Positions 1 through 64,000 of a stretch of 64,000 nucleotides of DNA are shown one piece after another. Both the position numbers and the translations under genes were made by a program. This DNA comes from Burkholderiales bacterium (GTDB lineage Bacteria > Bacillota > Clostridia > Christensenellales > SZUA-584), in NCBI GenBank assembly GCA_050260375.1, contig JBLNCA010000037.1:137844-201843 (forward strand). Direction: 5' to 3'. The notes below the pieces were generated by a model. The model had not been told where the DNA came from. It made no database searches and worked only from the letters and a program-made list of their open reading frames with translations. Within the stretch, counting starts at the first letter, position 1; every line of letters starts with the position of its first letter.

Positions 1-1403
1 CGGGCATGACCTTCGACGAGGTCATATCGGTATATACCCTCGCCACGGTAGGCGACGGGCTTTGCAGCCAGATACCCGCGCTGCTCGTTTCCACGGCAAC
101 GGGCATTATAGTCACGCGCGCCGCCACAAAAGATAGCTTCGGGCAGGACGTATCAAAGCAGCTTTTCAATCAGCCGTACGTGTTCTATATACTGGGCGGC
201 ATGCTAGCGATTATTGGTTTTATACCCGGGCTTCCGACGCCGCTTTTCCTTATCGTTGCGATAATTCTGCCGATAATAGGCGTAGTCAAGAGAAACAACG
301 CCAGAAAGAAGGAAGAAGCAGCCGCGCGGGATTCGGAGGAGACGACTGCCGCGGAAAAGAGAAAACCCGAAAGCGTCACATCGCTGCTGCATGTCGACCT
401 TATAGAGATGGAGTTCGGATACGGGCTGATATCGCTTGTAGACGCTTCGCAGGGCGGAGACCTTTTGGACCGCGTGGTTATGATAAGGCGGCAGTGCGCG
501 CTTGATTTAGGCATAATAGTTCCGATAGTACGCCTGCGCGATAACGTGCAGCTGGGTACGCGCGAATATGTGATTAAGATAAAAGGCATAGAAGTCGCGA
601 AAGGAGAAGTCATGCCCGACCATTACCTTGCGCTTAAACCCGACGACGTTGACGAGCCTATAGAAGGCATAGATACCATCGAGCCGACGTTCGGGCTGCC
701 CGCGGTATGGATAACGGAGGCGAACCGCGAAAAGGCGGAGCTTAAGGGCTACTCTACCATAGACGTGCCGTCCGTTATTTCGACGCATCTGCTCGAAGTC
801 ATAAAACGCCATGCGGACGAGCTGATGGGACGCCAGCAGGTGCAGACGATAATAGACAACTTAAAGAGGCAGCAGCCTGCGCTGGTGGAAGAGGTCGTGC
901 CCAAGATGTTTACGATTGGCGAAGTGCAGAAGGTGCTCGCGAACCTGCTCCGCGAAGGCATATCGATACGCGATATTGCGACGATACTCGAAACGCTGGG
1001 CGATTACGGCATGATAACGAAAGACCCCGACGTGCTTACCGAGTATGTGCGTCAGAAGTTTAAACGCGCTATAACTAAGAACTTCATACCGGACAAAAAG
1101 GCAAGGGTAATAACGATAAGCCCCGACGTGGAAAAGGCTATTTCGGGCAGCTTAAGGCAGACGGAGCAGGGCGTACACGCAGCTCTCGAGCCGACGCAGA
1201 TACAGAAGCTGCTCGCCAGCATCAAAAAGGGAATCGACCATTTCCTCAGCCTCGGCGTGACGCCTATGGTGATCACGTCGCCGGTGATAAGAAAGCACAT
1301 AAAGAATTTATCTAGTCAGGTTTACCCCGACCTCGTAGTGCTTTCATACAACGAGATTGAACAGGACGTAGAGATTTTTTCCGACTGGGTGGTGAATATT
1401 TAG
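1..1403 (+). CDS. flhA: FlhA, flagellar type III export gate protein (C-terminal ~465 aa; 5' end outside window)
   Basis: Frame is open to the window edge. Last TM segments (GDGLCSQIPALLVSTATGIIVTRAA) are followed by the FlhA cytoplasmic domain (VMIRRQCALDLGIIVPIVRLRDN). flhF-flhG follow. Confidence 0.92.
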   Translation, partial: GMTFDEVISVYTLATVGDGLCSQIPALLVSTATGIIVTRAATKDSFGQDVSKQLFNQPYVFYILGGMLAIIGFIPGLPTPLFLIVAIILPIIGVVKRNNARKKEEAAARDSEETTAAEKRKPESVTSLLHVDLIEMEFGYGLISLVDASQGGDLLDRVVMIRRQCALDLGIIVPIVRLRDNVQLGTREYVIKIKGIEVAKGEVMPDHYLALKPDDVDEPIEGIDTIEPTFGLPAVWITEANREKAELKGYSTIDVPSVISTHLLEVIKRHADELMGRQQVQTIIDNLKRQQPALVEEVVPKMFTIGEVQKVLANLLREGISIRDIATILETLGDYGMITKDPDVLTEYVRQKFKRAITKNFIPDKKARVITISPDVEKAISGSLRQTEQGVHAALEPTQIQKLLASIKKGIDHFLSLGVTPMVITSPVIRKHIKNLSSQVYPDLVVLSYNEIEQDVEIFSDWVVNI

Positions 1404-1406
1404 CAA

Positions 1407-2579
1407 ATGTTTGTCAAGCGATACATAGCAAAGGATATGCAGGAAGCGATAAGAAAGATAAGCAACGAACTTGGTCCCGACGCCGTTATATTGCATAATA
1501 AAAGCGTTCGCCAAAAGGGCATAAAAGGGCTGTTCGGCAAGAAGATGGTCGAGGTAGTAGCGGCCTATGAGCCCGCGCATAAAAAAAAGACAAACAAAGC
1601 GGCGGAAAAGCAGGCGGAAACAAATAAGTCTGCCGAAGCCGATACGATACAGCCAAAGATAGCCGAGATGGAAAAGAGCGAAGCCGGGGAAGAAAAGACA
1701 AACGTACTGAGCAGGCAGATGGAAGAGCTAAAAGAGGCTGTCGCGGAATTTTCCAATAAGTTACGCCTTGTCAACCGCGAGATGACGCTCACGTTTTCGC
1801 CGGATATACTGAGACTTTATAACGGGCTTATAAAACACGATGTGCAGGAAGAGCTGTCAAAGGAGATAGCGGCTCAAGCGCAGGACGTGAAGGGCAGGAG
1901 AAACTTCGATACAAAATCCATCGCGCAGCAGCTGATACTCGACCGGCTGGGCGAACCCATGTCGCTTAAGCTCAAAAAATTCAAGCAGAACGTACTGCTT
2001 TTTACGGGGCCAACCGGAGCGGGCAAGACAACTACGCTCGCAAAGCTTGCCGGCATGCTAAAGTTCAGGGAAAAGCTGGACGTGGCGATAATAAACACCG
2101 ATACATACCGCATCGGCGCAATGGAGCAGATAAAAATATATTCCGATATAATGGATATACCGCTTGTAACGGCGTATAACGAAGAAGAACTTAAAAACGC
2201 TTTAAAATCGCTCGCGGACAAAGACGTCGTGCTTATCGACACGGCGGGGAGAAGCACAAGAGAGGAAACGCTGAAAGCCGAGCTTACGCGGCTCATTGAA
2301 GCGTCGGGCGCGGACGAGGTGTTTTTGGTGATAAGCGTGTCCACCGGGTACAACGCCTGCCGGGATATTATAAGCAGCTATTCGTTTATCGAAAACTACA
2401 AGCTTATAATCACGAAGCTGGACGAGGTTTCTGCTTGGGGCAACGTGCTCAACATAGCGAATTACGCGCAAAAATCTCTTTCATACGTTACTATGGGGCA
2501 GAACGTGCCGGATGATATCCGTAAAGTTGACATACAGCGCCTTGCGGAAAATATCATCGGAGAGGAGGCTGCGCTATGA
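1407..2579 (+). CDS. flhF: FlhF, SRP-like flagellar GTPase
   Basis: Lys/Glu-rich N-terminal region, then an NG domain with G1 GPTGAGKTTTLAKLA and G3 DTAGRS. Lies between flhA and flhG. Confidence 0.9.
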   Translation: MFVKRYIAKDMQEAIRKISNELGPDAVILHNKSVRQKGIKGLFGKKMVEVVAAYEPAHKKKTNKAAEKQAETNKSAEADTIQPKIAEMEKSEAGEEKTNVLSRQMEELKEAVAEFSNKLRLVNREMTLTFSPDILRLYNGLIKHDVQEELSKEIAAQAQDVKGRRNFDTKSIAQQLILDRLGEPMSLKLKKFKQNVLLFTGPTGAGKTTTLAKLAGMLKFREKLDVAIINTDTYRIGAMEQIKIYSDIMDIPLVTAYNEEELKNALKSLADKDVVLIDTAGRSTREETLKAELTRLIEASGADEVFLVISVSTGYNACRDIISSYSFIENYKLIITKLDEVSAWGNVLNIANYAQKSLSYVTMGQNVPDDIRKVDIQRLAENIIGEEAAL

Positions 2580-3433
2580 GTGATCAGGCAGAAGGCCTGC
2601 GCATAATGGCAGGAACGCGCAGTTTAAAGCCTACGGAGATAATCACCATTGCAAGCGGCAAAGGCGGCGTCGGAAAGTCCAGCCTCGCGCTGAATATGGC
2701 CATCTCGCTCAGCAGAAAAGGGAAAAAGCCTCTGATAATAGACACAGACTTCGGTTTTTCCAACATAGACGTTATGCTGGGCGTGAAAACGCGGTATGAC
2801 CTTATGGACGTAATAAAACACAAAAAGGACTTAAGCGAGGTAATCGAACATGGTCTGGAAGGCGTAAAGTTCGTATCCGGCGGGTCGGGAGTGTATGAAC
2901 TCACACGGCTTAATAGCAAGCAGCTAATGAGCGTAGTCGATAAGCTCGTAACCCTTGAGGACATGGTCGACACCATTATATTCGATACGGGAGCCGGCGT
3001 TTCGGACAACATGCTGCGCCTTATATATGCGAGCAACCAAACGGTCGTAGTAACGACGCCCGAACCGACGGCTGTCGTAGACGCTTATGCGCTGATAAAG
3101 ATAATCAGCGAAAAAATCGCCAAGCCTAATATCAGCCTTGTGCTGAATAAAGTAACGAGCGCGAGTGAAGCGGATTCGGTGATGGACGGGCTTGTCAGTG
3201 TAGCCAAGAAAAATATTGATGTCAACATCAGTAAACTGGGGTATATAATGCATGACGATAAAATGCAAAAGGCTATAAAGATGCAAGTGCCCATACTGGT
3301 AAGCTTTCCTAAGTGCCTTGCGTCCGCAAATATAGATGCTTTATCAAGTAAGTTTCTAAATATACCCGCTAAAGAGCCGGGCAAGCTGGGGATATTGAGC
3401 TTTTTAGAAAAGCTTGCGGGAGGAAAACGGTGA
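2576..3433 (+). CDS. flhG: FlhG (YlxH), MinD/ParA-type flagellar number regulator
   Basis: Deviant Walker A SGKGGVGKSS. N-terminus MSDQAEGLR matches the DQAxxLR FlhF-activating helix. ATGA overlap with the flhF stop. Confidence 0.9.
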   Translation: MSDQAEGLRIMAGTRSLKPTEIITIASGKGGVGKSSLALNMAISLSRKGKKPLIIDTDFGFSNIDVMLGVKTRYDLMDVIKHKKDLSEVIEHGLEGVKFVSGGSGVYELTRLNSKQLMSVVDKLVTLEDMVDTIIFDTGAGVSDNMLRLIYASNQTVVVTTPEPTAVVDAYALIKIISEKIAKPNISLVLNKVTSASEADSVMDGLVSVAKKNIDVNISKLGYIMHDDKMQKAIKMQVPILVSFPKCLASANIDALSSKFLNIPAKEPGKLGILSFLEKLAGGKR

Positions 3434-3439
3434 GGAAAC

Positions 3440-4072
3440 ATGTCAATGGAGCTTAAAAATGTACGGATAGGAGAGATACTCGAAGTTGAAGTAGGCAAGC
3501 TTCATGTACATACAATATTACAGGAATTTTTAGGAGACGGAGAATTTTTGGCTCCACCGCCTACTATTAAAGGCACGCCGCTTCGAAACGAAGAGGAAAT
3601 CTTTCGGTTTTCCTTCTTCCGCCCGGAAGGGATGTACGTCTTTGAAGCTGAAAAAAAGGAAGAATTTGAAAGAGACGGCATAAAGCTATGCAGGTATAAG
3701 CTGACGTCGGAGATAACTAAGATTCAAAGAAGGCAATATTACCGACTGCCTATCGCAATAGACGTCTTAATGGTGAACGAAACCGATAACAGGCAATACA
3801 AGTGCAAGACGGTAACGTTGTCCGAAAACAGCGTACACCTAAGATGTTATACGCTTCTTGCGCTCGATACGCCGGTATGCGTAAAGATACCCGTCTCGGC
3901 AAGAGAAACGATTCCGATGCCTGGTAAAATAATAAAAAGCATGGAGCCGGCCATAAATTCGGATCCGTTCGAGATGGTAGTGCTGTTTGAGGAAAACGCA
4001 AAATTCCGGCCGCGCCTTGCAAGATTCGTATTTACTCAGCAGATTATAGCGCGGAACAGAAGGCAGAAGTAG
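3440..4072 (+). CDS. PilZ-domain protein (YcgR-like flagellar brake candidate)
   Basis: RxxxR motif is present (RRQYYR). The second PilZ motif reads TLSENS where D/NxSxxG is expected. Sits in the flhG-fliA gap. Confidence 0.6.
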   Translation: MSMELKNVRIGEILEVEVGKLHVHTILQEFLGDGEFLAPPPTIKGTPLRNEEEIFRFSFFRPEGMYVFEAEKKEEFERDGIKLCRYKLTSEITKIQRRQYYRLPIAIDVLMVNETDNRQYKCKTVTLSENSVHLRCYTLLALDTPVCVKIPVSARETIPMPGKIIKSMEPAINSDPFEMVVLFEENAKFRPRLARFVFTQQIIARNRRQK

Positions 4073-4165
4073 ATTCGGTTTTAGACCCAATATAAAGCAA
4101 AAGGGGCAAATGGAAAACCCTTGGGGGCTGCGGCCCTTAAGGGTAACAAGCGGGGGGTAGACTGT

Positions 4166-4921
4166 ATGGTCCAGAAAGATATCGACATAGAAAAACTATG
4201 GGCAAGATATTCAAAGGAAAGAACGCTTGAACTTAAAAACGAACTTGTTATGTATTATATCGACCGTGTAAAAAGCATAGTCCTGCGCATGATACCCAAC
4301 TATAAAGGGTACGGCAACTACGACGATATGCTTTCCTGCGGTATACTCGGACTTATGGACGCCATCGAAAAGTACGACCCGGCGCGTCAGGTCAAATTTG
4401 AGTATTACGCGGCGATGCGCATAAAAGGCGAAATAATCGATAATATCCGCAAGCAGGACTGGGCGCCTTCAAGCTTAAGGCGCAAGATAAAAGCTATAAC
4501 AGACGCATATAGCGAGCTCGAAAACAAGCTTCACCGTGAGCCGAGCGATGACGAAGTGGCGCTGCATCTTGGTATGGAAGAGGAGGAACTCCATAAAACA
4601 CTGGAGAAGTCGCAGATGTTCAACATAGTTTATTTCGAAGAGATGACGCAGGAAGATTATCCGTGGGAAAGCACAGTGCAGGACAACAACGAATCTATGG
4701 AAGAGAAGATAGAGAACAAGGAAATGGTAAGGATACTCGGAGACTTAATAGACAATCTGCCGGAAAAGGAAAAGCTGGTCGTAACGCTGTACTACTATGA
4801 AGAGATGACGCTTAAGGAAATAGCGCGGGTAATGGGCGTTTCGGAATCGAGGGCGTCGCAGATACACTCAAAAGCGGTGATGAAGCTCCGGGCAAAAATG
4901 CAGTATGCGCAGGCGCTGTAA
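4166..4921 (+). CDS. fliA: Sigma-28 (FliA/SigD) flagellar sigma factor
   Basis: Sigma-70 regions 2-4 (DDMLSCGILGLMDAIEKYDP; MTLKEIARVMGVSESRASQIHSKAV). Start set at ATG 4166, 8 nt after a GGGGGG RBS; the TTG at 4121 in the ORF track is less likely. Confidence 0.9.
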   Translation: MVQKDIDIEKLWARYSKERTLELKNELVMYYIDRVKSIVLRMIPNYKGYGNYDDMLSCGILGLMDAIEKYDPARQVKFEYYAAMRIKGEIIDNIRKQDWAPSSLRRKIKAITDAYSELENKLHREPSDDEVALHLGMEEEELHKTLEKSQMFNIVYFEEMTQEDYPWESTVQDNNESMEEKIENKEMVRILGDLIDNLPEKEKLVVTLYYYEEMTLKEIARVMGVSESRASQIHSKAVMKLRAKMQYAQAL

Positions 4922-4975
4922 CGCCGCAAATATCAGGAAAGCAAAGCTTTAGATGGATTAAATAAGGGGAAGATA

Positions 4976-5509
4976 ATGGATATAACATATTACACGTTCG
5001 CATTCTTTGTTTTTATACTGCTCGTGATACTCGCATGGTTTTACGGCCGCGTAACGCGCAAAAAAACGGATATGGGCAGCCAGGAAAAAGAACAACGGCT
5101 TTACAGGCTCTATCAGAACATCGAAGATATGATGAGCGGCTTTGAGGAATACGCGGAATCGGCAAAAAAGGAAATAAGCGAGGGCGTTGAAAAGCTGCAG
5201 TCCCTGCTCGACGAGGCAAAAAAAGCGATGCAGGCCGTACCGCAGCCTGAATACACGCCGCGCCCTGAATACGCTCCGCGGCCCGAATACGTACCGCAGC
5301 CCGAATACGCAACGCAGCCGGAATACGTACAAAGCGTTAAAGCTCCGGCTGTCAAACCGCAGGATGAAACTCAACTGACGACGGAAGAGCGCATATCGCT
5401 GCTTGCGCAAAGAGGCATGGACAAGGCCGAAATCGCTAAAAAGCTGGGGATGTCCGTACGGGAAGTCTCGCTTATCATGGACATCAAAAAAATTACCGCT
5501 CAGGGATGA
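4976..5509 (+). CDS. Single-pass membrane protein with coiled coil, 5x PxPEYx repeat and C-terminal HTH-like segment (SwrB-position protein)
   Basis: N-terminal TM (YYTFAFFVFILLVILAWFY), then a Glu/Lys-rich helix, the repeat PQPEYT PRPEYA PRPEYV PQPEYA TQPEYV, and a C-terminus of ERISLLAQRGMDKAEIAKKLGMSVREVSLIM. Confidence 0.6.
   Translation: MDITYYTFAFFVFILLVILAWFYGRVTRKKTDMGSQEKEQRLYRLYQNIEDMMSGFEEYAESAKKEISEGVEKLQSLLDEAKKAMQAVPQPEYTPRPEYAPRPEYVPQPEYATQPEYVQSVKAPAVKPQDETQLTTEERISLLAQRGMDKAEIAKKLGMSVREVSLIMDIKKITAQG
5240..5329 (+). repeat. Five tandem 18-bp units encoding PxPEYx inside CDS 4976-5509
   Basis: The sequence ccgcagcctgaatacacg and close variants are repeated five times head to tail. 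Confidence 0.9.
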
Positions 5510-5517
5510 TATAAACC

Positions 5518-5545
5518 TAAAGAATTGGCGGGTTTATTACGATAT
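5518..5545 (+). promoter_or_regulatory. Candidate sigma-28 promoter for the rod/flgM/late-gene block
   Basis: TAAA-N16-taCGATAT lies 41 nt upstream of ATG 5586. It matches 6 of 8 positions of the GCCGATAT -10 consensus. Confidence 0.4.
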
Positions 5546-5585
5546 AATAATTGAAGAAATATTAATATGTCATAAGGATGATTTT

Positions 5586-6332
5586 ATGCTCAGAAGCTTC
5601 TACACAGCGGGCACAGGCATGCTGACTCAAAGGGACAGGATGGAAGTGCTGACTAACAACCTGACGAACGCCGACACTACGGGATACAAAGCGGATACAC
5701 TGGTCTTAAGCAACTTTAGGAACATGATGATTGAAAGGCTTAACGACCCGGGCGCGGGCACTTCAAGAATGGTAGGCCCGCTGGGAACGGGAGCGCATAT
5801 AAACAGGGTGTATACTTCTTTTGAACAGGGGAATCTCGAGGAGACAGGCAGAAACTTGGACTTTGCGCTGGAAGGACCGGGATTTTTCATTTTATCCACG
5901 CCGGAAGGCGACAGATATACCAGAGACGGCAGCTTCTCGCTGACCAGCGACGGTTATCTTATCAGCAGCAGCGGCATGTACGTTCAGGGGTCAAACGGAA
6001 GGATATTCGTTGGCGGAGACGACTTTACGGTAGACGAACAGGGCGGCGTATATGTTGGCGGCGTTCTTACGGACAGGATAAGGATAGTATCCTTTGCGGA
6101 TAACGATACGCTGCGCAAGGACGAGAACAACATGTATCAGGCCACACAGGCACCGGCGGCAGATACCGCGACGAAGGTATATCAGGGACGCCTTGAGGGG
6201 TCGAATGTGGATATTGCGGGAGAGCTTGCGAATATGCTCTCAATATCCCGCGCGTACGATACGAACCAGCGCGTGCTGAGAATGGTAGACGGCACTTTGG
6301 ATAAGGCCGTAAATGAAGTAGGAAGGGTTTAA
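5586..6332 (+). CDS. Flagellar basal-body rod protein (FlgF/FlgG family)
   Basis: N-terminus MLRSFYTAGTGMLTQ..NNLTNADTTGYK; C-terminus LSISRAYDTNQRVLRMVD. The ORF-track start at 5403 overlaps the previous gene, so ATG 5586 is used. Confidence 0.85.
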   Translation: MLRSFYTAGTGMLTQRDRMEVLTNNLTNADTTGYKADTLVLSNFRNMMIERLNDPGAGTSRMVGPLGTGAHINRVYTSFEQGNLEETGRNLDFALEGPGFFILSTPEGDRYTRDGSFSLTSDGYLISSSGMYVQGSNGRIFVGGDDFTVDEQGGVYVGGVLTDRIRIVSFADNDTLRKDENNMYQATQAPAADTATKVYQGRLEGSNVDIAGELANMLSISRAYDTNQRVLRMVDGTLDKAVNEVGRV

Positions 6333-6338
6333 CGCGTA

Positions 6339-7094
6339 ATGCAGTCATTATATACGGCAAAACTGGGCCTTAAGGCTCAGCAGCAGAGGATGGACGTTAT
6401 AGCGTCCAATATGGCGAACGTAGGATCGGTGGGGTATAAGCGGCAGACGGCGCTTTTTAAGGACGCGCTGTATACGCAGATGATAGACCCCTCGAATACG
6501 GCAAGCACGGCGAACTTAAAGCAGGGGAGCGGCGTAATAGTTGCTTCGACGGGACGCGATTTTACGGCGGGAACGCCTATGGAAACGGGCGGACCCCTTG
6601 ACCTTTATATAGACGGAGACGGTTTTTTCACCGTAAGAGCGGGCGACGGCCGCATAATGTATACGCGCAACGGCAGCTTTAAGCTATCCGTTGAGGCGGA
6701 TGGCAATTACATCACGACTGCCGACGGCAGCTACCTGCTCGACTCGGAAGGAAACAGGATAAGGATTCCGGGCGACGCAGGAAACCTGTCGGTATCGCAA
6801 AGCGGACAGATGCTGATGGACGGAGCGGTTTTTGCAAACCTTACGCTTGTAACGTTTACAAACAAGGACGGGCTTTCGCTTAACGGCAGCGGGTGCTATA
6901 CCCCGACCGTTATGTCGGGAGAACCCAAAGCGTCGGATGCAGGAATAAAGCAGGGATATATCGAATCTTCCAATGTGGATTTAAGCGCGGAGTTTACTCA
7001 GCTTATCAGGGCGCAGAGGACATTCTCGCTTGCGGGAAGAGCGCTTAACGCGTGGAATGAGATGGAGACTACAACGAATAATCTTAGGACCTGA
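6339..7094 (+). CDS. flgG: Flagellar distal rod protein FlgG
   Basis: MQSLYTAKLGLKAQQQRMDVIASNMANVGSVGYK at the N-terminus; LIRAQRTFSLAGRALNAWNEM at the C-terminus. Confidence 0.85.
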   Translation: MQSLYTAKLGLKAQQQRMDVIASNMANVGSVGYKRQTALFKDALYTQMIDPSNTASTANLKQGSGVIVASTGRDFTAGTPMETGGPLDLYIDGDGFFTVRAGDGRIMYTRNGSFKLSVEADGNYITTADGSYLLDSEGNRIRIPGDAGNLSVSQSGQMLMDGAVFANLTLVTFTNKDGLSLNGSGCYTPTVMSGEPKASDAGIKQGYIESSNVDLSAEFTQLIRAQRTFSLAGRALNAWNEMETTTNNLRT

Positions 7095-7106
7095 TGAAGG
7101 AGGGGA

Positions 7107-7529
7107 ATGGCCGTGAGCAAAGTACGGCAATGCAGACAATGCGGCAAGTTATTCACTTCTTTAGGTTCGGACACCTGCCCCGCATGCGCGGAAGAAATGG
7201 ATGAATACTTCAGGAAGGTTAAGAACTATTTATACGACCATCCTGAGGCAAATGTCACCGATATTTCCGAGGGCGCGCAAGTTCCGGAAAAGCTGGTGCT
7301 GCGCTTCCTGAAAGAAGGCAGGCTTTCGGTGGATGAAAGCGTTTGCGCGCTTGAATGCGAGCGCTGCGGAGCGCCCATATCCGCGGGACGATATTGCAAG
7401 AAATGCCAGGGGGCGTTGCAGAGCGCGTTTAAGAGAGTCATCCCCGAGCAGCCGGCAAGACAAGCGGAAAAAGAGGTTCCCAGCCGCGCCGGTCGTGCCA
7501 AGATGCATTTTGATTACAGAAGCAAATAA
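7107..7529 (+). CDS. yvyF: Flagellar-operon zinc-ribbon protein (YvyF/TIGR03826-like)
   Basis: CRQCG..CPAC and CERCG..CKKC cysteine pairs. Lies directly upstream of flgM, as in B. subtilis. GTG 7113 is an alternative start. Confidence 0.6.
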   Translation: MAVSKVRQCRQCGKLFTSLGSDTCPACAEEMDEYFRKVKNYLYDHPEANVTDISEGAQVPEKLVLRFLKEGRLSVDESVCALECERCGAPISAGRYCKKCQGALQSAFKRVIPEQPARQAEKEVPSRAGRAKMHFDYRSK

Positions 7530-7548
7530 GTTTTAAGAGGTGAGTTTG

Positions 7549-7824
7549 ATGAGAATTGAATCGATTCCACCCAAAGAACTGTTGAGCAGATATATTCGAG
7601 TAAGAGAGAGGACGGAGGAGCCGATTAATACTTCGGCTACCGACGAAGCCCAGTTTACCGAAGAGGCCAAAACGTTCTCCGCTGCGATGAAAGCGGCGAA
7701 GGAATGTTTTGAGACCAGCAGTCCTGAGCGTGAAGCGCGCATCCAGGAGGTTGCCCGACAGATCGAGGAAGGTACGTATTCTGTGCCCGGCGAGAAAGTA
7801 GCCAAAAAGATTTTAGGGCTGTAA
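7549..7824 (+). CDS. flgM: Anti-sigma-28 factor FlgM
   Basis: About 91 aa. C-terminus ARIQEVARQIEEGTYSVPGEKVAKKIL is FlgM-like. ATG 7549 lies 8 nt after AAGAGG; GTG 7540 is an alternative start. Confidence 0.8.
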   Translation: MRIESIPPKELLSRYIRVRERTEEPINTSATDEAQFTEEAKTFSAAMKAAKECFETSSPEREARIQEVARQIEEGTYSVPGEKVAKKILGL

Positions 7825-7992
7825 ATTGCGCTCTTTATAAACGCCCGGATAACCTATATGGGCGAGAGGTTTTGTGTCCCCATAAAAGCTACGTTGGGGG
7901 CAACGGTATGACTCCCCTAAAAAAGCTTAACTTTAAGTATTAGAAGGACTTATGAAAAACCCGGGGCTATTGTAGCAAAAGGAGGCGGGCCT

Positions 7993-8490
7993 TTGGAGCA
8001 GTTGTTTGATAAATTGAAGGAATTGTTAGCGCGTCAGACTTCGGCATACGGAGAGCTTCTTGAGCTGTCCAGAAGCGAAAAAGAAGCGATAATAAAAAAC
8101 GACGTGCCGAAGCTGAACGCAATCGTTGAAGAAGAGCAGAAGATTCTCAAGACGATTAAAAAGCTTGAATCCGAACAGAAAGAGCTTTTTTCCAGTTTTT
8201 CTAAGGAGACGGGAATTGAAAAGCCGTATATCAGCGACATAATCGCAATGACGGTCGGCCCGGTCCGTGAACAGCTAAAAGCTACTGAAGAAGAACTCGA
8301 AAGCACGGCGGCGGAACTAAACCGCGTAAACAAGATTAACAAAATGCTGATAGAAACTCAGATACAATATTCGTCGTTTTATATGGACCTTCTTGCAGGG
8401 CCTGTTAATACGATGGAAACATACTCAAACTCTGGCAGATTGAACGGTAAAGCTGCGGTAAGCAACCGTCTGCTGGACCAGAGCGTTTAA
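7993..8490 (+). CDS. flgN: FlgN-family export chaperone
   Basis: 165-aa helical protein (LLARQTSAYGELLELSRSEKEAIIKNDVPKLNAIVEEEQ). Lies between flgM and flgK. TTG start 7 nt after GGAGG. Confidence 0.6.
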   Translation: MEQLFDKLKELLARQTSAYGELLELSRSEKEAIIKNDVPKLNAIVEEEQKILKTIKKLESEQKELFSSFSKETGIEKPYISDIIAMTVGPVREQLKATEEELESTAAELNRVNKINKMLIETQIQYSSFYMDLLAGPVNTMETYSNSGRLNGKAAVSNRLLDQSV

Positions 8491-8501
8491 GGCGGAGTGT
8501 T

Positions 8502-9968
8502 ATGTCTGGATTATTTTATGGACTTGAGATAGCAAAAACAGGGCTCTATGTCAGCCAGAAAGGCTTAAAGCTTTCCGGCAACAACGTAGCGAATGCCAAT
8601 ACGGAAGGATACACGCGTCAAAGGCTCGTTATAGAGTCTCTTTACCCGTCCGCGATGGGCCGTCTTAATATTGGCCTCAGGATTGGCGGCGGCGCGAGCG
8701 TTAAGCAGATCGATCAGATAAGAAGCGCGTATATAGACAGGCAGCTGCGCGGCCAGTATTCGGCGCTGGGCGAATGGAATACCCGTTCCACCGAGATGGA
8801 GTTCATCGCATCGCTGGTGGACGAGACGTCGGACGCCACGAGTCTGTCGTCGGCATTGGCGAGCTTTTATGACAGCTTAAGCAAGCTGGCAGAATATCCC
8901 GAGAGTTTGGAGATTCGAACAAACGTACAGCAGAACGCAATAAAACTGTGCGAGACGTTCAACTATTACTACAACCAGCTCGTCGATCAGCAAAACGCGT
9001 ACAATGACTCCATGCAGGTGACTGTAAACTCGATAAACAGCCTTACTCAGAGCATAGCCGACTATAACAAGCAGATATTCGGTTATGAGCTCAGCGGCCA
9101 GTCCGCAAACGAACTGCGCGACCAGCGCGCGCTGCTGGTTGACAAGCTGTCCCAACTCGTCAACATAGAGTATTCGGAGAATGAGCATGGCCAGCTTACG
9201 ATAACGACAAACGGGCAAACGCTGGTGAGCGATAACAATGCTACGATGCTGCAGACGAGCCCTGACGCTACCACAGGGTTCTACAATATACTCTTTGAAG
9301 GAGCGGATTTTAGCTACAGCAGCGGGGAACTTGAGGCTTACAGGATGCTGCGCGACGGTACAACCGTCGAAGAGATGGGCATTCCGTACCTGCTTTCCAA
9401 CTTAAATACGCTTGCGCAGAGTCTGGCGCAGTCTTTTAACGAGGTGCATGAGACAGGATATACCATACCTATAGGCACAGGGGCATCCTTAACGGGCATT
9501 CAATTCTTCAATGTGCCTGTCGGAGGGTATGCCGCGATAACCGCGGGCAACATAGCGCTTTCCGCCGAAGTGCTCGCCGACGGCAGAAACATAGCCGCTT
9601 CCGACGCTCCTATCGATCTCAACGCGGATGATACGGGTGTAGGAAATTACAAAATTGCGCAGAAATTGTACGAGCTTACTACAAGCAAGACCATAGCGGG
9701 AATAGGCAGCTTTGACGATTTCTTAAGCAGCTTCGTTGTACAGGTCGGCATAGCGTGCACAAGCGCCCGCGATATGAGCGAAAGCCAGACGGCTATAGTC
9801 GAAAATCTCGAGACGCGGCGCGAATCCATTTCCGGCGTATCGATAGACGACGAGATGATTAACCTGTTATCGTTCCAACATTCGTATGCCGCGGCGGCGC
9901 GTGTTATGACCGCAATAGATGAAGCGATTGGCATACTTATTAACAACACGGGCAGGGTAGGACTGTAA
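8502..9968 (+). CDS. flgK: Hook-associated protein 1 FlgK
   Basis: N-terminal GLKLSGNNVANANTEGYTRQ and C-terminal EMINLLSFQHSYAAAARVMT rod/hook-family motifs; 488 aa. Confidence 0.9.
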   Translation: MSGLFYGLEIAKTGLYVSQKGLKLSGNNVANANTEGYTRQRLVIESLYPSAMGRLNIGLRIGGGASVKQIDQIRSAYIDRQLRGQYSALGEWNTRSTEMEFIASLVDETSDATSLSSALASFYDSLSKLAEYPESLEIRTNVQQNAIKLCETFNYYYNQLVDQQNAYNDSMQVTVNSINSLTQSIADYNKQIFGYELSGQSANELRDQRALLVDKLSQLVNIEYSENEHGQLTITTNGQTLVSDNNATMLQTSPDATTGFYNILFEGADFSYSSGELEAYRMLRDGTTVEEMGIPYLLSNLNTLAQSLAQSFNEVHETGYTIPIGTGASLTGIQFFNVPVGGYAAITAGNIALSAEVLADGRNIAASDAPIDLNADDTGVGNYKIAQKLYELTTSKTIAGIGSFDDFLSSFVVQVGIACTSARDMSESQTAIVENLETRRESISGVSIDDEMINLLSFQHSYAAAARVMTAIDEAIGILINNTGRVGL

Positions 9969-9988
9969 TCCCTTATGGGAGGTAGAGC

Positions 9989-10924
9989 ATGCGTATAACC
10001 AGCAGGATGATGAAAAACGATTTTCTTAAGAATTTGAATACAAATCTTACGATACTTACGAAGTCTCAGAAGCAGATAGCGACGGGCAAAGTGTTAAATT
10101 CGATTGCGGACGATCCTATCAGGCTGATATCCAGCATGAACTGCAAGGTCAAGCTGGGAAGGACGCAGCGCTTTAGATCGTCGATTAGTTCGGCGCTCGA
10201 GTGGCTCGACCAAACCGAGTCTTCGGTATCCGAATTGAACAACATTTTAAAATCGGCTTATGAGACGGCCGTCAAGATGTCGAACGACGATTTGACGCTG
10301 GATGATAAAAATGCTGCTGCAGAACTTATTGCGCAGCTTCGCGACCATGTGCTGGGGCTGGGAAACAGCCAGGTGGGCGAGAGGTATATATTCGGCGGTT
10401 ACAACATTAACAAGCCGCCGTTTACAGCGGATGGAGCGGGAGGCATATTCTATAACGGCCTGGATCTTACGGACGAAACAAACGCGAGCCTGATAGCCGA
10501 AGGAAAAGAGAAGATACAGATTGAGCTGGGCTACAACGTTTCTATGGACATTTCGATAAACGGCACAGAACTTATGGGCACGGGCGACGGCAATATCTAT
10601 TCCATGCTCAACGACTTTTACAATGCACTGCGCAGCGACGCGGACGCAAGCGAGCTCGGCGGCTATATTACAAAGATACAGGACGCGCAGAGCAAGACGC
10701 TTTCAACGCTTTCCAAGGTGGGCGGCATGATAAACCGCATGGAACTGCTGGAGAACAGGTATGAGGAAGAACGCCTGACCTATACAGAGCTGAAGTCTAA
10801 AATTGAGGACGTTGACTTCGCCGAGGCGTACATGAACTACAACATGGCAAAAGCAGTATATGAGGCCGCGCTGCAGGTGGGAACGGAGATAACGCAGCGC
10901 ACAATACTCGATTACATGCGATAA
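9989..10924 (+). CDS. flgL: Hook-associated protein 3 FlgL
   Basis: Flagellin-like N- and C-termini (MRITSRMM..; DVDFAEAYMNYNMAKAVYEAALQVG). Follows flgK. Confidence 0.85.
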   Translation: MRITSRMMKNDFLKNLNTNLTILTKSQKQIATGKVLNSIADDPIRLISSMNCKVKLGRTQRFRSSISSALEWLDQTESSVSELNNILKSAYETAVKMSNDDLTLDDKNAAAELIAQLRDHVLGLGNSQVGERYIFGGYNINKPPFTADGAGGIFYNGLDLTDETNASLIAEGKEKIQIELGYNVSMDISINGTELMGTGDGNIYSMLNDFYNALRSDADASELGGYITKIQDAQSKTLSTLSKVGGMINRMELLENRYEEERLTYTELKSKIEDVDFAEAYMNYNMAKAVYEAALQVGTEITQRTILDYMR

Positions 10925-10993
10925 GTAAAGTATAACTCCAAAAACCGGCGGCTTTTGGCGATATATACTTGAAACACAGGAGGAATATGCGGT

Positions 10994-11476
10994 ATGATAA
11001 TTGATACCAGCAGATTTGGTTCGTTCGATATAAATGATAATAAAATCATTGATTTTCCGTGGGGCCTGCCGGGTTTTGAAGATCTTCATAAGTTCGTTAT
11101 ACTTGAAGTGAGCAACACGAAGCCCATATACTGGCTGCAGTCTACCGAGAACAAATATATAGCCCTGCCGGTCATAGTATCGTTTGAGGTGCTCAGCGAT
11201 TACAGCATATACATAAAGGAGCACGAGCTTGAAGGGCTGTATGTGGAAAGCAAGAACGATCTTCTGATATTGAACGTTACGGTGATACCGGAAGATATAA
11301 AGAAAATGACGATAAACCTTGCCGCTCCTATAGTGATCAACGTAAAGCACGGCATTGGAAAGCAGATAATAATAGACGCAAAAGAACTGCCGATACGGTT
11401 TCCGGGATATGAAGCCGTCATGAACAGCATAAAAGGAGGCAAAAGCAATGCTGGTACTCTCTCGGAAAACGGGTGA
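10994..11476 (+). CDS. fliW: FliW, flagellar assembly factor / CsrA antagonist
   Basis: FGSFDINDNKIIDFPWGLPGFEDLHKFVILE and LAAPIVINV motifs. Lies directly upstream of csrA. Confidence 0.9.
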   Translation: MIIDTSRFGSFDINDNKIIDFPWGLPGFEDLHKFVILEVSNTKPIYWLQSTENKYIALPVIVSFEVLSDYSIYIKEHELEGLYVESKNDLLILNVTVIPEDIKKMTINLAAPIVINVKHGIGKQIIIDAKELPIRFPGYEAVMNSIKGGKSNAGTLSENG

Positions 11477-11660
11477 AGGCATTGTCCTTGACAAGGACAT
11501 AACGATAGACATACTTTCGATTGACGGCGACAGGATACGTATTGGTATACAAGCCCCGAGAGAGATGCGTATCTTCCGCAAGGAACTGCTGGAAGAAACG
11601 ATAGACATAAACAGGTCGGCTATAAACGCGCCTGTGGTCGTCTTAAACAAGGATGAATAA
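11448..11660 (+). CDS. csrA: CsrA translational regulator
   Basis: MLVLSRKTGEGIVL..IRIGIQAPREMRIFRKEL. Its RBS (GGAGG) lies inside the fliW 3' end, and the genes overlap by 29 nt. Confidence 0.95.
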   Translation: MLVLSRKTGEGIVLDKDITIDILSIDGDRIRIGIQAPREMRIFRKELLEETIDINRSAINAPVVVLNKDE

Positions 11661-11681
11661 ATTCAGCTATACGATAATAAA

Positions 11682-11706
11682 GCACTGAGTAAACTCGGTG
11701 CTTTTT
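11682..11706 (+). terminator. Intrinsic terminator after csrA
   Basis: GCACTGAG-taaa-CTCGGTGC stem followed by TTTTT. Confidence 0.75.
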
Positions 11707-11845
11707 CGTTAGCATAGAAAAACCACATGCTAAGTGTAAGGGGTAAAAAGCAACTAATACCATAAAAGTGACTAATACCATAAAACAGGCTTTTACAGAC
11801 AAAAGCCCATGTTTCGTTCAGAGGAGCGAAGCGACGAAGAATCTT

Positions 11846-11971
11846 AATACGGGGTCCCCATAAAGTTAAAGCTTTATGGGGTGTAAATACGGGGTCCCCA
11901 AAAAGACGTGAGGCTTTATGGGGTGTGAATGCGGGGTCCCCGGCAGGACGTGAGGCTTGTTGGGGTGTGGG
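11846..11971. repeat. Three tandem ~40-nt hairpin repeats (REP/BIME-like)
   Basis: Unit is AATACGGGGTCCCCAWAAAG-loop-CTTTATGGGGTGT. Units 1 and 2 have 10-bp stems; unit 3 is degenerate. Confidence 0.85.
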
Positions 11972-12764
11972 ACCTATACGATTAGCGGAACCGTAATATG
12001 CCGCGAGGTTGTCCGCTAAGAGCCATATAGGGTTTAAGAAAAACCAGCCCATTAAAGTGCGGATGTTTATTAGCAGTTCATTAGCCGTACTGTTCATGAA
12101 ACTGCGAGAGTGTGACATTGTGCGCGCTAAGTGAAGAAGTAACGGGCGTTGTCTAAGAGAGAGCAAAACGGCTGCGCAGAGGGCTTAGGGCTGCAAGCCG
12201 CTTTTTAGATTTCCGCCGCTGCTGCCGCCTACGGCTCGGCATCATCATGTACTATTCGCGCCGACTGCCGCTATTCCTCTTGCCATCCGGTCCGCTATGC
12301 GGGAGCATGCGAAGGATCCGCTGTATCAGATGCCAAACGAGATTCCTCACTGCGTTCGGAATGGCAGTAAAACACGTGCCTTTTGTGAGGCTCCACAAGG
12401 CCTTTTACTGCTCGCAATAGCCGCCTGACGCAGACCGTTGGTATTCTGCTCGTCCAGCTGACAGACAGAGCTTCCCGGCTTGCTTTATACGCTTCTTAAG
12501 GCCTCGCTTACGGTTTCTCTGAAGTGATCACCTGAAGCGAAGACACGACGTACCTTGTTGGCATCCCGGTATGGCATTAGTTTTACTGCATAAGATATGG
12601 CCGGGCAACCCGGTGCGGGGGAGTATCCACGTAATACACTTCAAACGGGATTTCCGTTCCTCCGGTCATTTAAGCTCGAAATAACCATGCATTATCTGCA
12701 CTGCAATAAACGAACTAAAAAGTAAATCGGCCGGGCTGCCCGCGGGCTATGTTTTAGGCAAATT

Positions 12765-12791
12765 AAAAAACCCGCCGGAGCGGGTTTTTTT
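12765..12791 (-). terminator. Bidirectional intrinsic terminator downstream of flagellin
   Basis: AAAAAA-CCCGCcggaGCGGG-TTTTTTT, 47 nt past the flagellin stop codon. Confidence 0.85.
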
Positions 12792-12837
12792 ACTATGAAG
12801 AACTGGGGGTAATCCAGACTCTCCAAAATCGGATTCG

Positions 12838-13971
12838 TTACTGCAGCAGCTTGAGAACATTCTGCGGAGCCGCGTTGGCCTGAGCCAGCATCGACGTAGC
12901 AGCCTGCACCAGTATGCTGTTCTGCGTATAGTTCGTCATTTCCGCCGCCATATCTATATCGCGGATACGGCTTTCTGCAGCCTGCAGGTTTTCGGAAGAC
13001 GTGTCGAGGTTGTTGATCTTGTGCTCGAGCCTGTTCTGGTAGGCGCCGAGGTTCGCGCGCTGAGTGGATACTGTGTTAATGGCCGTATTGACTGCTGATA
13101 TAGCCAGTGCGGCATTTTCAGCCGTATCGATGCTCAGAGTGGATACGCCGAGAGCCGCCGAGTCCATATCGCCGATCGATATGCCCATGGTCTGCCCTTC
13201 GTTGGCGCCCGTCTGGATATTGGCCGATCCGACAGTTACGTTGAAAACGAGTGTAGTATTAGCAAATGCGGCATGCGTAGCGTCGAAATCGAACGTTATA
13301 GAACCGATTTCGCCGTTCGCGCCAAAGCTGATCGTGAACGGGCCGTCTTGAGCGGCTGGGTCTGCGGCAACGAATGTGTAGGTGGTGGCACCCAAATCTC
13401 CGCCGGACAGTGTCCACGTAGTGGTAGCCAAATCATACGTAGCCGTATAGTCCGTAGCACTGGAAGCAAAGCCATCAAATTTGATGCTCTTTATGCCGTT
13501 GGCGTATTCCTGGATACCGCTTGCTGCTTGGATATCAACCTTCTGACCGAACGTGCCGTTGAGCAGCTTCATGTCGTTGAACGTTGTGTCCTGCGCTATG
13601 TCGTCGATCTCTTCGATGAGCTGTGCAAACTCGGCCTGCAGGGCTACGCGGTCAACCAAGTCTTCGTTCGTTGCCGAAGCCGACTGTACCGCCAGCTCGC
13701 GCATACGCTGAAGTATCGACTGGGTTTCGGTGAGAGCGCCTTCCGCTGTCTGCACCAGCGATATCGCGTCTTCGCTGTTCTTGGAAGCCATCTTGAGGCC
13801 TCTTATCTGGGCGCGCATTTTCTCGGATATTGCGAGACCGGCCGCGTCGTCGCCGGCGGTGTTGATCTTGTAACCTGAGGACAATTTAGCCGCAGATTTC
13901 GCCATCGAACTGTTGTTTACCGTGTACTGACGATGCGTGTTGATCGCCATAATGTTGTTGTTGATTCTCAT
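12838..13971 (-). CDS. fliC: Flagellin
   Basis: MRINNNIMAINTHRQ..GDDAAGLAISEKMRAQIRGL at the N-terminus, SMLAQANAAPQNVLKLLQ at the C-terminus, and a variable Thr/Ala/Gly-rich middle; 377 aa. Confidence 0.95.
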   Translation of the reverse strand: MRINNNIMAINTHRQYTVNNSSMAKSAAKLSSGYKINTAGDDAAGLAISEKMRAQIRGLKMASKNSEDAISLVQTAEGALTETQSILQRMRELAVQSASATNEDLVDRVALQAEFAQLIEEIDDIAQDTTFNDMKLLNGTFGQKVDIQAASGIQEYANGIKSIKFDGFASSATDYTATYDLATTTWTLSGGDLGATTYTFVAADPAAQDGPFTISFGANGEIGSITFDFDATHAAFANTTLVFNVTVGSANIQTGANEGQTMGISIGDMDSAALGVSTLSIDTAENAALAISAVNTAINTVSTQRANLGAYQNRLEHKINNLDTSSENLQAAESRIRDIDMAAEMTNYTQNSILVQAATSMLAQANAAPQNVLKLLQ

Positions 13972-13976
13972 ACTTT

Positions 13977-14009
13977 TTCCTCCGTGATTTTTTAAATTTG
14001 CATCCTTGC
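13977..14009 (-). promoter_or_regulatory. Two CsrA-type GGA sites in the flagellin 5' leader
   Basis: On the minus strand, GCAAGGATGC places AGGA in a short hairpin loop, and CACGGAGGA overlaps the Shine-Dalgarno sequence. Confidence 0.6.
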
Positions 14010-14073
14010 ATAATCGAGAGGCTTTACGACGCTCTTGTGGCGCCTTGAAGCGCGCCGTGTACCCTCGTTATAT

Positions 14074-14101
14074 ATTATCGGTTTTAATTCGGAATACTTT
14101 A
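14074..14101 (-). promoter_or_regulatory. Sigma-28 promoter of flagellin
   Basis: The minus strand reads TAAA-N15-aCCGATAA, a near-perfect match to TAAA-N15-GCCGATAA/T. It predicts a ~95-nt leader. Confidence 0.8.
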
Positions 14102-14130
14102 ATAGATTTTGTAAATTTAAGCATCATTTT

Positions 14131-14159
14131 TTGATTCAAATCCCAAAAACGAGTTTATA
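14131..14159 (+). promoter_or_regulatory. Candidate sigma-A promoter for the fliF block
   Basis: TTGATT-N17-TTTATA. The -10 element is weak. Confidence 0.3.
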
Positions 14160-14187
14160 TAGAATGTACATCGCTAGAAATTCGTGT

Positions 14188-14236
14188 CCCAAAAAGATTT
14201 TTCAGGGCGACAGTACTGAAAAATCGTTTTTTGGGG
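14188..14236. repeat. Long inverted repeat in the fliF leader
   Basis: CCCAAAAAGATTTTTCAG, a 10-nt loop, then CTGAAAAATCGTTTTTTGGG (one bulge). Each arm is followed by GGCGAC. Confidence 0.8.
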
Positions 14237-14285
14237 CGACAACAAAGGATTCCAAAGGGAACCTAGGGGGTAGTGAGGTAAAACT

Positions 14286-15863
14286 TTGGCAAACGTTAAA
14301 GGCATACTTGATAAAATAGTCGGTTATTTTAAAAAGATGGATTCAGGGAAACGGAAACGTCTGATAGTTCTCGTTTCCCTGATTTTCGTCGTTATCATCG
14401 TTGTGTCCGTACTGTTGAATCAAAAGACGTATACCGTGCTTTACAGCGGCATGGAGCGCTCAGATACGGCTCAGGTGCTGTCGCTGCTTCAGGAGATGGG
14501 AGTGGACGCAAAGACCGAGGGCGAGGATACGGTGCTGATATCCGGCAGCGACGTGGATACGATAAGGCTGGAGCTCGCCTCCAAAGGGTATCCCACGAGC
14601 GGGCTTAACTACGATATATACAAGGGCGCATCCGGACTCGGAGTAACCGATACCGAAAAGAATATATACTATCAGTACCAGCAGCAGGAGAACATACGGC
14701 AGACTATAAGGCAAATGAGCAAGGTCGAGGACGCGGTAGTAAATCTCGACCTGGGCGAAGACAGCTCTTTTGTGCTTTCCGATAATAATAAGGAAGCAAC
14801 CGCTTCCGTAATGCTGACGCTCAAAAAAGGAGCGAAGCTTGAAAAAGCCGAAGTGAACGCGATAGCGGAGCTTGTCTGCAAGAGCATATCGGGCCTTAAG
14901 CCGGAAAACGTTACGATAGTTGATTCGCAGATGGTGCTGTACTCCGTCGGGGAACAGGACGAGGTGGATAACGCCGATACGCAGCTTGCGCTGCAAAACA
15001 ACGTAAAGGCGCAGTACCAGCAGCAGATAATAGACCTCCTCGCGCCCGTGTTCGGAAAAGAGAACGTCATAGCGCAGGTTAACGTTACGCTGAACTTTGA
15101 TAAAACCAAATCCGAATCCGTAGAGTATTCGGCGCCCGAAGGCCGCGAGGAAGGGCTCGTTACCAGCATGAGGGAGCTCGTCGAAGCGATAAAGAACGAC
15201 GGCGCGGGCGGCATACCGGGCATAGATTCTAACGGCAACGCTTCGCAGTACCTGGCGTCGCTCGATACATCCGACGCAGTGTACTACAACGTGTCGCGTG
15301 AAGTAAACTATGAAATCAACCAGACGACTACTCAGATTGAGCAGGCGCAGGGACAGGTAAAAGACATTTCCGTTTCCGTTGTGCTCAACAGCGAAAACAC
15401 CGGAAACTATGCTGATGAGGTCACGCAGCTCGTATCTACGGCGACAGGGGCAAAGCCTGAGAACGTAACGGTTAAAGCGCTGCCGTTTGCCGAGGCGGAC
15501 ACCCTTCCCGACGAAATGGCGACGTCGCTTGAAGTACAGCAAAAAATAATCAGCGACGCTCAGAGCGCCGAGACCACAAGGCTGATAATACTTGTCATAG
15601 GCGGCGTCATAGTTGCGATATTCCTCTTCTCCATAATAAAAATGCTTATACCGAAGAAGGAGGAAGAGATGCAGGAAGCCGAAGGTTTTGAGCTCATCGC
15701 CGACGAGGAGATAATACCGGGCGCGGAGCCTGTGGCGGAAATCGACGCCAAAGAGATTGATTTTGAAGCAAAGGACGACAATTTGTCCGTCTTGAAAGAA
15801 TACGTAAACAAGAATCCCGAGTCGATTGCCAACATGCTGCGCAATTGGCTCAATGAAGATTAA
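14286..15863 (+). CDS. fliF: FliF, MS-ring protein
   Basis: N-terminal TM, ring-building region (LSLLQEMGVDAKTEGEDTVLISGSDVDTIRLELASKGYP), C-terminal TM and an acidic tail (ESIANMLRNWLNED). TTG start. Confidence 0.9.
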   Translation: MANVKGILDKIVGYFKKMDSGKRKRLIVLVSLIFVVIIVVSVLLNQKTYTVLYSGMERSDTAQVLSLLQEMGVDAKTEGEDTVLISGSDVDTIRLELASKGYPTSGLNYDIYKGASGLGVTDTEKNIYYQYQQQENIRQTIRQMSKVEDAVVNLDLGEDSSFVLSDNNKEATASVMLTLKKGAKLEKAEVNAIAELVCKSISGLKPENVTIVDSQMVLYSVGEQDEVDNADTQLALQNNVKAQYQQQIIDLLAPVFGKENVIAQVNVTLNFDKTKSESVEYSAPEGREEGLVTSMRELVEAIKNDGAGGIPGIDSNGNASQYLASLDTSDAVYYNVSREVNYEINQTTTQIEQAQGQVKDISVSVVLNSENTGNYADEVTQLVSTATGAKPENVTVKALPFAEADTLPDEMATSLEVQQKIISDAQSAETTRLIILVIGGVIVAIFLFSIIKMLIPKKEEEMQEAEGFELIADEEIIPGAEPVAEIDAKEIDFEAKDDNLSVLKEYVNKNPESIANMLRNWLNED

Positions 15864-15868
15864 AGCAG

Positions 15869-16888
15869 GTGAATGGTTTGGCTGGACAGGAAAGATACTC
15901 ACCAAGGGAAAAAGCTGCAATATTAATGATCATGCTAGGCAAGGAGTATGCCGCCAGGGTCTTCAAGTATTTGTCTGAGGAAGAAGTCGAACAGCTTACG
16001 CTCAGCATAACAAGTATGCGGCGCGTCGAGCCCGAGATAAAGGAAGAGGTATTGACCGAATTCATACAGATGTGCATCGCGCAGAAGTATATATCCGAGG
16101 GCGGCATAGAATACGCGCGTGAAATACTTGACCGCGCGTTCGGGCCAGAGAACGCAAACGACCTTATAATGAAGCTCTCTTCTTCGCTGCGCGTCAAACC
16201 CTTCGATTTTGTAAGAAAAGCGGATTCGGCGCAGGTTCTCAACTTCATACAGAACGAGCATCCGCAGACAATAGCGCTCATTCTGTCATACATAGACCCT
16301 CAGAATGCGGCCCCGATACTTGCGTCGCTTCCTTTGGAAATACAGACGAGCGTAATAGCAAGAATCGCAAACATGGGCATAACGTCGCCTGAATATATCA
16401 AGGAAACGGAACGCGTGCTTGAGAAGAAGCTCTCCACGCTTAACTTCGGAGACACGACGTCTGCGGGAGGCATCGACAGCCTCGTTAAAATACTCAACAG
16501 CGTGGACAGGGGTACCGAACGGCATCTGCTCGAAGCGCTCGAAGAATCGGACGCCGAGCTTGTGGAAGAAATAAGGAAGCGCATGTTCGTATTTGAAGAT
16601 ATCGTCAAACTCTCGAATCAGGCTATACAGCGCGTGCTCAAAGAGATCGACAACCGCGATCTTGCCGTTGCGCTTAAGGGCTCGACTCCGGAGGTTGCGA
16701 AGGTCATATACAGCAATATTTCTTCTCGTTTGCAGGAGATGATCAAGGAAGATATAGAGGTTATGGGACCTGTCAGAGTCAGAGACGTTGAAGAAGCGCA
16801 GCAGAAGATCGTTAACGTCATTCGCCAGCTTGACGATTCCGGCGAGATCATCATACAACGCAACGGGGAGGATGACGTAATTGTTTAA
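15869..16888 (+). CDS. fliG: FliG, rotor/switch protein
   Basis: EKAAILMIMLGKEYAARVFKYLSEEEVEQLT, and MFVFEDIVKL in the C-terminal domain. Confidence 0.92.
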   Translation: MNGLAGQERYSPREKAAILMIMLGKEYAARVFKYLSEEEVEQLTLSITSMRRVEPEIKEEVLTEFIQMCIAQKYISEGGIEYAREILDRAFGPENANDLIMKLSSSLRVKPFDFVRKADSAQVLNFIQNEHPQTIALILSYIDPQNAAPILASLPLEIQTSVIARIANMGITSPEYIKETERVLEKKLSTLNFGDTTSAGGIDSLVKILNSVDRGTERHLLEALEESDAELVEEIRKRMFVFEDIVKLSNQAIQRVLKEIDNRDLAVALKGSTPEVAKVIYSNISSRLQEMIKEDIEVMGPVRVRDVEEAQQKIVNVIRQLDDSGEIIIQRNGEDDVIV

Positions 16889-17618
16889 GATCAACCAGTC
16901 GCTGGTGGAGCAGATGAGCTCAAACAAGTCCGTCGTCGTTATCGCCCCGCGGCCCATACCCGTGCAGGAAGTAAAGCCGGCGGCGGAAGAAATAAATGAA
17001 GGCTCAGAGCAGCCCGAGGCAGACCTTGCCGAGCAGGCGCAGCTTAAACTGCAAAGCGCGGTTGAAAAAGCGGAGCAGATAATAAAGGAAGCGTACGACA
17101 ACGCGGAAAAGATAAGAAAGTCGGCATGGCAGGAAGGGTACAACCAGGGCAAAAACGACGCGGAGGCCGAAGTATCCAAATTCATGCAGGAGCAGACGAA
17201 TACGGCCAGGAGTATTTTTGCCAATTTGGAAAGATATAAGGAAAATCTTTTCAATGAGTTAAAGGACAGCGTGCTGCAGCTTGCTTTCGACATAGCGGAA
17301 AAAATAGTTAATATCGAACTTCAAAAGGACGATAAAATATATGAAGGTATCGTCATTAAAGCGATTAACGAATTAAAGAACGCCGAAAAGCTGGTAATAC
17401 ACGTAGGCAAAGACGAATACGAACGGTTTTTCAAAAACGGCGCCGAATGGCTTGTAGGAGAAACGGGAGGCCTTCCTTTCGAAGTCGTCTGCGACGGACA
17501 GGTGGGCGACGGGGTTTGCATACTCGAGTCGGACGACGAAGTTCTCAACGCGAGCACCAAGGTGCAGCTGTCAAGGATAAAGCACCAGCTTGAAGAAAAG
17601 GCGGAGAGCGATGAATAA
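16881..17618 (+). CDS. fliH: FliH, export ATPase regulator
   Basis: Glu/Ala/Lys-rich coiled coil followed by a FliH C-terminal domain (LQLAFDIAEKIVNIELQKDD). Lies between fliG and fliI. Confidence 0.8.
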   Translation: MFKINQSLVEQMSSNKSVVVIAPRPIPVQEVKPAAEEINEGSEQPEADLAEQAQLKLQSAVEKAEQIIKEAYDNAEKIRKSAWQEGYNQGKNDAEAEVSKFMQEQTNTARSIFANLERYKENLFNELKDSVLQLAFDIAEKIVNIELQKDDKIYEGIVIKAINELKNAEKLVIHVGKDEYERFFKNGAEWLVGETGGLPFEVVCDGQVGDGVCILESDDEVLNASTKVQLSRIKHQLEEKAESDE

Positions 17619-18942
17619 GCTCTGTAATCTGGATATGTACCGGGAGGCGGTAAGAGACACCGACCCATATGAATACGGCGGCAGGGTAAGCCAGATACTC
17701 GGCCTCACCGTAGAGGCGGTAGGGCTGACTGCAAAACTTGGCGACATATGCCGCATATATACGGAAAAGCGGGACAAGTACATACTTTCCGAAGTGGTGG
17801 GATTCAAAGACAAAAAAGTAGTGCTTATGCCGTTTGGAGACCTTTCGGGAGCGGGCCCCAACAGCCATGTGGTGTCGGAAGAGCGCCAGCTCAACGTGGC
17901 GGTGGGCAAAGACTTTTGCGGAAGAGTACTGGACGGGCTGGGAAACCCCATGGACGGCAAAGGAAAGGTTAAGATACAGGGCCGCTACCCTATAATGAAT
18001 CAGCCGCCCAATCCCATGGAAAGAAGCCGCATAACCGAGCGGCTTACGATGGGTATAAAAGCGATAGACGCTATGCTTACTCTGGGAATAGGGCAGAGGG
18101 TAGGCATATTCTCCGGCAGCGGCGTAGGAAAAAGCACGCTGCTCGGAATGATAGCAAGAAACACCTCGGCCGATATAAACGTAATAGTGCTTATCGGCGA
18201 AAGAGGCAGGGAAGTAAGGGACTTCATCGAGAAGGACTTAAAGGAAGAAGGCCTTAAAAGGTCTGTGCTCGTGGTGGCTACGTCCGACCAGCCGGCGCTC
18301 GTAAGATTGAAGTCGGCGATGGTGGGAACGGCGATAGCCGAGTTTTTCCGGGACCAGGGCTACAACGTAATGCTGCTTATGGATTCGCTTACGAGGTTCG
18401 CTATGGCGCAAAGAGAGATAGGAATGGCCATAGGCGAGCCGCCCGTATCGAGAGGTTTTACTCCCTCGGTGTACGCCATATTGCCCAAGCTGCTCGAAAG
18501 GGCGGGAACGGGCAGGCGCGGTTCCATAACGGGACTTTATACCGTGCTCGTGGAAGGCGACGACATGGACGAGCCCATATCCGACACGGTGCGCGGCATA
18601 CTTGACGGGCATATCATACTGTCGAGAAAGATAGCAAACGCGAACCATTATCCGGCTATCGACGTGCTTCAAAGCGTAAGCCGCCTTATGCCCGACGTTA
18701 CGTCCAAGGAAGACAGGGAAAAGACATCGTTTATCCGCAGCGTGATGGCGACATATAAGGAGGCGCAGGACCTGATATCGATAGGAGCTTATAAAAAAGG
18801 CTCAAGTAAGAAGATAGATGAAGCGATAGAATTAATAGGGCCTATTAACGACCTGCTCCAGCAGCGGGTGGAAGAGCGGTACTCTTACGAAGAGACGATG
18901 AGGCTTGTAAACGAAATATATGACAGGCGTGTGATCGAATGA
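17611..18942 (+). CDS. fliI: FliI, flagellar export ATPase
   Basis: Walker A GSGVGKST and Walker B VMLLMDSLTR. ATG 17611 is used because the upstream ORF-track start overlaps fliH. Confidence 0.93.
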   Translation: MNKLCNLDMYREAVRDTDPYEYGGRVSQILGLTVEAVGLTAKLGDICRIYTEKRDKYILSEVVGFKDKKVVLMPFGDLSGAGPNSHVVSEERQLNVAVGKDFCGRVLDGLGNPMDGKGKVKIQGRYPIMNQPPNPMERSRITERLTMGIKAIDAMLTLGIGQRVGIFSGSGVGKSTLLGMIARNTSADINVIVLIGERGREVRDFIEKDLKEEGLKRSVLVVATSDQPALVRLKSAMVGTAIAEFFRDQGYNVMLLMDSLTRFAMAQREIGMAIGEPPVSRGFTPSVYAILPKLLERAGTGRRGSITGLYTVLVEGDDMDEPISDTVRGILDGHIILSRKIANANHYPAIDVLQSVSRLMPDVTSKEDREKTSFIRSVMATYKEAQDLISIGAYKKGSSKKIDEAIELIGPINDLLQQRVEERYSYEETMRLVNEIYDRRVIE

Positions 18943-19376
18943 AGCAATTTGTGTTTACGCTGCAACCCCTGTACGACATGCAGGAGAGCATCGAAAAACA
19001 ATATAAAATGCAGATGAGCGAGATCGAAGCCGAGCTTTTAAAAAGGCTTAACGACCTTGATGTATTGAGCAGCAACTTCGAAAGGATGAAACGCGAATAC
19101 TGCGAAGCGATGGCAGCTGGGGTGCAGGCGGTTAAGATTAAAGAATACGGACACTTCTTCGAAAGGCTGAAAGCAGTAATGGCGCTCATGCAGGATAAGA
19201 TTGCATCGCTTGAGAAAGAAAAGGAGAAGTGCCTCGCAAAGCTGGTTCAGGCGAGAAGGGAAAAAAAACTGCTCGACAAGGTGCGCGAGAACCAGTACTC
19301 AGAATACATGGATGAATTAAAAAAGGAACAGGACAAGCTTGTAGACGATTTGATATCATATCGTGCAAGCGTCTGA
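18939..19376 (+). CDS. fliJ: FliJ, export stalk/chaperone-escort protein
   Basis: 145-aa coiled coil with an ATGA overlap onto the fliI stop, in the conserved position. Confidence 0.75.
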   Translation: MKQFVFTLQPLYDMQESIEKQYKMQMSEIEAELLKRLNDLDVLSSNFERMKREYCEAMAAGVQAVKIKEYGHFFERLKAVMALMQDKIASLEKEKEKCLAKLVQARREKKLLDKVRENQYSEYMDELKKEQDKLVDDLISYRASV

Positions 19377-19389
19377 CAAGGATAGAATA

Positions 19390-20055
19390 ATGGATGAAAA
19401 GAAAGCCCCTGATCTTAAAGGTACTTCGGAAGCAAGAAAAACTCTTGATATAAAGAAAAGCGCCAATAACATAAGCACAGGAAAGCAGACATCAGCCAAA
19501 GTACAAAAGAAAAAGAAGAAGATCTCGGCAGGAGCGCTCTTAAGCATAGTGCTTGTAGTTTTGATCGCCGGCGCTTGTGCAGCGGTCTATTTTGATATAG
19601 GCGGCGCAAAACAGATAGTTTCTTCGCTGCTTGAACTCGACACCCCGGCGGTTGCCGCGGAGGGCGGAGCGAATTTAAGCGCCGAGCAAGCAAAGTTTGA
19701 CAAGCGCGAAAAAACGCTTGACGCAAAAGAAGAAGAACTTCACCAGAAGGAACTGGACTTAAAGAAGCTTGAGGAAGACTTAAACGCGAAGGAGCAGGAT
19801 CTCGATAAACGTGAATCTGCGGTAAAAGACGTAGAAGAAAAAGTAAGCGAGCAGCAGAAGCAGTATTATACGTCGGTGGCGCAGATTTATGAAAAGATGG
19901 ACGTTAAAAAGGCCGCTAAGGCTATAAGCGGACTTGCGTCCCCGCAGGAAATGGCGCAGGTGCTTCTATACATGTCCAGCGAACAGGCGGGCAAAGTGCT
20001 TGACCAGATAAACTCTGCGGTCGCGACAGAGATTTTATCAGAAATGATGAAATAA
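19390..20055 (+). CDS. YlxF/FlbB-like flagellar protein (TM + coiled coil + MgtE-N-like C-terminus)
   Basis: TM segment ALLSIVLVVLIAGACAAVYF, a Lys/Glu coiled coil, and the C-terminus AAKAISGLASPQEMAQVLLYMSSEQAGKVLD. Occupies the fliJ-fliK position. Confidence 0.55.
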   Translation: MDEKKAPDLKGTSEARKTLDIKKSANNISTGKQTSAKVQKKKKKISAGALLSIVLVVLIAGACAAVYFDIGGAKQIVSSLLELDTPAVAAEGGANLSAEQAKFDKREKTLDAKEEELHQKELDLKKLEEDLNAKEQDLDKRESAVKDVEEKVSEQQKQYYTSVAQIYEKMDVKKAAKAISGLASPQEMAQVLLYMSSEQAGKVLDQINSAVATEILSEMMK

Positions 20056-20072
20056 ATAAAAAAAGGAAAGAG

Positions 20073-21554
20073 GTGAAGCTTATCGTTTACAATGCATTGG
20101 CGTTTCCAAACTGCGAAGCGCCAGCCGCCTCTCCGGACATTAAGCCGATTAAGGACGGTGCGGAACCGGAAATAAAGGGGCCGGGTTTTGCGCAGGAACT
20201 AAAGGACTGCGAAGCTCCTCCGAAGGAACCGTACAAGCCAAGCGCAGACAAAGCGCAGCCGCTTAATGAGGAGAAAGGCGACAAAGAGGTAAAGGATAAC
20301 GGCATGCCAGACATTCCCGGCGCAGAGGGCGCTGTATATGGAATTGTTGGCATTCTCGAAGGATTCGAACCGCCAAGTTATCAATCGGACAACGCAGCTT
20401 GTATGGTAGCGGAAAACATTATTCCCATAGGCCAGCAGACTGCGGCTCAAAGCGAGGGAGCTGCAATGCAGATACAGCTGCCGCAGCAAAAGGTCCAGGA
20501 AAAAGCCGCACCGCCCGAAAACCAGCAGGCAATCGGGCAGAATACAGGCGAAACGTCCGAACAAACTGCATGGATGCTGCAAAACAATGATGCCGGTACA
20601 AAGCCGGTGCAGACGCAAGATGAGATATTGAGAATTGTAGGCGATTATTTGGATTCCCTGGAGAATACCAATAGCCAGGCTTCCGGGAAAGCGGGCGCGG
20701 AAAGCGTTTTACAGCCTGCCGCTGAAGCAGGCGCGGAAAGCGTTTTACAGCCTGCCGCTGAAGCGGGTGCGGAAAGCATTTTGCAACCCGCTGCTGAAGC
20801 GGATACGGCTGTAAGCCCGAAAGCCGCCGAAAGCCTTAAGACGCAGCCGCAAGTGCAGGCTGAGCTGCAAAGCGAAGAACCGGTTGCCGCCAAAGAGGCC
20901 AAAGACGCCGCAGGCATAAGCACGGTGAAGCAAGGCTTATCCGATAACAAGCCGACGGAAGCAGAAGCCCCGGATTCCAAAGTTCTTAACATGGATACGG
21001 GAAAGCCGGAATCAAGGATTGCGGCGGAGCCTGTAAACGGGGCGGCGGCTAACGCTGAACCGGCGGTTAACAAGGCAGAAGCCCAGCAGCCTGAGCCGGC
21101 TAATACCCAGGCAAGGCCGGAAGCCGTAAGAGAAAGCGTCCTTAAGATTGTCGACAGGGTAAAAACGGGAGCGCTGGAAGGCAAGTACGATTTCGACATC
21201 GATCTGAAGCCAGAGTTCATGGGAAAAGTGAGCATAAAGCTCACGATGGAGGACGGAAACATAAAGGTTCAGATCAAAGCGGAGGAAGCGTCCGTAAAGG
21301 CAATGCTCTCGGACCAGTCGTCAAACCTGCACTATATGCTTAAGGAAAAAGGCATACCCGTAACGACGGTCGATATTGCGTACAGCGATACGATGACGGG
21401 GCATGAGAGCGCAGGGGAGAGTGCGGGACAGTACGAGAGGAGAAACTCTCAAGGCAGCGTTGCCTATGAACAGGCGACAGAAGGCACGTTTGACACCGCA
21501 AAGGAAAGATACGACTTCTACCTTGGCGGCAGCAACGTCGAATATCTTGCGTGA
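20073..21554 (+). CDS. fliK: FliK, hook-length control protein
   Basis: Pro/Ala/Glu/Gln-rich ruler region followed by a Flg_hook domain (KPEFMGKVSIKLTMEDGNIKVQIKAEEASVKAMLSDQ). GTG start after AAAGGAAAGAGG. Confidence 0.8.
   Translation: MKLIVYNALAFPNCEAPAASPDIKPIKDGAEPEIKGPGFAQELKDCEAPPKEPYKPSADKAQPLNEEKGDKEVKDNGMPDIPGAEGAVYGIVGILEGFEPPSYQSDNAACMVAENIIPIGQQTAAQSEGAAMQIQLPQQKVQEKAAPPENQQAIGQNTGETSEQTAWMLQNNDAGTKPVQTQDEILRIVGDYLDSLENTNSQASGKAGAESVLQPAAEAGAESVLQPAAEAGAESILQPAAEADTAVSPKAAESLKTQPQVQAELQSEEPVAAKEAKDAAGISTVKQGLSDNKPTEAEAPDSKVLNMDTGKPESRIAAEPVNGAAANAEPAVNKAEAQQPEPANTQARPEAVRESVLKIVDRVKTGALEGKYDFDIDLKPEFMGKVSIKLTMEDGNIKVQIKAEEASVKAMLSDQSSNLHYMLKEKGIPVTTVDIAYSDTMTGHESAGESAGQYERRNSQGSVAYEQATEGTFDTAKERYDFYLGGSNVEYLA
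20694..20801 (+). repeat. Three tandem 36-bp units (GAESVLQPAAEA) in the fliK ruler region
   Basis: Units 1 and 2 are identical except for the last base. Unit 3 differs at a few mostly synonymous positions and has one V-to-I change. Confidence 0.9.
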
Positions 21555-21568
21555 AAGGAAGAAAGCTA

Positions 21569-22222
21569 ATGAGTAATATTAACGCAGTTACATCAACAAC
21601 GTATGACGAAGTGCAGAATGCATCGACGCGATCAATTCCGAACAAGAGCAACGATCTCGATATAAACGACTTTTTAAAGCTGCTCATAGCGCAGATGACG
21701 AATCAGGATCCGGTTGGCGGAGGTTCGTCAAGAAGCGGCAGCGGTTCGGACTATATCGCGCAGCTTGCACAGTTTACGATGCTGCAGCAGTTAAGTACGC
21801 TCAGCACCAGCATGTCTTCCAGCCAGGCGTACAGCCTTATTGGCAAATACGTATACCTGCAGGAAAGTCCGGGTGCTCAGCTGATATTCGGCAAGGTTGA
21901 CGGCGTTGTAAGGGAAAACGGAGTAAACTGCCTTATGGTAGGCGGAGAAACATATGATATGTCCAAGGTATATGCCGTTGCGGACGGAGACGAAGAAATA
22001 GGCGGCGTTATTGAAGACCAGATTCTGGGAAGCGCGCACCTTATCGGCAAGCACGTTACCGCCAAAGTTACCGGCGAAGACGGCAACGAGACAACGATAA
22101 CGGGAATCGTCGAAAAGATAAAAGTTAAAGACGGCGATATCTACCTCGTGGTGGGCGGCAGGGATGTGGAACTTGGCAGCCTGACCGAAATAGCAGGAGA
22201 ACAGCCTGCATTAAACAACTAA
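21569..22222 (+). CDS. flgD: FlgD, hook capping/assembly protein
   Basis: The DINDFLKLLIAQMTNQDP motif. ATG 21569 follows AAGGAAG. Confidence 0.85.
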   Translation: MSNINAVTSTTYDEVQNASTRSIPNKSNDLDINDFLKLLIAQMTNQDPVGGGSSRSGSGSDYIAQLAQFTMLQQLSTLSTSMSSSQAYSLIGKYVYLQESPGAQLIFGKVDGVVRENGVNCLMVGGETYDMSKVYAVADGDEEIGGVIEDQILGSAHLIGKHVTAKVTGEDGNETTITGIVEKIKVKDGDIYLVVGGRDVELGSLTEIAGEQPALNN

Positions 22223-22244
22223 TAATTAACGGAGGATAAACATT

Positions 22245-23120
22245 ATGATGCGTTCATTGTATTCCGGCGTGACCGGATTAAAAGCCCATCAGACAAAGAT
22301 GGACGTTATAGGCAACAATATTGCTAACGTGAATACGGCGGGCTATAAGACGAGCCGCGTGGTATTCCAGGACATATACAGCCAGACGGTGGCGCCCGCT
22401 TCGGCGAGCACCCCTACTACCGGCGGTACGAACCCGCAGCAGATAGGTCTCGGCGTACAGCTCGCGACTATTGACGTGCTCGATACGGAATCGTCCTCGC
22501 AGTATACGGGCAACACGCTCGACCTCGCAATAGACGGCGACGGGTATTTCATAATAAATGCGAGGGGCATAATATCGTATACCCGCGCAGGCAACTTCTA
22601 TACCGACGCGGAAAACTATCTTGTCGACTCGAACGGCAACTATGTCCAAGGGTGTGAAATAGACGTAGACGGCAATCCTGTTTACAGGGATGCAGGCGGT
22701 GCGGTATGCGCTCCCACGGATCCGGGCGCTCATCTGACGCTGCAGAAGATATATATCGATCCCAATTATTACGACGTATCTATCAACAGCAACGGCCAGG
22801 TGGTCGGGCTTGACGAGGTAACGAGCCAGAGCCATGTGCTGGGACAGTTGGTACTTGCTACGTTTGCAAACCCGAACGGCCTTGAGAAAGCGGGCAGTAA
22901 CGCCTACCGGCCGACGGTCAACTCCGGCGATCCTGTGCTGGACACGCCGGGAGAAGGCGGAACGGGAAAACTCAACCCGGGCTCGCTGGAAATGTCCAAC
23001 GTTGACCTGACGGCGGAGTTTGCGGACATGATAGTCACGCAAAGAGGATTCCAGGCTAACGCGAGAATAATAACGACTACCGACTCAATGCTCGAAGAGC
23101 TTGTTAATATGGTGAGGTAA
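22245..23120 (+). CDS. flgE: FlgE, hook protein (short form, 291 aa)
   Basis: MRSLYSGVTGLKAHQTKMDVIGNNIANVNTAGYK at the N-terminus; VTQRGFQANARIITTTDSMLEELVNM at the C-terminus. Confidence 0.85.
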   Translation: MMRSLYSGVTGLKAHQTKMDVIGNNIANVNTAGYKTSRVVFQDIYSQTVAPASASTPTTGGTNPQQIGLGVQLATIDVLDTESSSQYTGNTLDLAIDGDGYFIINARGIISYTRAGNFYTDAENYLVDSNGNYVQGCEIDVDGNPVYRDAGGAVCAPTDPGAHLTLQKIYIDPNYYDVSINSNGQVVGLDEVTSQSHVLGQLVLATFANPNGLEKAGSNAYRPTVNSGDPVLDTPGEGGTGKLNPGSLEMSNVDLTAEFADMIVTQRGFQANARIITTTDSMLEELVNMVR

Positions 23121-23189
23121 AAGCTTTTAAAGGGTCGGGAAGCTTTGGCTTCCCGGCCCGCATAAAGGCATGAACTGGGGGGTTAATTA

Positions 23190-23393
23190 ATGATTAACGT
23201 TCATAGACTGAACTCCGAAGAGTTTTTGGTAAACTGTGAACTCATCGAGTTTGTGGAAGAAACTCCTGATACGGTGATTTCCATGGCGTCGGGCAGGAAA
23301 CTTGTCGTGTCCGAAAAATGCGACGAGATAAAAAGGCTTGTCATCGAATATAAGCGCCAGATATATTCCGCAAGCCCGAAAGAAGACAAATAA
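23190..23393 (+). CDS. flbD: FlbD flagellar protein
   Basis: 67 aa, MINVHRLNSEEFLVNCELIEFVEETPDTVISMASGRKLVVSE. Lies directly upstream of motA. Confidence 0.85.
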   Translation: MINVHRLNSEEFLVNCELIEFVEETPDTVISMASGRKLVVSEKCDEIKRLVIEYKRQIYSASPKEDK

Positions 23394-23412
23394 TTAGCTG
23401 AGGTAAAAGGCA

Positions 23413-24228
23413 TTGGAACTGACGACCCTTGTAGGCATGGCATTCGGGGCAATATGTATAGTCATCTCCATTCTAATTCAGGGCGAATTGGGGCAATTTT
23501 ACGACCTATCTTCTATTTTCATAGTTTTGGGGGGTACTATTGCTTCTACAATCATATCCTACCAAGGAAAAACTCTGAAATCGCTCAAAGACGTGTACCA
23601 CAACGCTTTTACAAAAAAAGTGGTGGACTTGAATGAGGATATAGAGCTTATTATAAGCATCGCGAATATTGCACGGCGCGAAGGCCTGCTCGCCCTTGAA
23701 GACGCTATAGCCGAGATGGACAACCCCTTCCTGAAGAAGGGTATAATGCTTATTGTTGACGGCGCGGATGCGGAGCTGATTAAGAATATACTTGAGACGG
23801 AAATCTACTTCATACAGACAAGGCACAATCAGGGGCAGGCGGTAATAAACAGCATGGCGCAGTACGCTCCCGCATACGGCATGATAGGAACGCTTATAGG
23901 CCTTATCATCATGCTGCAGAACCTTGACGACATCAATTCGCTGGGGCCGGCAATGGCTACGGCGTTGATTACAACGTTTTACGGCGTCATACTCGCGAAC
24001 CTTATATTTACGCCTATATCAAAGAAGCTTAAGGAAAAGAGCGAAGCCGAGGCGCTGCAGAAAGAGCTTTACATAGAAGGCCTGCTTTCAATACAGAACG
24101 GCGAGAACCCGAGGATAATTCGCGATAAGCTTACTTCGTTCATCGCGCGTAAAGAGTTAAGGAAAGAAGAAAAGGAAAAAGAACGGGATCAGCAACTGAA
24201 CCCTGAAGTGAGGGAGATCACGAAATGA
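23413..24228 (+). CDS. motA: MotA stator protein
   Basis: Four TMs and the AQYAPAYGMIGTLIGLI motif. TTG start. Confidence 0.9.
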   Translation: MELTTLVGMAFGAICIVISILIQGELGQFYDLSSIFIVLGGTIASTIISYQGKTLKSLKDVYHNAFTKKVVDLNEDIELIISIANIARREGLLALEDAIAEMDNPFLKKGIMLIVDGADAELIKNILETEIYFIQTRHNQGQAVINSMAQYAPAYGMIGTLIGLIIMLQNLDDINSLGPAMATALITTFYGVILANLIFTPISKKLKEKSEAEALQKELYIEGLLSIQNGENPRIIRDKLTSFIARKELRKEEKEKERDQQLNPEVREITK

Positions 24229-25019
24229 GTGAAAGGAAAAAGCCCGAAGAGCCGCAGGAGGAAGGCGCTCCTGCGTGGATGAACACATACGGCGATATGG
24301 TCACGCTGGTGCTCACTTTCTTTGTGCTGCTTTTTTCATTTTCTTCTGTTGACGCAAAGAAGTGGTCGGACGTGGCGACCTCGCTTTCGGGCATGAAGAT
24401 AATAGCCATACCCGCGCTCGACCCTTATGCGTCCGACAAGATGGCGAAGGACGTTCAGGGCAAATTCGTGCTGACGTCGACTTCGCCGAGTGCAGTGGAG
24501 TTAGACCTGGCCGGGAACGAAACGGGAATGACGGCAGAAGAGATAAACAAAGTCTTCAACGAGATGTATGAAAAGATCAAGAGCCACATAGAAAGGAACA
24601 ACCTCGGCGGCATACTTGAACTTAAATATGTCGATGAGTTTACCGTGCTTCTGCGTATGGCCGATTCAGCCTTTTTCGATTCGGGCAGCGCCAGCCTGCG
24701 TGATGACGCGCAGGCCGTATTGCAGGAGGTATGCGGCATACTGGTTGAGTACTCTGATCTTATCAAAAAGATAAGAGTTGAAGGGTATACGGACAACGTG
24801 CCTATGCATAACGCTAAATTTGAGGACAACTGGGATCTTTCCGTGGGAAGGGCGACGAGTGTTGTGAGGTACTTAACGAAGGCTACCGCCCTTGACCCTT
24901 CGCTGTTCGTGCCCGCCGGGCACGGCGAGTTCAGCCCGATTGCGGACAACAACACCGACGAAGGAAGAGCGAAGAACAGGCGCGTCGATTTTGTCATAGA
25001 GAGCATTCTCAAAAAGTGA
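24225..25019 (+). CDS. motB: MotB stator protein
   Basis: TM segment with a conserved Asp (TYGDMVTLVLTFFVLLF). OmpA-like C-terminus (GYTDNVP..NWDLSVGRATSVVRYL..NRRVDFVI). Confidence 0.9.
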   Translation: MSERKKPEEPQEEGAPAWMNTYGDMVTLVLTFFVLLFSFSSVDAKKWSDVATSLSGMKIIAIPALDPYASDKMAKDVQGKFVLTSTSPSAVELDLAGNETGMTAEEINKVFNEMYEKIKSHIERNNLGGILELKYVDEFTVLLRMADSAFFDSGSASLRDDAQAVLQEVCGILVEYSDLIKKIRVEGYTDNVPMHNAKFEDNWDLSVGRATSVVRYLTKATALDPSLFVPAGHGEFSPIADNNTDEGRAKNRRVDFVIESILKK

Positions 25020-25026
25020 GGACAAT

Positions 25027-25428
25027 ATGAAAAAGAATGTTATTATAATAGTCGTAATAGCGTTGATAGCGGTCGGAGCGGCAGCATACTTTCTGTTTCT
25101 TTCCGGCCCCGGAGAGCCCAAAAGCGGCTTTTATATGCCGGGGGATTACTTTGTCACGAATATAAAGGGCAGCGAGCGGCTCGTCAAAGTCACGCTCGTG
25201 CTTGGAATCTCCACTCCGGACCTGGTAAAAGCGCAGGAGCAATTGACGGAAGTCAACCATGTGATAAGGGACATTATAGTTTTTTCTCTGCGCGAGAAAA
25301 CGGAAGACGAGCTTCGCGCCGACAGTATAAAGGAAACGCTTAACGAGGAATTGGTCAAAAAGTTGAACGAGGGGTTGGGGATAGATTATATCACTACCAT
25401 CTATTTTAACGATTTTGTGATACAATAG
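25027..25428 (+). CDS. fliL: FliL basal-body-associated protein
   Basis: 133 aa with an N-terminal TM, then FVTNIKGSERLVKVTLVL and IRDIIVFSLREKT. Lies in the motB-fliM position. Confidence 0.8.
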   Translation: MKKNVIIIVVIALIAVGAAAYFLFLSGPGEPKSGFYMPGDYFVTNIKGSERLVKVTLVLGISTPDLVKAQEQLTEVNHVIRDIIVFSLREKTEDELRADSIKETLNEELVKKLNEGLGIDYITTIYFNDFVIQ

Positions 25429-25482
25429 TATTTAAAACCGCCCTTAAAACTTTTACGGGCTACCCTTCGAAGGAGAAATACA

Positions 25483-26493
25483 TTGTCGAACATACTGTCT
25501 CAAAACGAAATAGATGAGCTGCTAAGCGTACTTGCCTCGGGGCAGGATCTGGTTACGGATGAAACGCCTGAAGATGAAGCAAAGGTAATAAAATCTTATG
25601 ATTTCAGAACGGCGAACAAGTTTTCGAAAGACCAGATGCGTACGCTCCATTTTATATACGATAATTTTGCCAGTCGGCTGTCCACTTACCTTTCGGGTAC
25701 GCTGAGGGCGCCTTGCGAGGTAGAGGTTATATCCATTGAGGAGCAGTCTTTTTCCGAACTGAGCAACTCGATGCCTACGTCTGTTATAGTATCGATAATA
25801 AACATGCCGCCGCTTCAGGGGTCTGTGTTGTTTGAGATATCGCCTATAATAGCGTACGAGATTATAAGCCGCCTGCTTGGCGGAACAGGCCAGTTCGACA
25901 ACACGGACAAGCCGTTTACGGAGATAGAGATATCGATAATGGACCGCATCATCAGAAGAATACTTCAGCTGATGAACGAGGCATGGGAAAAGATAAACAA
26001 GGTTACCGCTACGCTGGACAGGATAGAAACGAGCTCGCAGTATGTGCAGATAGTATCATCCAACGAGCCTATCGCGATAATTACGATGAACGTTAAGATA
26101 GGCAAGGTGGAGGATATCATCAACCTTTGCATACCGCACGTAGCGATACAGCCGATTGCCAAGTCGCTTGTTATGAAAGCGTGGTATTCGGATAAGGGTG
26201 TAATACGCAGCGGCGATGAAAGGAAGAACTTCGAGTCGCGCCTTGCGGGGATACACCTTTCACTGCAGGCCATATTCAATCCCACAAACGCAACGGTGGG
26301 GGAGATACTCGGAACACAGGTGGGAGACGTGATACGCATCGACCACACTATAAACGAGCCCATTACGATAAAGGTTGAACATATACCGAAGTTCAAAGGG
26401 GCGATAGGATTACGTGGAAGCAATTACGCCGTGCAGATACAGGAGATAATTAAGGAGGAGACAGTTAATGAATATGCAGACATCATGGAATGA
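25483..26493 (+). CDS. fliM: FliM switch protein
   Basis: N-terminal LSQNEIDELL motif, a CheC-like middle domain and a SpoA-type C-terminus. TTG start. Confidence 0.9.
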   Translation: MSNILSQNEIDELLSVLASGQDLVTDETPEDEAKVIKSYDFRTANKFSKDQMRTLHFIYDNFASRLSTYLSGTLRAPCEVEVISIEEQSFSELSNSMPTSVIVSIINMPPLQGSVLFEISPIIAYEIISRLLGGTGQFDNTDKPFTEIEISIMDRIIRRILQLMNEAWEKINKVTATLDRIETSSQYVQIVSSNEPIAIITMNVKIGKVEDIINLCIPHVAIQPIAKSLVMKAWYSDKGVIRSGDERKNFESRLAGIHLSLQAIFNPTNATVGEILGTQVGDVIRIDHTINEPITIKVEHIPKFKGAIGLRGSNYAVQIQEIIKEETVNEYADIME

Positions 26494-27541
26494 GGGAGAT
26501 AATTTGGATCCTGAAATAAACTACAACATAATGCTCAACGAAGAGGAAAAAGACGCGCTCGGCGAAATAAGCAATATCTGCATGGGCACTTCCGCTACTA
26601 CGCTGTCTACTCTGCTCGGCAAGAGAGTCGTTATAACCACGCCCAGGGTAAGCATAAGCAGGGGCAACGAGTATCTTGACGACTATGAAAAACCCGTAGT
26701 GCTTACCGAAGTCGAATATACGGAAGGTATAGACGGAAGGAACTCTTTTCTTTTAAAGAAAGAGGACGCGCTGCTTATTACCAGCCTGCTGATGGGGAGC
26801 GACCCAAGCGACGGCATAACCGAAGAAATGGAAGAGTACTATCTGAGCGCAATAAGCGAAGTGATGAACCAGATGGTAGGTTCGTCTTCCACTGCGCTTG
26901 CTACCGCTCTGCATGTTCAGGTCAATATAGCTCCGCCCGTTATCAAGGAACTGACGGACGATGAAAAGCATGAGAGACGCAATTCCGACGAAGTTTCCAT
27001 CGTAATAAGCTTCAGGATGGAAATAGAGGACATGTTGGTAAGCAATATAATGCAGATAATGCCGTTCGATTTCGGCAAAAAGCTTGCGAGTTCGCTTTGT
27101 GGCAAAGAAGAACCGGCACAGTATGCAGGCGTGCCGGATAATATAGTCAGTAACAAGGAAAGCGTGGGATTAGTTATGGATACGGGTGCTAATAAAGACG
27201 CTTACATTGAGAAGAGCAAAAAGGATGTTGATCTTAAGGAGGTTAAATTCCAGTCGTTTGACACCTCGAATTACGGACAGGCGGCGGCCGGAAACAACAT
27301 AGACCTCATAATCGACGTGCCGCTGCAGGTTACCGTAGTGCTCGGCAAAACCAAGAAAAACATCAAGGAGATACTTGAGATCGGCATGGGGTCTATAATA
27401 GTGCTCGACCGTCTCGCGGGCGAAATGGTGGATGTGCTTGTAAACGGCAAGATATTTGCGCGCGGGGAAGTGGTCGTTATAAACGACAACTACGGCGTGC
27501 GCATAACGGAACTGACGGAATCGAGCCAGGTTAAGTCTTAA
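26468..27541 (+). CDS. fliY: FliY (CheC-like domain fused to FliN/SpoA domain)
   Basis: EEEKDALGEISNICMGTSATTLSTLLGKR (CheC-like) and VPLQVTVVLGKTKKNIKEILEIGMGSIIVLDRLAGEMVDVLVNGKIFARGEVVV (FliN-like). Confidence 0.88.
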   Translation: MNMQTSWNEGDNLDPEINYNIMLNEEEKDALGEISNICMGTSATTLSTLLGKRVVITTPRVSISRGNEYLDDYEKPVVLTEVEYTEGIDGRNSFLLKKEDALLITSLLMGSDPSDGITEEMEEYYLSAISEVMNQMVGSSSTALATALHVQVNIAPPVIKELTDDEKHERRNSDEVSIVISFRMEIEDMLVSNIMQIMPFDFGKKLASSLCGKEEPAQYAGVPDNIVSNKESVGLVMDTGANKDAYIEKSKKDVDLKEVKFQSFDTSNYGQAAAGNNIDLIIDVPLQVTVVLGKTKKNIKEILEIGMGSIIVLDRLAGEMVDVLVNGKIFARGEVVVINDNYGVRITELTESSQVKS

Positions 27542-27566
27542 TAAAAAGCCTAAAATACTGGGCTTA

Positions 27567-27723
27567 AGACTGGCAATAAGTACATTCTGTCATTCCTTCT
27601 GCATTAAGTAGTGCAGCGACCGAAGAATCCCGGCTATCACAAAAACGGGATTCTTCTAAAGGCGCACCAAAAAGGGACGGAATCGCATTTCAAGGTTTTA
27701 TCAAAAACCGGAGACTGGCAATA
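27567..27723. mobile_element. ~133-bp insertion flanked by 12-bp direct repeats, inside the fliY terminator region
   Basis: AGACTGGCAATA occurs at 27567-27578 and 27712-27723. The second copy forms the 5' half of the terminator hairpin. The insert carries the GTCATTCC..GAAGAATC repeat. Confidence 0.4.
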
Positions 27724-27740
27724 GCCAGCCTTTTTGTTTT
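27714..27740 (+). terminator. Intrinsic terminator ending the fliF-fliY block
   Basis: CTGGC-aata-GCCAG followed by CCTTTTTGTTTT. Confidence 0.7.
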
Positions 27741-27771
27741 ATCGGCCTTGGTACCACTATTATCCTTGATG

Positions 27772-27780
27772 TGTTATAAT
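27772..27780 (+). promoter_or_regulatory. Extended -10 promoter candidate for the GH1 gene
   Basis: TGtTATAAT lies 28 nt upstream of ATG 27808. Confidence 0.45.
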
Positions 27781-27807
27781 ATATAAAAAATTACGGGGGA
27801 CGGGTAT

Positions 27808-29100
27808 ATGCCTTTTATGCTGAAAGACGATATGCAGCTGGGAGTCGCATCGGCCGCCACACAGATAGAAGGCGGGAACAGGCAAAACAGCTGGTACGAT
27901 TGGTACTTAAAAGGGCATATAAAAGACGGCTCGGACCCTTCCGTTGCAAACATGCACTACGAACGCTTTGCCGAAGACGCTCAGATCATGCATGATATGG
28001 GCATAAAGCATTACCGTCTCGGCATAGAGTGGGCAAGGCTCGAGCCCGAAAGGGGCGTATTCAACGAAGCCGAGTTCCGCCACTACCGCGAAGAACTGAT
28101 GCTGCTCAAGCAGCTCGGTATAGAGCCTCTTTTAACCATCCATCATTTCACCAACCCGCTGTGGTTTGAAAATATTGGGGCATTCGAAAACCGCGCCTCG
28201 GTGGGCGTATTTCTTGATTTCGTAAAAAAAGTAGTGGAAGAGTTCGGCGATATAGTGGCCGAATACATAACGATAAACGAGCCCAACGTATACGCCGTGT
28301 TCGGGTTTTTCTTCGGCGACTGGCCTCCGGGCAGAAAATCCCTGCGGGCAACCATACGCGTGCTCAACAACATGCGCGAGTGCCATATAAAGGCTTATGA
28401 GCTTATACACAGCATACGCCGCGGCATGGGCAGGGAAGACACGAAGGTAAGCTACGCCCACCATATGCGCGTGTTCGAGCCGAAAAACAGGGCGAATTTA
28501 TGGCACCGTATCTGCACGTCGCTGATGCGCCGCGTTTTCCAGGAAAGCATTTCAAAATCGTTTTTAAAAGGGCAGGCGTGCTTCCCGCTTCGGGGCTGCA
28601 AAAGAGGCCTTTACTGCGATTTCCACGCGATAAACTATTACAGCCGCTCGGCTGTGGCAGGCTTTAAGGATGAGTATTTTAGTGGCGTGCCGGTAAACGA
28701 CCTCGGCTGGGAGATCTACCCCGACGGCATTGTGCAAAACGCACGCGAACTGTATAAGCTGGCCCGGCTTCCCATATATATAACCGAAAACGGCACGTGC
28801 GACAACGCCGACGCATTCAGGAGCCGCTATATATACGAACACTTAAAGGCGCTTGCGGAAAGCGAACTTCCGGTTAAGCGCTATTACCATTGGTGCTTCA
28901 CCGACAATTTCGAATGGCTCGAAGGGTTTTCGGCAAGGTTCGGTATTGTGCATGTGGACTATTCCACGCAGAAGCGCACGGTAAAGCGCAGCGGAGAATT
29001 TTTCAGCAGGATGATAGAAAACCGCGGAGTGACGAAAGACATGTACGACGAATACTGCGCCGTGGAGTATAAGACGAATGCGGCACCTCAAAAGCCTTAA
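27808..29100 (+). CDS. GH1 beta-glucosidase / 6-phospho-beta-glucosidase family
   Basis: Acid/base motif TINEPN and nucleophile motif YITENG; 430 aa. Confidence 0.85.
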   Translation: MPFMLKDDMQLGVASAATQIEGGNRQNSWYDWYLKGHIKDGSDPSVANMHYERFAEDAQIMHDMGIKHYRLGIEWARLEPERGVFNEAEFRHYREELMLLKQLGIEPLLTIHHFTNPLWFENIGAFENRASVGVFLDFVKKVVEEFGDIVAEYITINEPNVYAVFGFFFGDWPPGRKSLRATIRVLNNMRECHIKAYELIHSIRRGMGREDTKVSYAHHMRVFEPKNRANLWHRICTSLMRRVFQESISKSFLKGQACFPLRGCKRGLYCDFHAINYYSRSAVAGFKDEYFSGVPVNDLGWEIYPDGIVQNARELYKLARLPIYITENGTCDNADAFRSRYIYEHLKALAESELPVKRYYHWCFTDNFEWLEGFSARFGIVHVDYSTQKRTVKRSGEFFSRMIENRGVTKDMYDEYCAVEYKTNAAPQKP

Positions 29101-29192
29101 GCAGCGTTACGTAGTTTTTATGACCCGGCCGTATAGTTTATTAATGCCTCTTTATGCAATGCGCTTAAAGGGTAAATATAAAGGAGGATAAG

Positions 29193-30572
29193 ATGAGATC
29201 GTATTACACGCGGAATAAGTGGTTTTTTGGTTTGGGTACTATCGGCAGGGACATGTTTTATACGCTGCTGAGCGTATACTTCCTTACGTTTATGACCGAG
29301 GTGCTTGACCTGTCAAACGAGATGGTTGCGGTAACGGGCAGCGTACTTGCCGTTTTGCGGATATTCGATGCGCTCAACGACCCGCTTATGGGCGTAATAG
29401 TGGATAATACGAACTCCCGGTGGGGCAAATTCAAGCCCGCGATGCTCATAGGCGCTCTTACGAGCTCAGTGTTCCTTATACTGTTATTCACCGATCTATG
29501 GTCATCTTCCTCGCTTTACCTGCTGTTCTTTATATTGCTTTATCTCTTGTGGGATGTAACGTACGGCCTTAACGATATCGCATACTGGTCCATGCTTCCC
29601 GCGCTTACGCTTGATCAGAACCAGCGCGAAAAGATAGGTGCTCTTGCAAGAATTTGGGCGAATGTAGGTATGTATATTGTGGTTGTCGGCATAATACCTG
29701 TTACCGGCATGCTTGAGGAGGCTGTGGGCAGCGCCAAACAGGCCTGGCTCATATTTGCGGTGGCCGTTTCTGTTTTAATGATAGGATTCCAGCTGTTTAC
29801 GCTGCTGGGCGTAAAAGAAAACAGGCAGATATTCAAGAAAGAAGAGAAGACTACGCTACGCGGCATGTTTAAAGCGATATTCAAAAACGACCAGCTATTG
29901 TTTACCGTTATCGCGATGGGGCTGTTTTCGATAGGCTATACTACGACGGCGGAGTTCGGCACGTATTACTTCATATATGCTTACGGCGACAAGAACGCAT
30001 ATTCCACATTCACTTTGATACTCGGCGTTTCGCAGTTAATATCGCTGCTGGTATTTCCGTACTTCAGCAAACGCTTTACGCGCAGGCAGCTTTATACGAG
30101 TTCCACAATTATTGTGATCGCCGCCTACCTGCTGTTCTTCTTTACGCCTATGAACATGATACCGATAGGCATAGCCGGAGTGCTGCTGTTTATAGGCGAC
30201 GGGTTCATTCAGATACTGATGCTGATGTTCCTCACCGATACGATAGAGTACGGCCAATGGAAATTCGGCAAGCGCAACGAAGCGGTCACATTCTCTGTGC
30301 AGCCGCTTATCAACAAGCTTGGGTCCGCCATAGCGACGCTCATCATAACATGGACGCTCATTATATCGGGCATTAACGATGCGGACACGAGGGGCGTGCC
30401 CGTTACGCCGGAAGGGATAACCGTATTGAAGACGTCTATGTTTTTAATACCTCTTATATGCATAATAGTGGGGTATTTCGTTTACCGGTTTAAATACAAG
30501 ATAGATAAAAAGTTCTATGACCAGATAGTAACCGACCTTGCCTCAAGAGGAGATATAAAAGAAGTAAAATAA
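29193..30572 (+). CDS. Glycoside-pentoside-hexuronide (GPH/MelB-type) cation symporter
   Basis: About 12 TMs and an N-terminus of FGLGTIGRDMFYTLLSVYFLTFMTE..RIFDALNDPLMGVIVDNT, typical of GPH carriers. Confidence 0.75.
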   Translation: MRSYYTRNKWFFGLGTIGRDMFYTLLSVYFLTFMTEVLDLSNEMVAVTGSVLAVLRIFDALNDPLMGVIVDNTNSRWGKFKPAMLIGALTSSVFLILLFTDLWSSSSLYLLFFILLYLLWDVTYGLNDIAYWSMLPALTLDQNQREKIGALARIWANVGMYIVVVGIIPVTGMLEEAVGSAKQAWLIFAVAVSVLMIGFQLFTLLGVKENRQIFKKEEKTTLRGMFKAIFKNDQLLFTVIAMGLFSIGYTTTAEFGTYYFIYAYGDKNAYSTFTLILGVSQLISLLVFPYFSKRFTRRQLYTSSTIIVIAAYLLFFFTPMNMIPIGIAGVLLFIGDGFIQILMLMFLTDTIEYGQWKFGKRNEAVTFSVQPLINKLGSAIATLIITWTLIISGINDADTRGVPVTPEGITVLKTSMFLIPLICIIVGYFVYRFKYKIDKKFYDQIVTDLASRGDIKEVK

Positions 30573-30604
30573 ACGCAAGTTTACCGTTGCGATGAGAGCT
30601 TTAC

Positions 30605-30631
30605 GGAGCCGTATTATTTGCGGCTCTTTTT
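30605..30631 (+). terminator. Intrinsic terminator between the convergent GPH and GH36 genes
   Basis: GAGCCG-tattatttg-CGGCTC followed by TTTTT. Confidence 0.7.
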
Positions 30632-30632
30632 A

Positions 30633-32969
30633 CTATTCGCCCTTTCTTGTAATAACATAGAGGTTCGAGCCGAAATCCCCGAGCAGGCGGATGCGCTCGT
30701 TGTAATAGCTGCCTATAAACTGGTTGTTGAGGCGGACGCCAGAGTTCAGCATGTCTCCGCGGCATTCATAGCTCTCCACGCAGTCCGTAAGGCGGTAAAA
30801 CCTGCCTATCGTGCGGAGTATGAACCCCTCGGGGTTAAGAGACAGCGGCAGTATATGCTTTACGAGCCCGCCGAAGCGCTTTATAAAAAGGCTCTGCGGC
30901 CGGGTGCGCAGCGAATAGAGGCTACCCGGCTCGAAACCGGCAAGCGGCAGAATATCGTACCCTTCGCTGGCTTCGGCCTGAGTCTGAAAAAACCCCGCGA
31001 CAGACTCCGAGCCGTCGACAGCGGTGCACTGCCAGTGGACCTTGTTGGCTTTCAGCGCGGGCAGGCGGCGGAAACGCCCGTACTGCAGCGTTTTCCTGTG
31101 CGCTTTGTAAAAAGCTATCTGCTCCTTTATCTCCTTCTTTTCCACGCGCGACAGATACTTTAAATCCATCTCGTATCCGAGGCACCCGAAGCACGCCACG
31201 TTAAAGCGCGTCGTTAAGGGAGTGCTTCTCAGCGTCTGCTGGTGAGGCGCTTCGGAAACATGCGCGCCCATCGTTGAAAGCGGATAAAGGTGGGAAAGGC
31301 CGCCTTGAATTTTCAAGCGCTCCACTGGGTCGGTATCGTCGGACGACCACACCTGTGGCGAATAACACAGCATGCCGAGGTCGAACCTGTTGCCTCCGCT
31401 TGAGCAGCTTTCGAGCAGTATATGCGGGCGCGGGCGGAATATGCGCTCGAGCACGTCGTAAAGCCCGAGTATATACCGGTGAAAGAACTCGCCCTGGTTT
31501 TCAAGCAGCGGAGAGCAGGCGTCGCTGATATGGCGGTTCATGTCCCACTTTACGTAGGATATGCGCGCTTCGTCCAATATCTTTGACACCGACTCTACGA
31601 TGTAATCGCGCACGCGGGGGTTGCACAGGTCTAGCACTAGCTGGTTGCGCCCGAGCGTCGGCTTCTTGCCGGGCGTGGTCACGGCGTACTCCGGATGCGC
31701 GCGATAAAGGTCGCTGTCCTCATTCACCATCTCCGGCTCAAACCACAGGCCGAACTCCATGCCGTACCTGCGTATTCTGTCCGCGAGTTTGGCCATGCCG
31801 CCCGGGAGCTTTTTTAAATTGACGTTGTAGTCGCCGAGCCCCGCATTGTCGTCGTTCCTCTTGCCGAACCAGCCGTCGTCCAGCACGAAAAGCTCAATAC
31901 CCAGGCGGCGGGCGCGGCGCGCTAGCCGCAGCAGCCGTCCCCGGGTGAACTTAAAAAAATACGCTTCCCAGTTGTTGATAAGCACGGGGCGCTCTTTCCC
32001 TTTCCAGTCGCCCCGGACGATATGGTTGTTTACAAAGTCGTGAAAATGCGCGCTTAAGCCGTTGTAGCCGCCGCTTGAAAACGTCATTACGGCCTCGGGC
32101 GTCTCGAACTTCTCGTCCTTGTTAAGCGTCCACTCGAAGCAGTGGGGGTTTATTCCTGTCTGTACCCGAACAATGTCCTGGTTTGAAAGTTCTATAGCGC
32201 TGTAATGGTTGCCGCTGTAAACGAGGTTGAAGCCATACATGCGCCCGTACTGTTCGCCGGCTCCGCTTTCGGCGAGCAGAAAGCCCGGATTATGGCGGTT
32301 GCTGCTCGCGCCCGTAGTCGAGCTGTTTATGTATATGCCGTATTGCAGCTCGCGCTCGTGCTTGTGCGCTTCCTTTATCCAGCCGCCGTCAAACGTGACA
32401 AGTTTAAACCCGCGGCCCGGCATATCCAGCGACATGCTCATCAGCCTGCGGATAACGAGCGGCTTTTCGTTATGGTTTATTAGCACTGCGCGGCGGGTGA
32501 TAACGTCCGTTTGTTCGTATACCGTGTAATACAGCAGCAATTCCACGTTGTTAGACTCGTCTAACATGGTTATTTCCAGCGTATCGCAGTCGCTTTCCCC
32601 GCCGTAAGAGCAGGGCAGCGTCTCCATTTTTACAAAGCCTTTGAGTATACGGTGAGACTTGTACAGAAAATCACAGGTGAATGTGCCGTCCGGCATTTTT
32701 ATCTCGGCGGGGGAGTGGCGGTAGTCGCCGCGGCCTATGCCCGACCATTCGAGGCACATGTTGTCAAGGCAGTATGTCGGGTCGCTTGAATCGTACACTA
32801 CGCTGCTGCCGTATAGAGCGGTGCGCTTTAATATGAGGCCTTCGGGGTCCTGAGCCGCGAGCCGTTCGCCGTAATGGATATGCTCAAGGTGCCCGAAACT
32901 CGTAACCCGGAACCAGTAGCTTGTCTCGTTTGTCGTAAGTCGGAACAGCTTATCGATTTGTTCTATCAT
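30633..32969 (-). CDS. GH36 alpha-galactosidase
   Basis: FVLDDGWFGKRNDDNAGLGDY, KWDMNR and ESCSSGGNRFD motifs; 778 aa. Confidence 0.88.
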   Translation of the reverse strand: MIEQIDKLFRLTTNETSYWFRVTSFGHLEHIHYGERLAAQDPEGLILKRTALYGSSVVYDSSDPTYCLDNMCLEWSGIGRGDYRHSPAEIKMPDGTFTCDFLYKSHRILKGFVKMETLPCSYGGESDCDTLEITMLDESNNVELLLYYTVYEQTDVITRRAVLINHNEKPLVIRRLMSMSLDMPGRGFKLVTFDGGWIKEAHKHERELQYGIYINSSTTGASSNRHNPGFLLAESGAGEQYGRMYGFNLVYSGNHYSAIELSNQDIVRVQTGINPHCFEWTLNKDEKFETPEAVMTFSSGGYNGLSAHFHDFVNNHIVRGDWKGKERPVLINNWEAYFFKFTRGRLLRLARRARRLGIELFVLDDGWFGKRNDDNAGLGDYNVNLKKLPGGMAKLADRIRRYGMEFGLWFEPEMVNEDSDLYRAHPEYAVTTPGKKPTLGRNQLVLDLCNPRVRDYIVESVSKILDEARISYVKWDMNRHISDACSPLLENQGEFFHRYILGLYDVLERIFRPRPHILLESCSSGGNRFDLGMLCYSPQVWSSDDTDPVERLKIQGGLSHLYPLSTMGAHVSEAPHQQTLRSTPLTTRFNVACFGCLGYEMDLKYLSRVEKKEIKEQIAFYKAHRKTLQYGRFRRLPALKANKVHWQCTAVDGSESVAGFFQTQAEASEGYDILPLAGFEPGSLYSLRTRPQSLFIKRFGGLVKHILPLSLNPEGFILRTIGRFYRLTDCVESYECRGDMLNSGVRLNNQFIGSYYNERIRLLGDFGSNLYVITRKGE

Positions 32970-32974
32970 AGCGC

Positions 32975-34588
32975 TTACCTCGTTACATCCAGCAGTACAG
33001 CCTCGTAGGGCTTAAGGCTTCCGTCGTATTCCGTACTGTCGTAATTGGAGATTATAACTTTGCCGTCCGCGGCGGCTTTCTTTGTGCGCTTTCCGAAATT
33101 AAGCAGTACGCGGTATACCTGCCCGTTCTTTTCACGCTCGTATATAAACAGGCTGCCCGACGCTCGTATCAGCCGGAATTCGCCGGAAACAAGAACGTCG
33201 CTATTTGCGCGCAGCGCTATCATTTTTTTATAGAAGCTGAGTACGGAGTCCGGATCGTTTATTTGCGCCGCCGCGTTTATAAACTTGTGGTTTTTGTTTA
33301 TGCTCAGCCACGGCTCGCCGGCCGTAAAGCCCGCCCCCGGTTCGGCGCTCCACTGCATCGGCGTGCGCGAATTGTCGCGCGACGAGCGTTTTATCATGCG
33401 CCAGCGGTAAAACGCGGGTATATGAAGCTTCTTTGCCGTATTGTATATGTTGAGGGATTCTACGTCCTTTATCTGGTCCATGCCGGTAAAATCGAAATTC
33501 GTCATGCCAATTTCCTGCCCCTGGTATATAAAGGGAGTGCCGCGCAAAGTAAGCAGCATCAGGCAGAGCATCTTGGCGGAAACCGCCCAGTATTCCCCGT
33601 CGTCGCCGAAACGCGAGACGGATCTCGGCTGGTCGTGGTTTTCAAGATAGCACGCGTTCCATTCAAGCGCGTTCTGCCATTTCGCTATTATCTTGCCGAA
33701 CTGTCCGGCGTTGAAGCGGCGCTTAAACCACTTGATGAAGTACTGGTCGGTTTCCATATGCTCGAACGAGAATATCATATCGAGTTCTCCGCGGCTTTCG
33801 TCGGTAAGGTCCCTGCCCATCTGAGTCGTTACGAACACCGCCTCGCCCACCGTAAAGCAGTCGTACCGGCTCAATACCTCGCTGCGCAGAGTTTTCAGTA
33901 TCTCGTGCGCTCCCGGCTGCGACGTATAATATTCGCTTCCTTTTATAATGAGCTTTTTGCTGTCCTCAAGCGAAGACTTCCATATGATGTTTATAACGTC
34001 GCAGCGGAACCCTGATACGCCCCTGTCGAGCCAGAAGCGCATTATGTCCTTTATTTCCTCGAGCACTTTGGGATTCCGGTAATTTAAGTCGGGCTGTTTC
34101 TTCGCGAACAGGTGCAGGTAATACTCGCCGCTCTGTTCGTCGTATTCCCATGCGCTGCCGCCGAATAGGCTTATCCAGTTGTTGGGAGGCCTGCCGTCTC
34201 TGCCGGGCCGCCAGATATAGTAATCGCGGTAGGGGCTGCTTTTATCCCGGCTTGCTTTGAACCACGGGTGCTCGTCGGAAGTGTGGTTAATAACAAGGTC
34301 CATCACGATGCGTATGTCGCGGCGCCCTGATTCCTCTATGAGCCGGTCCATGTCCGCCATAGTGCCGTACTTAGGGTCGATGTCGCGGTAGTCGCTGATA
34401 TCGTAGCCGTTGTCGGCGTCGGGGGAACGGTACACAGGCCCGAGCCATATTATGCCTATGCCAAGGTCTTTAAGATAATCCAGATGCTCGATTATGCCGG
34501 GGATATCGCCGAATCCGTCGCCATTCGTATCGGCAAAGCTGCGCGGGTATATCTGATAGACGACCCTTTTACGCCACCATTTGGACAT
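32975..34588 (-). CDS. GH13 oligo-1,6-glucosidase / alpha-glucosidase
   Basis: VYQIYPRSFADTNGDGFGD, DLVINHTS, GFRCDVINI, VGEA and YLENHDQPR motifs. Start set at MSKWWRK, 8 nt after GGGAGG. Confidence 0.9.
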   Translation of the reverse strand: MSKWWRKRVVYQIYPRSFADTNGDGFGDIPGIIEHLDYLKDLGIGIIWLGPVYRSPDADNGYDISDYRDIDPKYGTMADMDRLIEESGRRDIRIVMDLVINHTSDEHPWFKASRDKSSPYRDYYIWRPGRDGRPPNNWISLFGGSAWEYDEQSGEYYLHLFAKKQPDLNYRNPKVLEEIKDIMRFWLDRGVSGFRCDVINIIWKSSLEDSKKLIIKGSEYYTSQPGAHEILKTLRSEVLSRYDCFTVGEAVFVTTQMGRDLTDESRGELDMIFSFEHMETDQYFIKWFKRRFNAGQFGKIIAKWQNALEWNACYLENHDQPRSVSRFGDDGEYWAVSAKMLCLMLLTLRGTPFIYQGQEIGMTNFDFTGMDQIKDVESLNIYNTAKKLHIPAFYRWRMIKRSSRDNSRTPMQWSAEPGAGFTAGEPWLSINKNHKFINAAAQINDPDSVLSFYKKMIALRANSDVLVSGEFRLIRASGSLFIYEREKNGQVYRVLLNFGKRTKKAAADGKVIISNYDSTEYDGSLKPYEAVLLDVTR

Positions 34589-34791
34589 TAAAACCGCCTC
34601 CCTTGACTGACTGATATTCATAACGCAAGTGTATGATTACAGTTTAGTAAATTATAGTTATTACGTCAATGAACATATGCGTGCATTACAACATAGCGTA
34701 ATATTAGCGACTCTTTTTTATCGAAGTTTAGTGACATATATCCGCCGCTGTAGTAATATTGATATGAAATTTATGTAAGGGGTATTGGGCT

Positions 34792-35022
34792 ATGGTGTGT
34801 CCTAGGTGCGGCAGCACAAACGTAACGTCTCAGGCGGTGACCGAGACGACATCAAAAGGAAAAGTAAAAGGGTTCGGGAGCATAAAGGCTTTTTTGGGCT
34901 GGCTGTTTTTCTCGGTTCCGGGTATACTCTGCGGCCTGTGCGGCATGGGCAAGGAAAAGACGAGGACGAGGACAAGAACGAGAGTGATAAGGATATGTCA
35001 AAACTGCGGGAAACAGTTCTAG
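34792..35022 (+). CDS. Small zinc-ribbon membrane protein
   Basis: CPRCG and CQNCG pairs flank one hydrophobic segment (FLGWLFFSVPGILCGLC). A TRTRTRTR run is present. Confidence 0.45.
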   Translation: MVCPRCGSTNVTSQAVTETTSKGKVKGFGSIKAFLGWLFFSVPGILCGLCGMGKEKTRTRTRTRVIRICQNCGKQF

Positions 35023-35366
35023 CGCTGCTGCAGGGCATAGGCGACAGAAGCGGCTGCCACCAGATGCCCGAGCGCAGCTTTAAGGCAGGCGAGTATGTAT
35101 TCCCCGTTTGCGCAAGATGCACCGGCGTTTTCTTTGGCCAGCTGTCCGCCGTCATATTCGCAGTGTTCGGCATTGTGTGCCCTTATTATATTGCCGTTTC
35201 GCTGCTGGCTGTAATGGGCGTTGACTGGCTCATACAGAAAATGGGCGTTAAGGAGTCCACGAATATAAGGCGGCTTGTTACCGGCATGTTGGGCGGTTTC
35301 GGGCTGTTCAGCATATATATCGATATTGTTATTCTGCTGTACCGTTTCATAACGGGAATATTCTAG
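34995..35366 (+). CDS. DUF2085-like membrane protein
   Basis: SGCHQMPERSF..PVCARCTGVFFG signature followed by TM helices. ATG 34995 is chosen over the long GTG 34806 ORF. Confidence 0.6.
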   Translation: MSKLRETVLALLQGIGDRSGCHQMPERSFKAGEYVFPVCARCTGVFFGQLSAVIFAVFGIVCPYYIAVSLLAVMGVDWLIQKMGVKESTNIRRLVTGMLGGFGLFSIYIDIVILLYRFITGIF

Positions 35367-35507
35367 TACCGGCTTATCCAATCATCGACAATGTATATAA
35401 CAAAGCAATTGTAAAATATTATTTACATTTACATTCATGCTTGACACAGACAGGAAATTGATATACCATAATTTACAAAAGTATTACAAAAGTTGCGGAG
35501 GTGTTAC

Positions 35508-37100
35508 GTGAAAATACGCGATTATTGCCAGGCTGTTTTAGTTTTGTTTGTACTGATTGTTACTTTTGTCATATCCGCCTGTCAGCCTACGCCGGAGACG
35601 CCTCCGGTCGTACGCAGAGAGGACGATATACCCAAAGAAGCGATTCTGGAAACAGCTGCGCCGCCGACCGCAGAAGTGAAGAACGCTATAGAGCCGGCTG
35701 TTTATTCGGTTAAGGAGCATTGGAAGGAAACGGTGGAAAAGAACGATTTTCTTACCATCGAGGTGGATGCGGATATACTGATGCCCGAGGTGGAGACATA
35801 TCCGGTGGAGCGGCTCGAACGCGTCATACTCACGCAGGAGAAAGTGGATGAACTGATCGCGTATTTTACCGAGCCGGGAACGAAATTCTATACCGGCGAG
35901 CATGTAAGGCTGAAATCGGAGTATGAAGAAGAGCTTATCGAATTGAAACAGAGCCTGCAAAATGTATTGAACGGCGGCGACGGCGAAACTCCCGAGTCCA
36001 TCCGCTCGTATATCAAAGAAGTGGAGCGCAAGATGGCCGAGGCGCCCGAAAGCCATACTTACACGTATGTGGAGCCGGTGTTTACGTATTCGACCGATTA
36101 TGAGACGGGAGAGCCGCGCAAGGAGTACGGGGAAAATACTGTTGAAGTCTCGATAGAATTGCCGGACGGAAAAAGATATGGGTCTGTCTACGCATCCCGC
36201 TATGAAAAAGGTAAAAACACGAGTTCCGGTTTTTCCTACTGCGGTTTCAGCGGCGGGTGGAACATGGAAAGTTATTTTACCTGGTATGACGAAGAACTAA
36301 AGAAGGAAGCGGAGTGGTATGCGAAATTTGATGATGTCGCGTGGAAGAAGGATTGGGCAAGGCAGCGAGAGTTTGTAGACAAAGGACTTAAGCGCATGCA
36401 GGAGAACAACATGGACCTGCGCGCCGCGGCTGACAGTGCGATTCGCGTGCTGGAGGAGCTGGGCGTAAAAGGAATGCAGCTTAAAAGCTTTGAAAAGGCG
36501 ATGTTCTCCAGGGAGCGCGGCAAGGAAGGAGAAGAAGATCATACAATACCCGGCTGCTACGTGGAGTTTGTACGCGAATGCGGCGGCATTCCCTCGACTT
36601 CGCAGCGCGGCGGCAGTTTTTCGAATGACCAGGATTACTCCGAGCTATATTGCGCGCCCTTTTATCTGGAGAATGTGAGCATGATAATAAGCGAGGAAGG
36701 CGTAGAATACTTCTCATGGAATAGCATGGCGCAGGTAGTGGAGCGCGTTGCCGAAAACACCACTCTTATGCCGCTCGATAAAATGAAAGAGCGCGCCCTC
36801 GACCACATTTTCTTTATGAATGGAGCATGGCTGGACGGAAAGCGCGGCAAAATGCGCATCAATATCGAGGAAATGCGCCTGGTTACCACGTACATAAACG
36901 CCAAGGACGATACTGAGCGCGTGCTTATCGTACCCGCGTGGCTTATCAAGGCGCAGGAAGAACACTTTTTAGAAGAAAAAGATGTCTGGATCGACGGAAA
37001 TGAAGAGGAATTCATGATAAATGCGCTCGACGGCAGCGGCATACTTATGCCGGGCATATTGGAACGTATGCAGGAAAGTAAAGAAAGGATGAAACAGTAA
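35508..37100 (+). CDS. Large lipoprotein of unknown function
   Basis: GTG start 6 nt after GGAGG. Lipobox FVISAC followed by a Pro/Thr/Glu linker. I recognise no catalytic motif. Confidence 0.6.
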   Translation: MKIRDYCQAVLVLFVLIVTFVISACQPTPETPPVVRREDDIPKEAILETAAPPTAEVKNAIEPAVYSVKEHWKETVEKNDFLTIEVDADILMPEVETYPVERLERVILTQEKVDELIAYFTEPGTKFYTGEHVRLKSEYEEELIELKQSLQNVLNGGDGETPESIRSYIKEVERKMAEAPESHTYTYVEPVFTYSTDYETGEPRKEYGENTVEVSIELPDGKRYGSVYASRYEKGKNTSSGFSYCGFSGGWNMESYFTWYDEELKKEAEWYAKFDDVAWKKDWARQREFVDKGLKRMQENNMDLRAAADSAIRVLEELGVKGMQLKSFEKAMFSRERGKEGEEDHTIPGCYVEFVRECGGIPSTSQRGGSFSNDQDYSELYCAPFYLENVSMIISEEGVEYFSWNSMAQVVERVAENTTLMPLDKMKERALDHIFFMNGAWLDGKRGKMRINIEEMRLVTTYINAKDDTERVLIVPAWLIKAQEEHFLEEKDVWIDGNEEEFMINALDGSGILMPGILERMQESKERMKQ

Positions 37101-37426
37101 AGATGAACGGACGGACATGCGTTCATAGGGACTCGAGAGTTCGTAAATATATGGACCACAAAAAGACGTGAGGCGGGCGATCAATGAACGCCCTTACTGT
37201 TATGTTGGACGAGAATTATCAGATGCACAGCGATCTGGGCGAACAGGCGATACATACTATAAACGCACTCGATGGAACGATAATGCAAAGGCCGCACGGG
37301 CCCGATTGGTAAGTCATGCGGCATGTAAACCGTGGTTAACCGGCGAAACAACGCGCTTTAAAATAAATTTTGAAAAATTATGGAACAAATCGGCAGTATC
37401 GCTGCGTCTAATACTCAAGGCTTGTT

Positions 37427-37464
37427 GCGGCACCCGGCAAGACATGAGGCTCGCCGGGGTGTGC
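37427..37464. repeat. REP-like hairpin copy (+ orientation)
   Basis: GCGGCACCCGGCAAGACATGAGGCTCGCCGGGGTGTGC aligns with unit 3 of the 11846-11971 array. Confidence 0.6.
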
Positions 37465-37553
37465 TAAAGTACGCAAGCGCCGACCAAATTAAATAATTTT
37501 TACAAAATGTTGAAGTATTTGCGTATAAAATGTGTTAATATGGTAAATACACA

Positions 37554-37581
37554 CTCCAAAAAGCCTCGCGCCTTTTTGGAG
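37554..37581. repeat. REP-like hairpin copy (- orientation)
   Basis: CTCCAAAAAG-cctcgcgc-CTTTTTGGAG forms a perfect 10-bp stem. Its reverse complement, with flanks, aligns with unit 2 of the 11846 array. Confidence 0.75.
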
Positions 37582-37699
37582 ACCCGTATAAATCTGCGGC
37601 TGACGCCGTAATGAAACTGAATAATGCACTATAGCGGCTCTGATAATACAAAGCTCTTTATGGATGGTGGTGGAATCAATCAAATTTGTGAGGGCAAAA

Positions 37700-38530
37700 A
37701 TGGACCATCCACCAAAAAAACCGCGCCGTCGCGGATACCGGCTGAACAAAAAGAAGTTTGCGGGCATGCTGCTTGCGCTTGGCTTCATAATAGCCACCGC
37801 CGCGGTAGTGGTGAGGGTATATGAAGAAGCCGCGGCAGAATTTGCCGGGGCTCAAGGAAAAGCGGACATTGGCGCGATAGCTGCGAGGCCCGGCGTTCCG
37901 CGCAAGACGGACACCGCCGCCGCAAGCAAGACTGCGGCGCCCAAAGCGACGGCAAAGCACGACGGCAAACTGCGGGTAGTCGTCGACGCGGGGCACGGCG
38001 GTTTCGACCCGGGGGCGACAGGAACAAACGGCGCGCGCGAAGCGGATATCAATCTGCAAGTCGCAAAAAACTTAAAAGAAGAGCTCGAAAAGCGGGGCGC
38101 GCAGGTGGTTATGACACGCGAGGACGACGACGGGCTGGGGAACACGCAGCAGGAAAGCCTAAAGGAGCGAAAAAGGATAATACAGCAAAGCGACGCTTGT
38201 CTGGTTATCAGTATACACATGAACACGTTCGACGACAAGGACGTTTCAGGCCCGCTGGTGCTGTTCGCACCGGGTTCCGAGCAGGGCAAGGCGTTTGCCG
38301 AAATAGTGCAGCAGCGACTTAACGACGCGCTGGAGTCGGGCGGCAGGGCGCGTTCGGAGGACCTCGTCGTAGTGCAGAGTACGGATAAGCCTTCGATACT
38401 CGTCGAATGCGGATATATCACCAATCCGAAAGAGGAGAAAAACTTAAAGAAGCCGGAATACCAGTATAAAATCGTCAAGGCGATATGCGACGGAATTGAC
38501 GATTTTCTGGGAGACGGTTCCGACAGTTGA
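37700..38530 (+). CDS. N-acetylmuramoyl-L-alanine amidase (Amidase_3, CwlD-like)
   Basis: VVDAGHGGFDPGA, ISIHMN and LVECGYITNPKEE motifs, with an N-terminal TM and an Ala-rich linker. Confidence 0.85.
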   Translation: MDHPPKKPRRRGYRLNKKKFAGMLLALGFIIATAAVVVRVYEEAAAEFAGAQGKADIGAIAARPGVPRKTDTAAASKTAAPKATAKHDGKLRVVVDAGHGGFDPGATGTNGAREADINLQVAKNLKEELEKRGAQVVMTREDDDGLGNTQQESLKERKRIIQQSDACLVISIHMNTFDDKDVSGPLVLFAPGSEQGKAFAEIVQQRLNDALESGGRARSEDLVVVQSTDKPSILVECGYITNPKEEKNLKKPEYQYKIVKAICDGIDDFLGDGSDS

Positions 38531-38555
38531 ATAATACTGCAGGTACTAAAGCGAT

Positions 38556-39338
38556 ATGAGAGACAGAAACGTTAAAATTCGTACGGCGTCATCCGACATA
38601 AGACGCGCGTTTACAGGACGCGGCTTTATTATAGGCCTTTTCGGTATGGTAGTAGCCGTCGTACTCTCGTCGCTCGAAGAAATCATAAACGTAGCGCGGA
38701 GCACGGAGCCTCTGATGAACGGATATCACTTCGAATTTATCAAGAAGGCTCTATCTTCCTCGTGGGTGACGCTTGCCATTCCCATACTGTGCGCGCTGCC
38801 GTTTACGTCGGCGTTCGTGGACGACGTAAAGAGCGGCTTTATCAAGCAGTATCTGCACCGTTCGGGTTACAAGCCGTATATAAGGTCAAAGCTTCTGGCA
38901 TGCGGGCTTTCGGGCGGCGCGGTGCTGTTTTTCGGCATACTTATTTCATATGCGCTCGCGTATCTCGTATTTACGCCTATGGAGCTGGCGCTTGAAAAAG
39001 GGCAGACGCCGCAGCCGTATCTGGCGCAGATACTGATGATAGCGGCGACGCTGTTTTTATCTGGCGCGTTCTGGTCGCTGGTGGGATTTACTATGTCCGC
39101 TCTGACAATGAACCGCTATATGGCGTACGCGTCGCCGTTCATACTCTATTACGTGCTCATAATACTGCATGAGAGGTACTTTGATAAGCTGTACGTGCTT
39201 TATCCGAAAGAGTGGCTGTTCCCCTCGGAAGGGTGGGTTTTGGGGAGCTTCGGCGTAATGCTGCTGCTCGCGGAACTGACGGCGGCAGTCTGCCTTGCGT
39301 TCGCGCTGACTGCGAGAAGGAGGCTTGCGAATGTATAG
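38556..39338 (+). CDS. ABC-2/LanE/G-like permease, 6 TM
   Basis: Polytopic membrane protein of 260 aa, coupled to the next permease and the ATPase. Confidence 0.55.
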   Translation: MRDRNVKIRTASSDIRRAFTGRGFIIGLFGMVVAVVLSSLEEIINVARSTEPLMNGYHFEFIKKALSSSWVTLAIPILCALPFTSAFVDDVKSGFIKQYLHRSGYKPYIRSKLLACGLSGGAVLFFGILISYALAYLVFTPMELALEKGQTPQPYLAQILMIAATLFLSGAFWSLVGFTMSALTMNRYMAYASPFILYYVLIILHERYFDKLYVLYPKEWLFPSEGWVLGSFGVMLLLAELTAAVCLAFALTARRRLANV

Positions 39339-40230
39339 GGCGAGGCAGGTTTGTTCCGTAACCGCATATAACTTCAGGCAATGGCGCGCAAACCCGCGCG
39401 TGATTATAACGTTCGCTCTGGCTTTTATACTGTGTTTTCTGCTCTCCGACAAAGCGGTGCGCTTTGCGAAGGAATACGAAACGACTATGCAGATAGTCGA
39501 GGCGTTCGTATGGACTTTCGGGGACAGCAATTCCATATTGCTGTCGTCGCTGCTGCTCGTGCTGCTGTTCGCGGACATGCCGTTCCTCTCCGCGGGTACG
39601 CCGTACTACCTTCTGCGCATTAACCGCAAGACGTGGCTCGCGGGGCAGGCGCTCTATATCACGCTCGCCACCGGCATATATATGGTGTTCATACTGGCTT
39701 CCACGTCGCTTATTTGCATGAGCAATTCGTTCATAGGCAACATGTGGAGCGAAACGGCCGCTATACTCGGCTATTCGGGTGCGGGCAAGGCAGTGGCGCT
39801 GCCCGCGCTCGTAAAGACGCTCGAGATGAGCACGCCTTACGAGTGCATGGCTACGATATTCCTGCTCATGCTGCTGTATACGCTGCTGATGTCGTTTATC
39901 ATGCTGTCGTTCAACATACGCAAGGGGCAGCTGGCGGGCGTAATCAGCGTGTTCGCATTCAGCCTGTACGGGTTTTTGCTAAATCCCAATCTATTCAAGA
40001 CGATGTTCCAGCTTCCCGAAGAACTTATTTATAAGGCAAACGTAGCCGTGGGGTGGCTGTCGCCGTTGAACCATGCGACGTATCACATGCATAATTTCGG
40101 TTACGACCTGCTGCCGCGGCTCTGGCAGACGTATGTCATATTCGGCGTGCTGATAACGCTGTGTTTCTTTTTCGCATTGCGGGCGGTGCGCAGGTACAAT
40201 TTTAATTTCAGTGGAACGGAGAATGTGTAA
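39331..40230 (+). CDS. ABC-2/LanE/G-like permease, second subunit
   Basis: Polytopic membrane protein. ATG 39331 lies 7 nt after GAAGGAGG. TAATG overlap with the ATPase gene. Confidence 0.55.
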   Translation: MYRARQVCSVTAYNFRQWRANPRVIITFALAFILCFLLSDKAVRFAKEYETTMQIVEAFVWTFGDSNSILLSSLLLVLLFADMPFLSAGTPYYLLRINRKTWLAGQALYITLATGIYMVFILASTSLICMSNSFIGNMWSETAAILGYSGAGKAVALPALVKTLEMSTPYECMATIFLLMLLYTLLMSFIMLSFNIRKGQLAGVISVFAFSLYGFLLNPNLFKTMFQLPEELIYKANVAVGWLSPLNHATYHMHNFGYDLLPRLWQTYVIFGVLITLCFFFALRAVRRYNFNFSGTENV

Positions 40231-40871
40231 TGGACATAGCCATCAGCGTTCAGAACGTGACAAAGCGGTTTGGGGAGGAAACGGTACTTAAAAACGTCAT
40301 CCACGATTTCGAGGAAGGCAAGATACACGGCATTGTAGGCAACAACGGCAGCGGCAAGACTGTGCTGATGAAGTGCATCTGCGGTTTTCTTATTCCCACA
40401 AGCGGCAAAATATTCGTCAATTACAAGCAGGTGGGCAAAGACTGCGACTTCCCCGAAGACATCGGCATAATAATCGAAACGCCGGGTTTTCTGCCGGGAC
40501 TGTCGGGCATGAAAAACCTTCAGATACTTGCTTCGCTTTGCAGGAAGATAAACGACGATACAATACGCGCTGCAATAAAGCGCGTGGGGCTTGACCCGTC
40601 GATGAAAAAGCCGGTGGGCAAGTATTCGCTCGGCATGCGCCAGCGGCTCGGCATTGCGCAGGCAATAATGGAAAACCCGTCGATACTGGTGCTTGACGAA
40701 CCGCTGAACGGCCTTGATAAAAGCGGCGTCGCGGAGATGCGCAGCCTAATAAAATCGCTGCGCGACCAGGGAAAGACTATGCTGCTCGCGAGTCACAACC
40801 AAGCGGACATCGACGAGCTTTGCGACACCGTCTGCGAAATGGACGGCGGCGTACTTACGGTTGTCAAATAG
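40230..40871 (+). CDS. ABC ATPase, E-loop (LanF/BcrA-like) subtype
   Basis: Walker A GNNGSGKT. IGIIIETPGF has Glu in place of the Q-loop Gln. Signature YSLGMRQR, Walker B ILVLDEP and H-loop ASHN are present. Confidence 0.85.
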   Translation: MDIAISVQNVTKRFGEETVLKNVIHDFEEGKIHGIVGNNGSGKTVLMKCICGFLIPTSGKIFVNYKQVGKDCDFPEDIGIIIETPGFLPGLSGMKNLQILASLCRKINDDTIRAAIKRVGLDPSMKKPVGKYSLGMRQRLGIAQAIMENPSILVLDEPLNGLDKSGVAEMRSLIKSLRDQGKTMLLASHNQADIDELCDTVCEMDGGVLTVVK

Positions 40872-40888
40872 CAAGGGGAGGAGAACTC

Positions 40889-42640
40889 GTGGATATAGGC
40901 TTTAGAGAGGATAATAAACAGAGAGGCAACAAGAAATATAAGATAATGCTCATAGCGTCGGCGTGCGTGCTTGTTGCGGCTGCGGCGGTCGCTGCAATAT
41001 TGCTGCTGGGCGGCCAAGGCGACGCCGTGCGCATTTTAGACTTCGGCACGATTGTAAAGGGAGTTTCGATAAACGGCATAGACGTATCGGGCAAGACAAA
41101 GGACGAGGTGCTTTCCGCCACGGCGGATTTGGAAGCGGGCATGCTTGCTAAAGTCAAGTTCTCGCTGGACGTTAACGGCGAAGTGCACAACTTCAGCGCG
41201 GAAGACTTCAGCGTAGGCACAGATTATATGGATATCGTTTCGCAGTCGGCGAGCTACGGGCACCGCGGCACGTTTGAACAGCGGCTTGAAGCATTTAAAA
41301 AGGCGGCGGCGGAAGGCGTGAATTTTACGGTAAGCCTTACCGTCGACAGGGACAAGCTTTCGAAAAACCTCGCGGAGCTTAAAACGGCGCTCGATAAAGA
41401 ACCAAAGGACGCCGGATTCGAGTTTATGCCGTGGGGTTATACGGTGGATGAAAGCGGCGCTGCAACAGCTTATCAGCCCGATATAAACGCTATGGTCGAA
41501 GAGCTTGCGCACGGCAGGGAATACAAGCGCCCCGAGCTTGTGCGCATACCCGACGAGGAAATGCCTATACCTCTGCGGTACAAGTTTTATAACGACGACG
41601 AGGGATACAAGAAGGATTATATACCGCCCGACGCGAACATAGCCCGGTTTTTCTATAAGCCGCACCAGACGGGGCTTAAAGCGGACACCGCGGCGATAGC
41701 AGACGATATAATCTCGCAGGTTAAGAGCGGGCAGTTTTCCACGATAACCGTGCCTGTTGAAGTCACCGAGCCGGGGCTCAAACTGGACGATATAAAGGCC
41801 AACACGCAGCTTATTGCGTCGTGGTCGTCGAGCTTTGGCGGCCATTACAGTTACGGAAGGAACTGGAACGTGGCAAGAATATCGGCGTTTATCAACGGGA
41901 ACGTGATACAGCCGGGGCAGAAGCTTTCCATAAACGAAGTTGCCGGGCCGAGGAACGATTCCACCGCAAGGACGGTCGGCTGGAAGAAAGCGTCGGGCAT
42001 AGAGAACGGAGGGTATTCTCCGCAGGTGGGAGGCGGCGTCTGCCAGCTTGGTAGCACGACGTTCAACGCCGCTATACGCTCGGGGCTCAAGATAGCCAAA
42101 TCGTACCATCACTCGATACCGTCCGACTATGTACCGCTCGGGCTGGACGCTACGCTCAATACAAAGCCAGACCTCGATTTGGTGCTGGAGAACACGGGAA
42201 CACTGCCATATTTTTTAGTCTCGTATGTTAACCCGAAAGACAAAAACGTTACGGTGGAGGTTTACGGCCCGCCGCTTATAGACCCCGACCATCCCGAGTG
42301 GGGCAATGTGATATACGACTATTCATTCAAAAACCTGGGGCGCTACGGCACTCCCGGCAGTAAAACATACACCGTCGAAGTGCCTACCGAAGCGCCCGAC
42401 GGCACTATAGTAGACGCGTCCAACCCTACTTACGTGTACGCGAAAGGCAGAAGGGGAACGAAGGTGCGCACATACAGGCATATATATTCGCTTGACGGCA
42501 AGGAGCTCTGCGATCCGATTGAGTTTGAATACCATGAATATCCTACGATAGACAGCGTTACGTATGTATACTCGCCGCCCGCGCCGCCAACGCCGCCCGC
42601 AGACCCGGGAACTCCTCCCGCAGAGCCGCCGGCGTCGTGA
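40889..42640 (+). CDS. VanW-domain protein with N-terminal TM and Pro-rich tail
   Basis: GVCQLGSTTFNAAIRSGLKIAKSYHHS and YVPLGLDATL VanW core motifs. GTG 40889 follows AAGGGGAGGAG. Confidence 0.8.
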   Translation: MDIGFREDNKQRGNKKYKIMLIASACVLVAAAAVAAILLLGGQGDAVRILDFGTIVKGVSINGIDVSGKTKDEVLSATADLEAGMLAKVKFSLDVNGEVHNFSAEDFSVGTDYMDIVSQSASYGHRGTFEQRLEAFKKAAAEGVNFTVSLTVDRDKLSKNLAELKTALDKEPKDAGFEFMPWGYTVDESGAATAYQPDINAMVEELAHGREYKRPELVRIPDEEMPIPLRYKFYNDDEGYKKDYIPPDANIARFFYKPHQTGLKADTAAIADDIISQVKSGQFSTITVPVEVTEPGLKLDDIKANTQLIASWSSSFGGHYSYGRNWNVARISAFINGNVIQPGQKLSINEVAGPRNDSTARTVGWKKASGIENGGYSPQVGGGVCQLGSTTFNAAIRSGLKIAKSYHHSIPSDYVPLGLDATLNTKPDLDLVLENTGTLPYFLVSYVNPKDKNVTVEVYGPPLIDPDHPEWGNVIYDYSFKNLGRYGTPGSKTYTVEVPTEAPDGTIVDASNPTYVYAKGRRGTKVRTYRHIYSLDGKELCDPIEFEYHEYPTIDSVTYVYSPPAPPTPPADPGTPPAEPPAS

Positions 42641-42687
42641 CTTAAGGCAATGCCTGTAATGATGTTAAAAGAGGCTACGGTCAACGA

Positions 42688-43359
42688 ATGAGTGAAGTAA
42701 TAAGTCTGAAAAACGTCGTCAAGATGTATCCCGGCGCAAAGCGCGCCGTAAACGACATCACGCTTAACATAAGCGAGAACCAGCGCGTTATAATACGCGG
42801 GCCGACGGGCAGCGGCAAACGGACGCTGATGAAACTTATCGCCGGCATGCAGCCCCCGAGCTCCGGCAGCGTTACTGTGATGGGCAAAGCGCTGCATGAA
42901 ATGGACGAAGATGCGGCCGCGCGCTTCCGTAATAAGTATATAGGCGTCGTGCCGCAAACGCCCTCGCTGTTCCATGGGCTCACGGTGCTCGAAAACGTGG
43001 AGTTGCCGCTTGCCGCAAGGGGAATCCCGGCTGCGCAGCGCAGGAAAGCGGCGCTCCAGCAGCTCAAAACTATGGGCATTACGCACATATCATATGCTTA
43101 CCCTTCACAGCTGACCGCGCTTGAGGCGCAGATAGCGTCCGTTGCCAAGGCGCTTATAGCGCGGCCGAAAATACTGCTGCTGCATGATATACTCGCACCG
43201 CTGTCCGAAAGGGAAACCGAACAGTTCGCGGGCACGATGCACGCCGTCTGGGAATTCGGGTGCTGTACGGCGCTCTACTTCACCTGCGCGGCTCCGGCCC
43301 TGGACGCGGAGAGGCTGATAACGTTAAGCCACGGAAAAATTCAGGAGGACATTCGATGA
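42688..43359 (+). CDS. ABC-type NBD (LolD/MacB-like) with degenerate catalytic motifs
   Basis: Aligns end to end with LolD-type NBDs. However, Walker A is GSGKRT, the signature is LTALE, Walker B is LLLHDI, and the H-loop His is replaced by Cys. Confidence 0.8.
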   Translation: MSEVISLKNVVKMYPGAKRAVNDITLNISENQRVIIRGPTGSGKRTLMKLIAGMQPPSSGSVTVMGKALHEMDEDAAARFRNKYIGVVPQTPSLFHGLTVLENVELPLAARGIPAAQRRKAALQQLKTMGITHISYAYPSQLTALEAQIASVAKALIARPKILLLHDILAPLSERETEQFAGTMHAVWEFGCCTALYFTCAAPALDAERLITLSHGKIQEDIR

Positions 43360-44768
43360 GAAAACTAAGTATTATTCTTGCTATAATGATACTTTGCATT
43401 ACGCCGGCCTCGGCGCTTGCCGAAGGCGAAGGCGGCGGAGGCGGCGGGGGAAGCGGGGGAGATGCGGTTCTTTCGATAGACAACGTCAACGTTTACGACG
43501 GTATGGACAGGGCGTATAAAGACGGATATATGCCGACGGTAAGCGGCGGCATAGCTACTATTATTATTCCGCTTGTAGTCAACCCGGGGAGTGTGGTGGA
43601 CGGAAATACCATCACGGTTACTCCTGCGCTCGGCGAAACGTCGGCGTCGCCTTTTGTGTACAAGAACTATCAGAAGGCTGTCGGCCTCGCAAACAACGCC
43701 GTAAACGGAGGTACATCCACCATTCCGTCGTTTCTTGTGCGGTTCGATCTCGAGCTTGCCGCGGGGCGCATAAACGGCGTTTACCCGGTGAGCATAGACG
43801 TCGCGGCAACCTCAGGGGGGAACCCGGTGCAGCAGACGTTCACCGCGTATGTAACGATTACCGACGGCAAGGACCCGAACGCTCCGGAAGCAACGCCCAA
43901 ACCGCAGTCGCAGCCCAAAGTGATAGTAAGCGGCTACAGCATAAACCCCTCGCCCGTAAACGCGGGCGAAGGTTTTACGGCAACTGTGACGCTTAAGAAC
44001 ACGAGCACAAAGAAGTCCGTACAGAACATGACGGTTACGGTTTCCTGCGACTGCCCGAATTTTGCGCTGCAAAACGACACAAGCACGATATTTATAGGCA
44101 ACCTGGCAAAGGGCAAGACCACGGATGTAGTGCTCGAATACAAAGTAGACCTTGAAACGCCCGCCCAGAGGTATAACATAATGCTCGCGATAGATTACGA
44201 GGATTCAAACGCGTCGCCGCTTTCTTCGTCGGGAACAATTCAGGTTGCGGTAATCCAGCCTCTTAATGTAAAGATGGAACCGCCTAAGATTCCCGACAGC
44301 GTCAACGCTGGCGATACGATGCCTTTAAAGTTCCAGGTGATGAACATGGGGCGCGGAAAGGTCTACAACGTGCGGTGCGAGCTCGCGGCGCCCGGTCTTA
44401 TACCTTCCGAGGTGGCTTTTATAGGAAACATGGAGCCGGGCACGGACGGCGAGGGCGAGATGGACGTGTTTGTAGGCATGAAAAGCATGACGGAAGGGTA
44501 CGAAGGCGACGATAAATACGGGCCCACAAGCGGCAAAATAACCCTTAAATACGAGGACGGCAACGGGCAGGAGTACACAGAGGAAGTCGATATATTCACA
44601 ATGATAAACCCGCCTGAAATAAACCCCGTTTCCGCCGATGCCGAAGAGGAGCCCGATAAGGCGAGCCAGTGGTGGATATCGCTTATAGCCGGCGGCGCGG
44701 TAATCGCCGTGCTTGTAATACTGCTTGTTGCGCGCAGGAAAAAGGTGAGGCCGCATGAGGATTTTTGA
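43356..44768 (+). CDS. Secreted, C-terminally anchored protein with CARDB/COG1361-like repeats
   Basis: Signal peptide (ITPASALA), a Gly run, and beta-sandwich-type repeats (VIVSGYSINPSPVNAGEGFTATVTLKNTS; PDSVNAGDTMPLKFQVMNMG). C-terminal TM followed by RRKK. Confidence 0.65.
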   Translation: MRKLSIILAIMILCITPASALAEGEGGGGGGGSGGDAVLSIDNVNVYDGMDRAYKDGYMPTVSGGIATIIIPLVVNPGSVVDGNTITVTPALGETSASPFVYKNYQKAVGLANNAVNGGTSTIPSFLVRFDLELAAGRINGVYPVSIDVAATSGGNPVQQTFTAYVTITDGKDPNAPEATPKPQSQPKVIVSGYSINPSPVNAGEGFTATVTLKNTSTKKSVQNMTVTVSCDCPNFALQNDTSTIFIGNLAKGKTTDVVLEYKVDLETPAQRYNIMLAIDYEDSNASPLSSSGTIQVAVIQPLNVKMEPPKIPDSVNAGDTMPLKFQVMNMGRGKVYNVRCELAAPGLIPSEVAFIGNMEPGTDGEGEMDVFVGMKSMTEGYEGDDKYGPTSGKITLKYEDGNGQEYTEEVDIFTMINPPEINPVSADAEEEPDKASQWWISLIAGGAVIAVLVILLVARRKKVRPHEDF

Positions 44769-45909
44769 CCTTGCGCGCATTGCCGTAAAAAGCCTTACCA
44801 GATGGGCGGTGCTTCCCGCCGCGGCCGCGGCTATAGGCGTGTTTTGCATGTGCGTGGCGGGTACGGCGCTTGCGGTGGTGCAGCAGGAGAAGTCGCAGCC
44901 TTTTGAATTGAGCTTTTCGTCGCAGGACTCGGATATTACCGAAAACGACATTGCAAATATATCGGAAATTGAGGACGTAAAGGCGGTAACGCCGGTGTTC
45001 GAGGTTCCTGCCAGCGTTGCCGCGGGCGATTATTCGGCGGAGCTGAACCTTATTGGCATATATTCTTCTTATTTAACCGGGAAGTTCAAGGCGGGAGGCG
45101 TGTTTCCGGAAAGCGGCGTAATGCCGTATATCGTGCTTAACGAAGCTGCGTGCAAAGAGTTCAAGAGCAAAGAAGACTATTTGGAATACGAATATTTCGG
45201 AGACGAAACGGACTCGGAGGAATCGGACGCGCCCGACGTAGACTGGCTACAGGAGAGCATAAAGATCATGGCGGGTGAAGGCAAACCCGTCACCGCAAAA
45301 ATATCCGGCATATTGTCGGCGGAGGAAGAGGACGAGCAGCCCGCCGCCTATATCAGCGTTACCGCCGCGAAAGGACTGCTGCCGCCCGGCCAGCAGGGAA
45401 GCGCAAAAGCGAGCGCGCGCATAACCAATATAGGCTGCGCCGAAAAGGTGTCGCGCAGCATAACGGCGTTGGGATTCAATATAGACAACACAAACGACGA
45501 ATTGCAGGCAAAGTGGGACAGCCAGGAGGGGCAGATAGCGTATCTGCTTGTGATAAGCATATTTTCGCTGCTTTGCTTTTTTGCTCTGACGGCGTCGTCA
45601 ACAAAGATATCAATGCTGGAGCATAAAAACGAATGGCAGATGCTGAAGTGGACGGGCTTAAGGGACAGGGATTTAAGCCGTATATTTATAATACGCATGC
45701 TTGTTCTTGCGGCGTCCGGTATTCTTGCGGGCATAATAGCCGGCACGTCGCTGCCGTCGTTTTTGGACCCCGACCCTTGGGGCGCGTCCGTTTACACGCT
45801 GCCCGTTCCTTTCTGGGTGGCGGCAGCCAGCGGCGCGGTATTTCTGCTCGCAGGCGTCGCGCCGTCGCTTAATATAAAGAAACTCGTGTCGTATGAACTG
45901 GACTCATAA
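44755..45909 (+). CDS. FtsX/MacB-type ABC permease
   Basis: TM1, a ~230-aa extracytoplasmic domain, then three TMs in an FtsX-like C-terminus. Overlaps the previous gene by 14 nt. Confidence 0.75.
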   Translation: MRIFDLARIAVKSLTRWAVLPAAAAAIGVFCMCVAGTALAVVQQEKSQPFELSFSSQDSDITENDIANISEIEDVKAVTPVFEVPASVAAGDYSAELNLIGIYSSYLTGKFKAGGVFPESGVMPYIVLNEAACKEFKSKEDYLEYEYFGDETDSEESDAPDVDWLQESIKIMAGEGKPVTAKISGILSAEEEDEQPAAYISVTAAKGLLPPGQQGSAKASARITNIGCAEKVSRSITALGFNIDNTNDELQAKWDSQEGQIAYLLVISIFSLLCFFALTASSTKISMLEHKNEWQMLKWTGLRDRDLSRIFIIRMLVLAASGILAGIIAGTSLPSFLDPDPWGASVYTLPVPFWVAAASGAVFLLAGVAPSLNIKKLVSYELDS

Positions 45910-45938
45910 GCGTGACAAATATCAACCCCGACAAACTT

Positions 45939-45970
45939 AAAAACATACCATATTGCCTGGTATGTTTTTT
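45939..45970 (+). terminator. Intrinsic terminator after the FtsX-type permease
   Basis: AAAAACATACC-atattgcct-GGTATGTTTTTT. Confidence 0.8.
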
Positions 45971-46398
45971 AGCTATCTCTCAAGAGGATTGTTTAAAACA
46001 ATCTGAGACTGTCAAGAAAGTATATGCTGTCATTTAAGTCAGCTTCGCTTGAAGGAGTGTAACGACTAAAAAGATCTCCCTTCTTTAAAGCACTATCCAT
46101 GGGATTCAGACCTTCAGCCGCAAGCCGTCAGGCTAAAGCCTTCACCCAAAGGGGACTGAATGACAAATGGGGGTTTATCGATACTATAGGATTACTTCAA
46201 AAAACAGTCTCCTTCTATGCTGCTTGTACGTTTTCTGATTGCGGCATAACATGCCGTTGACCCAAAATAGCGCGTATGATATTTTATAAATGAAATACCG
46301 TTGTTTGCCAGGGCCCGCACAGCAAAGATACAGCATCCAAAGCAAGGTAAATTACCGGCTCTTAAGTTAACCGACCGGATAAACGAAAAAGGTGCAGC

Positions 46399-47358
46399 AT
46401 GAGCAGATATGACATATTGAACCTCGGAACGGCAATGGTCGATATTCCTGTAAAGCTTCCGTATAAGACGCTGGATTTTAAGACCGAACTTACCCGCATA
46501 GACAACCTGAAATTAATGCCGGGCGGGGACGCGGCCAACAGCTCCATTGCTTTGAGCCAGTTAGGCAACAGCGTCGCGCTTATCGCCGCCGTGGGGGACG
46601 ACGCTTTTGGCAACGAGTTTCTGCGGCAGGTGCAAAGCCGGGGAGTGGACGTATCTCATGTCGCCGTAAAGAAAGGCGTCAATATGTCGGTATGCTGTGT
46701 GATGGTAAACTCGGATGGCGACAGGTGTTTCCTATTTACACAGGGAAGCAGCGAGACGCTGTGCGAAGGCGACTTTGATTATTCGCTGCTTGACTCGGGC
46801 GCGCGGCACCTTAACTACAGCAGCTTTTTTCTTCACCCTCCGCTTGACTCGAGCGGCGTCGAAAGCATATTCCGCGCGGCTAAAGAGCGCGGGCTTACCG
46901 TAAGCGCGGATGCCAATACGGATTACTTTAACGTGGGATTCGAGGGCGTGCGCAAGTACTTGGAATATCTTGACTGCTTTATGCCAAGCTATGCGGAAGC
47001 GAAGCACCTGACCGGCGAAACCGAGCCGGGGCGCATGGCCGAATTTATAGCGAACAAGACAGGCGTTAAGACAATTATAATAAAGCTGGGCGCAGAGGGG
47101 AGTTATCTTTACAGCAACGGCAAAGGCGGCGTGATACCCGCGTTCAGCGTCAAGACTGTCGATACCACCGGAGCGGGAGACAACTTTGTGGCAGGGTTCT
47201 TAAGCGCCATGCTCAGCGGAATGGACACGGAGGACTGTGTGCGCTTCGGAAACGCCGCGGCGGCGCTGAAAATACAGCATGTCGGAGCTACCAGCCCGGT
47301 CGTAACATCGGAAAACGTGCGCGCGTTTCTAAAGGAGCGCGGCGTAAATCTGGGATGA
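46399..47358 (+). CDS. PfkB-family carbohydrate kinase
   Basis: GGDAANSSIAL and the DTTGAGDNFVAGFL anion-hole motif; 319 aa. Confidence 0.85.
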   Translation: MSRYDILNLGTAMVDIPVKLPYKTLDFKTELTRIDNLKLMPGGDAANSSIALSQLGNSVALIAAVGDDAFGNEFLRQVQSRGVDVSHVAVKKGVNMSVCCVMVNSDGDRCFLFTQGSSETLCEGDFDYSLLDSGARHLNYSSFFLHPPLDSSGVESIFRAAKERGLTVSADANTDYFNVGFEGVRKYLEYLDCFMPSYAEAKHLTGETEPGRMAEFIANKTGVKTIIIKLGAEGSYLYSNGKGGVIPAFSVKTVDTTGAGDNFVAGFLSAMLSGMDTEDCVRFGNAAAALKIQHVGATSPVVTSENVRAFLKERGVNLG

Positions 47359-47411
47359 GAATATTTAACGAAACCGGTTGGTTCATATAAAATAAAAGGA
47401 GCCTGTAATAT

Positions 47412-48440
47412 ATGATAAGTGAGCGAAAAGCCGCAGTCAAAGACGGCAAGGACGTATTTGTTTATACGTTGAAAAATGCTAAAGGTAACACCGTCGCGGT
47501 CACCAATTTCGGCGCGACAATAACGGAAATAGTCGTTCCCGACAGAAACGGGGAAAAGGCGGACGTGGTACTTGGGTACAAAACGATAGACGAATATATG
47601 GATAACAAGCCTTTCTTGGGCGTTACGGTGGGAAGGTATGCCAACAGGATAGCAAACGGCAGGTTTTATCTCAACGGCAAGGAATACGTTTTGGATTGCA
47701 ACGAAAACCCGTATTCACACCTGCACGGCGGTAAACTGGGATTCGACAAAAGGGTATGGGACGCGCAGGCCGATGGCGATAAGCTGCTGCTTACATATTT
47801 AAGCGCCGACGGCGAAGAGGGATATCCGGGTGATCTTACTGCGAAAGTTGCGATGACGTGGAGCGACGACGATGAGCTTACGATTGAGTTTGAGGCAAGC
47901 TCGGATAAAGACACAATAGTGAACCTTACGAACCATTCTTACTTTAACTTAAACGGTGCGGAAACGGACATACTCGGCCATGAGCTGCTGCTTAACGCGC
48001 TTAACTTTACGCCTGTCGACGAACACCTGATACCTACGGGCGAGATAGCGCCCACCAAGGATACGCCTTTCGATTTCAGTACGCCGCATAAAATAGGCGA
48101 GCGCATAGATTCTGATCATCCGCAGATGCTACTTGGGCACGGCTACGACCATAACTTCATAATCGAAGGCAGCGGCATGAGGTTTTTCGCAAACGCGTAC
48201 TGTGAGACGAGCGGCAGGATGATGGAGGTGTATTCCGACCAGCCCGGCGTGCAGTTTTACACGTCGAATTGCTTGGGCGACCTAAACGGCAAGAAGCCTT
48301 ATCACAACCGGTGGGGTTTCTGCCTTGAGACGCAGAACTATCCGGACGCTATAAACCATCAAAACTTTCCTTCCTGTGTGCTGAAAGCCGGGGAAATTTA
48401 TCGCACAGCAACAAAATTCCGCTTTTCAGTAAAGCGCTGA
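47412..48440 (+). CDS. galM: Aldose 1-epimerase (galactose mutarotase)
   Basis: VGRYANRIANGRF, HLHGG, GYPG and NLTNHSYFNL motifs. Confidence 0.88.
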   Translation: MISERKAAVKDGKDVFVYTLKNAKGNTVAVTNFGATITEIVVPDRNGEKADVVLGYKTIDEYMDNKPFLGVTVGRYANRIANGRFYLNGKEYVLDCNENPYSHLHGGKLGFDKRVWDAQADGDKLLLTYLSADGEEGYPGDLTAKVAMTWSDDDELTIEFEASSDKDTIVNLTNHSYFNLNGAETDILGHELLLNALNFTPVDEHLIPTGEIAPTKDTPFDFSTPHKIGERIDSDHPQMLLGHGYDHNFIIEGSGMRFFANAYCETSGRMMEVYSDQPGVQFYTSNCLGDLNGKKPYHNRWGFCLETQNYPDAINHQNFPSCVLKAGEIYRTATKFRFSVKR

Positions 48441-48515
48441 TGCGTTATAATTAAGTGGTTAGACCAGTATTTCTCTCCTCCGTTGAAGGAAAGGACATAT
48501 CTTAAGGAGGTACAT

Positions 48516-49925
48516 ATGTTTAAAAATTCCGAAACTGAAAAGCTGTATAACGAACGGGCGGCAAGGTATTATTGCGCGATGGATTGCGGCACGCCCGACA
48601 GGATACCTATGCGCTTTCTGATGCAGGAAGCGGCCGCGAGGTATATGGGATACACGAACCAGCAGGTGGCGTGCGACTACAACCTCGCGTTTGAGGCGAC
48701 GAGAAAGGCGGGAGAAAAGCTGGGAGTCGATTCCGTAATGCTCAACGCGATATGGAGCAACTACGGCGTAGCAAAATCCGCCTCGTGGAAATACCTCTAT
48801 GTTCCGGGCGTCGACGTAAACATGGACAGCGTGAACCAGTTCGGAGAACCGGCAACCGAAGAAGAGCTGTTCATGCATGCCTCGGAGTATGAGGAGTTCT
48901 GCGATGACCCTACAGCTTTTTTGTTCAACAAATGGTTTCCGCGCGCAACGACGAGGCTGCAAGCCTTAGGAGAACCGGTGACTTTTGATCACAACGTTGC
49001 GCTTATATCGGGAGCATTGGCTTACGCTAATTACATGAACGCGTTCGGGCCTGCCGCCTACGCCTTGAAATACGAATCCGGTCTGGTGGGCGCAAACGCG
49101 GGCATGATAAAAGCGCCTCTTGATATACTTTCCGACAAGTTCCGCGGCTATATGGAGACGGCTATAGATACGATAGAGCGCCCGAAAGAAGTGTTAAAAG
49201 CGTGCGAAGCGCTGATGCCGCACATAGTGGCGAATGCTCTTAGCGGTGCGGACCCCGAAAAGAAAGTTCCGATAACTATATGGGCGCATCGCGGCTGCGT
49301 GCCGTTCTTCTCGCAGGAAACGTTCGACACGATATTCTGGCCGACGCTTAAGCCAGTGTTCGAAGAGATAATCTCAAAAGGCTACCAGATACTTTTCTAC
49401 GGCGAAGGCAACTGGGAAGCGCATTACAATGCGCTGCTCGAGCTGCCGGAGGGGAGCATAATATACCACCTCGACAAGGGCGACCCGGCAACGGCGGCCA
49501 AGGCGTTTAAAGGCAAATTCGCAATAAGCGGCGGGCTTTCGTACGACGTTCTGGCACGGGGAAGCAAAGACGACGTGCGCAGCCACTTAAAGCAGCTGTT
49601 TGAGGTAATGAAGCCGGGCGGAGGGTATATACTCGACGCGACGGCGCTGATGATGCACGATATTATACCTGAAAACCTCGATGCCGCCGTGGAGTATACG
49701 CTGGAGCATGGCGTATACTCGCAAGGGCACGAAGGCGTAAAGCGCGGCAGCCACGGCCCGCAGAACATACCGCAGGGCAAGCGCCCGCCGGGAGTTGTGC
49801 GGCCGTGGGAAGAAGAGTCAAAGAACTACCGCTGCCTTACCGGGGACGTGGAGCTCGTGAAGAGCAAATGGCAGGCAAACGACGCGGCGGCGTACAATTA
49901 CCTGTGGACCACGGTACTCTGGTAA
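48516..49925 (+). CDS. Uroporphyrinogen-decarboxylase (URO-D/MtaA-like) family protein with C-terminal extension
   Basis: PDRIPMRF, APLDILSDKFRG and KPGGGYILDA resemble URO-D family blocks. ATG lies 5 nt after AAGGAGG. The assignment is by eye only. Confidence 0.45.
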   Translation: MFKNSETEKLYNERAARYYCAMDCGTPDRIPMRFLMQEAAARYMGYTNQQVACDYNLAFEATRKAGEKLGVDSVMLNAIWSNYGVAKSASWKYLYVPGVDVNMDSVNQFGEPATEEELFMHASEYEEFCDDPTAFLFNKWFPRATTRLQALGEPVTFDHNVALISGALAYANYMNAFGPAAYALKYESGLVGANAGMIKAPLDILSDKFRGYMETAIDTIERPKEVLKACEALMPHIVANALSGADPEKKVPITIWAHRGCVPFFSQETFDTIFWPTLKPVFEEIISKGYQILFYGEGNWEAHYNALLELPEGSIIYHLDKGDPATAAKAFKGKFAISGGLSYDVLARGSKDDVRSHLKQLFEVMKPGGGYILDATALMMHDIIPENLDAAVEYTLEHGVYSQGHEGVKRGSHGPQNIPQGKRPPGVVRPWEEESKNYRCLTGDVELVKSKWQANDAAAYNYLWTTVLW

Positions 49926-49940
49926 AAAGAAAGATTGCAT

Positions 49941-50837
49941 ATGCTTAGGATAATAGCCGATGCCGTGCGAGAAGGCGCGATACTAGTCTCGGACGGAGCC
50001 TGGGGTACGTTTTTGTATGGTAAGGGCTTAAAGCCCGGCGAATGTCCGGAGAGCTGGAACATCGAAAGGTTCGAGGACGTAAAAGCGATAGCCGAGAGTT
50101 ACATTGACGCGGGCGCGGATATGGTCGAGACAAACAGTTTTGGCGGCTCGCGCATTAAGCTTGCGCATTTCGGGCTGGACGGCAGGACCGCAGAGATAAA
50201 CGAAGCGGCGGCAAGAGCTTCGCGCGAGGCGGCGGGCAAAGACAAATACGTAATAGCATCCATAGGCCCTACGGGCAAGATGCTCATAATGGAGGACGTA
50301 ACGGAGCAGCAGCTTTACGACGCGTTTAAAGAGCAGGCGGCTGCGCTTGAAAAGGGCGGCGCCGACGCGATATGCATAGAGACTATGAGCGACAAGGACG
50401 AAGCGGCCATAGCGGTAAAGGCGGCTAAAGAGAATACGAAGTGCGAGATAATCTGCACCTTCACATTTGAAAAGACAATATCGGGCGACTACAGAACGAT
50501 GATGGGCGTATCTCCCGCGGACGCCGCGAAAGCGGCGGTGGAAGCGGGCGCGGACATAATAGGAACGAACTGCGGCAACGGCATAGAGCGCATGATAGAT
50601 ATAGTGAAGGAAATGAGAGCGGCATATCCCGATAAGCCCATACTCGTACACGCAAACGCCGGCCTGCCGGTAAGCGTAGACGGCAGGGACGTTTATCCCG
50701 ATACTCCAGAAATTATGGCTTCGTTCGTGCCCGAACTCGTAAAAGCGGGGGCGAATATTATAGGCGGCTGCTGCGGCACTACGCCCGAGCATATAAGAGC
50801 TATCAAAAGCGCGGTAAAACAAATAAAGCAAGCATAA
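49941..50837 (+). CDS. Homocysteine S-methyltransferase-family (zinc/thiol methyltransferase) protein
   Basis: LVSDGAWGT and VETNSFG motifs, plus the zinc ligands GTNCG and GGCCGTTPEHI. Confidence 0.75.
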   Translation: MLRIIADAVREGAILVSDGAWGTFLYGKGLKPGECPESWNIERFEDVKAIAESYIDAGADMVETNSFGGSRIKLAHFGLDGRTAEINEAAARASREAAGKDKYVIASIGPTGKMLIMEDVTEQQLYDAFKEQAAALEKGGADAICIETMSDKDEAAIAVKAAKENTKCEIICTFTFEKTISGDYRTMMGVSPADAAKAAVEAGADIIGTNCGNGIERMIDIVKEMRAAYPDKPILVHANAGLPVSVDGRDVYPDTPEIMASFVPELVKAGANIIGGCCGTTPEHIRAIKSAVKQIKQA

Positions 50838-50985
50838 TCAAACCAAAAGGCTTTTAACCGCAGCGCGTATCATTGAGTTTAATAATATATAGCCTCAATA
50901 TATATATCCTCACGCATCGCTGAGGAATCCATTGTCAACTAATCTGCCTGTGAAATATGGGCAGGTTAATTGTTTTTTAATGATA

Positions 50986-51014
50986 TTGACAAAACGATAT
51001 TACACTATTATAAT
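50986..51014 (+). promoter_or_regulatory. Sigma-A promoter upstream of the ROK regulator
   Basis: TTGACA-N17-TATAAT. Confidence 0.7.
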
Positions 51015-51108
51015 CAAATAAAATATATTAAATAATAAAAACAATAATCAAATAAAGTAAGTAAACAAATCAATTATTTTATCAATTAGCGGCATTGGAG
51101 AATATTAT

Positions 51109-52329
51109 ATGGCCAGGAAAGGGAAAAACCTCGTTGACGTCAGGTTCTTGAACAGAGCATTGGTGGTTGACCTGATGAGAAAGCACAATATCAGATCAAG
51201 GGCTGAGCTTACGAAACACAGCGGCCTTAATCAGGCGACTGTTACCAATATAGTAAGCGAGCTCATTGCCTGCGACCTTGTTTATGAGACAGGCCTAATC
51301 GAAGGACAGAACGGAAGAAGGATTATAGGCCTGGAGCTTAACTGTGAAAAATACAGGTTTTTAAGCATAAGGCTCACAAGGGAATATTTCCTGGTCGGAG
51401 TATACGATATTAAAGGCAACCAGCACCTGCTTAAGAAATTCCCCATAGACAGGAACGACGATGTAGACAAGACGCTTAAGAATATAAAGGAAGAAATCAG
51501 AGCAATAACGCGCGCGTTGGGAGACAAAGTGCTGCTCAGCGCCGGCATGGCCGTGCTGGGCCCGTTCCTTAAGGAAGAGGACATGTTTGTGACGGCGACG
51601 GGGTTTCCCGAGCTGAAAAACATACATATAAAAAAGGAGCTGCAGAACGAGCTTGACGTTCCTCTGTATATCGACCACGACGCTAACCTCGCGGCATACG
51701 CGGAATGGCAGAAATACAGCGAAAACGGCGATCCGGGGCCATTCCTTTATATAATGGGCGGCCAGGGACTGGGCGCCGGTATAATAGTGGACGGAAAGAT
51801 AATGCGCGGCAGGTCGGGAGTCGCGGGAGAAATAGGACACATGAGCATCAACTGCGCTGGGAAAAAATGCGAGTGCGGCAACAAAGGATGCTTAGAGCAG
51901 TACGCTTCCGGCTTTGCGATGCTTAACATGCTTAAAGAGTATATTGGCAAAGAAAGCGATACCGTGCTTAAACCAGACAGCGGCATCAGCGATATATACG
52001 CCGCATTTCAGAACAACGACAGGCTCGCGGTTAAAATACTGGACGAAGTGGCATATTACATTGGGTTCGGCATAGCGAGCCTCATTAACCTCATAAACCC
52101 CAGCACAATCGTAATAGGCGACGATTTCCAAAAAGGGGGCGAGCATTTCCTTGGCAAAGTATGCGAATCGATTAAAGAGCACACCTCGCCTGATTTGTTC
52201 GGCAAACTATCGATACGAATAAGCACGTTTGAAGAGGACCCCGCGCTTGTTGGCGCGGCAATACTGGCGATAGACGAGATATTGAAAAACGAGTCGTTTT
52301 TCGAGAAGTTGCTAGACGCCAAAGCATAA
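51109..52329 (+). CDS. ROK-family transcriptional regulator (NagC/XylR-like)
   Basis: N-terminal winged HTH, then a ROK domain with the CECGNKGCLEQY zinc motif. Confidence 0.85.
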   Translation: MARKGKNLVDVRFLNRALVVDLMRKHNIRSRAELTKHSGLNQATVTNIVSELIACDLVYETGLIEGQNGRRIIGLELNCEKYRFLSIRLTREYFLVGVYDIKGNQHLLKKFPIDRNDDVDKTLKNIKEEIRAITRALGDKVLLSAGMAVLGPFLKEEDMFVTATGFPELKNIHIKKELQNELDVPLYIDHDANLAAYAEWQKYSENGDPGPFLYIMGGQGLGAGIIVDGKIMRGRSGVAGEIGHMSINCAGKKCECGNKGCLEQYASGFAMLNMLKEYIGKESDTVLKPDSGISDIYAAFQNNDRLAVKILDEVAYYIGFGIASLINLINPSTIVIGDDFQKGGEHFLGKVCESIKEHTSPDLFGKLSIRISTFEEDPALVGAAILAIDEILKNESFFEKLLDAKA

Positions 52330-52495
52330 TAAGACTGTATTTGCCGCCCTGCAAGAAATAAAATTTTGTTTCATAAAATGTATAATTACGAACATATAAA
52401 TACCAGTATAGGGGGGAACAGGTAGTAAAAAAGCGAAATATCCGGTTATCATAAAAAATTATTTCACGAAAAACGCATATAATGCTTATATTCCA

Positions 52496-52525
52496 TTGAC
52501 AAATGAACATGCAGGTTATTATAAT
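52496..52525 (+). promoter_or_regulatory. Sigma-A promoter upstream of the RpiR regulator
   Basis: TTGACA-N18-TATAAT, bracketed by the 10-bp inverted repeat ATGCTTATAT / ATATAAGCAT. Confidence 0.6.
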
Positions 52526-52632
52526 CGTCATATAAGCATACAAATGTGCCTTCACATGAAATAAAATTTTATGACTCGCTAAACACTTTGCGGTTTTTGG
52601 CGGTGATGTTGCAGACCGGAAAGGATATGAAT

Positions 52633-53478
52633 ATGGTACTTGGGAGCCATGTGCTTGAAAATATCCGCGCAAACTACGATGAGATATTTTCGGCGGAAAA
52701 GAAGGTTGCGGACTACATTCTGAAAAACCCTGAAAATACGATAAGGCTGAATGTGTCCGCGCTGGCCGAACTAAGCGGCACAAGCGACGCGACGGTAATA
52801 CGCCTGTGCCAGCACCTCGGGTATAAGGGCTTTTACCAGATGAAGCTGCAATTGGCGCATGATCTGGGCAGCGAGCAGCTTTTTAGCGGCAACATACAGC
52901 CTAAGGACCCGGACAACGCAGACGACGTGCTTAAGGAAGTCGTGTCCAACATAATGTACGCAAAGGCGAATGTGGACAGCGGAGTCTTAAAAAAATGCGT
53001 TGAACTGATACTCGGCTGCAATACGGTACACCTTGTTGCGGCGGGCAACTCGATACCGACCGCGATAGATTTCGCGTTCAGGCTCGGCCGCGTGGGAATA
53101 CATACAAACAGCTCGTTCATGCCCGAGCAGCAGCTTAACGGAGTAAACCTCGGGTCGGATAAGGACGTAATGATAGGCATCTCGCATTCAGGCAGTTCAA
53201 AGCAGGTGCTGCAGGCGTTTGAACTTGCAAAGAAACGGAACATGACAACAATATCGGTAACAGACCTGACGGGCAGCCCGGTAACCAAGACGTCCGATTA
53301 CTCGATATCGACAGGCATAGAGTTCTCCAGCGTTTATATCTTCGGCGCGGCGTCGCACATATACATTTCGGCAATACTTGACATACTTCTTTACTTCGTT
53401 GCCCGCGCAAAGAAGAACGAAGCCAAAAACGGAGAAACGGACAACGTAGAATACTTCTTATCGGAAACAAAGATTTGA
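52633..53478 (+). CDS. RpiR/MurR-family regulator (HTH_6 + SIS)
   Basis: FSAEKKVADYILKNPE..LAELSGTSDATVIRLCQHLGYKGF (HTH), then SIS blocks (VHLVAAGNS, IGISHSGSS). ATG 52633 lies 7 nt after AAAGGA. Confidence 0.85.
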   Translation: MVLGSHVLENIRANYDEIFSAEKKVADYILKNPENTIRLNVSALAELSGTSDATVIRLCQHLGYKGFYQMKLQLAHDLGSEQLFSGNIQPKDPDNADDVLKEVVSNIMYAKANVDSGVLKKCVELILGCNTVHLVAAGNSIPTAIDFAFRLGRVGIHTNSSFMPEQQLNGVNLGSDKDVMIGISHSGSSKQVLQAFELAKKRNMTTISVTDLTGSPVTKTSDYSISTGIEFSSVYIFGAASHIYISAILDILLYFVARAKKNEAKNGETDNVEYFLSETKI

Positions 53479-53500
53479 GGCACACTCAGGAGGAACACCG

Positions 53501-54820
53501 ATGGCTTACCATGACAGCTACGTGCAGTATTACAGGCAGCTGCCTGCCGACATAAAAAGACATAAATCAAGCGGCCTCGGTGTAATAATGGGCTACACGA
53601 GCGATCTTGACGTCATAATCGAATGGAACGGCCAAACGTTTAAAGACATATTATCGGCTTATCTGAAAGAGGAGCCGGCTTTAAAGCCCGGCGATACGAT
53701 AGACTCGATGGAATCTTTTGCGCGCATAGTGTGCTATTACATGATTCACGGGCTGGGCGGAGAGATAGACATAACAAACATCGAAGTATGCAAGTTTCTG
53801 GAAAGCAGGTTCAATACGGCGTTTGCGCTCGGCGGGACATGCGCGCAGGGCGCGGCGGCGCTCAATGCGGTGGGTTTTCCGGTTCTCGTACACATAACGG
53901 ACAGGTCGAGGGAAGTCTGCGTACAGATGAACGGGCAGGGCCTTGATACCGTTACGGAGCGAGGACGGGTTCCGATAATGGAAAGCGCGACTAAAGCACC
54001 GCCCGTGCGCCATATGATACTGCAGTACCCCAAGGGCGAGAAGATAGACATAAACGGAACCGTATACGAAACGCCCGTTTCCAACAGGCTAATAATGGAT
54101 TACGATACGGTACACAAAATGATGCCCATTGATAAATGCTTCCTGGATTACTGCGAAGCCAACGCAAAGCGCATGCTGGTATACAGCGTATCGGGTTTTA
54201 ACGGCATTATTGACCGCGGCATAATGGAAAAGAGGATAGACGAGGTTTCGGCGCATTATAAAAAGGTCAAGGAACAAAACCCGGGCTGCGTGATATTTCT
54301 TGAAGGCGCGCACTATCTAAACGCAGAGCTTAAAAACCTTGTGATTGAAAGGCTCTCGCGGCACATAGACATATACAGTATGAACGAGGAAGAACTCGTT
54401 GAGCATACTGCAAAGCACGGCATGCTTACTGATAAGGATAGTCTTTCTTCCATACTCGGAGGGCTTGAGTTCATGTTGGAAAGATACCCTGTTAAGGGTA
54501 TGGTTCTCCACACAAAGGATTATTCAATGTACTTTGGCGACGAACTCAGAAGGGCAGACTTCGAAAAAGGCCTTACACTGGGCAACCTGATGTCGGCAAC
54601 AAGGGCCAGAACGGGAAAATACGGAACATACAGCGATTGCGGCGAATCGCTGAGTCTGCCCTTAAGCCCCTCAGGGGTTGCTTTCGCGGAGCAACTCAAA
54701 TCGCTGCGGACGGGGAAGCACGTTTGTTTGGTGCCCTCGCGATATATGGAGCATCCGAAATATACGATAGGCCTTGGCGACACGTTTATGGCGGGGTTCC
54801 TCACATCTTTCGCAGACTGA
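53501..54820 (+). CDS. ADP-dependent glucokinase/phosphofructokinase-family (PF04587-like) sugar kinase
   Basis: 439 aa. MGYTSDLDVI, ALGGTCAQGAAALN, a NEEE (NxxE) motif, and GLGDTFMAGF only ~15 aa from the C-terminus. Size and motif spacing fit the ADP-dependent branch rather than PfkB. Confidence 0.55.
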   Translation: MAYHDSYVQYYRQLPADIKRHKSSGLGVIMGYTSDLDVIIEWNGQTFKDILSAYLKEEPALKPGDTIDSMESFARIVCYYMIHGLGGEIDITNIEVCKFLESRFNTAFALGGTCAQGAAALNAVGFPVLVHITDRSREVCVQMNGQGLDTVTERGRVPIMESATKAPPVRHMILQYPKGEKIDINGTVYETPVSNRLIMDYDTVHKMMPIDKCFLDYCEANAKRMLVYSVSGFNGIIDRGIMEKRIDEVSAHYKKVKEQNPGCVIFLEGAHYLNAELKNLVIERLSRHIDIYSMNEEELVEHTAKHGMLTDKDSLSSILGGLEFMLERYPVKGMVLHTKDYSMYFGDELRRADFEKGLTLGNLMSATRARTGKYGTYSDCGESLSLPLSPSGVAFAEQLKSLRTGKHVCLVPSRYMEHPKYTIGLGDTFMAGFLTSFAD

Positions 54821-54833
54821 CAGGAGGATTACA

Positions 54834-56336
54834 GTGGCGTTACTGATGGGAATTGACCTTGGCACGTCCAGCCTAAAGACAATAATAATAAATGAGTCGG
54901 GCGCACTGAAAGCGCTGAGCCACCGCGAATATACTTTTGATTCTCCCCGCCAGGGTTATGCGGAGCAGGATCCCGAAGTCTGGTGGAAAGCCTGCTGCGA
55001 AACCGTCAGAGAAGCCATTGCGGCATGCGGCTCTCCCGCGTCCGAGATTGCGGGGGTGAGTTTTTCCGGCCAGATGCACGGCCTTGTCATGTTGGACCGC
55101 GAATACCGCGTCGTGCGCCCGGCGATATTGCACTGCGACGCCCGCTCCGACGAGCAGGTTGAAGAGCTTCGTTTAGAGTTCGGCAAAGACGGCGTATGCA
55201 GGCATATGATGAACCCCGTTTATACGGGATTCCTGCTGCCTTCGCTTATGTGGGTAAGGCGGCATGAGCCCGAAAACTACGAAAAGATACGCTACGTATG
55301 CCTGCCCAAAGACTATCTTAAATTCAGGATGACAGGAGAGCTTTCTTCGGATTATTCGGACGCTTCCGCCACGCTTGCTTTTGACATTATAAGCGGCGTG
55401 TGGTCAAAGCATATACTTGAGCGCGTAAGCGTACCTTCCGAGCTTTTTCCGCGCTGCTACGGGACGACTGAGAATACCGGCCGCGTATGTGCGAGTGCGG
55501 CGCAGCAGACAGGCCTTTCGGAAAAGACGGCCGTTGCGGCGGGCGGCGGGGACCAGGTAATGCAAAGCATAGGCAACGGCATGGTTAAGCCGGGAGACGC
55601 GACGGTCAATATAGGCAGCAGCGGGCAGGTCAGCTTCCAGATAGATAAACCGGTGCTTAACCCGGAGCTGAATACGAATATGTTCTGCGGCTACAGAAAG
55701 GGAAGCTGGATACTTTTCGGAGCGACGATGACGGCGGGGCTGTCGCTTGTCTGGTGGCACAGGATAATAGGCGATATAAACTATGACGTGCTGAATAGGG
55801 AAGTCGGCGCCGTCCTGCCCGGAAGCGGCGGGGTGGTATTCCTGCCGTATCTTAACGGGGAGCGGACGCCTCATGTGAACCCGAATTTAAGCGGCATGTT
55901 CCTCGGCGTCAATATAGGAACAACCCGCGCGCATATGACAAAAGCCGTAATGGAAGGCGTCGCGTTCTCGCTGATGCAGTGTATAGAGATATGCGAAAGC
56001 CTCGGGTTTAAAGCGGAAACGCTCGTGGCGTCGGGCGGGGGAGCAAGGAGCAAACCGTGGCTGCAGCTGCAGGCGGATATATACAACATACCGCTGAGGG
56101 TTTCCGAAACGACGGAGCAGGCCGGCATGGGCGCGGCACTTGCGGCGGGCGTGGGAGCCGGAGTGTATTCGGACCTGGAGGAAGCCTGCCGGGCCGCGGT
56201 GAGCTACAAAGACGAGCTGATTATACCCGACCCGCAGCGCCATCAGGTATACAGCGAATACTACGGGCTTTATAAGGAAGCGTATCTCTCAAGCAAGGAT
56301 GAGCTTAAAAAAGCCGCTTTGATGGGGAGAAAGTAA
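54834..56336 (+). CDS. FGGY-family kinase (xylulokinase-like)
   Basis: MGIDLGTSSLKT, GQMHGLVMLD and GGGARS motifs. GTG 54834 lies 6 nt after AGGAGG. Confidence 0.85.
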   Translation: MALLMGIDLGTSSLKTIIINESGALKALSHREYTFDSPRQGYAEQDPEVWWKACCETVREAIAACGSPASEIAGVSFSGQMHGLVMLDREYRVVRPAILHCDARSDEQVEELRLEFGKDGVCRHMMNPVYTGFLLPSLMWVRRHEPENYEKIRYVCLPKDYLKFRMTGELSSDYSDASATLAFDIISGVWSKHILERVSVPSELFPRCYGTTENTGRVCASAAQQTGLSEKTAVAAGGGDQVMQSIGNGMVKPGDATVNIGSSGQVSFQIDKPVLNPELNTNMFCGYRKGSWILFGATMTAGLSLVWWHRIIGDINYDVLNREVGAVLPGSGGVVFLPYLNGERTPHVNPNLSGMFLGVNIGTTRAHMTKAVMEGVAFSLMQCIEICESLGFKAETLVASGGGARSKPWLQLQADIYNIPLRVSETTEQAGMGAALAAGVGAGVYSDLEEACRAAVSYKDELIIPDPQRHQVYSEYYGLYKEAYLSSKDELKKAALMGRK

Positions 56337-56367
56337 GCAAGCACAATATTAAGGTGAGGTGATATAT

Positions 56368-57894
56368 TTGGCCGAGAACGTTAAAAAGGATTACGAATAT
56401 ATACTGGACTGTCAGGGCATCTACAAGGCGTTCGGCGGAACGCACGCGCTGCAGGACGTTCAGTTCCGCGTAAAGAAAGGCCAGGTACACGCGCTTTTAG
56501 GCGAGAACGGCGCCGGAAAGTCGACGTTGATGAAGATAATAATCGGCCTTATCAACAAGGACGCGGGCGAAATAACGTTCGAAGGGAAACCGTACAACGT
56601 CAGCGGCCCCGCCGAAGCTATAAAAGCCGGGATATCGATGATTCATCAGGAGCTGAACCCCGAGCCTTATCTGTCGATAGCCGAGAGCATATTCCTAAAG
56701 CGCGAAGACACTTTTAAGCATCTGCCGTTTCTTAACAAGGGGGAAACCAACCGCAAGGCGGCCGAGATACTTAAACAGTACAACTTGAACCTCAGCCCCA
56801 AGATGCTCATGGAACAGCTTACGCTCGCCCAGATGCAGATGATAGAGATACTTAAAGCGGTATCGTGCAACGCGCGGCTTGTGATAATGGACGAGCCGAC
56901 GTCTTCGCTGGACAGCGAGGAAACCGAGCGGCTGTTCGAGACTATACGCAGCCTCAAAGAGCAGGGCGTAACGGTAATATATATATCTCACCGCATGGAA
57001 GAAATATTCAAGATATGCGACTCGTATTCGGTGTTCCGCGACGGCAGGTTCATAGGGTCGGGCAATGTTGCGGATATAACGTCCAACGATCTGATATCGA
57101 TGATGGTCGGGCGAACTGTAGAGAACATATTCCCCAAAGTAGATTGCAAGATAGGCGACGTTGTGTTCAAGGCGGAAGGGCTAACCGGCAAGGGATTCAG
57201 CGACATCAGCTTTGAAGTCCGCAGTGGAGAGATACTTGGTATCGCGGGGCTCGTCGGCTCGGGACGCAGCGAAACCATGCGCGCCATATTCGGGCTTGAT
57301 CCTCTTTGGAGCGGCAAGATGTATTTAAACGGTAAAGAGCTGAAGATAAAGAGCCCCGGCGACGCGATCGGAAAGGGCATAGCGATGATAAACGAGGACC
57401 GCAAAGACTACGGCCTGTGCCTTTTCAGGTCGATACGCGAAAACATATCGCTTCCCAACCTGCGCAGCAGGCAGAGAGGCTTGCTGCTTAACCAGAAGAG
57501 GGAAAAGGCTGAATGCAGAGACGTCGCCAGGACGCTTACCGTTAAAATGGCAAGCATAGAATCCGAGGCGTTCTCGCTGAGCGGCGGCAATCAGCAGAAG
57601 GTGGTCATTTCAAAATGGGTAATGGCGAAGCCCAAGCTGCTTATCATGGACGAACCGACAAGGGGCGTAGACGTAGGCGCTAAGGCTGAGATACACGCGC
57701 TGATGAGCAAATTTGCCTCGGAGGGAATGGCGATAATAATGGTCTCCTCAGAATTGCCGGAGATAATGGGCATGAGCGACAGAATACTCATATATCACGA
57801 AGGCAGGCTCAACGGAGAAATATTCCGCAAAGATATACTTTCGGGCAAGGCAGACCAGGAATATATACTGGCAAAAGAATTTGGTGAGAAATAG
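56368..57894 (+). CDS. Sugar ABC importer ATPase (RbsA/MglA-type, duplicated NBD)
   Basis: GENGAGKST and IMDEPTSSLD in the first NBD; LSGGNQQKV and IMDEPTRGVD in the second. The TTG 56368 versus GTG 56359 start is uncertain. Confidence 0.88.
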   Translation: MAENVKKDYEYILDCQGIYKAFGGTHALQDVQFRVKKGQVHALLGENGAGKSTLMKIIIGLINKDAGEITFEGKPYNVSGPAEAIKAGISMIHQELNPEPYLSIAESIFLKREDTFKHLPFLNKGETNRKAAEILKQYNLNLSPKMLMEQLTLAQMQMIEILKAVSCNARLVIMDEPTSSLDSEETERLFETIRSLKEQGVTVIYISHRMEEIFKICDSYSVFRDGRFIGSGNVADITSNDLISMMVGRTVENIFPKVDCKIGDVVFKAEGLTGKGFSDISFEVRSGEILGIAGLVGSGRSETMRAIFGLDPLWSGKMYLNGKELKIKSPGDAIGKGIAMINEDRKDYGLCLFRSIRENISLPNLRSRQRGLLLNQKREKAECRDVARTLTVKMASIESEAFSLSGGNQQKVVISKWVMAKPKLLIMDEPTRGVDVGAKAEIHALMSKFASEGMAIIMVSSELPEIMGMSDRILIYHEGRLNGEIFRKDILSGKADQEYILAKEFGEK

Positions 57895-57904
57895 GGAGGA
57901 AACC

Positions 57905-58885
57905 ATGGACGCAAAGAAGGAAAAAAGGATCCTCGGGATGGATCAGCATGATTTCAGTCTTTTTATGAAACGTTACGGAATTGTTTTCGTAATGATAGGC
58001 ATGTTTATTGTACTGTCGATCGCTTCGCCCAAGTTTCTGACGATGAGCAACATAACAAACGTGCTCTCTACCGTTGCATTGAACGGCGTGCTGGCGATGG
58101 GCATGGTGTTCGTAATAACGGCGGGAGGCATCGACCTCTCGATAGGCTCGATGCTCGCGCTCGCAAGTACCACAATAGGCGTTGTGCTGCAGCTTACCGG
58201 CGACAACCTGCTCGCGTGTATCGCCGCGGTAATTGCGTGCGGAATACTGGGATTGTTAAACGGGCTGCTCGTTGCAGGATTCAACATGTTCCCGTTCGTC
58301 GTGACGCTCGCGAGCCAGCTCGTTATACGCGGCCTCGGGTACGTGCTGTCGGGCGGATACTCGTTCGCTCTTGCCAACCCGTCGTTTACGCAGATAGGCC
58401 TCGGCAAGCTGTTCGACGCGATTCCCTACCCGATACTGATACTATTCGGCGTAACGATTTTATCCTACATACTGATGCACTGGACGAAATTCGGACGCTA
58501 CGTATATGCAACGGGCGGTAACATAAACGCCGCAAGAGCTTCGGGAGTCAACATATTCTGGACGCGCGTACTCACATACGTAATAAGCGGCACATTCTCG
58601 GCAATCGCGGGGATTATAATGACGGCCCGTATAAACGCCGCGCAGCCTAATATAGGCGTGGGCTACGAGACTGACGCAATTGCGGCCTGCGTAATAGGAG
58701 GCACCTCGTTCGCGGGTGGCATATCGACAATACCTGGAACGCTCGTAGGCATAGTGATAATAGGGCTCATCTACAACGGCATGAACCTTATAGGCATCGA
58801 GTCGTACTGGCAGACGATATTCAAAGGCCTGCTGATAATTGGCGCCGTCATGCTGGACATGACAATAAACAGAAAACGCTCATAA
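57905..58885 (+). CDS. Sugar ABC permease (RbsC-type)
   Basis: About 9-10 TMs, with TAGGIDLSIGS and GGTSFAGG motifs. ATG lies 5 nt after GGGAGG. Confidence 0.85.
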   Translation: MDAKKEKRILGMDQHDFSLFMKRYGIVFVMIGMFIVLSIASPKFLTMSNITNVLSTVALNGVLAMGMVFVITAGGIDLSIGSMLALASTTIGVVLQLTGDNLLACIAAVIACGILGLLNGLLVAGFNMFPFVVTLASQLVIRGLGYVLSGGYSFALANPSFTQIGLGKLFDAIPYPILILFGVTILSYILMHWTKFGRYVYATGGNINAARASGVNIFWTRVLTYVISGTFSAIAGIIMTARINAAQPNIGVGYETDAIAACVIGGTSFAGGISTIPGTLVGIVIIGLIYNGMNLIGIESYWQTIFKGLLIIGAVMLDMTINRKRS

Positions 58886-58960
58886 TCCGAGCAAATACAA
58901 ACGATAAAAGTTCTTTACCCCCAAAAGGGTTAAGATAAAAAAAAACTAGGAGGAAACAAA

Positions 58961-59983
58961 ATGAAGAAAGTATTAGCACTTGTAACTGTGTTGCTTCTGG
59001 TTGTGGCTTTTGCGGCATGTTCCGGAACGGCTACGCCGTCGGCACCGGCTTCACAGGCGCCCGAAAAATCGGAAGCTCCCGTATCTGAAGCGCCCGCTTC
59101 GCAGGAGCCGGCCGCCAGTGAAATCAACGTAGCCTATATCGCAAAGAACACAGTGGACGCGTTCCATGCAACGCTGAACGGCGCAGCCGAAAAGGCCCTC
59201 GACGCTCTCGTAGCGGACGGAACGATCGCCAAATGGCAGCTCTACGACGGCCTTACCGATCCTAACACGCAAGTCAACCTGATCGAAGACGCCATAAACA
59301 ACGGCGCAAACTTCGTTATACTGCTTCCCGCTGAAAGCGAAGGCAGCGCGCCTGTTGTAAAACGCTGCGCAGATGCAGGCATTCCTATAGTTGTCGTAAA
59401 CTCGATGACGAACAACACGGATGAACTTGCCACTTCGTTCGTTGGCTCCGACGACGTTGAGGCCGGTGAGATAATGGCCAACTTCGTAATTGAGCAGCTT
59501 CCGGAAGGCGGCAAGTACGCTCATATGATGGGTATCGTAGGCAACTCCGCTCAGATTCAGAGGGGCGAAGGCATTGCGAACATCATGGGCAAGAACGACA
59601 AGTGGGAAAGCGTTGGCGATTTCGCGGCTGACTGGTCGGCTGACAAAGCGGTTCAGTTTGCTACGGACGCTCTGACGCAGTACGGCGACGAGCTCAAAGC
59701 CATCATCTGCGACAACGACGACATGTCGTCCGCGGTTCAGGCTTACTGCAACTCCGTTGACCGCAAAGACATCGTCTGCATCGGCGTAGACGGCAATGCC
59801 GGCCCGCTCCAGATGGTCAAAGACGGAACGCTCCGCGCAACGGTGCTTCAGGACGGCGCAGCTCAGGTAGAAGCCGCTATAGCGCTTATACCGGACATCA
59901 TCGCTAAAAAGACCGTTGAGAAGAAGATAATGATCCCCTTCACGCTGGTTACGCCCGAGAACGTTGACCAGTATCTCAAATAG
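58961..59983 (+). CDS. Sugar-binding lipoprotein (RbsB-type periplasmic binding protein fold)
   Basis: Lipobox VAFAAC, a Ser/Pro/Ala/Glu linker, then a type I PBP pattern (IAKNTVDAFH..VVNS..ICDNDDM). Confidence 0.8.
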   Translation: MKKVLALVTVLLLVVAFAACSGTATPSAPASQAPEKSEAPVSEAPASQEPAASEINVAYIAKNTVDAFHATLNGAAEKALDALVADGTIAKWQLYDGLTDPNTQVNLIEDAINNGANFVILLPAESEGSAPVVKRCADAGIPIVVVNSMTNNTDELATSFVGSDDVEAGEIMANFVIEQLPEGGKYAHMMGIVGNSAQIQRGEGIANIMGKNDKWESVGDFAADWSADKAVQFATDALTQYGDELKAIICDNDDMSSAVQAYCNSVDRKDIVCIGVDGNAGPLQMVKDGTLRATVLQDGAAQVEAAIALIPDIIAKKTVEKKIMIPFTLVTPENVDQYLK

Positions 59984-60019
59984 TAAAACATTATGAGGGA
60001 ATCAGGAGAATGAATGAGG

Positions 60020-60057
60020 GGTTAGAAGCGGCCCTTATGAAAGGGCTGCTTCTAACC
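60020..60057. repeat. 17-bp-stem hairpin downstream of the binding-protein gene
   Basis: GGTTAGAAGCGGCCCTT-atga-AAGGGCTGCTTCTAACC with one G-U pair and no U-tract. Confidence 0.8.
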
Positions 60058-60065
60058 AAAATGAA

Positions 60066-60083
60066 GCGCTATTTAAATAGCGC
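60066..60083. promoter_or_regulatory. Perfect 18-bp palindrome (candidate operator)
   Basis: GCGCTATTTAAATAGCGC, about 170 nt upstream of the aldolase gene. Confidence 0.4.
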
Positions 60084-60255
60084 AGGGAACGCAACAAACG
60101 CCATCATATATAGAAAAGCACAGATGAAAATCGGCGTCAGATATTCACTGTATGCCAAAACAAAAGCGGCGTGGGTCAGCCGCTACTAACTTTTTGAAAA
60201 AAATGTCGGCTTAAGCCGGTATTGATTATAATTTAAAAATTGGAGGAATGCAACT

Positions 60256-61125
60256 GTGTTAGTGAACATTAAGGAGATATTGGCGGTAGCCAATGAACGC
60301 AATTTCGCAATACCGGCATTTAATATAGGCACCGGCCAGATACTGAAGGCAGTTATTGAATGTTCGGAAGAGAAGAAAGCGCCTGTTATATTGGCGGTGC
60401 ATCCAAAGGAACTCGAGTTTCAGGGCGACAGCTTCATGGCTAGCTGCATAAGCGCCGCAAACGCGGCAAAGGTGCCGGTATGCGTTCATATGGACCACAG
60501 CACCAGCCTTGAACAGGTGCTGCACGCCGTACGCACCGGTTTTACGTCCGTTATGATAGACGCTTCGCACCTGCCGTTTGAGGAAAACGTAGCCATATCA
60601 AAGAAAGTCGTGGAAATGGTACATCCGCTGGGCGTCTCCGTAGAGGCCGAGCTCGGCACTATAGGCACGACGGACAACGATAAAGAAGGCGGCGCGGAAG
60701 ATATCATATACACCGACCCGGACGACGCGGCGAGGTTTGTGGAAGCGACGGGTATAGACTGCCTCGCGATAGCGATAGGCACGGCGCACGGCATATACCC
60801 CAAAGGCTTCAAGCCTGAGCTCAAGCTCGACCTTTTAAGCAAGATAAAAAGAAGAGTAAGCATTCCGCTGGTGTTGCACGGAGGCTCCGCCAATCCCGAC
60901 GAAGAGATAGCCAAGAGCGTAAAGCGCGGTATAAACAAGATAAACATATCCTCGGATATAAAGGACGCTTTCTATCAGCAGCTGAGGAAAACGCTGTCCG
61001 CCGACGCAAAAGTGCGCGAGCCGTTTGAGCTTTATGTCGACAGCATTAACGCGATGAAAAAGGTGATCAACCAAAAGATAGATCTTTTCAATGCCGCAAA
61101 TCAAATTCAATACTACAAACTATAG
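60256..61125 (+). CDS. Class II ketose-bisphosphate aldolase (FbaA/GatY/KbaY family)
   Basis: FAIPAFNI, HMDH, EAELGTIG, AIGTAHG and LVLHGGS motifs. Confidence 0.88.
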   Translation: MLVNIKEILAVANERNFAIPAFNIGTGQILKAVIECSEEKKAPVILAVHPKELEFQGDSFMASCISAANAAKVPVCVHMDHSTSLEQVLHAVRTGFTSVMIDASHLPFEENVAISKKVVEMVHPLGVSVEAELGTIGTTDNDKEGGAEDIIYTDPDDAARFVEATGIDCLAIAIGTAHGIYPKGFKPELKLDLLSKIKRRVSIPLVLHGGSANPDEEIAKSVKRGINKINISSDIKDAFYQQLRKTLSADAKVREPFELYVDSINAMKKVINQKIDLFNAANQIQYYKL

Positions 61126-61181
61126 GCTGAAAAGAGTATCAACACCGTTATTATTTTGTATTTGACAAGGGAGGCAATCTT

Positions 61182-62384
61182 ATGTCCAAAGAACGGATTA
61201 AAGAGATATTTAAAAAGGGAAACGGAGTGCTTCAGCTTACCCCGACGTGGGTTCCGAGAGGGTTTAACGAACCGGGGCGCAGACTAAGGCTTCATCCCGA
61301 CGATTATTTCGCGTTCGGCATGGACCGCGGCGGTATATGCGAACGCTGGCTAGGCTCTGTCACCGTTGCGCTGAACGGACCTAAGACCGGCCCGACGGAA
61401 GGCATGAGCTTTGTGCTTGCTGACGCAGCGACAGGCGAGAAGATACTTTTCGCTGACGCAGTGGAAGAGCTGGGCGCCGACCTTATAGGCGAAGAATTGC
61501 AAAATAAATATGGCACCTGGCCCACGTTTGCCAAGCTTTACGATTACGACAAGCCGCTGTTCCATCACCTGCACCTTACCGAACAGCTTGCGCAGCGCAT
61601 AGGCCGCCACGGCAAGCCGGAAGCGTATTATTTCCCAATACAGTACAACGGGTACCTCGGAAGGTTCCCGCTCACATATTTCGGGTTCGACCCGTCCACT
61701 ACCAAGGAACAGGTAAAAGACTGCATACGGAACTACAGCAAGTTTGATACGCGCATAACCGAGCTTTCGCGTGCTTACAGGATACAGCTGGGCACCGGCT
61801 GGTACACTCCCGCGGGCGTCATACACGCTCCCGCTTCCGTCGTGACGTACGAGCCGCAATGGAACAGCGACGTCAACACTATAATGGAAAACGTGACGAT
61901 GGGCGAAGTCAACCCGCCAAATCTGCTTACCGACTGCCAGCCTCCCGAAGAGAAGGGCGATGTGGAAGCGCTGTTTGCTCAGATAGACTGGGAAGAGAGC
62001 ACCCGTCCCGACTATAAGGAGAAGTATTTCAGGGCTCCGAAGGCTATCCCGGAAACGCAAAAAGGGCTGACGGAAAAATGGGTCGCTTACGCAAACGAAT
62101 GGATAGGGGCAAAAGAAGTAACGGTTGCGCCCGGAGCTAGCGTTCAGCTGTACGACGAAGCATGCTACTGCGCTCTCGTGGTTCAGGGTCACGGAAAGTT
62201 CGGAGTGTTTGAATGCGAGTCGCCAGGGGTTTTGAGATTCGGCGACATCTCCGGCGACGAGTTCTTCGTATCCGAAGCTTCCGCCAAAAAAGGAATAGAA
62301 ATCGTTAACACCGGCAAGTACGAGCCTCTTGTAATATTGCAGAACTTTGCCAACAACAACCCTGCGGTACCGCAGACGGTCTAG
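61182..62384 (+). CDS. Cupin-type sugar isomerase, class I phosphomannose-isomerase-like
   Basis: FAKLYDYDKPLFHHLHL and GKPEAYYF resemble the PMI zinc-site blocks (QVHP / KPE.WY); 400 aa. The assignment is weak. Confidence 0.4.
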   Translation: MSKERIKEIFKKGNGVLQLTPTWVPRGFNEPGRRLRLHPDDYFAFGMDRGGICERWLGSVTVALNGPKTGPTEGMSFVLADAATGEKILFADAVEELGADLIGEELQNKYGTWPTFAKLYDYDKPLFHHLHLTEQLAQRIGRHGKPEAYYFPIQYNGYLGRFPLTYFGFDPSTTKEQVKDCIRNYSKFDTRITELSRAYRIQLGTGWYTPAGVIHAPASVVTYEPQWNSDVNTIMENVTMGEVNPPNLLTDCQPPEEKGDVEALFAQIDWEESTRPDYKEKYFRAPKAIPETQKGLTEKWVAYANEWIGAKEVTVAPGASVQLYDEACYCALVVQGHGKFGVFECESPGVLRFGDISGDEFFVSEASAKKGIEIVNTGKYEPLVILQNFANNNPAVPQTV

Positions 62385-62396
62385 GAGGCTTAAATT

Positions 62397-63254
62397 ATGT
62401 ATTTTAAATTTGGCGTAGACAGCTTTATATGGACTGAAAGCTTTAGCGAAAAGGATATCTGGATAATCGAGAAAGCAAAGGATATGGGCTTTGAGGTCAT
62501 AGACTTCGCGATATCAAACCCGTTTACGTTCCCCACTGGCAAAGTCAAAAGCGAACTTGAGCGGGTGGGCATAGAATGCGTATGCACGACTACGCTGACG
62601 CCGGCGACAAATCCCATATCTCCCGATCCCGCAGTGCGCGCCGAAGCGGTAAAGGCAATGAAAAAGTGCGTGGATATATGCAACGAGCTGGGCGCGCCCA
62701 TACTCGGCGGCGTCAACTATGCCGCGTGGGGATATCTTACCAGGCGCCCGCGCACAGACGAGGAATGGAATTGGGGCGTCGAGTGCATGCGGGAGTCCGC
62801 ACTGTACGCCAAGGAAACAGGCAGCGTCGTTATATGCGTAGAGTGCGTAAACCGTTTTGAGACGCACTTTTTAAACATCGCGGAAGACGCGGTGAAGTTC
62901 TGCAAGGATGTGGGCACAGGCAATATGAAGGTGCACCTTGACTGCTTCCATATGATACGCGAGGAGAAGAGCTTCTCGGGCGCCGTCAAAACATGCGGCA
63001 AGGAATACCTTGGGTATATACATGTGAATGAGAACGACCGCGGCATACCGGGCACGGGGCTTGTGCCTTTTAAGGAATTCCTTGCGGCGGTGGCCGAAGT
63101 TGGGTACGACGGGCCGCTGGTAATAGAGTCGTTCGACCCGAGCTTTACGGAACTCGCGGGCAACTGCGCAATATGGAGAACGTTCGCGCCGACCGGCGAA
63201 GCGCTCGCCAGAGATGGCCTTGCCAACCTAAAGGCTATCGCGGCGCAGCTGTAG
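62397..63254 (+). CDS. Xylose-isomerase-like TIM-barrel ketose 3-epimerase (DTE/DPE family)
   Basis: FGVDSFIWTE, CVECVNRFE, HLDCFHM, IHVNENDRGIPGTG and VIESF motifs. Confidence 0.75.
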   Translation: MYFKFGVDSFIWTESFSEKDIWIIEKAKDMGFEVIDFAISNPFTFPTGKVKSELERVGIECVCTTTLTPATNPISPDPAVRAEAVKAMKKCVDICNELGAPILGGVNYAAWGYLTRRPRTDEEWNWGVECMRESALYAKETGSVVICVECVNRFETHFLNIAEDAVKFCKDVGTGNMKVHLDCFHMIREEKSFSGAVKTCGKEYLGYIHVNENDRGIPGTGLVPFKEFLAAVAEVGYDGPLVIESFDPSFTELAGNCAIWRTFAPTGEALARDGLANLKAIAAQL

Positions 63255-63365
63255 TAATGCGGACTTTGGCGCCAAGGATGCAATATCCTTGCCATATGAA
63301 TTAGAACCGTTAAAGACCGGCGGGAAGAAAAAACGTACTGAGTTTTAAAAGGAGGGCGGCGACAT

Positions 63366-64000
63366 ATGAACAGGATAGTAAACGATCCTAATTTTGTTGT
63401 CGAAGACATGCTCAAAGGCTTTATTAAAGCCAACAGGGATATAGTGGCGGCAACCGATAACCCGAGGGTGCTGAAGTACTCTGAAGCGCCCATAAAGGGA
63501 AAGGTGGGCATAGTAACGGGCGGAGGCTCGGGGCATAAACCTGCGTTCATCGGCTACATAGGAAAAAACATGTGCGACGCCGTAGCCGTGGGCGAAATAT
63601 TCTCGTCGCCTACCGCGGCAGCGTTTTTTGACGCAATGAAGGCTGCCGATTCGGGACGGGGCGTTGCATGCCTTTACGGCAACTACGCGGGCGACAACAT
63701 GAACGTAAAGATGGCTATGCGCAAAGCCAAAGAAGCGGGTATAGAAGTAAGAACCGTAGTAGCCAACGACGACTGCGCCTCGGCTCCCAAAGAAGAAAGG
63801 GAAAAACGCCGCGGCGTGGCGGGCGAAGTGCTTATGTGGAAGGTGGGAGGAGCGAAAGCCGCTATGGGCGCAGACCTGGATGCAGTCATAGCCGCCGCGC
63901 AGAAAGCGATAGACAACACGCGCTCCGTCGGCATAGGAACCGCGCCCTGCACGATACCCGCTGTCGGCCATCCCAACTTTACGATAGAAGACGGCAATAT
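63366..64000 (+). CDS. Dihydroxyacetone-kinase DhaK-type subunit (3' end outside window)
   Basis: Not in the ORF track because it runs off the window. My translation gives MNRIVNDPNFVVEDMLKGF..GKVGIVTGGGSGHKPAFIGYIG..ACLYGNYAGDNMN. ATG follows AAAGGAGGG. The motif reads GHKP where I expect GHEP. Confidence 0.8.
   Translation, partial: MNRIVNDPNFVVEDMLKGFIKANRDIVAATDNPRVLKYSEAPIKGKVGIVTGGGSGHKPAFIGYIGKNMCDAVAVGEIFSSPTAAAFFDAMKAADSGRGVACLYGNYAGDNMNVKMAMRKAKEAGIEVRTVVANDDCASAPKEEREKRRGVAGEVLMWKVGGAKAAMGADLDAVIAAAQKAIDNTRSVGIGTAPCTIPAVGHPNFTIEDGN

Follow-up and report, generated by a model that had tools for sequence, protein, structure and literature searches.

Gene content of the locus

Within the window (the whole 64,000-nucleotide stretch of DNA that was analysed), three plus-strand ORFs encode an NBD with degenerate catalytic motifs (hereafter the degenerate NBD, 223 aa), a CARDB/COG1361-like type I membrane protein (470 aa) and an FtsX/MacB-type permease (384 aa). 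Consistently with the tight linkage that an earlier sequence-only reading had proposed, the first two genes overlap by ATGA at 43356-43359, the last two share 14 nt (44755-44768), and a Shine-Dalgarno-like sequence lies upstream of each start codon. The MacB/FtsX-like layout claimed for the trio was also borne out, by the clade of the NBD, the Pfam FtsX match and the topology of the permease, which has the anticipated mechanotransmission arrangement: a first helix at aa 24-42, an outside domain of about 218 aa and three further helices at aa 261-279, 310-328 and 351-369. The profile of FtsX orthologues matched LolF (4.5e-7), MacB (8e-7) and YtrF (9o9x_C, 3.9e-6), the last of these with the longest coverage, and the orthologue of locus L088 gave a weak MacB_PCD match.

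The middle protein starts with a signal peptide (aa 1-23) and a Gly run (aa 26-35). An AF2 model (mean pLDDT 81.5) gives it three beta-sandwich domains, at about aa 38-170, 188-300 and 305-418, and these are followed by a conserved juxtamembrane QWWIS motif (aa 438-442, QWW being invariant in the alignments), a TM helix at aa 441-459 and a basic tail. The signal peptide, Gly run and C-terminal anchor thus agree with the sequence-only reading, while the CARDB assignment made there holds by Pfam for one of the three domains. Foldseek searches with the model returned generic tandem Ig-like folds only, and the CARDB-like family to which the protein belongs comprises more than 650 clusters.

Table 1 Features of the cassette in the window.
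Feature	Position	Strand	Evidence
DUF6034 protein, N-terminal lipoprotein-like signal (VISAC)	35493..37100	+	Pfam DUF6034 2.6e-40
N-acetylmuramoyl-L-alanine amidase, N-terminal TM helix	37664..38530	+	Pfam Amidase_3 1.7e-49
TM1, polytopic, ~5-6 TM helices	38556..39338	+	hydropathy scan
TM2, polytopic, ~6 TM helices	39325..40230	+	cross-locus comparison
Canonical NBD, ABC ATPase of LanF/DrrA/PmtC (type V) clade	40230..40871	+	ABC_tran 3.2e-29
VanW/PG_binding_4 protein, N-terminal TM helix	40886..42640	+	Pfam VanW 8.9e-31, PG_binding_4 2.5e-13
Degenerate NBD, MacB/LolD/FtsE clade	42688..43359	+	Pfam, NCBIfam, alignments
Walker A GPTGSGKRT (vs GPSGSGKST; S->R)	42799-42825	+	HMMER alignment
Q-loop Gln90, retained	42955-42957	+	HMMER alignment
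Signature LTALE (vs LSGGQ)	43111-43125	+	HMMER alignment
Walker B and catalytic position ILLLHD	43171-43188	+	HMMER alignment
Switch Cys200, FTCAAP (vs VTHDLQ; His->Cys)	43285-43287	+	HMMER alignment
CARDB/COG1361-like type I membrane protein	43356..44768	+	Pfam CARDB 1.4e-5, AF2
FtsX/MacB-type (type VII) permease	44755..45909	+	Pfam FtsX 1.6e-11

A conserved cassette with two predicted ABC modules

Comparison of loci indicates that the trio forms the 3' half of a gene set conserved among them, and that it is probably the type VII (MacB/FtsX) module of a two-module envelope cassette with the gene order DUF6034, TM1, TM2, canonical NBD, degenerate NBD, CARDB-like protein and FtsX. The seven-gene array is complete in eight loci, with an FtsX gene that looks disrupted in L002 and L087, and is cut in a ninth (L089), whose contig begins inside the canonical NBD gene. 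All eight loci with the upstream side present (the window, L001, L002, L003, L085, L086, L087 and L088) have a DUF6034 gene ahead of the transporter genes, and its product may serve as an extracellular sensor or bind a ligand; in L003, one protein joins the DUF6034 domain to a BlaR1 M56 protease domain, replacing the usual sensor. Regulators differ among loci (BlaI/BlaR1 or two-component systems), and the amidase slot is variable, holding Amidase_3, VanY or C39 peptidase in other loci. A promoter-like TTGACA-17-TACCAT was seen at 35441-35469, as a weak match to the consensus.

The ATPase gene at 40230, pointed out earlier as a canonical neighbour of the trio, is indeed canonical and proved to belong to the conserved gene set of the cassette rather than lying there by chance. 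Its motifs (GNNGSGKTV, IIETPG, YSLGMRQR, ILDEP and ASHNQ) are intact and near-invariant in eight loci, with variation limited to two hydrophobic residues before DEP, whereas those of the degenerate NBD vary among loci. Its best NCBIfam match was TIGR03740, the lantibiotic-protection ABC ATPase (7.8e-55; 186 bits, cut-off 309.75), and its best PDB match 6xjh. TM1 and TM2 are the putative first and second permease subunits of this live ABC module. TM1, conserved in eight loci, had no Pfam or NCBIfam match, and TM2, the most conserved protein of the cassette (71-95% identity among loci), had no Pfam or PDB sequence match; neither could be assigned to a known permease family, and no MutE/MutG or ABC-2 model of Pfam or NCBIfam matched them.

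Of the eight loci where both NBD genes were seen, six have them side by side or overlapping, and in four of these (L001, L085, L087 and L088), all of which are missing the VanW gene, the overlap is 4 nt. That gene, whose start at 40886 was inferred from the 584-aa L003 orthologue, was found only in the window, L003 and L004, as a lineage-specific insertion between the NBD genes. The cassette proteins fall into two evolutionary rate classes, a slow one (mean pairwise identity 0.82 for TM2 and 0.815 for the canonical NBD) and a fast one (0.455 for the degenerate NBD and 0.435 for FtsX). Since the distance pattern of the degenerate NBD correlates with that of every cassette protein (r = 0.86-0.95), co-evolution does not single out FtsX as its partner.

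Each half also exists separately elsewhere, with a live ATPase. A TM1-TM2-NBD set stands alone on the Clostridium tagluense plasmid pCM008-A (TM1 homologue, hhalign 99%, E 2.6e-18; TM2, 27.6% identity over 93% of length by tblastn), and such a distant stand-alone copy of the live module adjoins a MutFEG operon. In Clostridium niameyense (L090), a trio of NBD, CARDB-like and FtsX genes occurs in the same order with a canonical ATPase; this NBD (P0014), among the closest canonical relatives of the degenerate NBD (33-35% identity), has all the canonical motifs, and its permease is of the MacB_PCD + FtsX type.

Family-wide loss of catalytic motifs under purifying selection

The degenerate NBD matched Pfam ABC_tran (2e-23), with FtsE, LolD and YbbA as its top NCBIfam models, all far under their curated cut-offs (116 bits against 265 for FtsE); YtrE (PDB 9o9x, 3.6e-25) was among the better PDB matches. 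When motifs were placed by residue-by-residue HMMER alignment to the solved MacB-family NBDs 5xu1, YbbA 9ge6 and YtrE 9o9x, the degenerate Walker A, signature, Walker B/catalytic Glu and switch reported from the window were all confirmed. The Walker B region reads ILLLHDI against IILADEP, with His166 in place of the Walker B Asp and Asp167 in place of the catalytic Glu, and the D-loop reads APLS against GALD. The kept Q-loop Gln and the Walker A Arg are equally true of the window but are confined to its close relatives. A homodimer would have two dead sites, one NBD bearing the degenerate signature, Walker B, catalytic base, D-loop and switch, so that the earlier prediction of a homodimer incapable of ATP hydrolysis is supported as far as motifs can tell.

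The substitutions were then counted in 44 representative sequences of the family, drawn from many independent assemblies. Neither the signature GG nor the switch-position His occurs in any of them; the D-loop Asp is found in two, the Q-loop Gln in six, the catalytic Glu in 19 and the Walker B Asp in 23, the Asp-Glu pair being kept in 10, although an Asp or Glu after Walker B is usually retained. An A-loop aromatic residue is present in half (22/44). The Walker A Lys is kept in 36 and gone in eight full-length members; hence, some lineages seem not to need even nucleotide binding. In the window's own clade, the Mg-coordinating Ser/Thr position holds Arg, Gln or His. Where the signature used to be, a new motif, L-[S/T]-x-[L/Y/F]-E, is conserved (its Glu in 39/44), and a bulky residue replaces the second signature glycine, which normally contacts the gamma-phosphate. 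The permease-docking residues T99, E102 and N103 are invariant among the 12 closest sequences, with E102 and N103 conserved at 90% or more in a 35-sequence family alignment. ORFs of 217-232 aa are intact across about 44 divergent representatives, full length being kept down to 30% identity, and dN/dS was 0.156 (window vs L003) and 0.248 on two independent branches. Orthologue alignment, the check that the sequence-only reading had called for, therefore revealed a putative pseudo-ATPase, in a MacB/FtsX-type module of gut-type Clostridia, that is conserved and maintained by purifying selection.

Proposed role of the degenerate NBD

We consider it somewhat probable that the type VII module keeps the degenerate NBD as a structural pseudo-ATPase, a non-hydrolysing accessory within an envelope-stress cassette. 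Module 1 (TM1, TM2 and the canonical LanF-like ATPase) would be a live type V ABC exporter, and module 2 (FtsX, the three-Ig-domain CARDB protein and the degenerate NBD) would have type VII architecture with a pseudo-ATPase as cytoplasmic subunit. The degenerate NBD seems to keep the ABC fold, the permease-docking groove and, in most lineages, the P-loop; with its switch His and signature glycines gone, and in most members the catalytic base and Q-loop Gln as well, it should form no productive ATP sandwich. Most probably it is kept as the structural cytoplasmic partner of FtsX, for assembly, for stability or as a fixed-state clamp. Module 2, with no ATP hydrolysis of its own, would most likely be a passive surface receptor or scaffold that presents or hands over a cell-envelope ligand, or holds an envelope enzyme. 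It would do so for the live transporter expressed alongside it and for the cassette's peptidoglycan enzymes, and a sensor of the BlaR1 or two-component type that uses DUF6034 would turn on the entire set. We infer the loss of hydrolysis, the pairing with FtsX and the scaffold or receptor role, as well as the envelope-stress or antimicrobial-peptide context. If true, this points to an FtsX-family machine that can do its work without hydrolysing ATP itself.

Two other explanations concern the degenerate NBD itself. That its gene is a decaying remnant, a pseudogene or an assembly artefact in a non-functional trio, an option left open by the sequence-only reading, would fit the substitution of every catalytic motif, the faster evolution of the degenerate NBD and FtsX relative to the rest of the cassette, and the FtsX or CARDB genes that look split in L087 and L002. 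It is already contradicted by the universal loss of signature GG and switch His, the intact ORFs in independent assemblies, the dN/dS values of 0.16-0.25, the new motif in place of the signature and the preserved translational coupling, and we regard it as extremely improbable. An NBD that binds ATP with no or very slow hydrolysis, as a nucleotide-dependent switch or latch fixing FtsX/CARDB in one conformation (for instance constitutively "on", or reporting the energy state), is rather unlikely. The P-loop GxxGxGK, found in most members and in all nine loci sampled, the A-loop aromatic residue and the acidic residue after Walker B speak for it, and the 10 members with the Asp-Glu pair, together with the 36 with the P-loop Lys, make residual nucleotide-dependent behaviour possible; against it stand the replaced Mg-coordinating residue, the outright loss of the Lys in eight members, the near-absence of the D-loop Asp and the bulky residue at the second signature glycine, which should block the ATP sandwich.

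The trio might instead borrow the upstream ATPase, as was suggested from the window, in a heterodimer of one live and one dead NBD that powers TM1/TM2 or an FtsX dimer, in the manner of ABCG5/G8, TM287/288 or BmrCD. The genomic link is real: the NBD genes are neighbours in most loci, a degenerate NBD without the canonical one was never seen in the loci sampled, and TM1 and TM2, being different and not detectably paralogous, could in principle bind different NBDs. The overlap of the NBD genes is equally expected from a heterodimer and counts against the structural-subunit reading. However, known one-site heterodimers show complementary degeneracy, with Walker B and switch affected in one subunit and the signature in the other, whereas the degenerate NBD bears both kinds, so that each composite ATP site formed with the canonical NBD would have a degenerate element. 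Moreover, the two NBDs come from separate clades, each docking on its own type of permease, and evolve at rates about threefold apart; the canonical one, of the LanF/DrrA clade, has two permease genes of its own and is complete with them as a stand-alone operon, and the trio exists alone with its own ATPase. Borrowing as originally stated is unsupported, and we judge the heterodimer distinctly unlikely.

Comparison with known systems

The structural pseudo-ATPase proposed here would sit in a setting comparable in layout with that of Bacillus subtilis YtrBCDEF (ytrGABCDEF operon), which also combines a type V module (one NBD, two different permeases) with a type VII module in one operon; in YtrEF as in the trio, a MacB-clade NBD is joined by an FtsX-type permease whose outside domain is large. 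The likeness lies in this layout and in the YtrE and YtrF matches to the degenerate NBD and the FtsX profile. Unlike the degenerate NBD, YtrE has canonical motifs. In the window cassette, moreover, the permeases of the first module precede the NBD and have no recognisable family, an extra CARDB-like protein lies between the degenerate NBD and FtsX, DUF6034 is encoded upstream, and cassettes of this type have BlaI/BlaR1 or a two-component system in place of the GntR-type YtrA. AlphaFold models of the B. subtilis system predict YtrB2CD (type V) and YtrE2F2 (type VII) complexes (PMC11466899). YtrBCDEF has ties to the cell wall and to the lipid II cycle (PMC8060467, PMC12772383), and the thick-wall and competence phenotypes of Ytr persisted after deletion of the NBDs YtrB and YtrE (PMC8060467), a precedent in favour of the role proposed here.

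As in other type VII systems, the degenerate NBD clusters with the NBDs of MacB, LolCDE, FtsEX, YbbAP and Spr0694-0695, the permease shows the signature of the 4-TM FtsX fold, its outside domain lying between the first two helices, and a dedicated extracytoplasmic partner is encoded next door (MacA, EnvC, PcsB or TesA in those systems). In canonical type VII systems, mechanotransmission requires that ATP be bound and hydrolysed; here, the whole family lacks the catalytic motifs, the NBD misses all curated NCBIfam cut-offs widely, and the partner, a tandem-Ig protein anchored in the membrane, is neither a coiled-coil activator nor a membrane fusion protein. The C. niameyense trio is one example of the uncharacterised Clostridium trios with a canonical NBD. 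Its middle protein shows homology to the second and third beta-sandwich domains of the window protein (hhalign 87%, E 4e-6), but this protein is shorter (272 aa), the NBD is canonical, and the upstream type V module and DUF6034 gene are both absent.

The first module resembles LanFEG/MutFEG in its best curated family, TIGR03740, in pairing one NBD with two different permeases, in the Glu that replaces the Q-loop Gln (IIETPG), an "E-loop" typical of LanF, and in its SLGMRQR-type signature; it differs in scoring under the TIGR03740 cut-off and in having TM1 and TM2 unlike MutE/MutG or ABC-2 models. Degenerate NBD motifs also occur naturally, and are kept by selection, in BmrCD, TM287/288, ABCG5/G8 and CFTR, where the non-hydrolytic site is structural or regulatory; there, one consensus site remains and the degeneracy is split between subunits.

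An NBD with substituted catalytic motifs, encoded with a CARDB-like protein and an FtsX permease

The degenerate nucleotide-binding domain (NBD) is encoded in a trio with a CARDB-like middle protein and an FtsX permease. The trio follows a second ABC module made up of two permease subunits, here called TM1 and TM2, and a canonical NBD. Both junctions of the trio are overlaps (ATGA at 43356-43359; 14 nt at 44755-44768), and Shine-Dalgarno-like sequences lie ahead of both downstream starts (43356 and 44755). The NCBI labels of the window proteins are generic, and the database label 'ABC transporter ATP-binding protein' on the degenerate NBD would wrongly suggest an active ATPase.

Features of the cassette and its upstream neighbour in the window
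Feature	Position	Strand	Length
DUF2085 membrane protein gene	34806-35366		
DUF6034 protein	35493-37100		
Variable slot between DUF6034 and TM1 (amidase in the window)	37664-38530		
TM1 permease subunit	38556-39338		
TM2 permease subunit	39325-40230		
Canonical NBD	40230-40871		
VanW/PG_binding_4 gene	40886-42640		
Degenerate NBD	42688-43359	+	223 aa
CARDB-like middle protein	43356-44768	+	470 aa
Conserved QWWIS of the CARDB-like protein (aa 438-442)	44667-44681		
FtsX permease	44755-45909	+	384 aa

The degenerate NBD is homologous to ABC ATPase domains (Pfam PF00005 ABC_tran, 2e-23, 84 bits, cut-off 25), and a PDB search gave 188 NBD matches below 1e-10. Its best NCBIfam matches (FtsE, LolD, YbbA, DevA and MacB, all far under the curated cut-offs), its top PDB matches (Spr0694, YbbA, YtrE, MacB, MJ0796 and LolD) and the overlapping genes identify it as a MacB/LolD/FtsE-clade NBD encoded with a permease. 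Motif positions were set by HMMER alignment to solved MacB-family NBDs (5xu1, YbbA and YtrE). Walker A reads GPTGSGKRT as against GPSGSGKST, the Gly residues and Lys being kept and the Mg-binding Ser/Thr replaced by Arg; the signature reads LTALE as against LSGGQ; and ILLLHDI stands against IILADEP, with His for the Walker B Asp and Asp for the catalytic Glu. The D-loop is APLS, and the switch, FTCAAP as against VTHDLQ, has Cys (Cys200) in place of His. LSGGQ, the Walker B Asp with the catalytic Glu, and the switch His are all missing, and these motifs argue against ATP hydrolysis.

The permease has a first TM helix, ~218 aa outside and then three TMs, and it is of the FtsX fold (Pfam FtsX, 1.6e-11); its orthologue profile matches LolF, MacB, YtrF and LolE. 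An AF2 model of the middle protein (mean pLDDT 81.5) shows a signal peptide, a Gly run, three consecutive beta-sandwich domains and a C-terminal TM helix, and Pfam finds one CARDB domain in it. The tight gene linkage, the exact places of the catalytic substitutions, the mechanotransmission layout of the permease, and a middle gene with signal peptide, Gly run, CARDB-like repeats and C-terminal anchor had all been proposed in the sequence-only reading and were borne out by these analyses.

Foldseek returned generic tandem Ig-like folds only for the CARDB-like protein, with low TM-scores and no functional analogue, and the PDB held no sequence relative. Its family comprises >650 clusters, the top 120 at 42-90% identity, and the cassette is therefore common in metagenomes; the phage records searched gave weak CARDB-like matches only. 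A ~750-aa variant with extra domains and a weak DUF7154 match (L088 9001-11253; representatives P0325-P0331) occurs in cassettes that are otherwise identical. Immediately ahead of the C-terminal TM helix, all 44 aligned homologues have an invariant QWW inside the conserved QWWIS, a candidate site for contact with the transmembrane helices of FtsX.

Conservation and selection in the degenerate NBD family

A word-indexed search with the degenerate NBD gave 11 clusters at 45-95% identity, followed by canonical NBDs at ~33%, and ~33 further single-domain members of 217-232 aa came from an exhaustive profile search over 1.84 billion representatives. A contig profile scan with the family alignment gave canonical NBDs only, at ≤38% identity, among the matches listed, and no orthologous loci. 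Motifs were counted over 44 family sequences, and canonical controls in the same alignment retain every motif.

Catalytic residues retained in the degenerate NBD family
Residue	Retained	Replacement
Signature GG	0/44	
Switch-position His	0/44	
Q-loop Gln	6/44	
Walker B Asp	23/44	
Catalytic Glu	19/44	Asp in 22
Walker A Lys	36/44	
Walker A Ser/Thr	26/44	

The former signature has given way to another conserved motif, L-[S/T]-x-[L/Y/F]-E, whose Glu is present in 39/44. The members that have lost the P-loop Lys are full-length (e.g. GGDRLERDA and GA-ANERTS), and the Walker A Arg and the kept Q-loop Gln are peculiar to the window's close relatives. In the permease-docking stretch, T99, E102 and N103 are invariant in the 12 closest family sequences, and E102 and N103 are at least 90% conserved in a 35-sequence family alignment. 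Between the window and an 87%-identical orthologue the dN/dS of the degenerate NBD was 0.156, with neighbouring genes at 0.05-0.19 in the same comparison, and on an independent branch (L087-L089) it was 0.248. The orthologue comparison that the sequence-only reading had proposed as a check finds loss of GG and of the switch His in all 44 members and purifying selection on two branches and, as judged from sequence, this NBD is a maintained degenerate family and not a decaying copy.

Two ABC modules in a recurrent cassette

Nine loci were recovered via orthologues of the degenerate NBD or the CARDB-like protein (NBD identity 30-87%), taking in a Christensenellales MAG and a Clostridiaceae MAG. 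Their array runs regulator, DUF6034 protein, optional peptidoglycan enzyme or peptidase, TM1, TM2, canonical NBD, degenerate NBD, CARDB-like protein and FtsX permease; it is complete in eight loci, and in the ninth (L089) the contig begins inside the canonical NBD gene. As regulators, L001-L003 carry BlaI and an M56 protein of BlaR1 type, and L086-L088 carry an OmpR/HAMP-HisKA pair; next to the cassettes of L085 and of the window, which has no BlaI/BlaR1 gene, no regulator gene was found. The slot between DUF6034 and TM1 holds an Amidase_3, VanY or C39 peptidase according to the locus. The two NBD genes overlap by 4 nt in L001, L085, L087 and L088 and abut in L086, and only in the window, L003 and L004 does a VanW/PG_binding_4 gene lie between them (gap 1816 nt). 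From the variable slot and the VanW insertion it follows that the cassette repeatedly recruits cell-wall enzymes.

Wherever the upstream side of a locus is present, a DUF6034 gene precedes the transporter genes. In L003 (152-2647) DUF6034 forms a fusion with the M56 protease domain of BlaR1, replacing the usual penicillin-binding sensor; the window protein is a lipoprotein-like paralogue just 23% identical to this fusion, and six DUF6034 genes or gene fragments surround the cassette of L085 (3574-16754). Just upstream of the window cassette is the DUF2085 gene, where close relatives have BlaI/BlaR1. In L087 (9672-12483) and L002 (10059-12125) the gene for CARDB, FtsX or both is split or fused, and FtsX looks disrupted in the two loci; frameshifts or errors of assembly could explain this, as could genuine decay of the type VII half in certain lineages. 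Mobile-element genes follow the cassette in L001 (13305-16611, serine recombinases), L088 (17336-18685, phage-type integrase) and L089 (4058-6011, IstB/DnaB-like), which points to spread of the cassette by mobile elements; the window copy is set among sugar-utilisation genes. A promoter/terminator scan gave no convincing operon boundaries except a promoter-like site ahead of DUF6034, an Rfam search of the window had no matches, and PADLOC reported generic ABC-ATPase similarity only. NCBI labels the identical proteins MGE5495315.1 to MGE5495317.1 'MAG: Burkholderiales bacterium'. Every relative found is from Christensenellales, Clostridiaceae or Clostridium, and the genes are Gram-positive in appearance (DUF6034, VanW, a C-terminally anchored surface protein); the window MAG is probably mis-binned or mislabelled.

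In the eight loci with a complete gene, the motifs of the canonical NBD (GNNGSGKTV, IIETPG, YSLGMRQR, ILDEP and ASHNQ) are near-invariant, only the two hydrophobic residues before DEP varying, whereas those of the degenerate NBD vary throughout. The canonical NBD belongs to the LanF/DrrA/PmtC clade, with PmtC (6xjh) as best PDB match and TIGR03740 as best curated family (7.8e-55, under cut-off). TM1 and TM2 are an unclassified permease family: neither had a Pfam or NCBIfam match even at E = 10, TM2 had no PDB sequence relative, paralogy between the two was not detectable, and a single-sequence AF2 model of TM2 (pLDDT 46.7) was unusable. No cassette protein is better conserved than TM2, which is 71-95% identical between loci whose degenerate NBDs share just 30-50%. 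Mean pairwise identity over the six common loci was 0.82 for TM2, 0.815 for the canonical NBD, 0.64 for TM1, 0.57 for the CARDB-like protein, 0.455 for the degenerate NBD and 0.435 for FtsX. Mirror-tree correlations were all high (0.67-0.95) and do not discriminate between candidate partners because shared phylogeny lifts them all, so that only the rate classes are informative.

Each half is also found by itself elsewhere, in both cases with a live ATPase. Clostridium niameyense (L090) encodes P0014, one of the closest canonical relatives of the degenerate NBD; next comes a 272-aa protein with homology to beta-sandwich domains 2-3 of the window middle protein (hhalign 87%, E 4e-6) and then a MacB_PCD/FtsX permease. 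The C. tagluense plasmid pCM008-A (L091) carries a self-contained operon with homologues of TM1 (hhalign 99%) and TM2 (27.6% over 93%) and an NBD that shares 62% identity with the canonical NBD, with an unrelated ASCH gene after it. This operon (record positions 8283-11764: hypothetical protein, TM1-like, TM2-like, NBD), a distant copy of the live half, stands divergent beside an annotated MutFEG lantibiotic-immunity operon on the 178-kb plasmid, a neighbour that hints at an antimicrobial-peptide-related function. The simplest reading of the origin of the cassette is that a live type V module fused with a type VII module, whose NBD then lost catalysis.

Possible roles of the degenerate NBD

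We judge it somewhat probable that FtsX, the CARDB-like protein and the degenerate NBD form a static receptor or scaffold serving the live transporter. Beyond the degeneracy, conservation, selection, architecture and independence of both halves that were observed, we infer that the degenerate NBD would stay the cytoplasmic partner of the FtsX dimer as a pseudo-ATPase. It has no signature glycines, a bulky residue at the gamma-phosphate contact, no switch His, no D-loop Asp and, in most members, no Q-loop Gln, and would therefore not be expected to form a productive ATP sandwich. The unit would then be at the service of the co-expressed live transporter and peptidoglycan enzymes, the whole cassette being placed under a sensor that uses DUF6034.

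That the degenerate NBD is instead an ATP-binding, non-hydrolysing latch would suit the P-loop kept in most members; but the window's clade has Arg, Gln or His where Mg would be bound, and the Lys is lost in 8/44 members, both of which speak against it, and we consider it rather doubtful. A heterodimer of the two NBDs, suggested by their adjacent genes, is a shade less likely still: they are of different clades, both modules are found stand-alone, and the degeneracy is non-complementary, the canonical NBD being fully canonical and its neighbour defective in signature, Walker B and switch, so that each composite site would include one of these defects. Decay or artefact is extremely improbable, and a pseudogene was rejected on the selection and family-wide conservation data; the first interpretation, which had combined degenerate motifs with decay as one option, holds in part, for the motifs but not for decay. 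We also give low probability to an ATPase-dead type VII unit that is coupled to the live type V transporter, in one form physically, as a supercomplex with one motor for both ABC architectures, and in the other functionally, as an ATP-independent surface receptor that would capture an envelope ligand or signal to a DUF6034, BlaR1 or histidine-kinase sensor.

The wide spread of the degenerate NBD family in Clostridia under purifying selection, despite loss of the signature and switch His and often of the catalytic base or even the P-loop Lys, argues that it may be retained as a structural pseudo-enzyme, and that an FtsX-type permease with a surface partner can have an ATP-independent role. The cassette of seven genes (DUF6034, two unclassified permeases, a live and a dead NBD, a tandem-Ig protein and FtsX) is under BlaR1-type or two-component control and often adjoins peptidoglycan enzymes, and on these grounds is a candidate for an inducible defence, of envelope or antimicrobial-peptide type, in gut anaerobes.

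Comparison with known systems

Type VII ABC systems (MacB, LolCDE, FtsEX and BceAB) are thought to work only via ATP-driven mechanotransmission, and the present family may bear on whether FtsX-family machines need their own ATPase. FtsEX proper has a coiled-coil peptidoglycan-hydrolase activator as partner (EnvC, PcsB, CwlO or RipC). The trio was rejected as FtsEX proper (TIGR02673 FtsE, 116.5 bits against a cut-off of 264.85; no coiled-coil activator): its partner is the tandem-Ig CARDB-like protein, and the window amidase sits in the variable slot of the cassette. The BceAB type was likewise rejected, the window permease having 4 TMs and not 10. The upstream module falls short of curated LanFEG (TIGR03740, 186 bits against a cut-off of 309.75), TM1 and TM2 having no family match; its NBD has an E-loop-like IIETPG. 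Heterodimeric ABC transporters with one degenerate site did not fit either, as the complementary degeneracy that leaves one consensus site was not found. In the searchable literature no paper dealt with DUF6034 or with this cassette, and none described degenerate NBDs in type VII systems. The trio is best described as a type VII ABC module that has a conserved pseudo-NBD and lies inside an uncharacterised dual-ABC envelope cassette.

The closest architectural parallel is YtrBCDEF of B. subtilis, predicted as YtrB2CD (type V) plus YtrE2F2 (type VII) (PMC11466899), induced by lipid-II-cycle inhibitors and stimulating wall synthesis (PMC12772383), with overexpression phenotypes that persist without YtrB and YtrE (PMC8060467). 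Like it, the cassette joins type V and type VII modules in one operon (PMC11466899, PMC8060467). YtrE and YtrF were matched in the NBD and permease searches but were not the best matches, so that orthology is only weakly indicated, for the YtrE- and YtrF-like parts; regulation is by BlaI/BlaR1 or a two-component system and not by YtrA (GntR), and the CARDB and DUF6034 proteins are extra. Were the coupling of an ATPase-dead unit to the live transporter true, it would be the first natural demonstration of FtsX-family function without hydrolysis by its own NBD and would offer a rationale for the puzzling NBD-independent Ytr phenotypes, and the cassette is a natural experiment bearing on YtrBCDEF function in B. 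subtilis.

What the first reader, a model, noticed from the sequence alone, without database searches (positions are those of the whole stretch)
52633..64000. Ketose/rare-sugar island combining three unrelated kinase families with an aldolase, a cupin isomerase and a 3-epimerase
- **Content.** One co-directional cluster encodes an RpiR(SIS) regulator, an ADP-dependent-kinase-like protein, an FGGY kinase, an RbsACB-type importer and a class II ketose-bisphosphate aldolase. It continues with a PMI-like cupin, a DTE-type ketose 3-epimerase and a DhaK subunit that runs past the window edge.
- **Why it is unusual.** The parts do not match any textbook operon I can name (als, gat/kba, tagatose, erythritol).
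- **Possible pathway (inference).** The substrate is imported, converted by 3-epimerisation or isomerisation of a free ketose, phosphorylated twice, and cleaved by the aldolase. DhaK would then handle the unphosphorylated triose.
- **Open question.** The substrate is unknown.
Basis: inference. Interest (0 to 1): 0.6.

Follow-up and report, generated by a model that had tools for sequence, protein, structure and literature searches.

The report
Conserved sugar-breakdown gene cluster, substrate unknown
This is a real, widely shared but uncharacterised set of about twelve sugar-breakdown genes in anaerobic bacteria; it probably splits an unusual, possibly seven-carbon, sugar and salvages the four-carbon fragment, so it points to a pathway nobody has yet described.

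Summary
**Observation.** Confirmed. The cluster ends 1 kb past the window edge with DhaK and DhaL, and the genome has no DhaM.

**Unannotated gene.** The 400-aa protein has a mannose-6-phosphate isomerase (PMI) type I fold. It belongs to a large family that has no Pfam model.

**Conservation.** The same gene set recurs in shuffled order in 40-50 of 80 related loci, from Christensenellaceae, Lachnospiraceae, Oscillospiraceae, Flexilinea and a Planctomycetota MAG. Where it is split into separate operons, the parts still co-occur genome by genome. It is therefore one functional module, though probably at least two transcription units.

**No known match.** None was found in NCBIfam or the paper library. 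The apiose, als, gat/kba and tetritol pathways all fail membership tests.

**Best reading (inference).**
- An Rbs-type importer takes the sugar up, and the ADP-kinase-like enzyme makes a ketose-1-phosphate.
- The class II aldolase releases DHAP plus a free tetrose.
- The PMI-like isomerase, the DTE-like epimerase, the ATP-type DhaKL (acting as erythrulose kinase) and RpiB convert the tetrose to erythrose-4-phosphate.
- This implies a C7 substrate.

Its ketohexose/triose scheme is less well supported.

**Rating.** New variant of a known kind; moderate interest.

The parts
52496..52525 (+). Consensus sigma-70-type promoter (TTGACA-18-TATAAT) ahead of rpiR
   Evidence: The scan gives 12 of 12 matches. 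The sequence was read directly. Function was not tested.
52633..53478 (+). RpiR/MurR-family regulator (HTH_6 + SIS domain), the likely phosphosugar-responsive repressor of the module
   Evidence: Pfam PF01418 scores 78 bits and PF01380 48 bits. It falls below every NCBIfam equivalog cut-off; AlsR scores 99 bits against a cut-off of 400. A homologue is present in 37 of 80 related loci.
53501..54820 (+). ADP-dependent-kinase-family (ribokinase-fold) sugar kinase, here 'ADPK'. It is the constant kinase of the module and is proposed to act as a ketose 1-kinase.
   Evidence: - PF04587 scores 108 bits over the full length. It falls below the equivalog cut-offs for ADP-GK and ADP-PFK.
- In the alignment to ancMT and P. 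horikoshii GK, GLGDT and NEEE are kept, NxNxD becomes TSDLD, and Glu87 aligns with ancMT E72.
- It is present in 45 of 80 loci. It is rare in the class: 2 of 300 genomes.
54846..56336 (+). FGGY-family kinase of the xylulokinase clade, an accessory second kinase
   Evidence: - TIGR01312 scores 489 bits, above the 380 cut-off.
- The best PDB matches are xylulokinases 5vm1 and 2itm.
- It is only 23% identical to E. coli apulose kinase AplK.
- It is absent from several otherwise complete loci.
- The ORF opens at 54774, but the conserved N-terminus starts near Met25.
56359..57894 (+). RbsA-type double ABC ATPase (CUT2 monosaccharide importer)
   Evidence: PF00005 occurs twice. It falls below the RbsA, XylG, AraG and AlsA equivalog cut-offs.
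57881..58885 (+). RbsC-type permease
   Evidence: PF02653 scores 142 bits. It overlaps rbsA by 14 nt.
58961..59983 (+). RbsB-type substrate-binding lipoprotein
   Evidence: - PF13407 scores 161 bits.
- The lipobox reads VVAFAAC and is followed by a Ser/Pro/Ala linker.
- The best PDB relatives are CUT2 binding proteins at about 90-104 bits, with no close liganded homologue.
59984..60255 (+). Structured spacer holding a U-less hairpin, an 18-bp palindrome, a terminator-like hairpin with a T-run (60165-60195) and a TTGATTATAAT box. It is the probable boundary between two transcription units.
   Evidence: The 3' half is conserved in L002 and L003. There is no Rfam match. No operator motif is shared with the rpiR promoter region.
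60256..61125 (+). Class II (zinc) ketose-phosphate aldolase, PRK08185 subfamily
   Evidence: - PF01116 scores 322 bits, and NF006042 scores 423 bits, above the 405 cut-off.
- The closest solved structures are AgaY and class IIb FBAs. YdjI is also hit.
- It is present in 49 of 80 loci.
- Orthologues at 61-63% identity occur in 10 of 10 ADPK-positive genomes where it is unlinked, and in 0 of 5 ADPK-negative genomes.
61182..62384 (+). PMI-type-I-fold bicupin isomerase of a family with no Pfam model ('Unk'). It is proposed to be a free aldose-ketose isomerase.
   Evidence: - It has no Pfam or NCBIfam hit.
- It has more than 6000 homologues and 1547 representative clusters.
- H129, H131, K145, E147, H215, E224 and Q226 are invariant.
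- hhalign against a canonical PMI gives probability 97.6%.
- The model has pLDDT 95.3, and Foldseek hits PMIs 1zx5 and 1qwr at E about 2e-18.
62397..63254 (+). DTE-family ketose 3-epimerase-like TIM barrel
   Evidence: - PF01261 scores 127 bits.
- The best PDB hits are ketose, allulose, tagatose and L-ribulose 3-epimerases at E about 1e-40.
- The family motifs ECVNRFE, LDCFH, HVNENDR and IESF are present.
- The NF051856 psicose 3-epimerase model scores 167 bits, below the 300 cut-off.
63366..64000 (+). DhaK subunit, cut by the window edge. The full gene runs to window coordinate 64364, and DhaL follows at 64375-65013.
   Evidence: - Full-length Dak1 scores 383 bits and Dak2 176 bits.
- It falls below the DhaK equivalog cut-off, 347 bits against 406.
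- The motifs GSGHKP and GIGHHGEPG are present.
- The genome has no DhaM.
- It is 70% identical to a paralogue that sits beside a DthD-family SDR and an RpiB on contig C45.

Best explanation
The region is one conserved, horizontally spread catabolic module for a neutral sugar that has not been identified. It is organised here as two probable transcription units: rpiR-adpK-fggy-rbsACB and ald-unk-epi-dhaKL.

**Proposed route. All steps are inferred; none has been shown biochemically.**
1. The Rbs-type ABC importer takes up the sugar.
2. If the sugar is an aldose, the PMI-fold isomerase (Unk) converts it to the 2-ketose.
3. The ADP-kinase-family enzyme phosphorylates C1.
4. The class II aldolase cleaves the ketose-1-phosphate into DHAP plus a free, unphosphorylated aldotetrose.
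5. Unk isomerises the tetrose to erythrulose.
6. The DTE-like 3-epimerase interconverts L- and D-erythrulose.
7. The DhaM-less, hence ATP-type, DhaK/DhaL kinase makes erythrulose phosphate.
8. An RpiB-type isomerase gives erythrose-4-phosphate. RpiB lies inside the cluster in most relatives and is supplied from elsewhere in this genome.

**What this implies.** A three-carbon plus four-carbon split implies a seven-carbon substrate, that is, a heptose or heptulose. L-glycero-D-manno-heptose, via L-galacto-heptulose, would need every enzyme in the set. The xylulokinase-like FGGY kinase is an accessory second entry or salvage kinase.

**My odds.**

| Claim | Odds |
|---|---|
| One functional module | about 0.9 |
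| DhaKL is an erythrulose kinase feeding erythrose-4-P | about 0.65 |
| The aldolase releases a free tetrose from a C7 ketose-1-P | about 0.35 |
| The substrate is specifically an L-glycero heptose | about 0.15 |
For: **One module.**
- The same 12-13 families recur in shuffled order and orientation in 80 loci from at least four phyla. Counts are RbsA 50, Ald 49, DhaK 46 plus 9 fused, ADPK 45, FGGY 40, RpiR 37, RpiB 33, Epi 27 and DUF4432 17. No other family appears in more than 9 loci.
- Ten genomes carry Unk-Epi-RpiB-DhaKL as a stand-alone operon. All ten also carry a separate RpiR-ADPK-FGGY-RbsACB operon and a 61-63% identical aldolase. Five genomes with Unk in other contexts carry neither.
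- Among relatives, ADPK and a high-identity Unk (73-96%, within about 8 kb) co-occur in 5 of 5 ADPK-positive genomes and 0 of 5 ADPK-negative genomes.

**Tetrulose branch.**
- RpiB lies between Epi and DhaK in 20 of 23 loci.
- DhaL is fused to RpiB in L074.
- The order DhaK2-DhaL2-RpiB-TIM recurs in 8 loci. It mirrors Brucella EryH and EryI.
- The in-cluster RpiB hits the D-erythrulose-4-P isomerase model at 167 bits, which is below that model's cut-off.
- The window's DhaK is 70% identical to a paralogue that sits in a cluster with an ABC importer, a GolD/DthD-family SDR (350 bits, above the 286 cut-off), DhaK, DhaL and RpiB. That matches the layout of the M. smegmatis D-threitol route (pathway as described in PMC10733421 and PMC12994016).
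- The genome has no DhaM.

**Enzymes that appear to act on free sugars.**
- Epi keeps the DTE residues that bind O1 to O3 of a ketose.
- Unk keeps the PMI metal site but lacks the basic residue of the PMI 'YR(I/V)YDY' stretch. The own-genome PMI reads ...NSNLTYRIYDYGR, whereas Unk reads ...NSDVNTIMENVT.
- ADPK carries Glu and His at positions that are GK-like rather than PFK-like.

**Order and precedent.**
- The gene order Ald-Unk-Epi-(RpiB)-DhaKL follows the proposed reaction order.
- From established knowledge, PF01116 aldolases that release an unphosphorylated aldehyde exist. Examples are B. subtilis IolJ and E. coli YdjI; YdjI is also a PDB hit.
Against: - No biochemical, growth or expression data exist for any member.
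- No substrate assignment is possible from the binding protein, which is only 24-30% identical to liganded homologues.
- The scheme leaves the FGGY kinase without a necessary role, although it is present in about 85% of loci and passes the XylB model cut-off.
- This window's own cluster lacks RpiB, so the last step must be borrowed from one of four paralogues.
- The aldolase's closest relatives are bisphosphate aldolases. I could not check its distal-phosphate site.
- DhaK-family enzymes also phosphorylate dihydroxyacetone and glyceraldehyde, and a TIM paralogue beside DhaK fits a triose equally well.
- Free heptoses are not known growth substrates for these bacteria.
- Unk would have to act on both a heptose and a tetrose, or one isomerisation step is unassigned.
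- Residue-level inferences rest on alignments at 15-25% identity.
Confidence: 0.4

Rival explanations
1. A rare ketohexose (psicose, tagatose or sorbose) is imported and 3-epimerised or isomerised as a free sugar. FGGY phosphorylates it at C6 and the ADP-PFK-like kinase at C1. The bisphosphate is then cleaved to DHAP plus GAP. DhaKL mops up free dihydroxyacetone or glyceraldehyde.
For: - The DTE-like epimerase has all the family motifs, and its best PDB hits are psicose and tagatose 3-epimerases.
- The aldolase is closest to tagatose- and fructose-bisphosphate aldolases.
- Two kinases sit beside the importer.
- An RpiR regulator and a CUT2 importer resemble the allose system.
Against: - Cleaving a bisphosphate yields no free triose, so DhaKL, the most constant partner of Unk, has no role.
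- RpiB is fused or adjacent to DhaL, and neither it nor Epi has a job on a triose.
- FGGY is missing from several complete loci.
- ADPK looks GK-like rather than PFK-like at two specificity positions.
- Epi falls below the psicose-epimerase equivalog cut-off, 167 bits against 300.
Confidence: 0.2
2. The substrate is itself a four-carbon sugar (erythrulose, erythrose or threose). It is imported directly and converted by Unk, Epi, DhaKL and RpiB to erythrose-4-P. ADPK and the aldolase then provide a sedoheptulose-bisphosphate route that feeds erythrose-4-P into central metabolism, because the organism lacks transaldolase.
For: - All the evidence for the tetrulose branch applies.
- The genome has no canonical transaldolase, only 19-bit fragments.
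- M. smegmatis polyol-binding proteins 4rs3, 5hko and 4rsm are among the best PDB hits of the binding protein. That their ligands are C4/C5 polyols is from memory.
Against: - A kinase is not needed to go from sedoheptulose bisphosphate to sedoheptulose-7-P.
- ADPK looks like a free-sugar kinase.
- Free tetroses are scarce in nature.
- Aldolase-Unk adjacency and the gene order suggest the aldolase acts before Unk.
- The FGGY kinase is unexplained.
Confidence: 0.12
3. This is a pentose route. An aldopentose such as D-lyxose or D-ribose is isomerised by the PMI-like cupin and the pentulose is 3-epimerised by Epi. The XylB-like FGGY kinase phosphorylates it to xylulose-5-P, and RpiB serves the pentose-phosphate pathway. 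ADPK and the aldolase provide a pentulose-1-P side route, or the transaldolase bypass.
For: - FGGY passes the XylB equivalog cut-off.
- PMI-fold enzymes and cupins are known to isomerise lyxose- and mannose-type sugars (established knowledge).
Against: - FGGY is the dispensable kinase, and ADPK, Ald, Unk and DhaKL form the constant core.
- DhaKL has no role.
- Cleavage of a pentulose-1-P gives glycolaldehyde, and the cluster encodes no enzyme to handle it.
Confidence: 0.1
4. The genes are unrelated sugar operons that merely lie side by side. On this view there is no single pathway.
For: - A terminator-like hairpin and a separate promoter-like box lie between rbsB and the aldolase gene.
- No shared operator motif was found.
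- The halves are unlinked in some Lachnospiraceae.
Against: - The families co-occur in 40-50 of 80 loci in different orders.
- Genome-level co-occurrence is perfect where the parts are unlinked: 10 of 10 against 0 of 5, and 5 of 5 against 0 of 5.
- ADPK is otherwise very rare, at 2 of 300 genomes.
Confidence: 0.03

Closest known systems
Mycobacterium smegmatis tetritol pathways (DthD/EltD, DerK/LerK, LerI, DerI; Huang et al. 2015, as summarised in PMC10733421 and PMC12994016)
   Same: Both use a Dak-family kinase acting on erythrulose, followed by an RpiB-type D-erythrulose-4-P isomerase to erythrose-4-P, with a CUT2 ABC importer. An L-to-D conversion step is needed in both. The genome's second cluster on contig C45 (DthD-family SDR, DhaK, DhaL, RpiB) looks like a true counterpart.
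   Different: - The window cluster has no polyol dehydrogenase.
- It adds an aldolase, an ADP-kinase-family enzyme, an FGGY kinase and a PMI-fold isomerase.
- Its kinase is split into DhaK and DhaL.
- Its epimerase is DTE-like and predicted to act on the free ketose.
Brucella erythritol pathway lower half (EryC racemase, EryH/TpiA2, EryI/RpiB; Barbier et al. 2014, cited from memory and via PMC10733421)
   Same: A xylose-isomerase-fold epimerase, a TIM paralogue and an RpiB paralogue convert a tetrulose phosphate to erythrose-4-P. Relatives of the window cluster carry either Epi plus RpiB or TIM plus RpiB next to the Dha kinase.
   Different: - Brucella phosphorylates erythritol first, with an FGGY kinase, and then oxidises it.
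- Here there is no dehydrogenase, and the kinase belongs to the Dak family.
Isomerase-kinase-aldolase pathways (L-fucose FucIKA, L-rhamnose RhaABD) and mammalian fructolysis (ketohexokinase, aldolase B, triokinase)
   Same: The logic is the same: make a ketose, phosphorylate C1, cleave to DHAP plus a free aldehyde, then deal with the aldehyde. Mammalian triokinase is a Dak homologue, and ketohexokinase belongs to the ribokinase superfamily, as ADPK does.
   Different: All four enzyme families differ from the Fuc and Rha enzymes. The aldehyde-handling branch here (isomerase, epimerase, Dak kinase, RpiB) is much longer and fits a tetrose, not lactaldehyde or glyceraldehyde.
E. coli D-allose operon (alsR-alsBAC-alsE-alsK, rpiB)
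   Same: Both have an RpiR-family regulator, a CUT2 importer, an associated RpiB and a 3-epimerisation step.
   Different: - The epimerase is DTE-fold, not RPE-fold.
- There is no ROK allokinase in the module.
- An aldolase, a PMI-like protein and DhaKL are added.
- All the Als equivalog models score far below their cut-offs.
Class II aldolases that cleave monophosphates: B. subtilis IolJ and E. coli YdjI
   Same: They share the PF01116 fold and release DHAP plus an unphosphorylated aldehyde. YdjI is a PDB hit.
   Different: The substrates of IolJ and YdjI are acid sugars. The window aldolase falls in the PRK08185 subfamily, which has no characterised member that I know of.
D-apiose transketolase pathway (ApsI, AplK, AptAB; Carter et al. 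2018, as described in PMC13001218)
   Same: Both have a CUT2 importer, an FGGY kinase and an isomerase acting on an unusual plant sugar.
   Different: - There is no transketolase.
- FGGY is only 23% identical to AplK, and the binding protein 24% identical.
- Apulose chemistry does not suit a DHAP-dependent aldolase.

Membership tests
Type I phosphomannose isomerase (for the 400-aa protein) | Bicupin PMI fold | tested here: met
   The AlphaFold model has pLDDT 95.3. Foldseek's top hits are PMIs 1zx5, 1qwr, 3h1m and 1pmi, with E from 2e-18 to 4e-13 and target-normalised TM up to 0.79.
Type I phosphomannose isomerase (for the 400-aa protein) | Metal-binding site (Gln/His, His, Glu, His) in the conserved blocks | tested here: met
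   hhalign gives probability 97.6%. It aligns HHLHL with VQVHP, KPEAYY with KHEAWY, and IHAP with VHAL. H129, H131, E147 and H215 are invariant across the family. The Gln ligand is replaced by His.
Type I phosphomannose isomerase (for the 400-aa protein) | Recognised by the curated family models (PF20511, PF20512, PF01238; NCBIfam) | tested here: not met
   There is no Pfam or NCBIfam hit at E up to 1, for the protein or for 27 divergent relatives. Profile and single-sequence searches of PDB sequences give E of about 1.
Type I phosphomannose isomerase (for the 400-aa protein) | Basic residue that binds the sugar phosphate, after the HA...E...SD block | tested here: inconclusive
   The own-genome PMI has ...NSNLTYRIYDYGR, while Unk has ...NSDVNTIMENVT, with no Arg or Lys. 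The hhalign alignment stops just before this stretch, and the role of the Arg is from memory.
D-tagatose/D-psicose 3-epimerase (DTE) family | Catalytic and metal residues Glu-Asp-His-Glu, plus the Glu/His/Arg residues that bind O1 to O3 | tested here: met
   ECVNRFE, LDCFH, HVNENDR and IESF were read in the translation. PDB hits to ketose 3-epimerases have E of about 1e-40. The residue roles are from memory.
D-tagatose/D-psicose 3-epimerase (DTE) family | Reaches NCBIfam's D-psicose 3-epimerase equivalog cut-off | tested here: not met
   NF051856 scores 167 bits against a cut-off of 300.
ADP-dependent glucokinase/phosphofructokinase family (PF04587) | Full-length match to the family model, with the catalytic GXGD and NXXE motifs | tested here: met
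   PF04587 scores 108 bits over residues 28-432. GLGDT and NEEE align with the archaeal enzymes.
ADP-dependent glucokinase/phosphofructokinase family (PF04587) | Glucose or fructose-6-P specificity (equivalog level; NxNxD sugar-binding motif) | tested here: not met
   Every equivalog model scores far below its cut-off, for example 111 bits against 387. NxNxD is replaced by TSDLD.
ADP-dependent glucokinase/phosphofructokinase family (PF04587) | Use of ADP rather than ATP as phosphoryl donor | not testable with these tools
   This needs an enzyme assay.
PTS-dependent dihydroxyacetone kinase DhaKLM | DhaM phosphotransfer subunit present | tested here: not met
   TIGR02364 has no match in the 96%-complete genome. 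There is none next to DhaL. DhaK falls below the TIGR02363 cut-off, 347 bits against 406.
Tetritol/erythritol-type erythrulose-phosphate pathway (M. smegmatis, Brucella) | Dak-type or FGGY kinase, plus an RpiB-type erythrulose-4-P isomerase, plus an epimerase or TIM-type isomerase | tested here: inconclusive
   - In relatives, DhaKL is joined to RpiB (20 of 23 loci, and one fusion) and to Epi or TIM.
- The window itself lacks an in-cluster RpiB.
- The in-cluster RpiB scores 167 bits on the DerI model, against a cut-off of 240.
Tetritol/erythritol-type erythrulose-phosphate pathway (M. smegmatis, Brucella) | Polyol dehydrogenase that generates the tetrulose | tested here: not met
   No dehydrogenase lies in window positions 52633-65013. 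None is conserved in more than 9 of 80 loci.
D-allose (als) operon | AlsR, AlsBAC, AlsE (RPE-fold) and AlsK (ROK) at orthologue level | tested here: not met
   AlsR scores 99 bits against 400, AlsA 485 against 772, AlsC 214 against 396, and AlsB 91 against 335. The module has no RPE-fold epimerase.
Galactitol / N-acetylgalactosamine / tagatose (gat, kba, lac) pathways | PTS uptake, a tagatose-6-P kinase (PfkB or LacC), and aldolase at equivalog level | tested here: not met
   There are no PTS or PfkB genes in the cluster. The tagatose-bisphosphate aldolase equivalog models score below their cut-offs: TIGR01858 at 272 bits against 444, KbaY at 226 against 542.
D-apiose transketolase pathway | AplK-type FGGY kinase and the split transketolase AptA/AptB | tested here: not met
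   No transketolase occurs in the window cluster or among the conserved neighbours. FGGY is 23% identical to E. coli SE15 AplK.
Xylulokinase (XylB) | Reaches the TIGR01312 equivalog cut-off | tested here: met
   It scores 489 bits against a cut-off of 380. The E. coli-type model NF011601 is not reached, at 290 bits against 912. The substrate was not tested.

The most novel reading that the evidence does not exclude
The module is the first catabolic pathway for seven-carbon sugars. Candidates include the L-glycero-D-manno-heptose of Gram-negative lipopolysaccharide cores and plant heptuloses. The route would run through a heptulose-1-phosphate aldolase and a salvage path that turns the released free tetrose into erythrose-4-phosphate.

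If so, it would also give the first physiological roles to three enzyme groups:
- a large PMI-fold isomerase family that has no Pfam model;
- a DTE-type ketose 3-epimerase, a class known mainly as an industrial catalyst.
Probability: 0.25. Interest if true: 0.8.

Novelty: new variant of a known kind. Interest (0 to 1): 0.55.

Why it matters
- **An unassigned, well-defined sugar pathway.** Sugar-catabolic gene clusters are the main way gut and digester anaerobes partition nutrients. This one is tightly conserved: the PMI-like protein stays 74-96% identical across phyla. It is rare and patchy, present in 2 of 300 genomes sampled in the class and in 3 of 6 genomes in the genus. It matches no known pathway. 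A well-defined, experimentally tractable pathway is therefore still unassigned.
- **Functions for uncharacterised families.** Solving it would assign functions to three groups. These are a bacterial branch of the ADP-dependent kinase family, a family of more than 6000 PMI-fold proteins that domain databases do not recognise, and the PRK08185 aldolase subfamily. It would also give a natural role to a DTE-type epimerase.
- **If the substrate is a heptose.** It would reveal how bacterial cell-envelope or plant C7 sugars are recycled. No route for this is known to me, and none turned up in the paper library.

Tried and rejected
- **Known apiose pathway: rejected.** I fetched the E. coli SE15 cluster. 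AplK is only 23% identical to the FGGY kinase, the binding protein only 24% identical, and there is no transketolase here.
- **First structure prediction: unusable.** It used a shallow alignment (sequences at least 69% identical) and gave pLDDT 71 with only generic cupin hits. It was superseded by a model built on a diverse alignment.
- **Sequence searches for the 400-aa protein: nothing.** A profile HMM search of PDB sequences and Pfam scans of 28 diverse family members found nothing.
- **Literature: no paper describes the gene set.** Seven searches covered kinase, aldolase and epimerase combinations, erythrulose kinase, bacterial ADP-dependent kinases, apulose, DUF4432 and heptulose catabolism.
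- **Shared RpiR operator: not found.** Between the two promoter regions only the -10 boxes match.
- **Rfam scan of the spacer and cluster: no match**.
- **Empty-site comparison: not possible.** In a genus-mate that lacks the cluster, synteny is not kept; only one flanking gene was found.
- **Transaldolase search.** It returned only 19-bit fragments, so it bears only weakly on the sedoheptulose-bisphosphate idea.
- **Triose reading for DhaKL: considered and rated lower.** It gives RpiB and the epimerase no role.
- **Class II 'fructose-6-P aldolase' reading: considered and rejected.** It would yield dihydroxyacetone plus GAP, but there is no precedent in this fold.

Full report
**1. What is in the sequence**

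ORF listing and Pfam/NCBIfam scans confirm a co-directional run on the + strand.

| Gene | Window coordinates | Key evidence |
|---|---|---|
| RpiR regulator | 52633-53478 | HTH_6 + SIS |
| ADP_PFK_GK-family kinase ('ADPK') | 53501-54820 | PF04587, 108 bits |
| FGGY kinase, xylulokinase clade | about 54846-56336 | TIGR01312, 489 bits, above the 380 cut-off |
| RbsA / RbsC / RbsB-type importer | 56359-59983 | Binding protein is a lipoprotein |
| Class II aldolase | 60256-61125 | PRK08185 subfamily, 423 bits, above the 405 cut-off |
| 400-aa protein ('Unk') | 61182-62384 | No family hit |
| DTE-like TIM barrel ('Epi') | 62397-63254 | PF01261 |
| DhaK | from 63366 | PF02733 |

- The window is C37:137844-201843 of a 2.88-Mb, 57-contig assembly.
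- Reading on past the window edge, DhaK ends at window coordinate 64364 and DhaL lies at 64375-65013.
- A 300-bp gap follows, then unrelated genes: MobA-like/HD, an AMP-binding enzyme, XdhC and others.
- The genome has no DhaM, so the kinase is of the DhaM-independent, presumably ATP-using, type.
- Upstream, a ROK regulator with its own consensus promoter (51109-52329) is conserved only in the closest relatives. I do not count it as part of the module.
- GC content shows no clear break.

**2. The unannotated protein**

- Unk has no Pfam or NCBIfam match, even at E up to 1.
- It has more than 6000 homologues, and the listed ones are 77-96% identical across Clostridia, Flexilinea and a Planctomycetota MAG.
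- An exhaustive profile search finds 1547 representative clusters. None of 28 diverse members is recognised by Pfam.
- A first AlphaFold run on a shallow alignment was poor.
- With the diverse alignment A2 the model reaches pLDDT 95.3.
- Foldseek then puts type I phosphomannose isomerases first: 1zx5, 1qwr, the Salmonella PMIs and 1pmi, with E from 2e-18 to 4e-13.
- hhalign of A2 against the genome's own canonical PMI gives probability 97.6% and E 3.9e-12. It aligns HHLHL with VQVHP, KPEAYY with KHEAWY, and IHAP with VHAL.
- The aligned His, His, Glu and His residues are invariant in the family.
- The stretch that in canonical PMIs carries the Arg of 'YR(I/V)YDY' has no basic residue in Unk. 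I read this, cautiously, as a sign that Unk acts on unphosphorylated sugars.

**3. Is it one system?**

*Neighbourhoods.* A scan of one genome per species returned 80 loci encoding Unk relatives at 69-96% identity.
- tblastn of all window proteins against these loci, plus an unsupervised clustering of every ORF, show the same families again and again in different orders and orientations.
- Counts in 80 loci are RbsA 50, RbsC 49, Ald 49, DhaK 46 (plus 9 fused DhaK-DhaL), ADPK 45, FGGY 40, DhaL 40, RpiR 37, RbsB 34, RpiB 33, Epi 27 and DUF4432 17.
- No other family reaches 10 loci. The next are an SDR (9 loci) and a TIM paralogue (8 loci).

*Unlinked operons.* Ten Lachnospiraceae genomes carry Unk-Epi-RpiB-DhaK-DhaL as an isolated operon.
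- All ten also have exactly one ADPK orthologue, inside a separate RpiR-ADPK-FGGY-RbsACB operon.
- All ten also have one aldolase at 61-63% identity at a third place.
- Five genomes in which Unk sits in other contexts have no ADPK, and no aldolase above 51% identity.

*Relatives.* Among 40 relatives of the window's genome, ADPK occurs in only 4: 2 of 5 genus-mates, 2 of 19 family-mates and 0 of 16 order-mates.
- Each of these, and the single other hit among 300 genomes sampled across the class, has a 73-96% identical Unk within about 8 kb. Five ADPK-negative relatives have none.
- A caveat: the ten Lachnospiraceae genomes are probably related to each other, so the counts are not independent events.
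- Even so, this is strong evidence for a single functional module that moves horizontally.

*Transcription units.* The module is probably not a single transcript.
- The 272-bp rbsB-ald spacer holds a terminator-like hairpin with a T-run, followed by TTGATTATAAT.
- Both elements are conserved in the two closest relatives.
- In many genomes the two halves are divergent or unlinked.
- No shared operator and no Rfam element was found.

**4. What the lower half does**

The most constant partnership is Unk with DhaK/DhaL. Several observations link the Dha kinase to tetrulose rather than triose chemistry.
- In 20 of the 23 full-length loci with a high-identity DhaK, an RpiB/LacAB-family gene lies between Epi and DhaK. 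The window and its two closest relatives are the exceptions, and the genome has four RpiB paralogues elsewhere.
- In L074, DhaL and RpiB are one fused protein, followed by a TIM paralogue.
- A second variant, DhaK2-DhaL2-RpiB-TIM, recurs in eight loci.
- On contig C45 the genome has a second cluster. It runs ABC importer, SDR of the GolD/DthD family (350 bits, above the 286 cut-off), DhaK (70% identical to the window's), DhaL, RpiB.
- That layout matches the M. smegmatis D-threitol route: dehydrogenase, then D-erythrulose, then Dak-type kinase, then RpiB-type isomerase, then erythrose-4-P.
- The pairing of an xylose-isomerase-fold epimerase or a TIM paralogue with RpiB recalls EryC, EryH and EryI of Brucella (pathways as described in PMC10733421 and PMC12994016).
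- From established knowledge, Dak-family kinases bind their substrate through a hemiaminal to an acyclic carbonyl. Only short sugars (C3, C4) are plausible substrates.
- A 3-epimerase and an RpiB-type isomerase have nothing to do on a triose. On a tetrulose they act as a racemase and as the final isomerase.
- Epi keeps the DTE catalytic residues and the residues that bind O1 to O3, which fits a free ketose with a free C1 hydroxyl.

I therefore read Unk-Epi-DhaKL-(RpiB) as free aldotetrose, then L-erythrulose, then D-erythrulose, then D-erythrulose-4-P, then erythrose-4-P (odds about 0.65).

**5. What the upper half does**

- The aldolase gene is usually next to Unk. ADPK and FGGY sit with the regulator and importer.
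- FGGY is absent from about seven otherwise complete loci, so ADPK is the essential kinase.
- In the alignment to archaeal ADP-dependent kinases, ADPK keeps the catalytic GLGDT and NEEE.
- It has TSDLD in place of the NxNxD sugar-binding motif.
- It has Glu87 at the position of ancMT E72, and a His where glucokinases have one and PFKs have Asn-Arg. The role of E72 is from memory.
- This favours a free sugar over a sugar phosphate as its substrate.
- A class II aldolase needs a C1 phosphate, which becomes the DHAP half.
- The simplest scheme is therefore ketose, then ketose-1-P by ADPK, then DHAP plus a free aldehyde. IolJ and YdjI are precedents for PF01116 enzymes that release unphosphorylated aldehydes.
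- If the aldehyde is a tetrose, the substrate has seven carbons.
- L-glycero-D-manno-heptose would isomerise to L-galacto-heptulose, which has fructose-like C3/C4 stereochemistry.
- Cleavage would give L-threose, whose conversion to erythrose-4-P needs every enzyme in the set. This is chemical reasoning, not evidence.

I give the C7 reading about 0.35 and this particular sugar about 0.15. FGGY remains unexplained. It may provide a second entry, for example 7-phosphorylation of sedoheptulose-type sugars.

**6. Rivals**

It leaves DhaKL, RpiB and TIM without roles.
- Direct tetrose uptake with a sedoheptulose-bisphosphate bypass (0.12) fits the apparent lack of a canonical transaldolase. It gives ADPK no sensible reaction.
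- A pentose route (0.1) fits the XylB-like kinase but not the constant core.
- Chance juxtaposition (0.03) is contradicted by the co-occurrence data.

**7. Comparison with known systems**

- All NCBIfam equivalog models for the allose, ribose, xylose, tagatose, psicose-epimerase, ADP-GK/PFK and DhaK families score below their cut-offs. The exceptions are XylB (TIGR01312) and the uncharacterised PRK08185 aldolase subfamily.
- The E. coli apiose cluster was fetched and compared. It is not related: 23-24% identity, and no transketolase here.
- Seven full-text searches found no description of this gene set.
- Earlier first-stage notes from this scan place Unk homologues in other sugar operons. Those contexts include FucI-like isomerase plus FGGY, an L-xylulose-type route, and a 'tetrose/erythrulose-type' operon.
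- These notes are consistent with a family of free-sugar isomerases, but they are unchecked.

**8. Verdict**

- The module is a new combination of known enzyme folds, so I rate it a new variant of a known kind. Its substrate is unknown, and a specific, testable hypothesis is available.
- Interest is moderate (0.55). It would be high if the heptose reading proves true.

Noticed in passing
Contig C45:204200-216700 of the same genome (L086:4208-16697): This is a second sugar cluster. It contains GlpA-like FAD dehydrogenases, an FGGY kinase, an FAD-linked oxidase, a DhaK-like protein (51% identical), an RbsACB-type importer, a GolD/DthD-family SDR, DhaK (70%), DhaL (52%) and RpiB. It looks like a tetritol (threitol/erythritol) utilisation locus in an anaerobe.
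   Followed up: partly
L074:16374-17501 (Lachnospiraceae MAG JAAVBZ010000023.1): DhaL is fused to RpiB in a single 375-aa protein, followed by a TIM paralogue. The fusion sits in a glycoside-hydrolase-rich locus (GH43, GH38-like, GH127, DUF6259, CUT1 importer) that carries Unk but has no ADPK or aldolase orthologue.
   Followed up: partly
L022:10565-14567 (Lachnospiraceae MAG JAVXHR010000008.1): A second, divergent set sits next to the main module: RpiR, a class II aldolase-like protein (32%), an ADPK-like kinase (24%, 402 aa) and another aldolase (53%), with a CUT1-type importer. This suggests that the ADP-kinase-family/class II aldolase pairing recurs for other sugars.
   Followed up: no
Own genome, C10:26435-26569 and C25:101158-101271 (L108, L109): The only transaldolase-family matches in the genome are 19-bit fragments inside 447-448-aa ORFs. 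These ORFs lie near RpiB paralogues, DUF4432 genes and further FGGY and aldolase genes. The organism may lack a canonical transaldolase and has at least two more unassigned sugar clusters.
   Followed up: no
window 48483-50837: A 480-aa URO-D/MtaA-like protein is followed 10 nt later by a homocysteine S-methyltransferase-family protein, between a mutarotase and the ROK regulator. An earlier first-stage note already flagged this pair.
   Followed up: no
window 50986-51014 and 51109-52329: A perfect TTGACA-17-TATAAT promoter precedes a ROK-family regulator with an N-terminal HTH. The regulator is conserved next to the module only in the four closest relatives.
   Followed up: partly
L001:13216-14514 (window coordinates 75215-76513, beyond the window): A group II intron reverse transcriptase/maturase gene lies about 10 kb downstream of the cluster.
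   Followed up: no
L016:8862-9953, L033:8951-9934, L070:8988-9986 and 14 further loci: A DUF4432 protein (about 330 aa) is inserted immediately upstream of Unk in 17 of 80 loci. It often replaces the Epi/RpiB pair and accompanies a more divergent DhaK2/DhaL2. Its role is unknown.
   Followed up: partly
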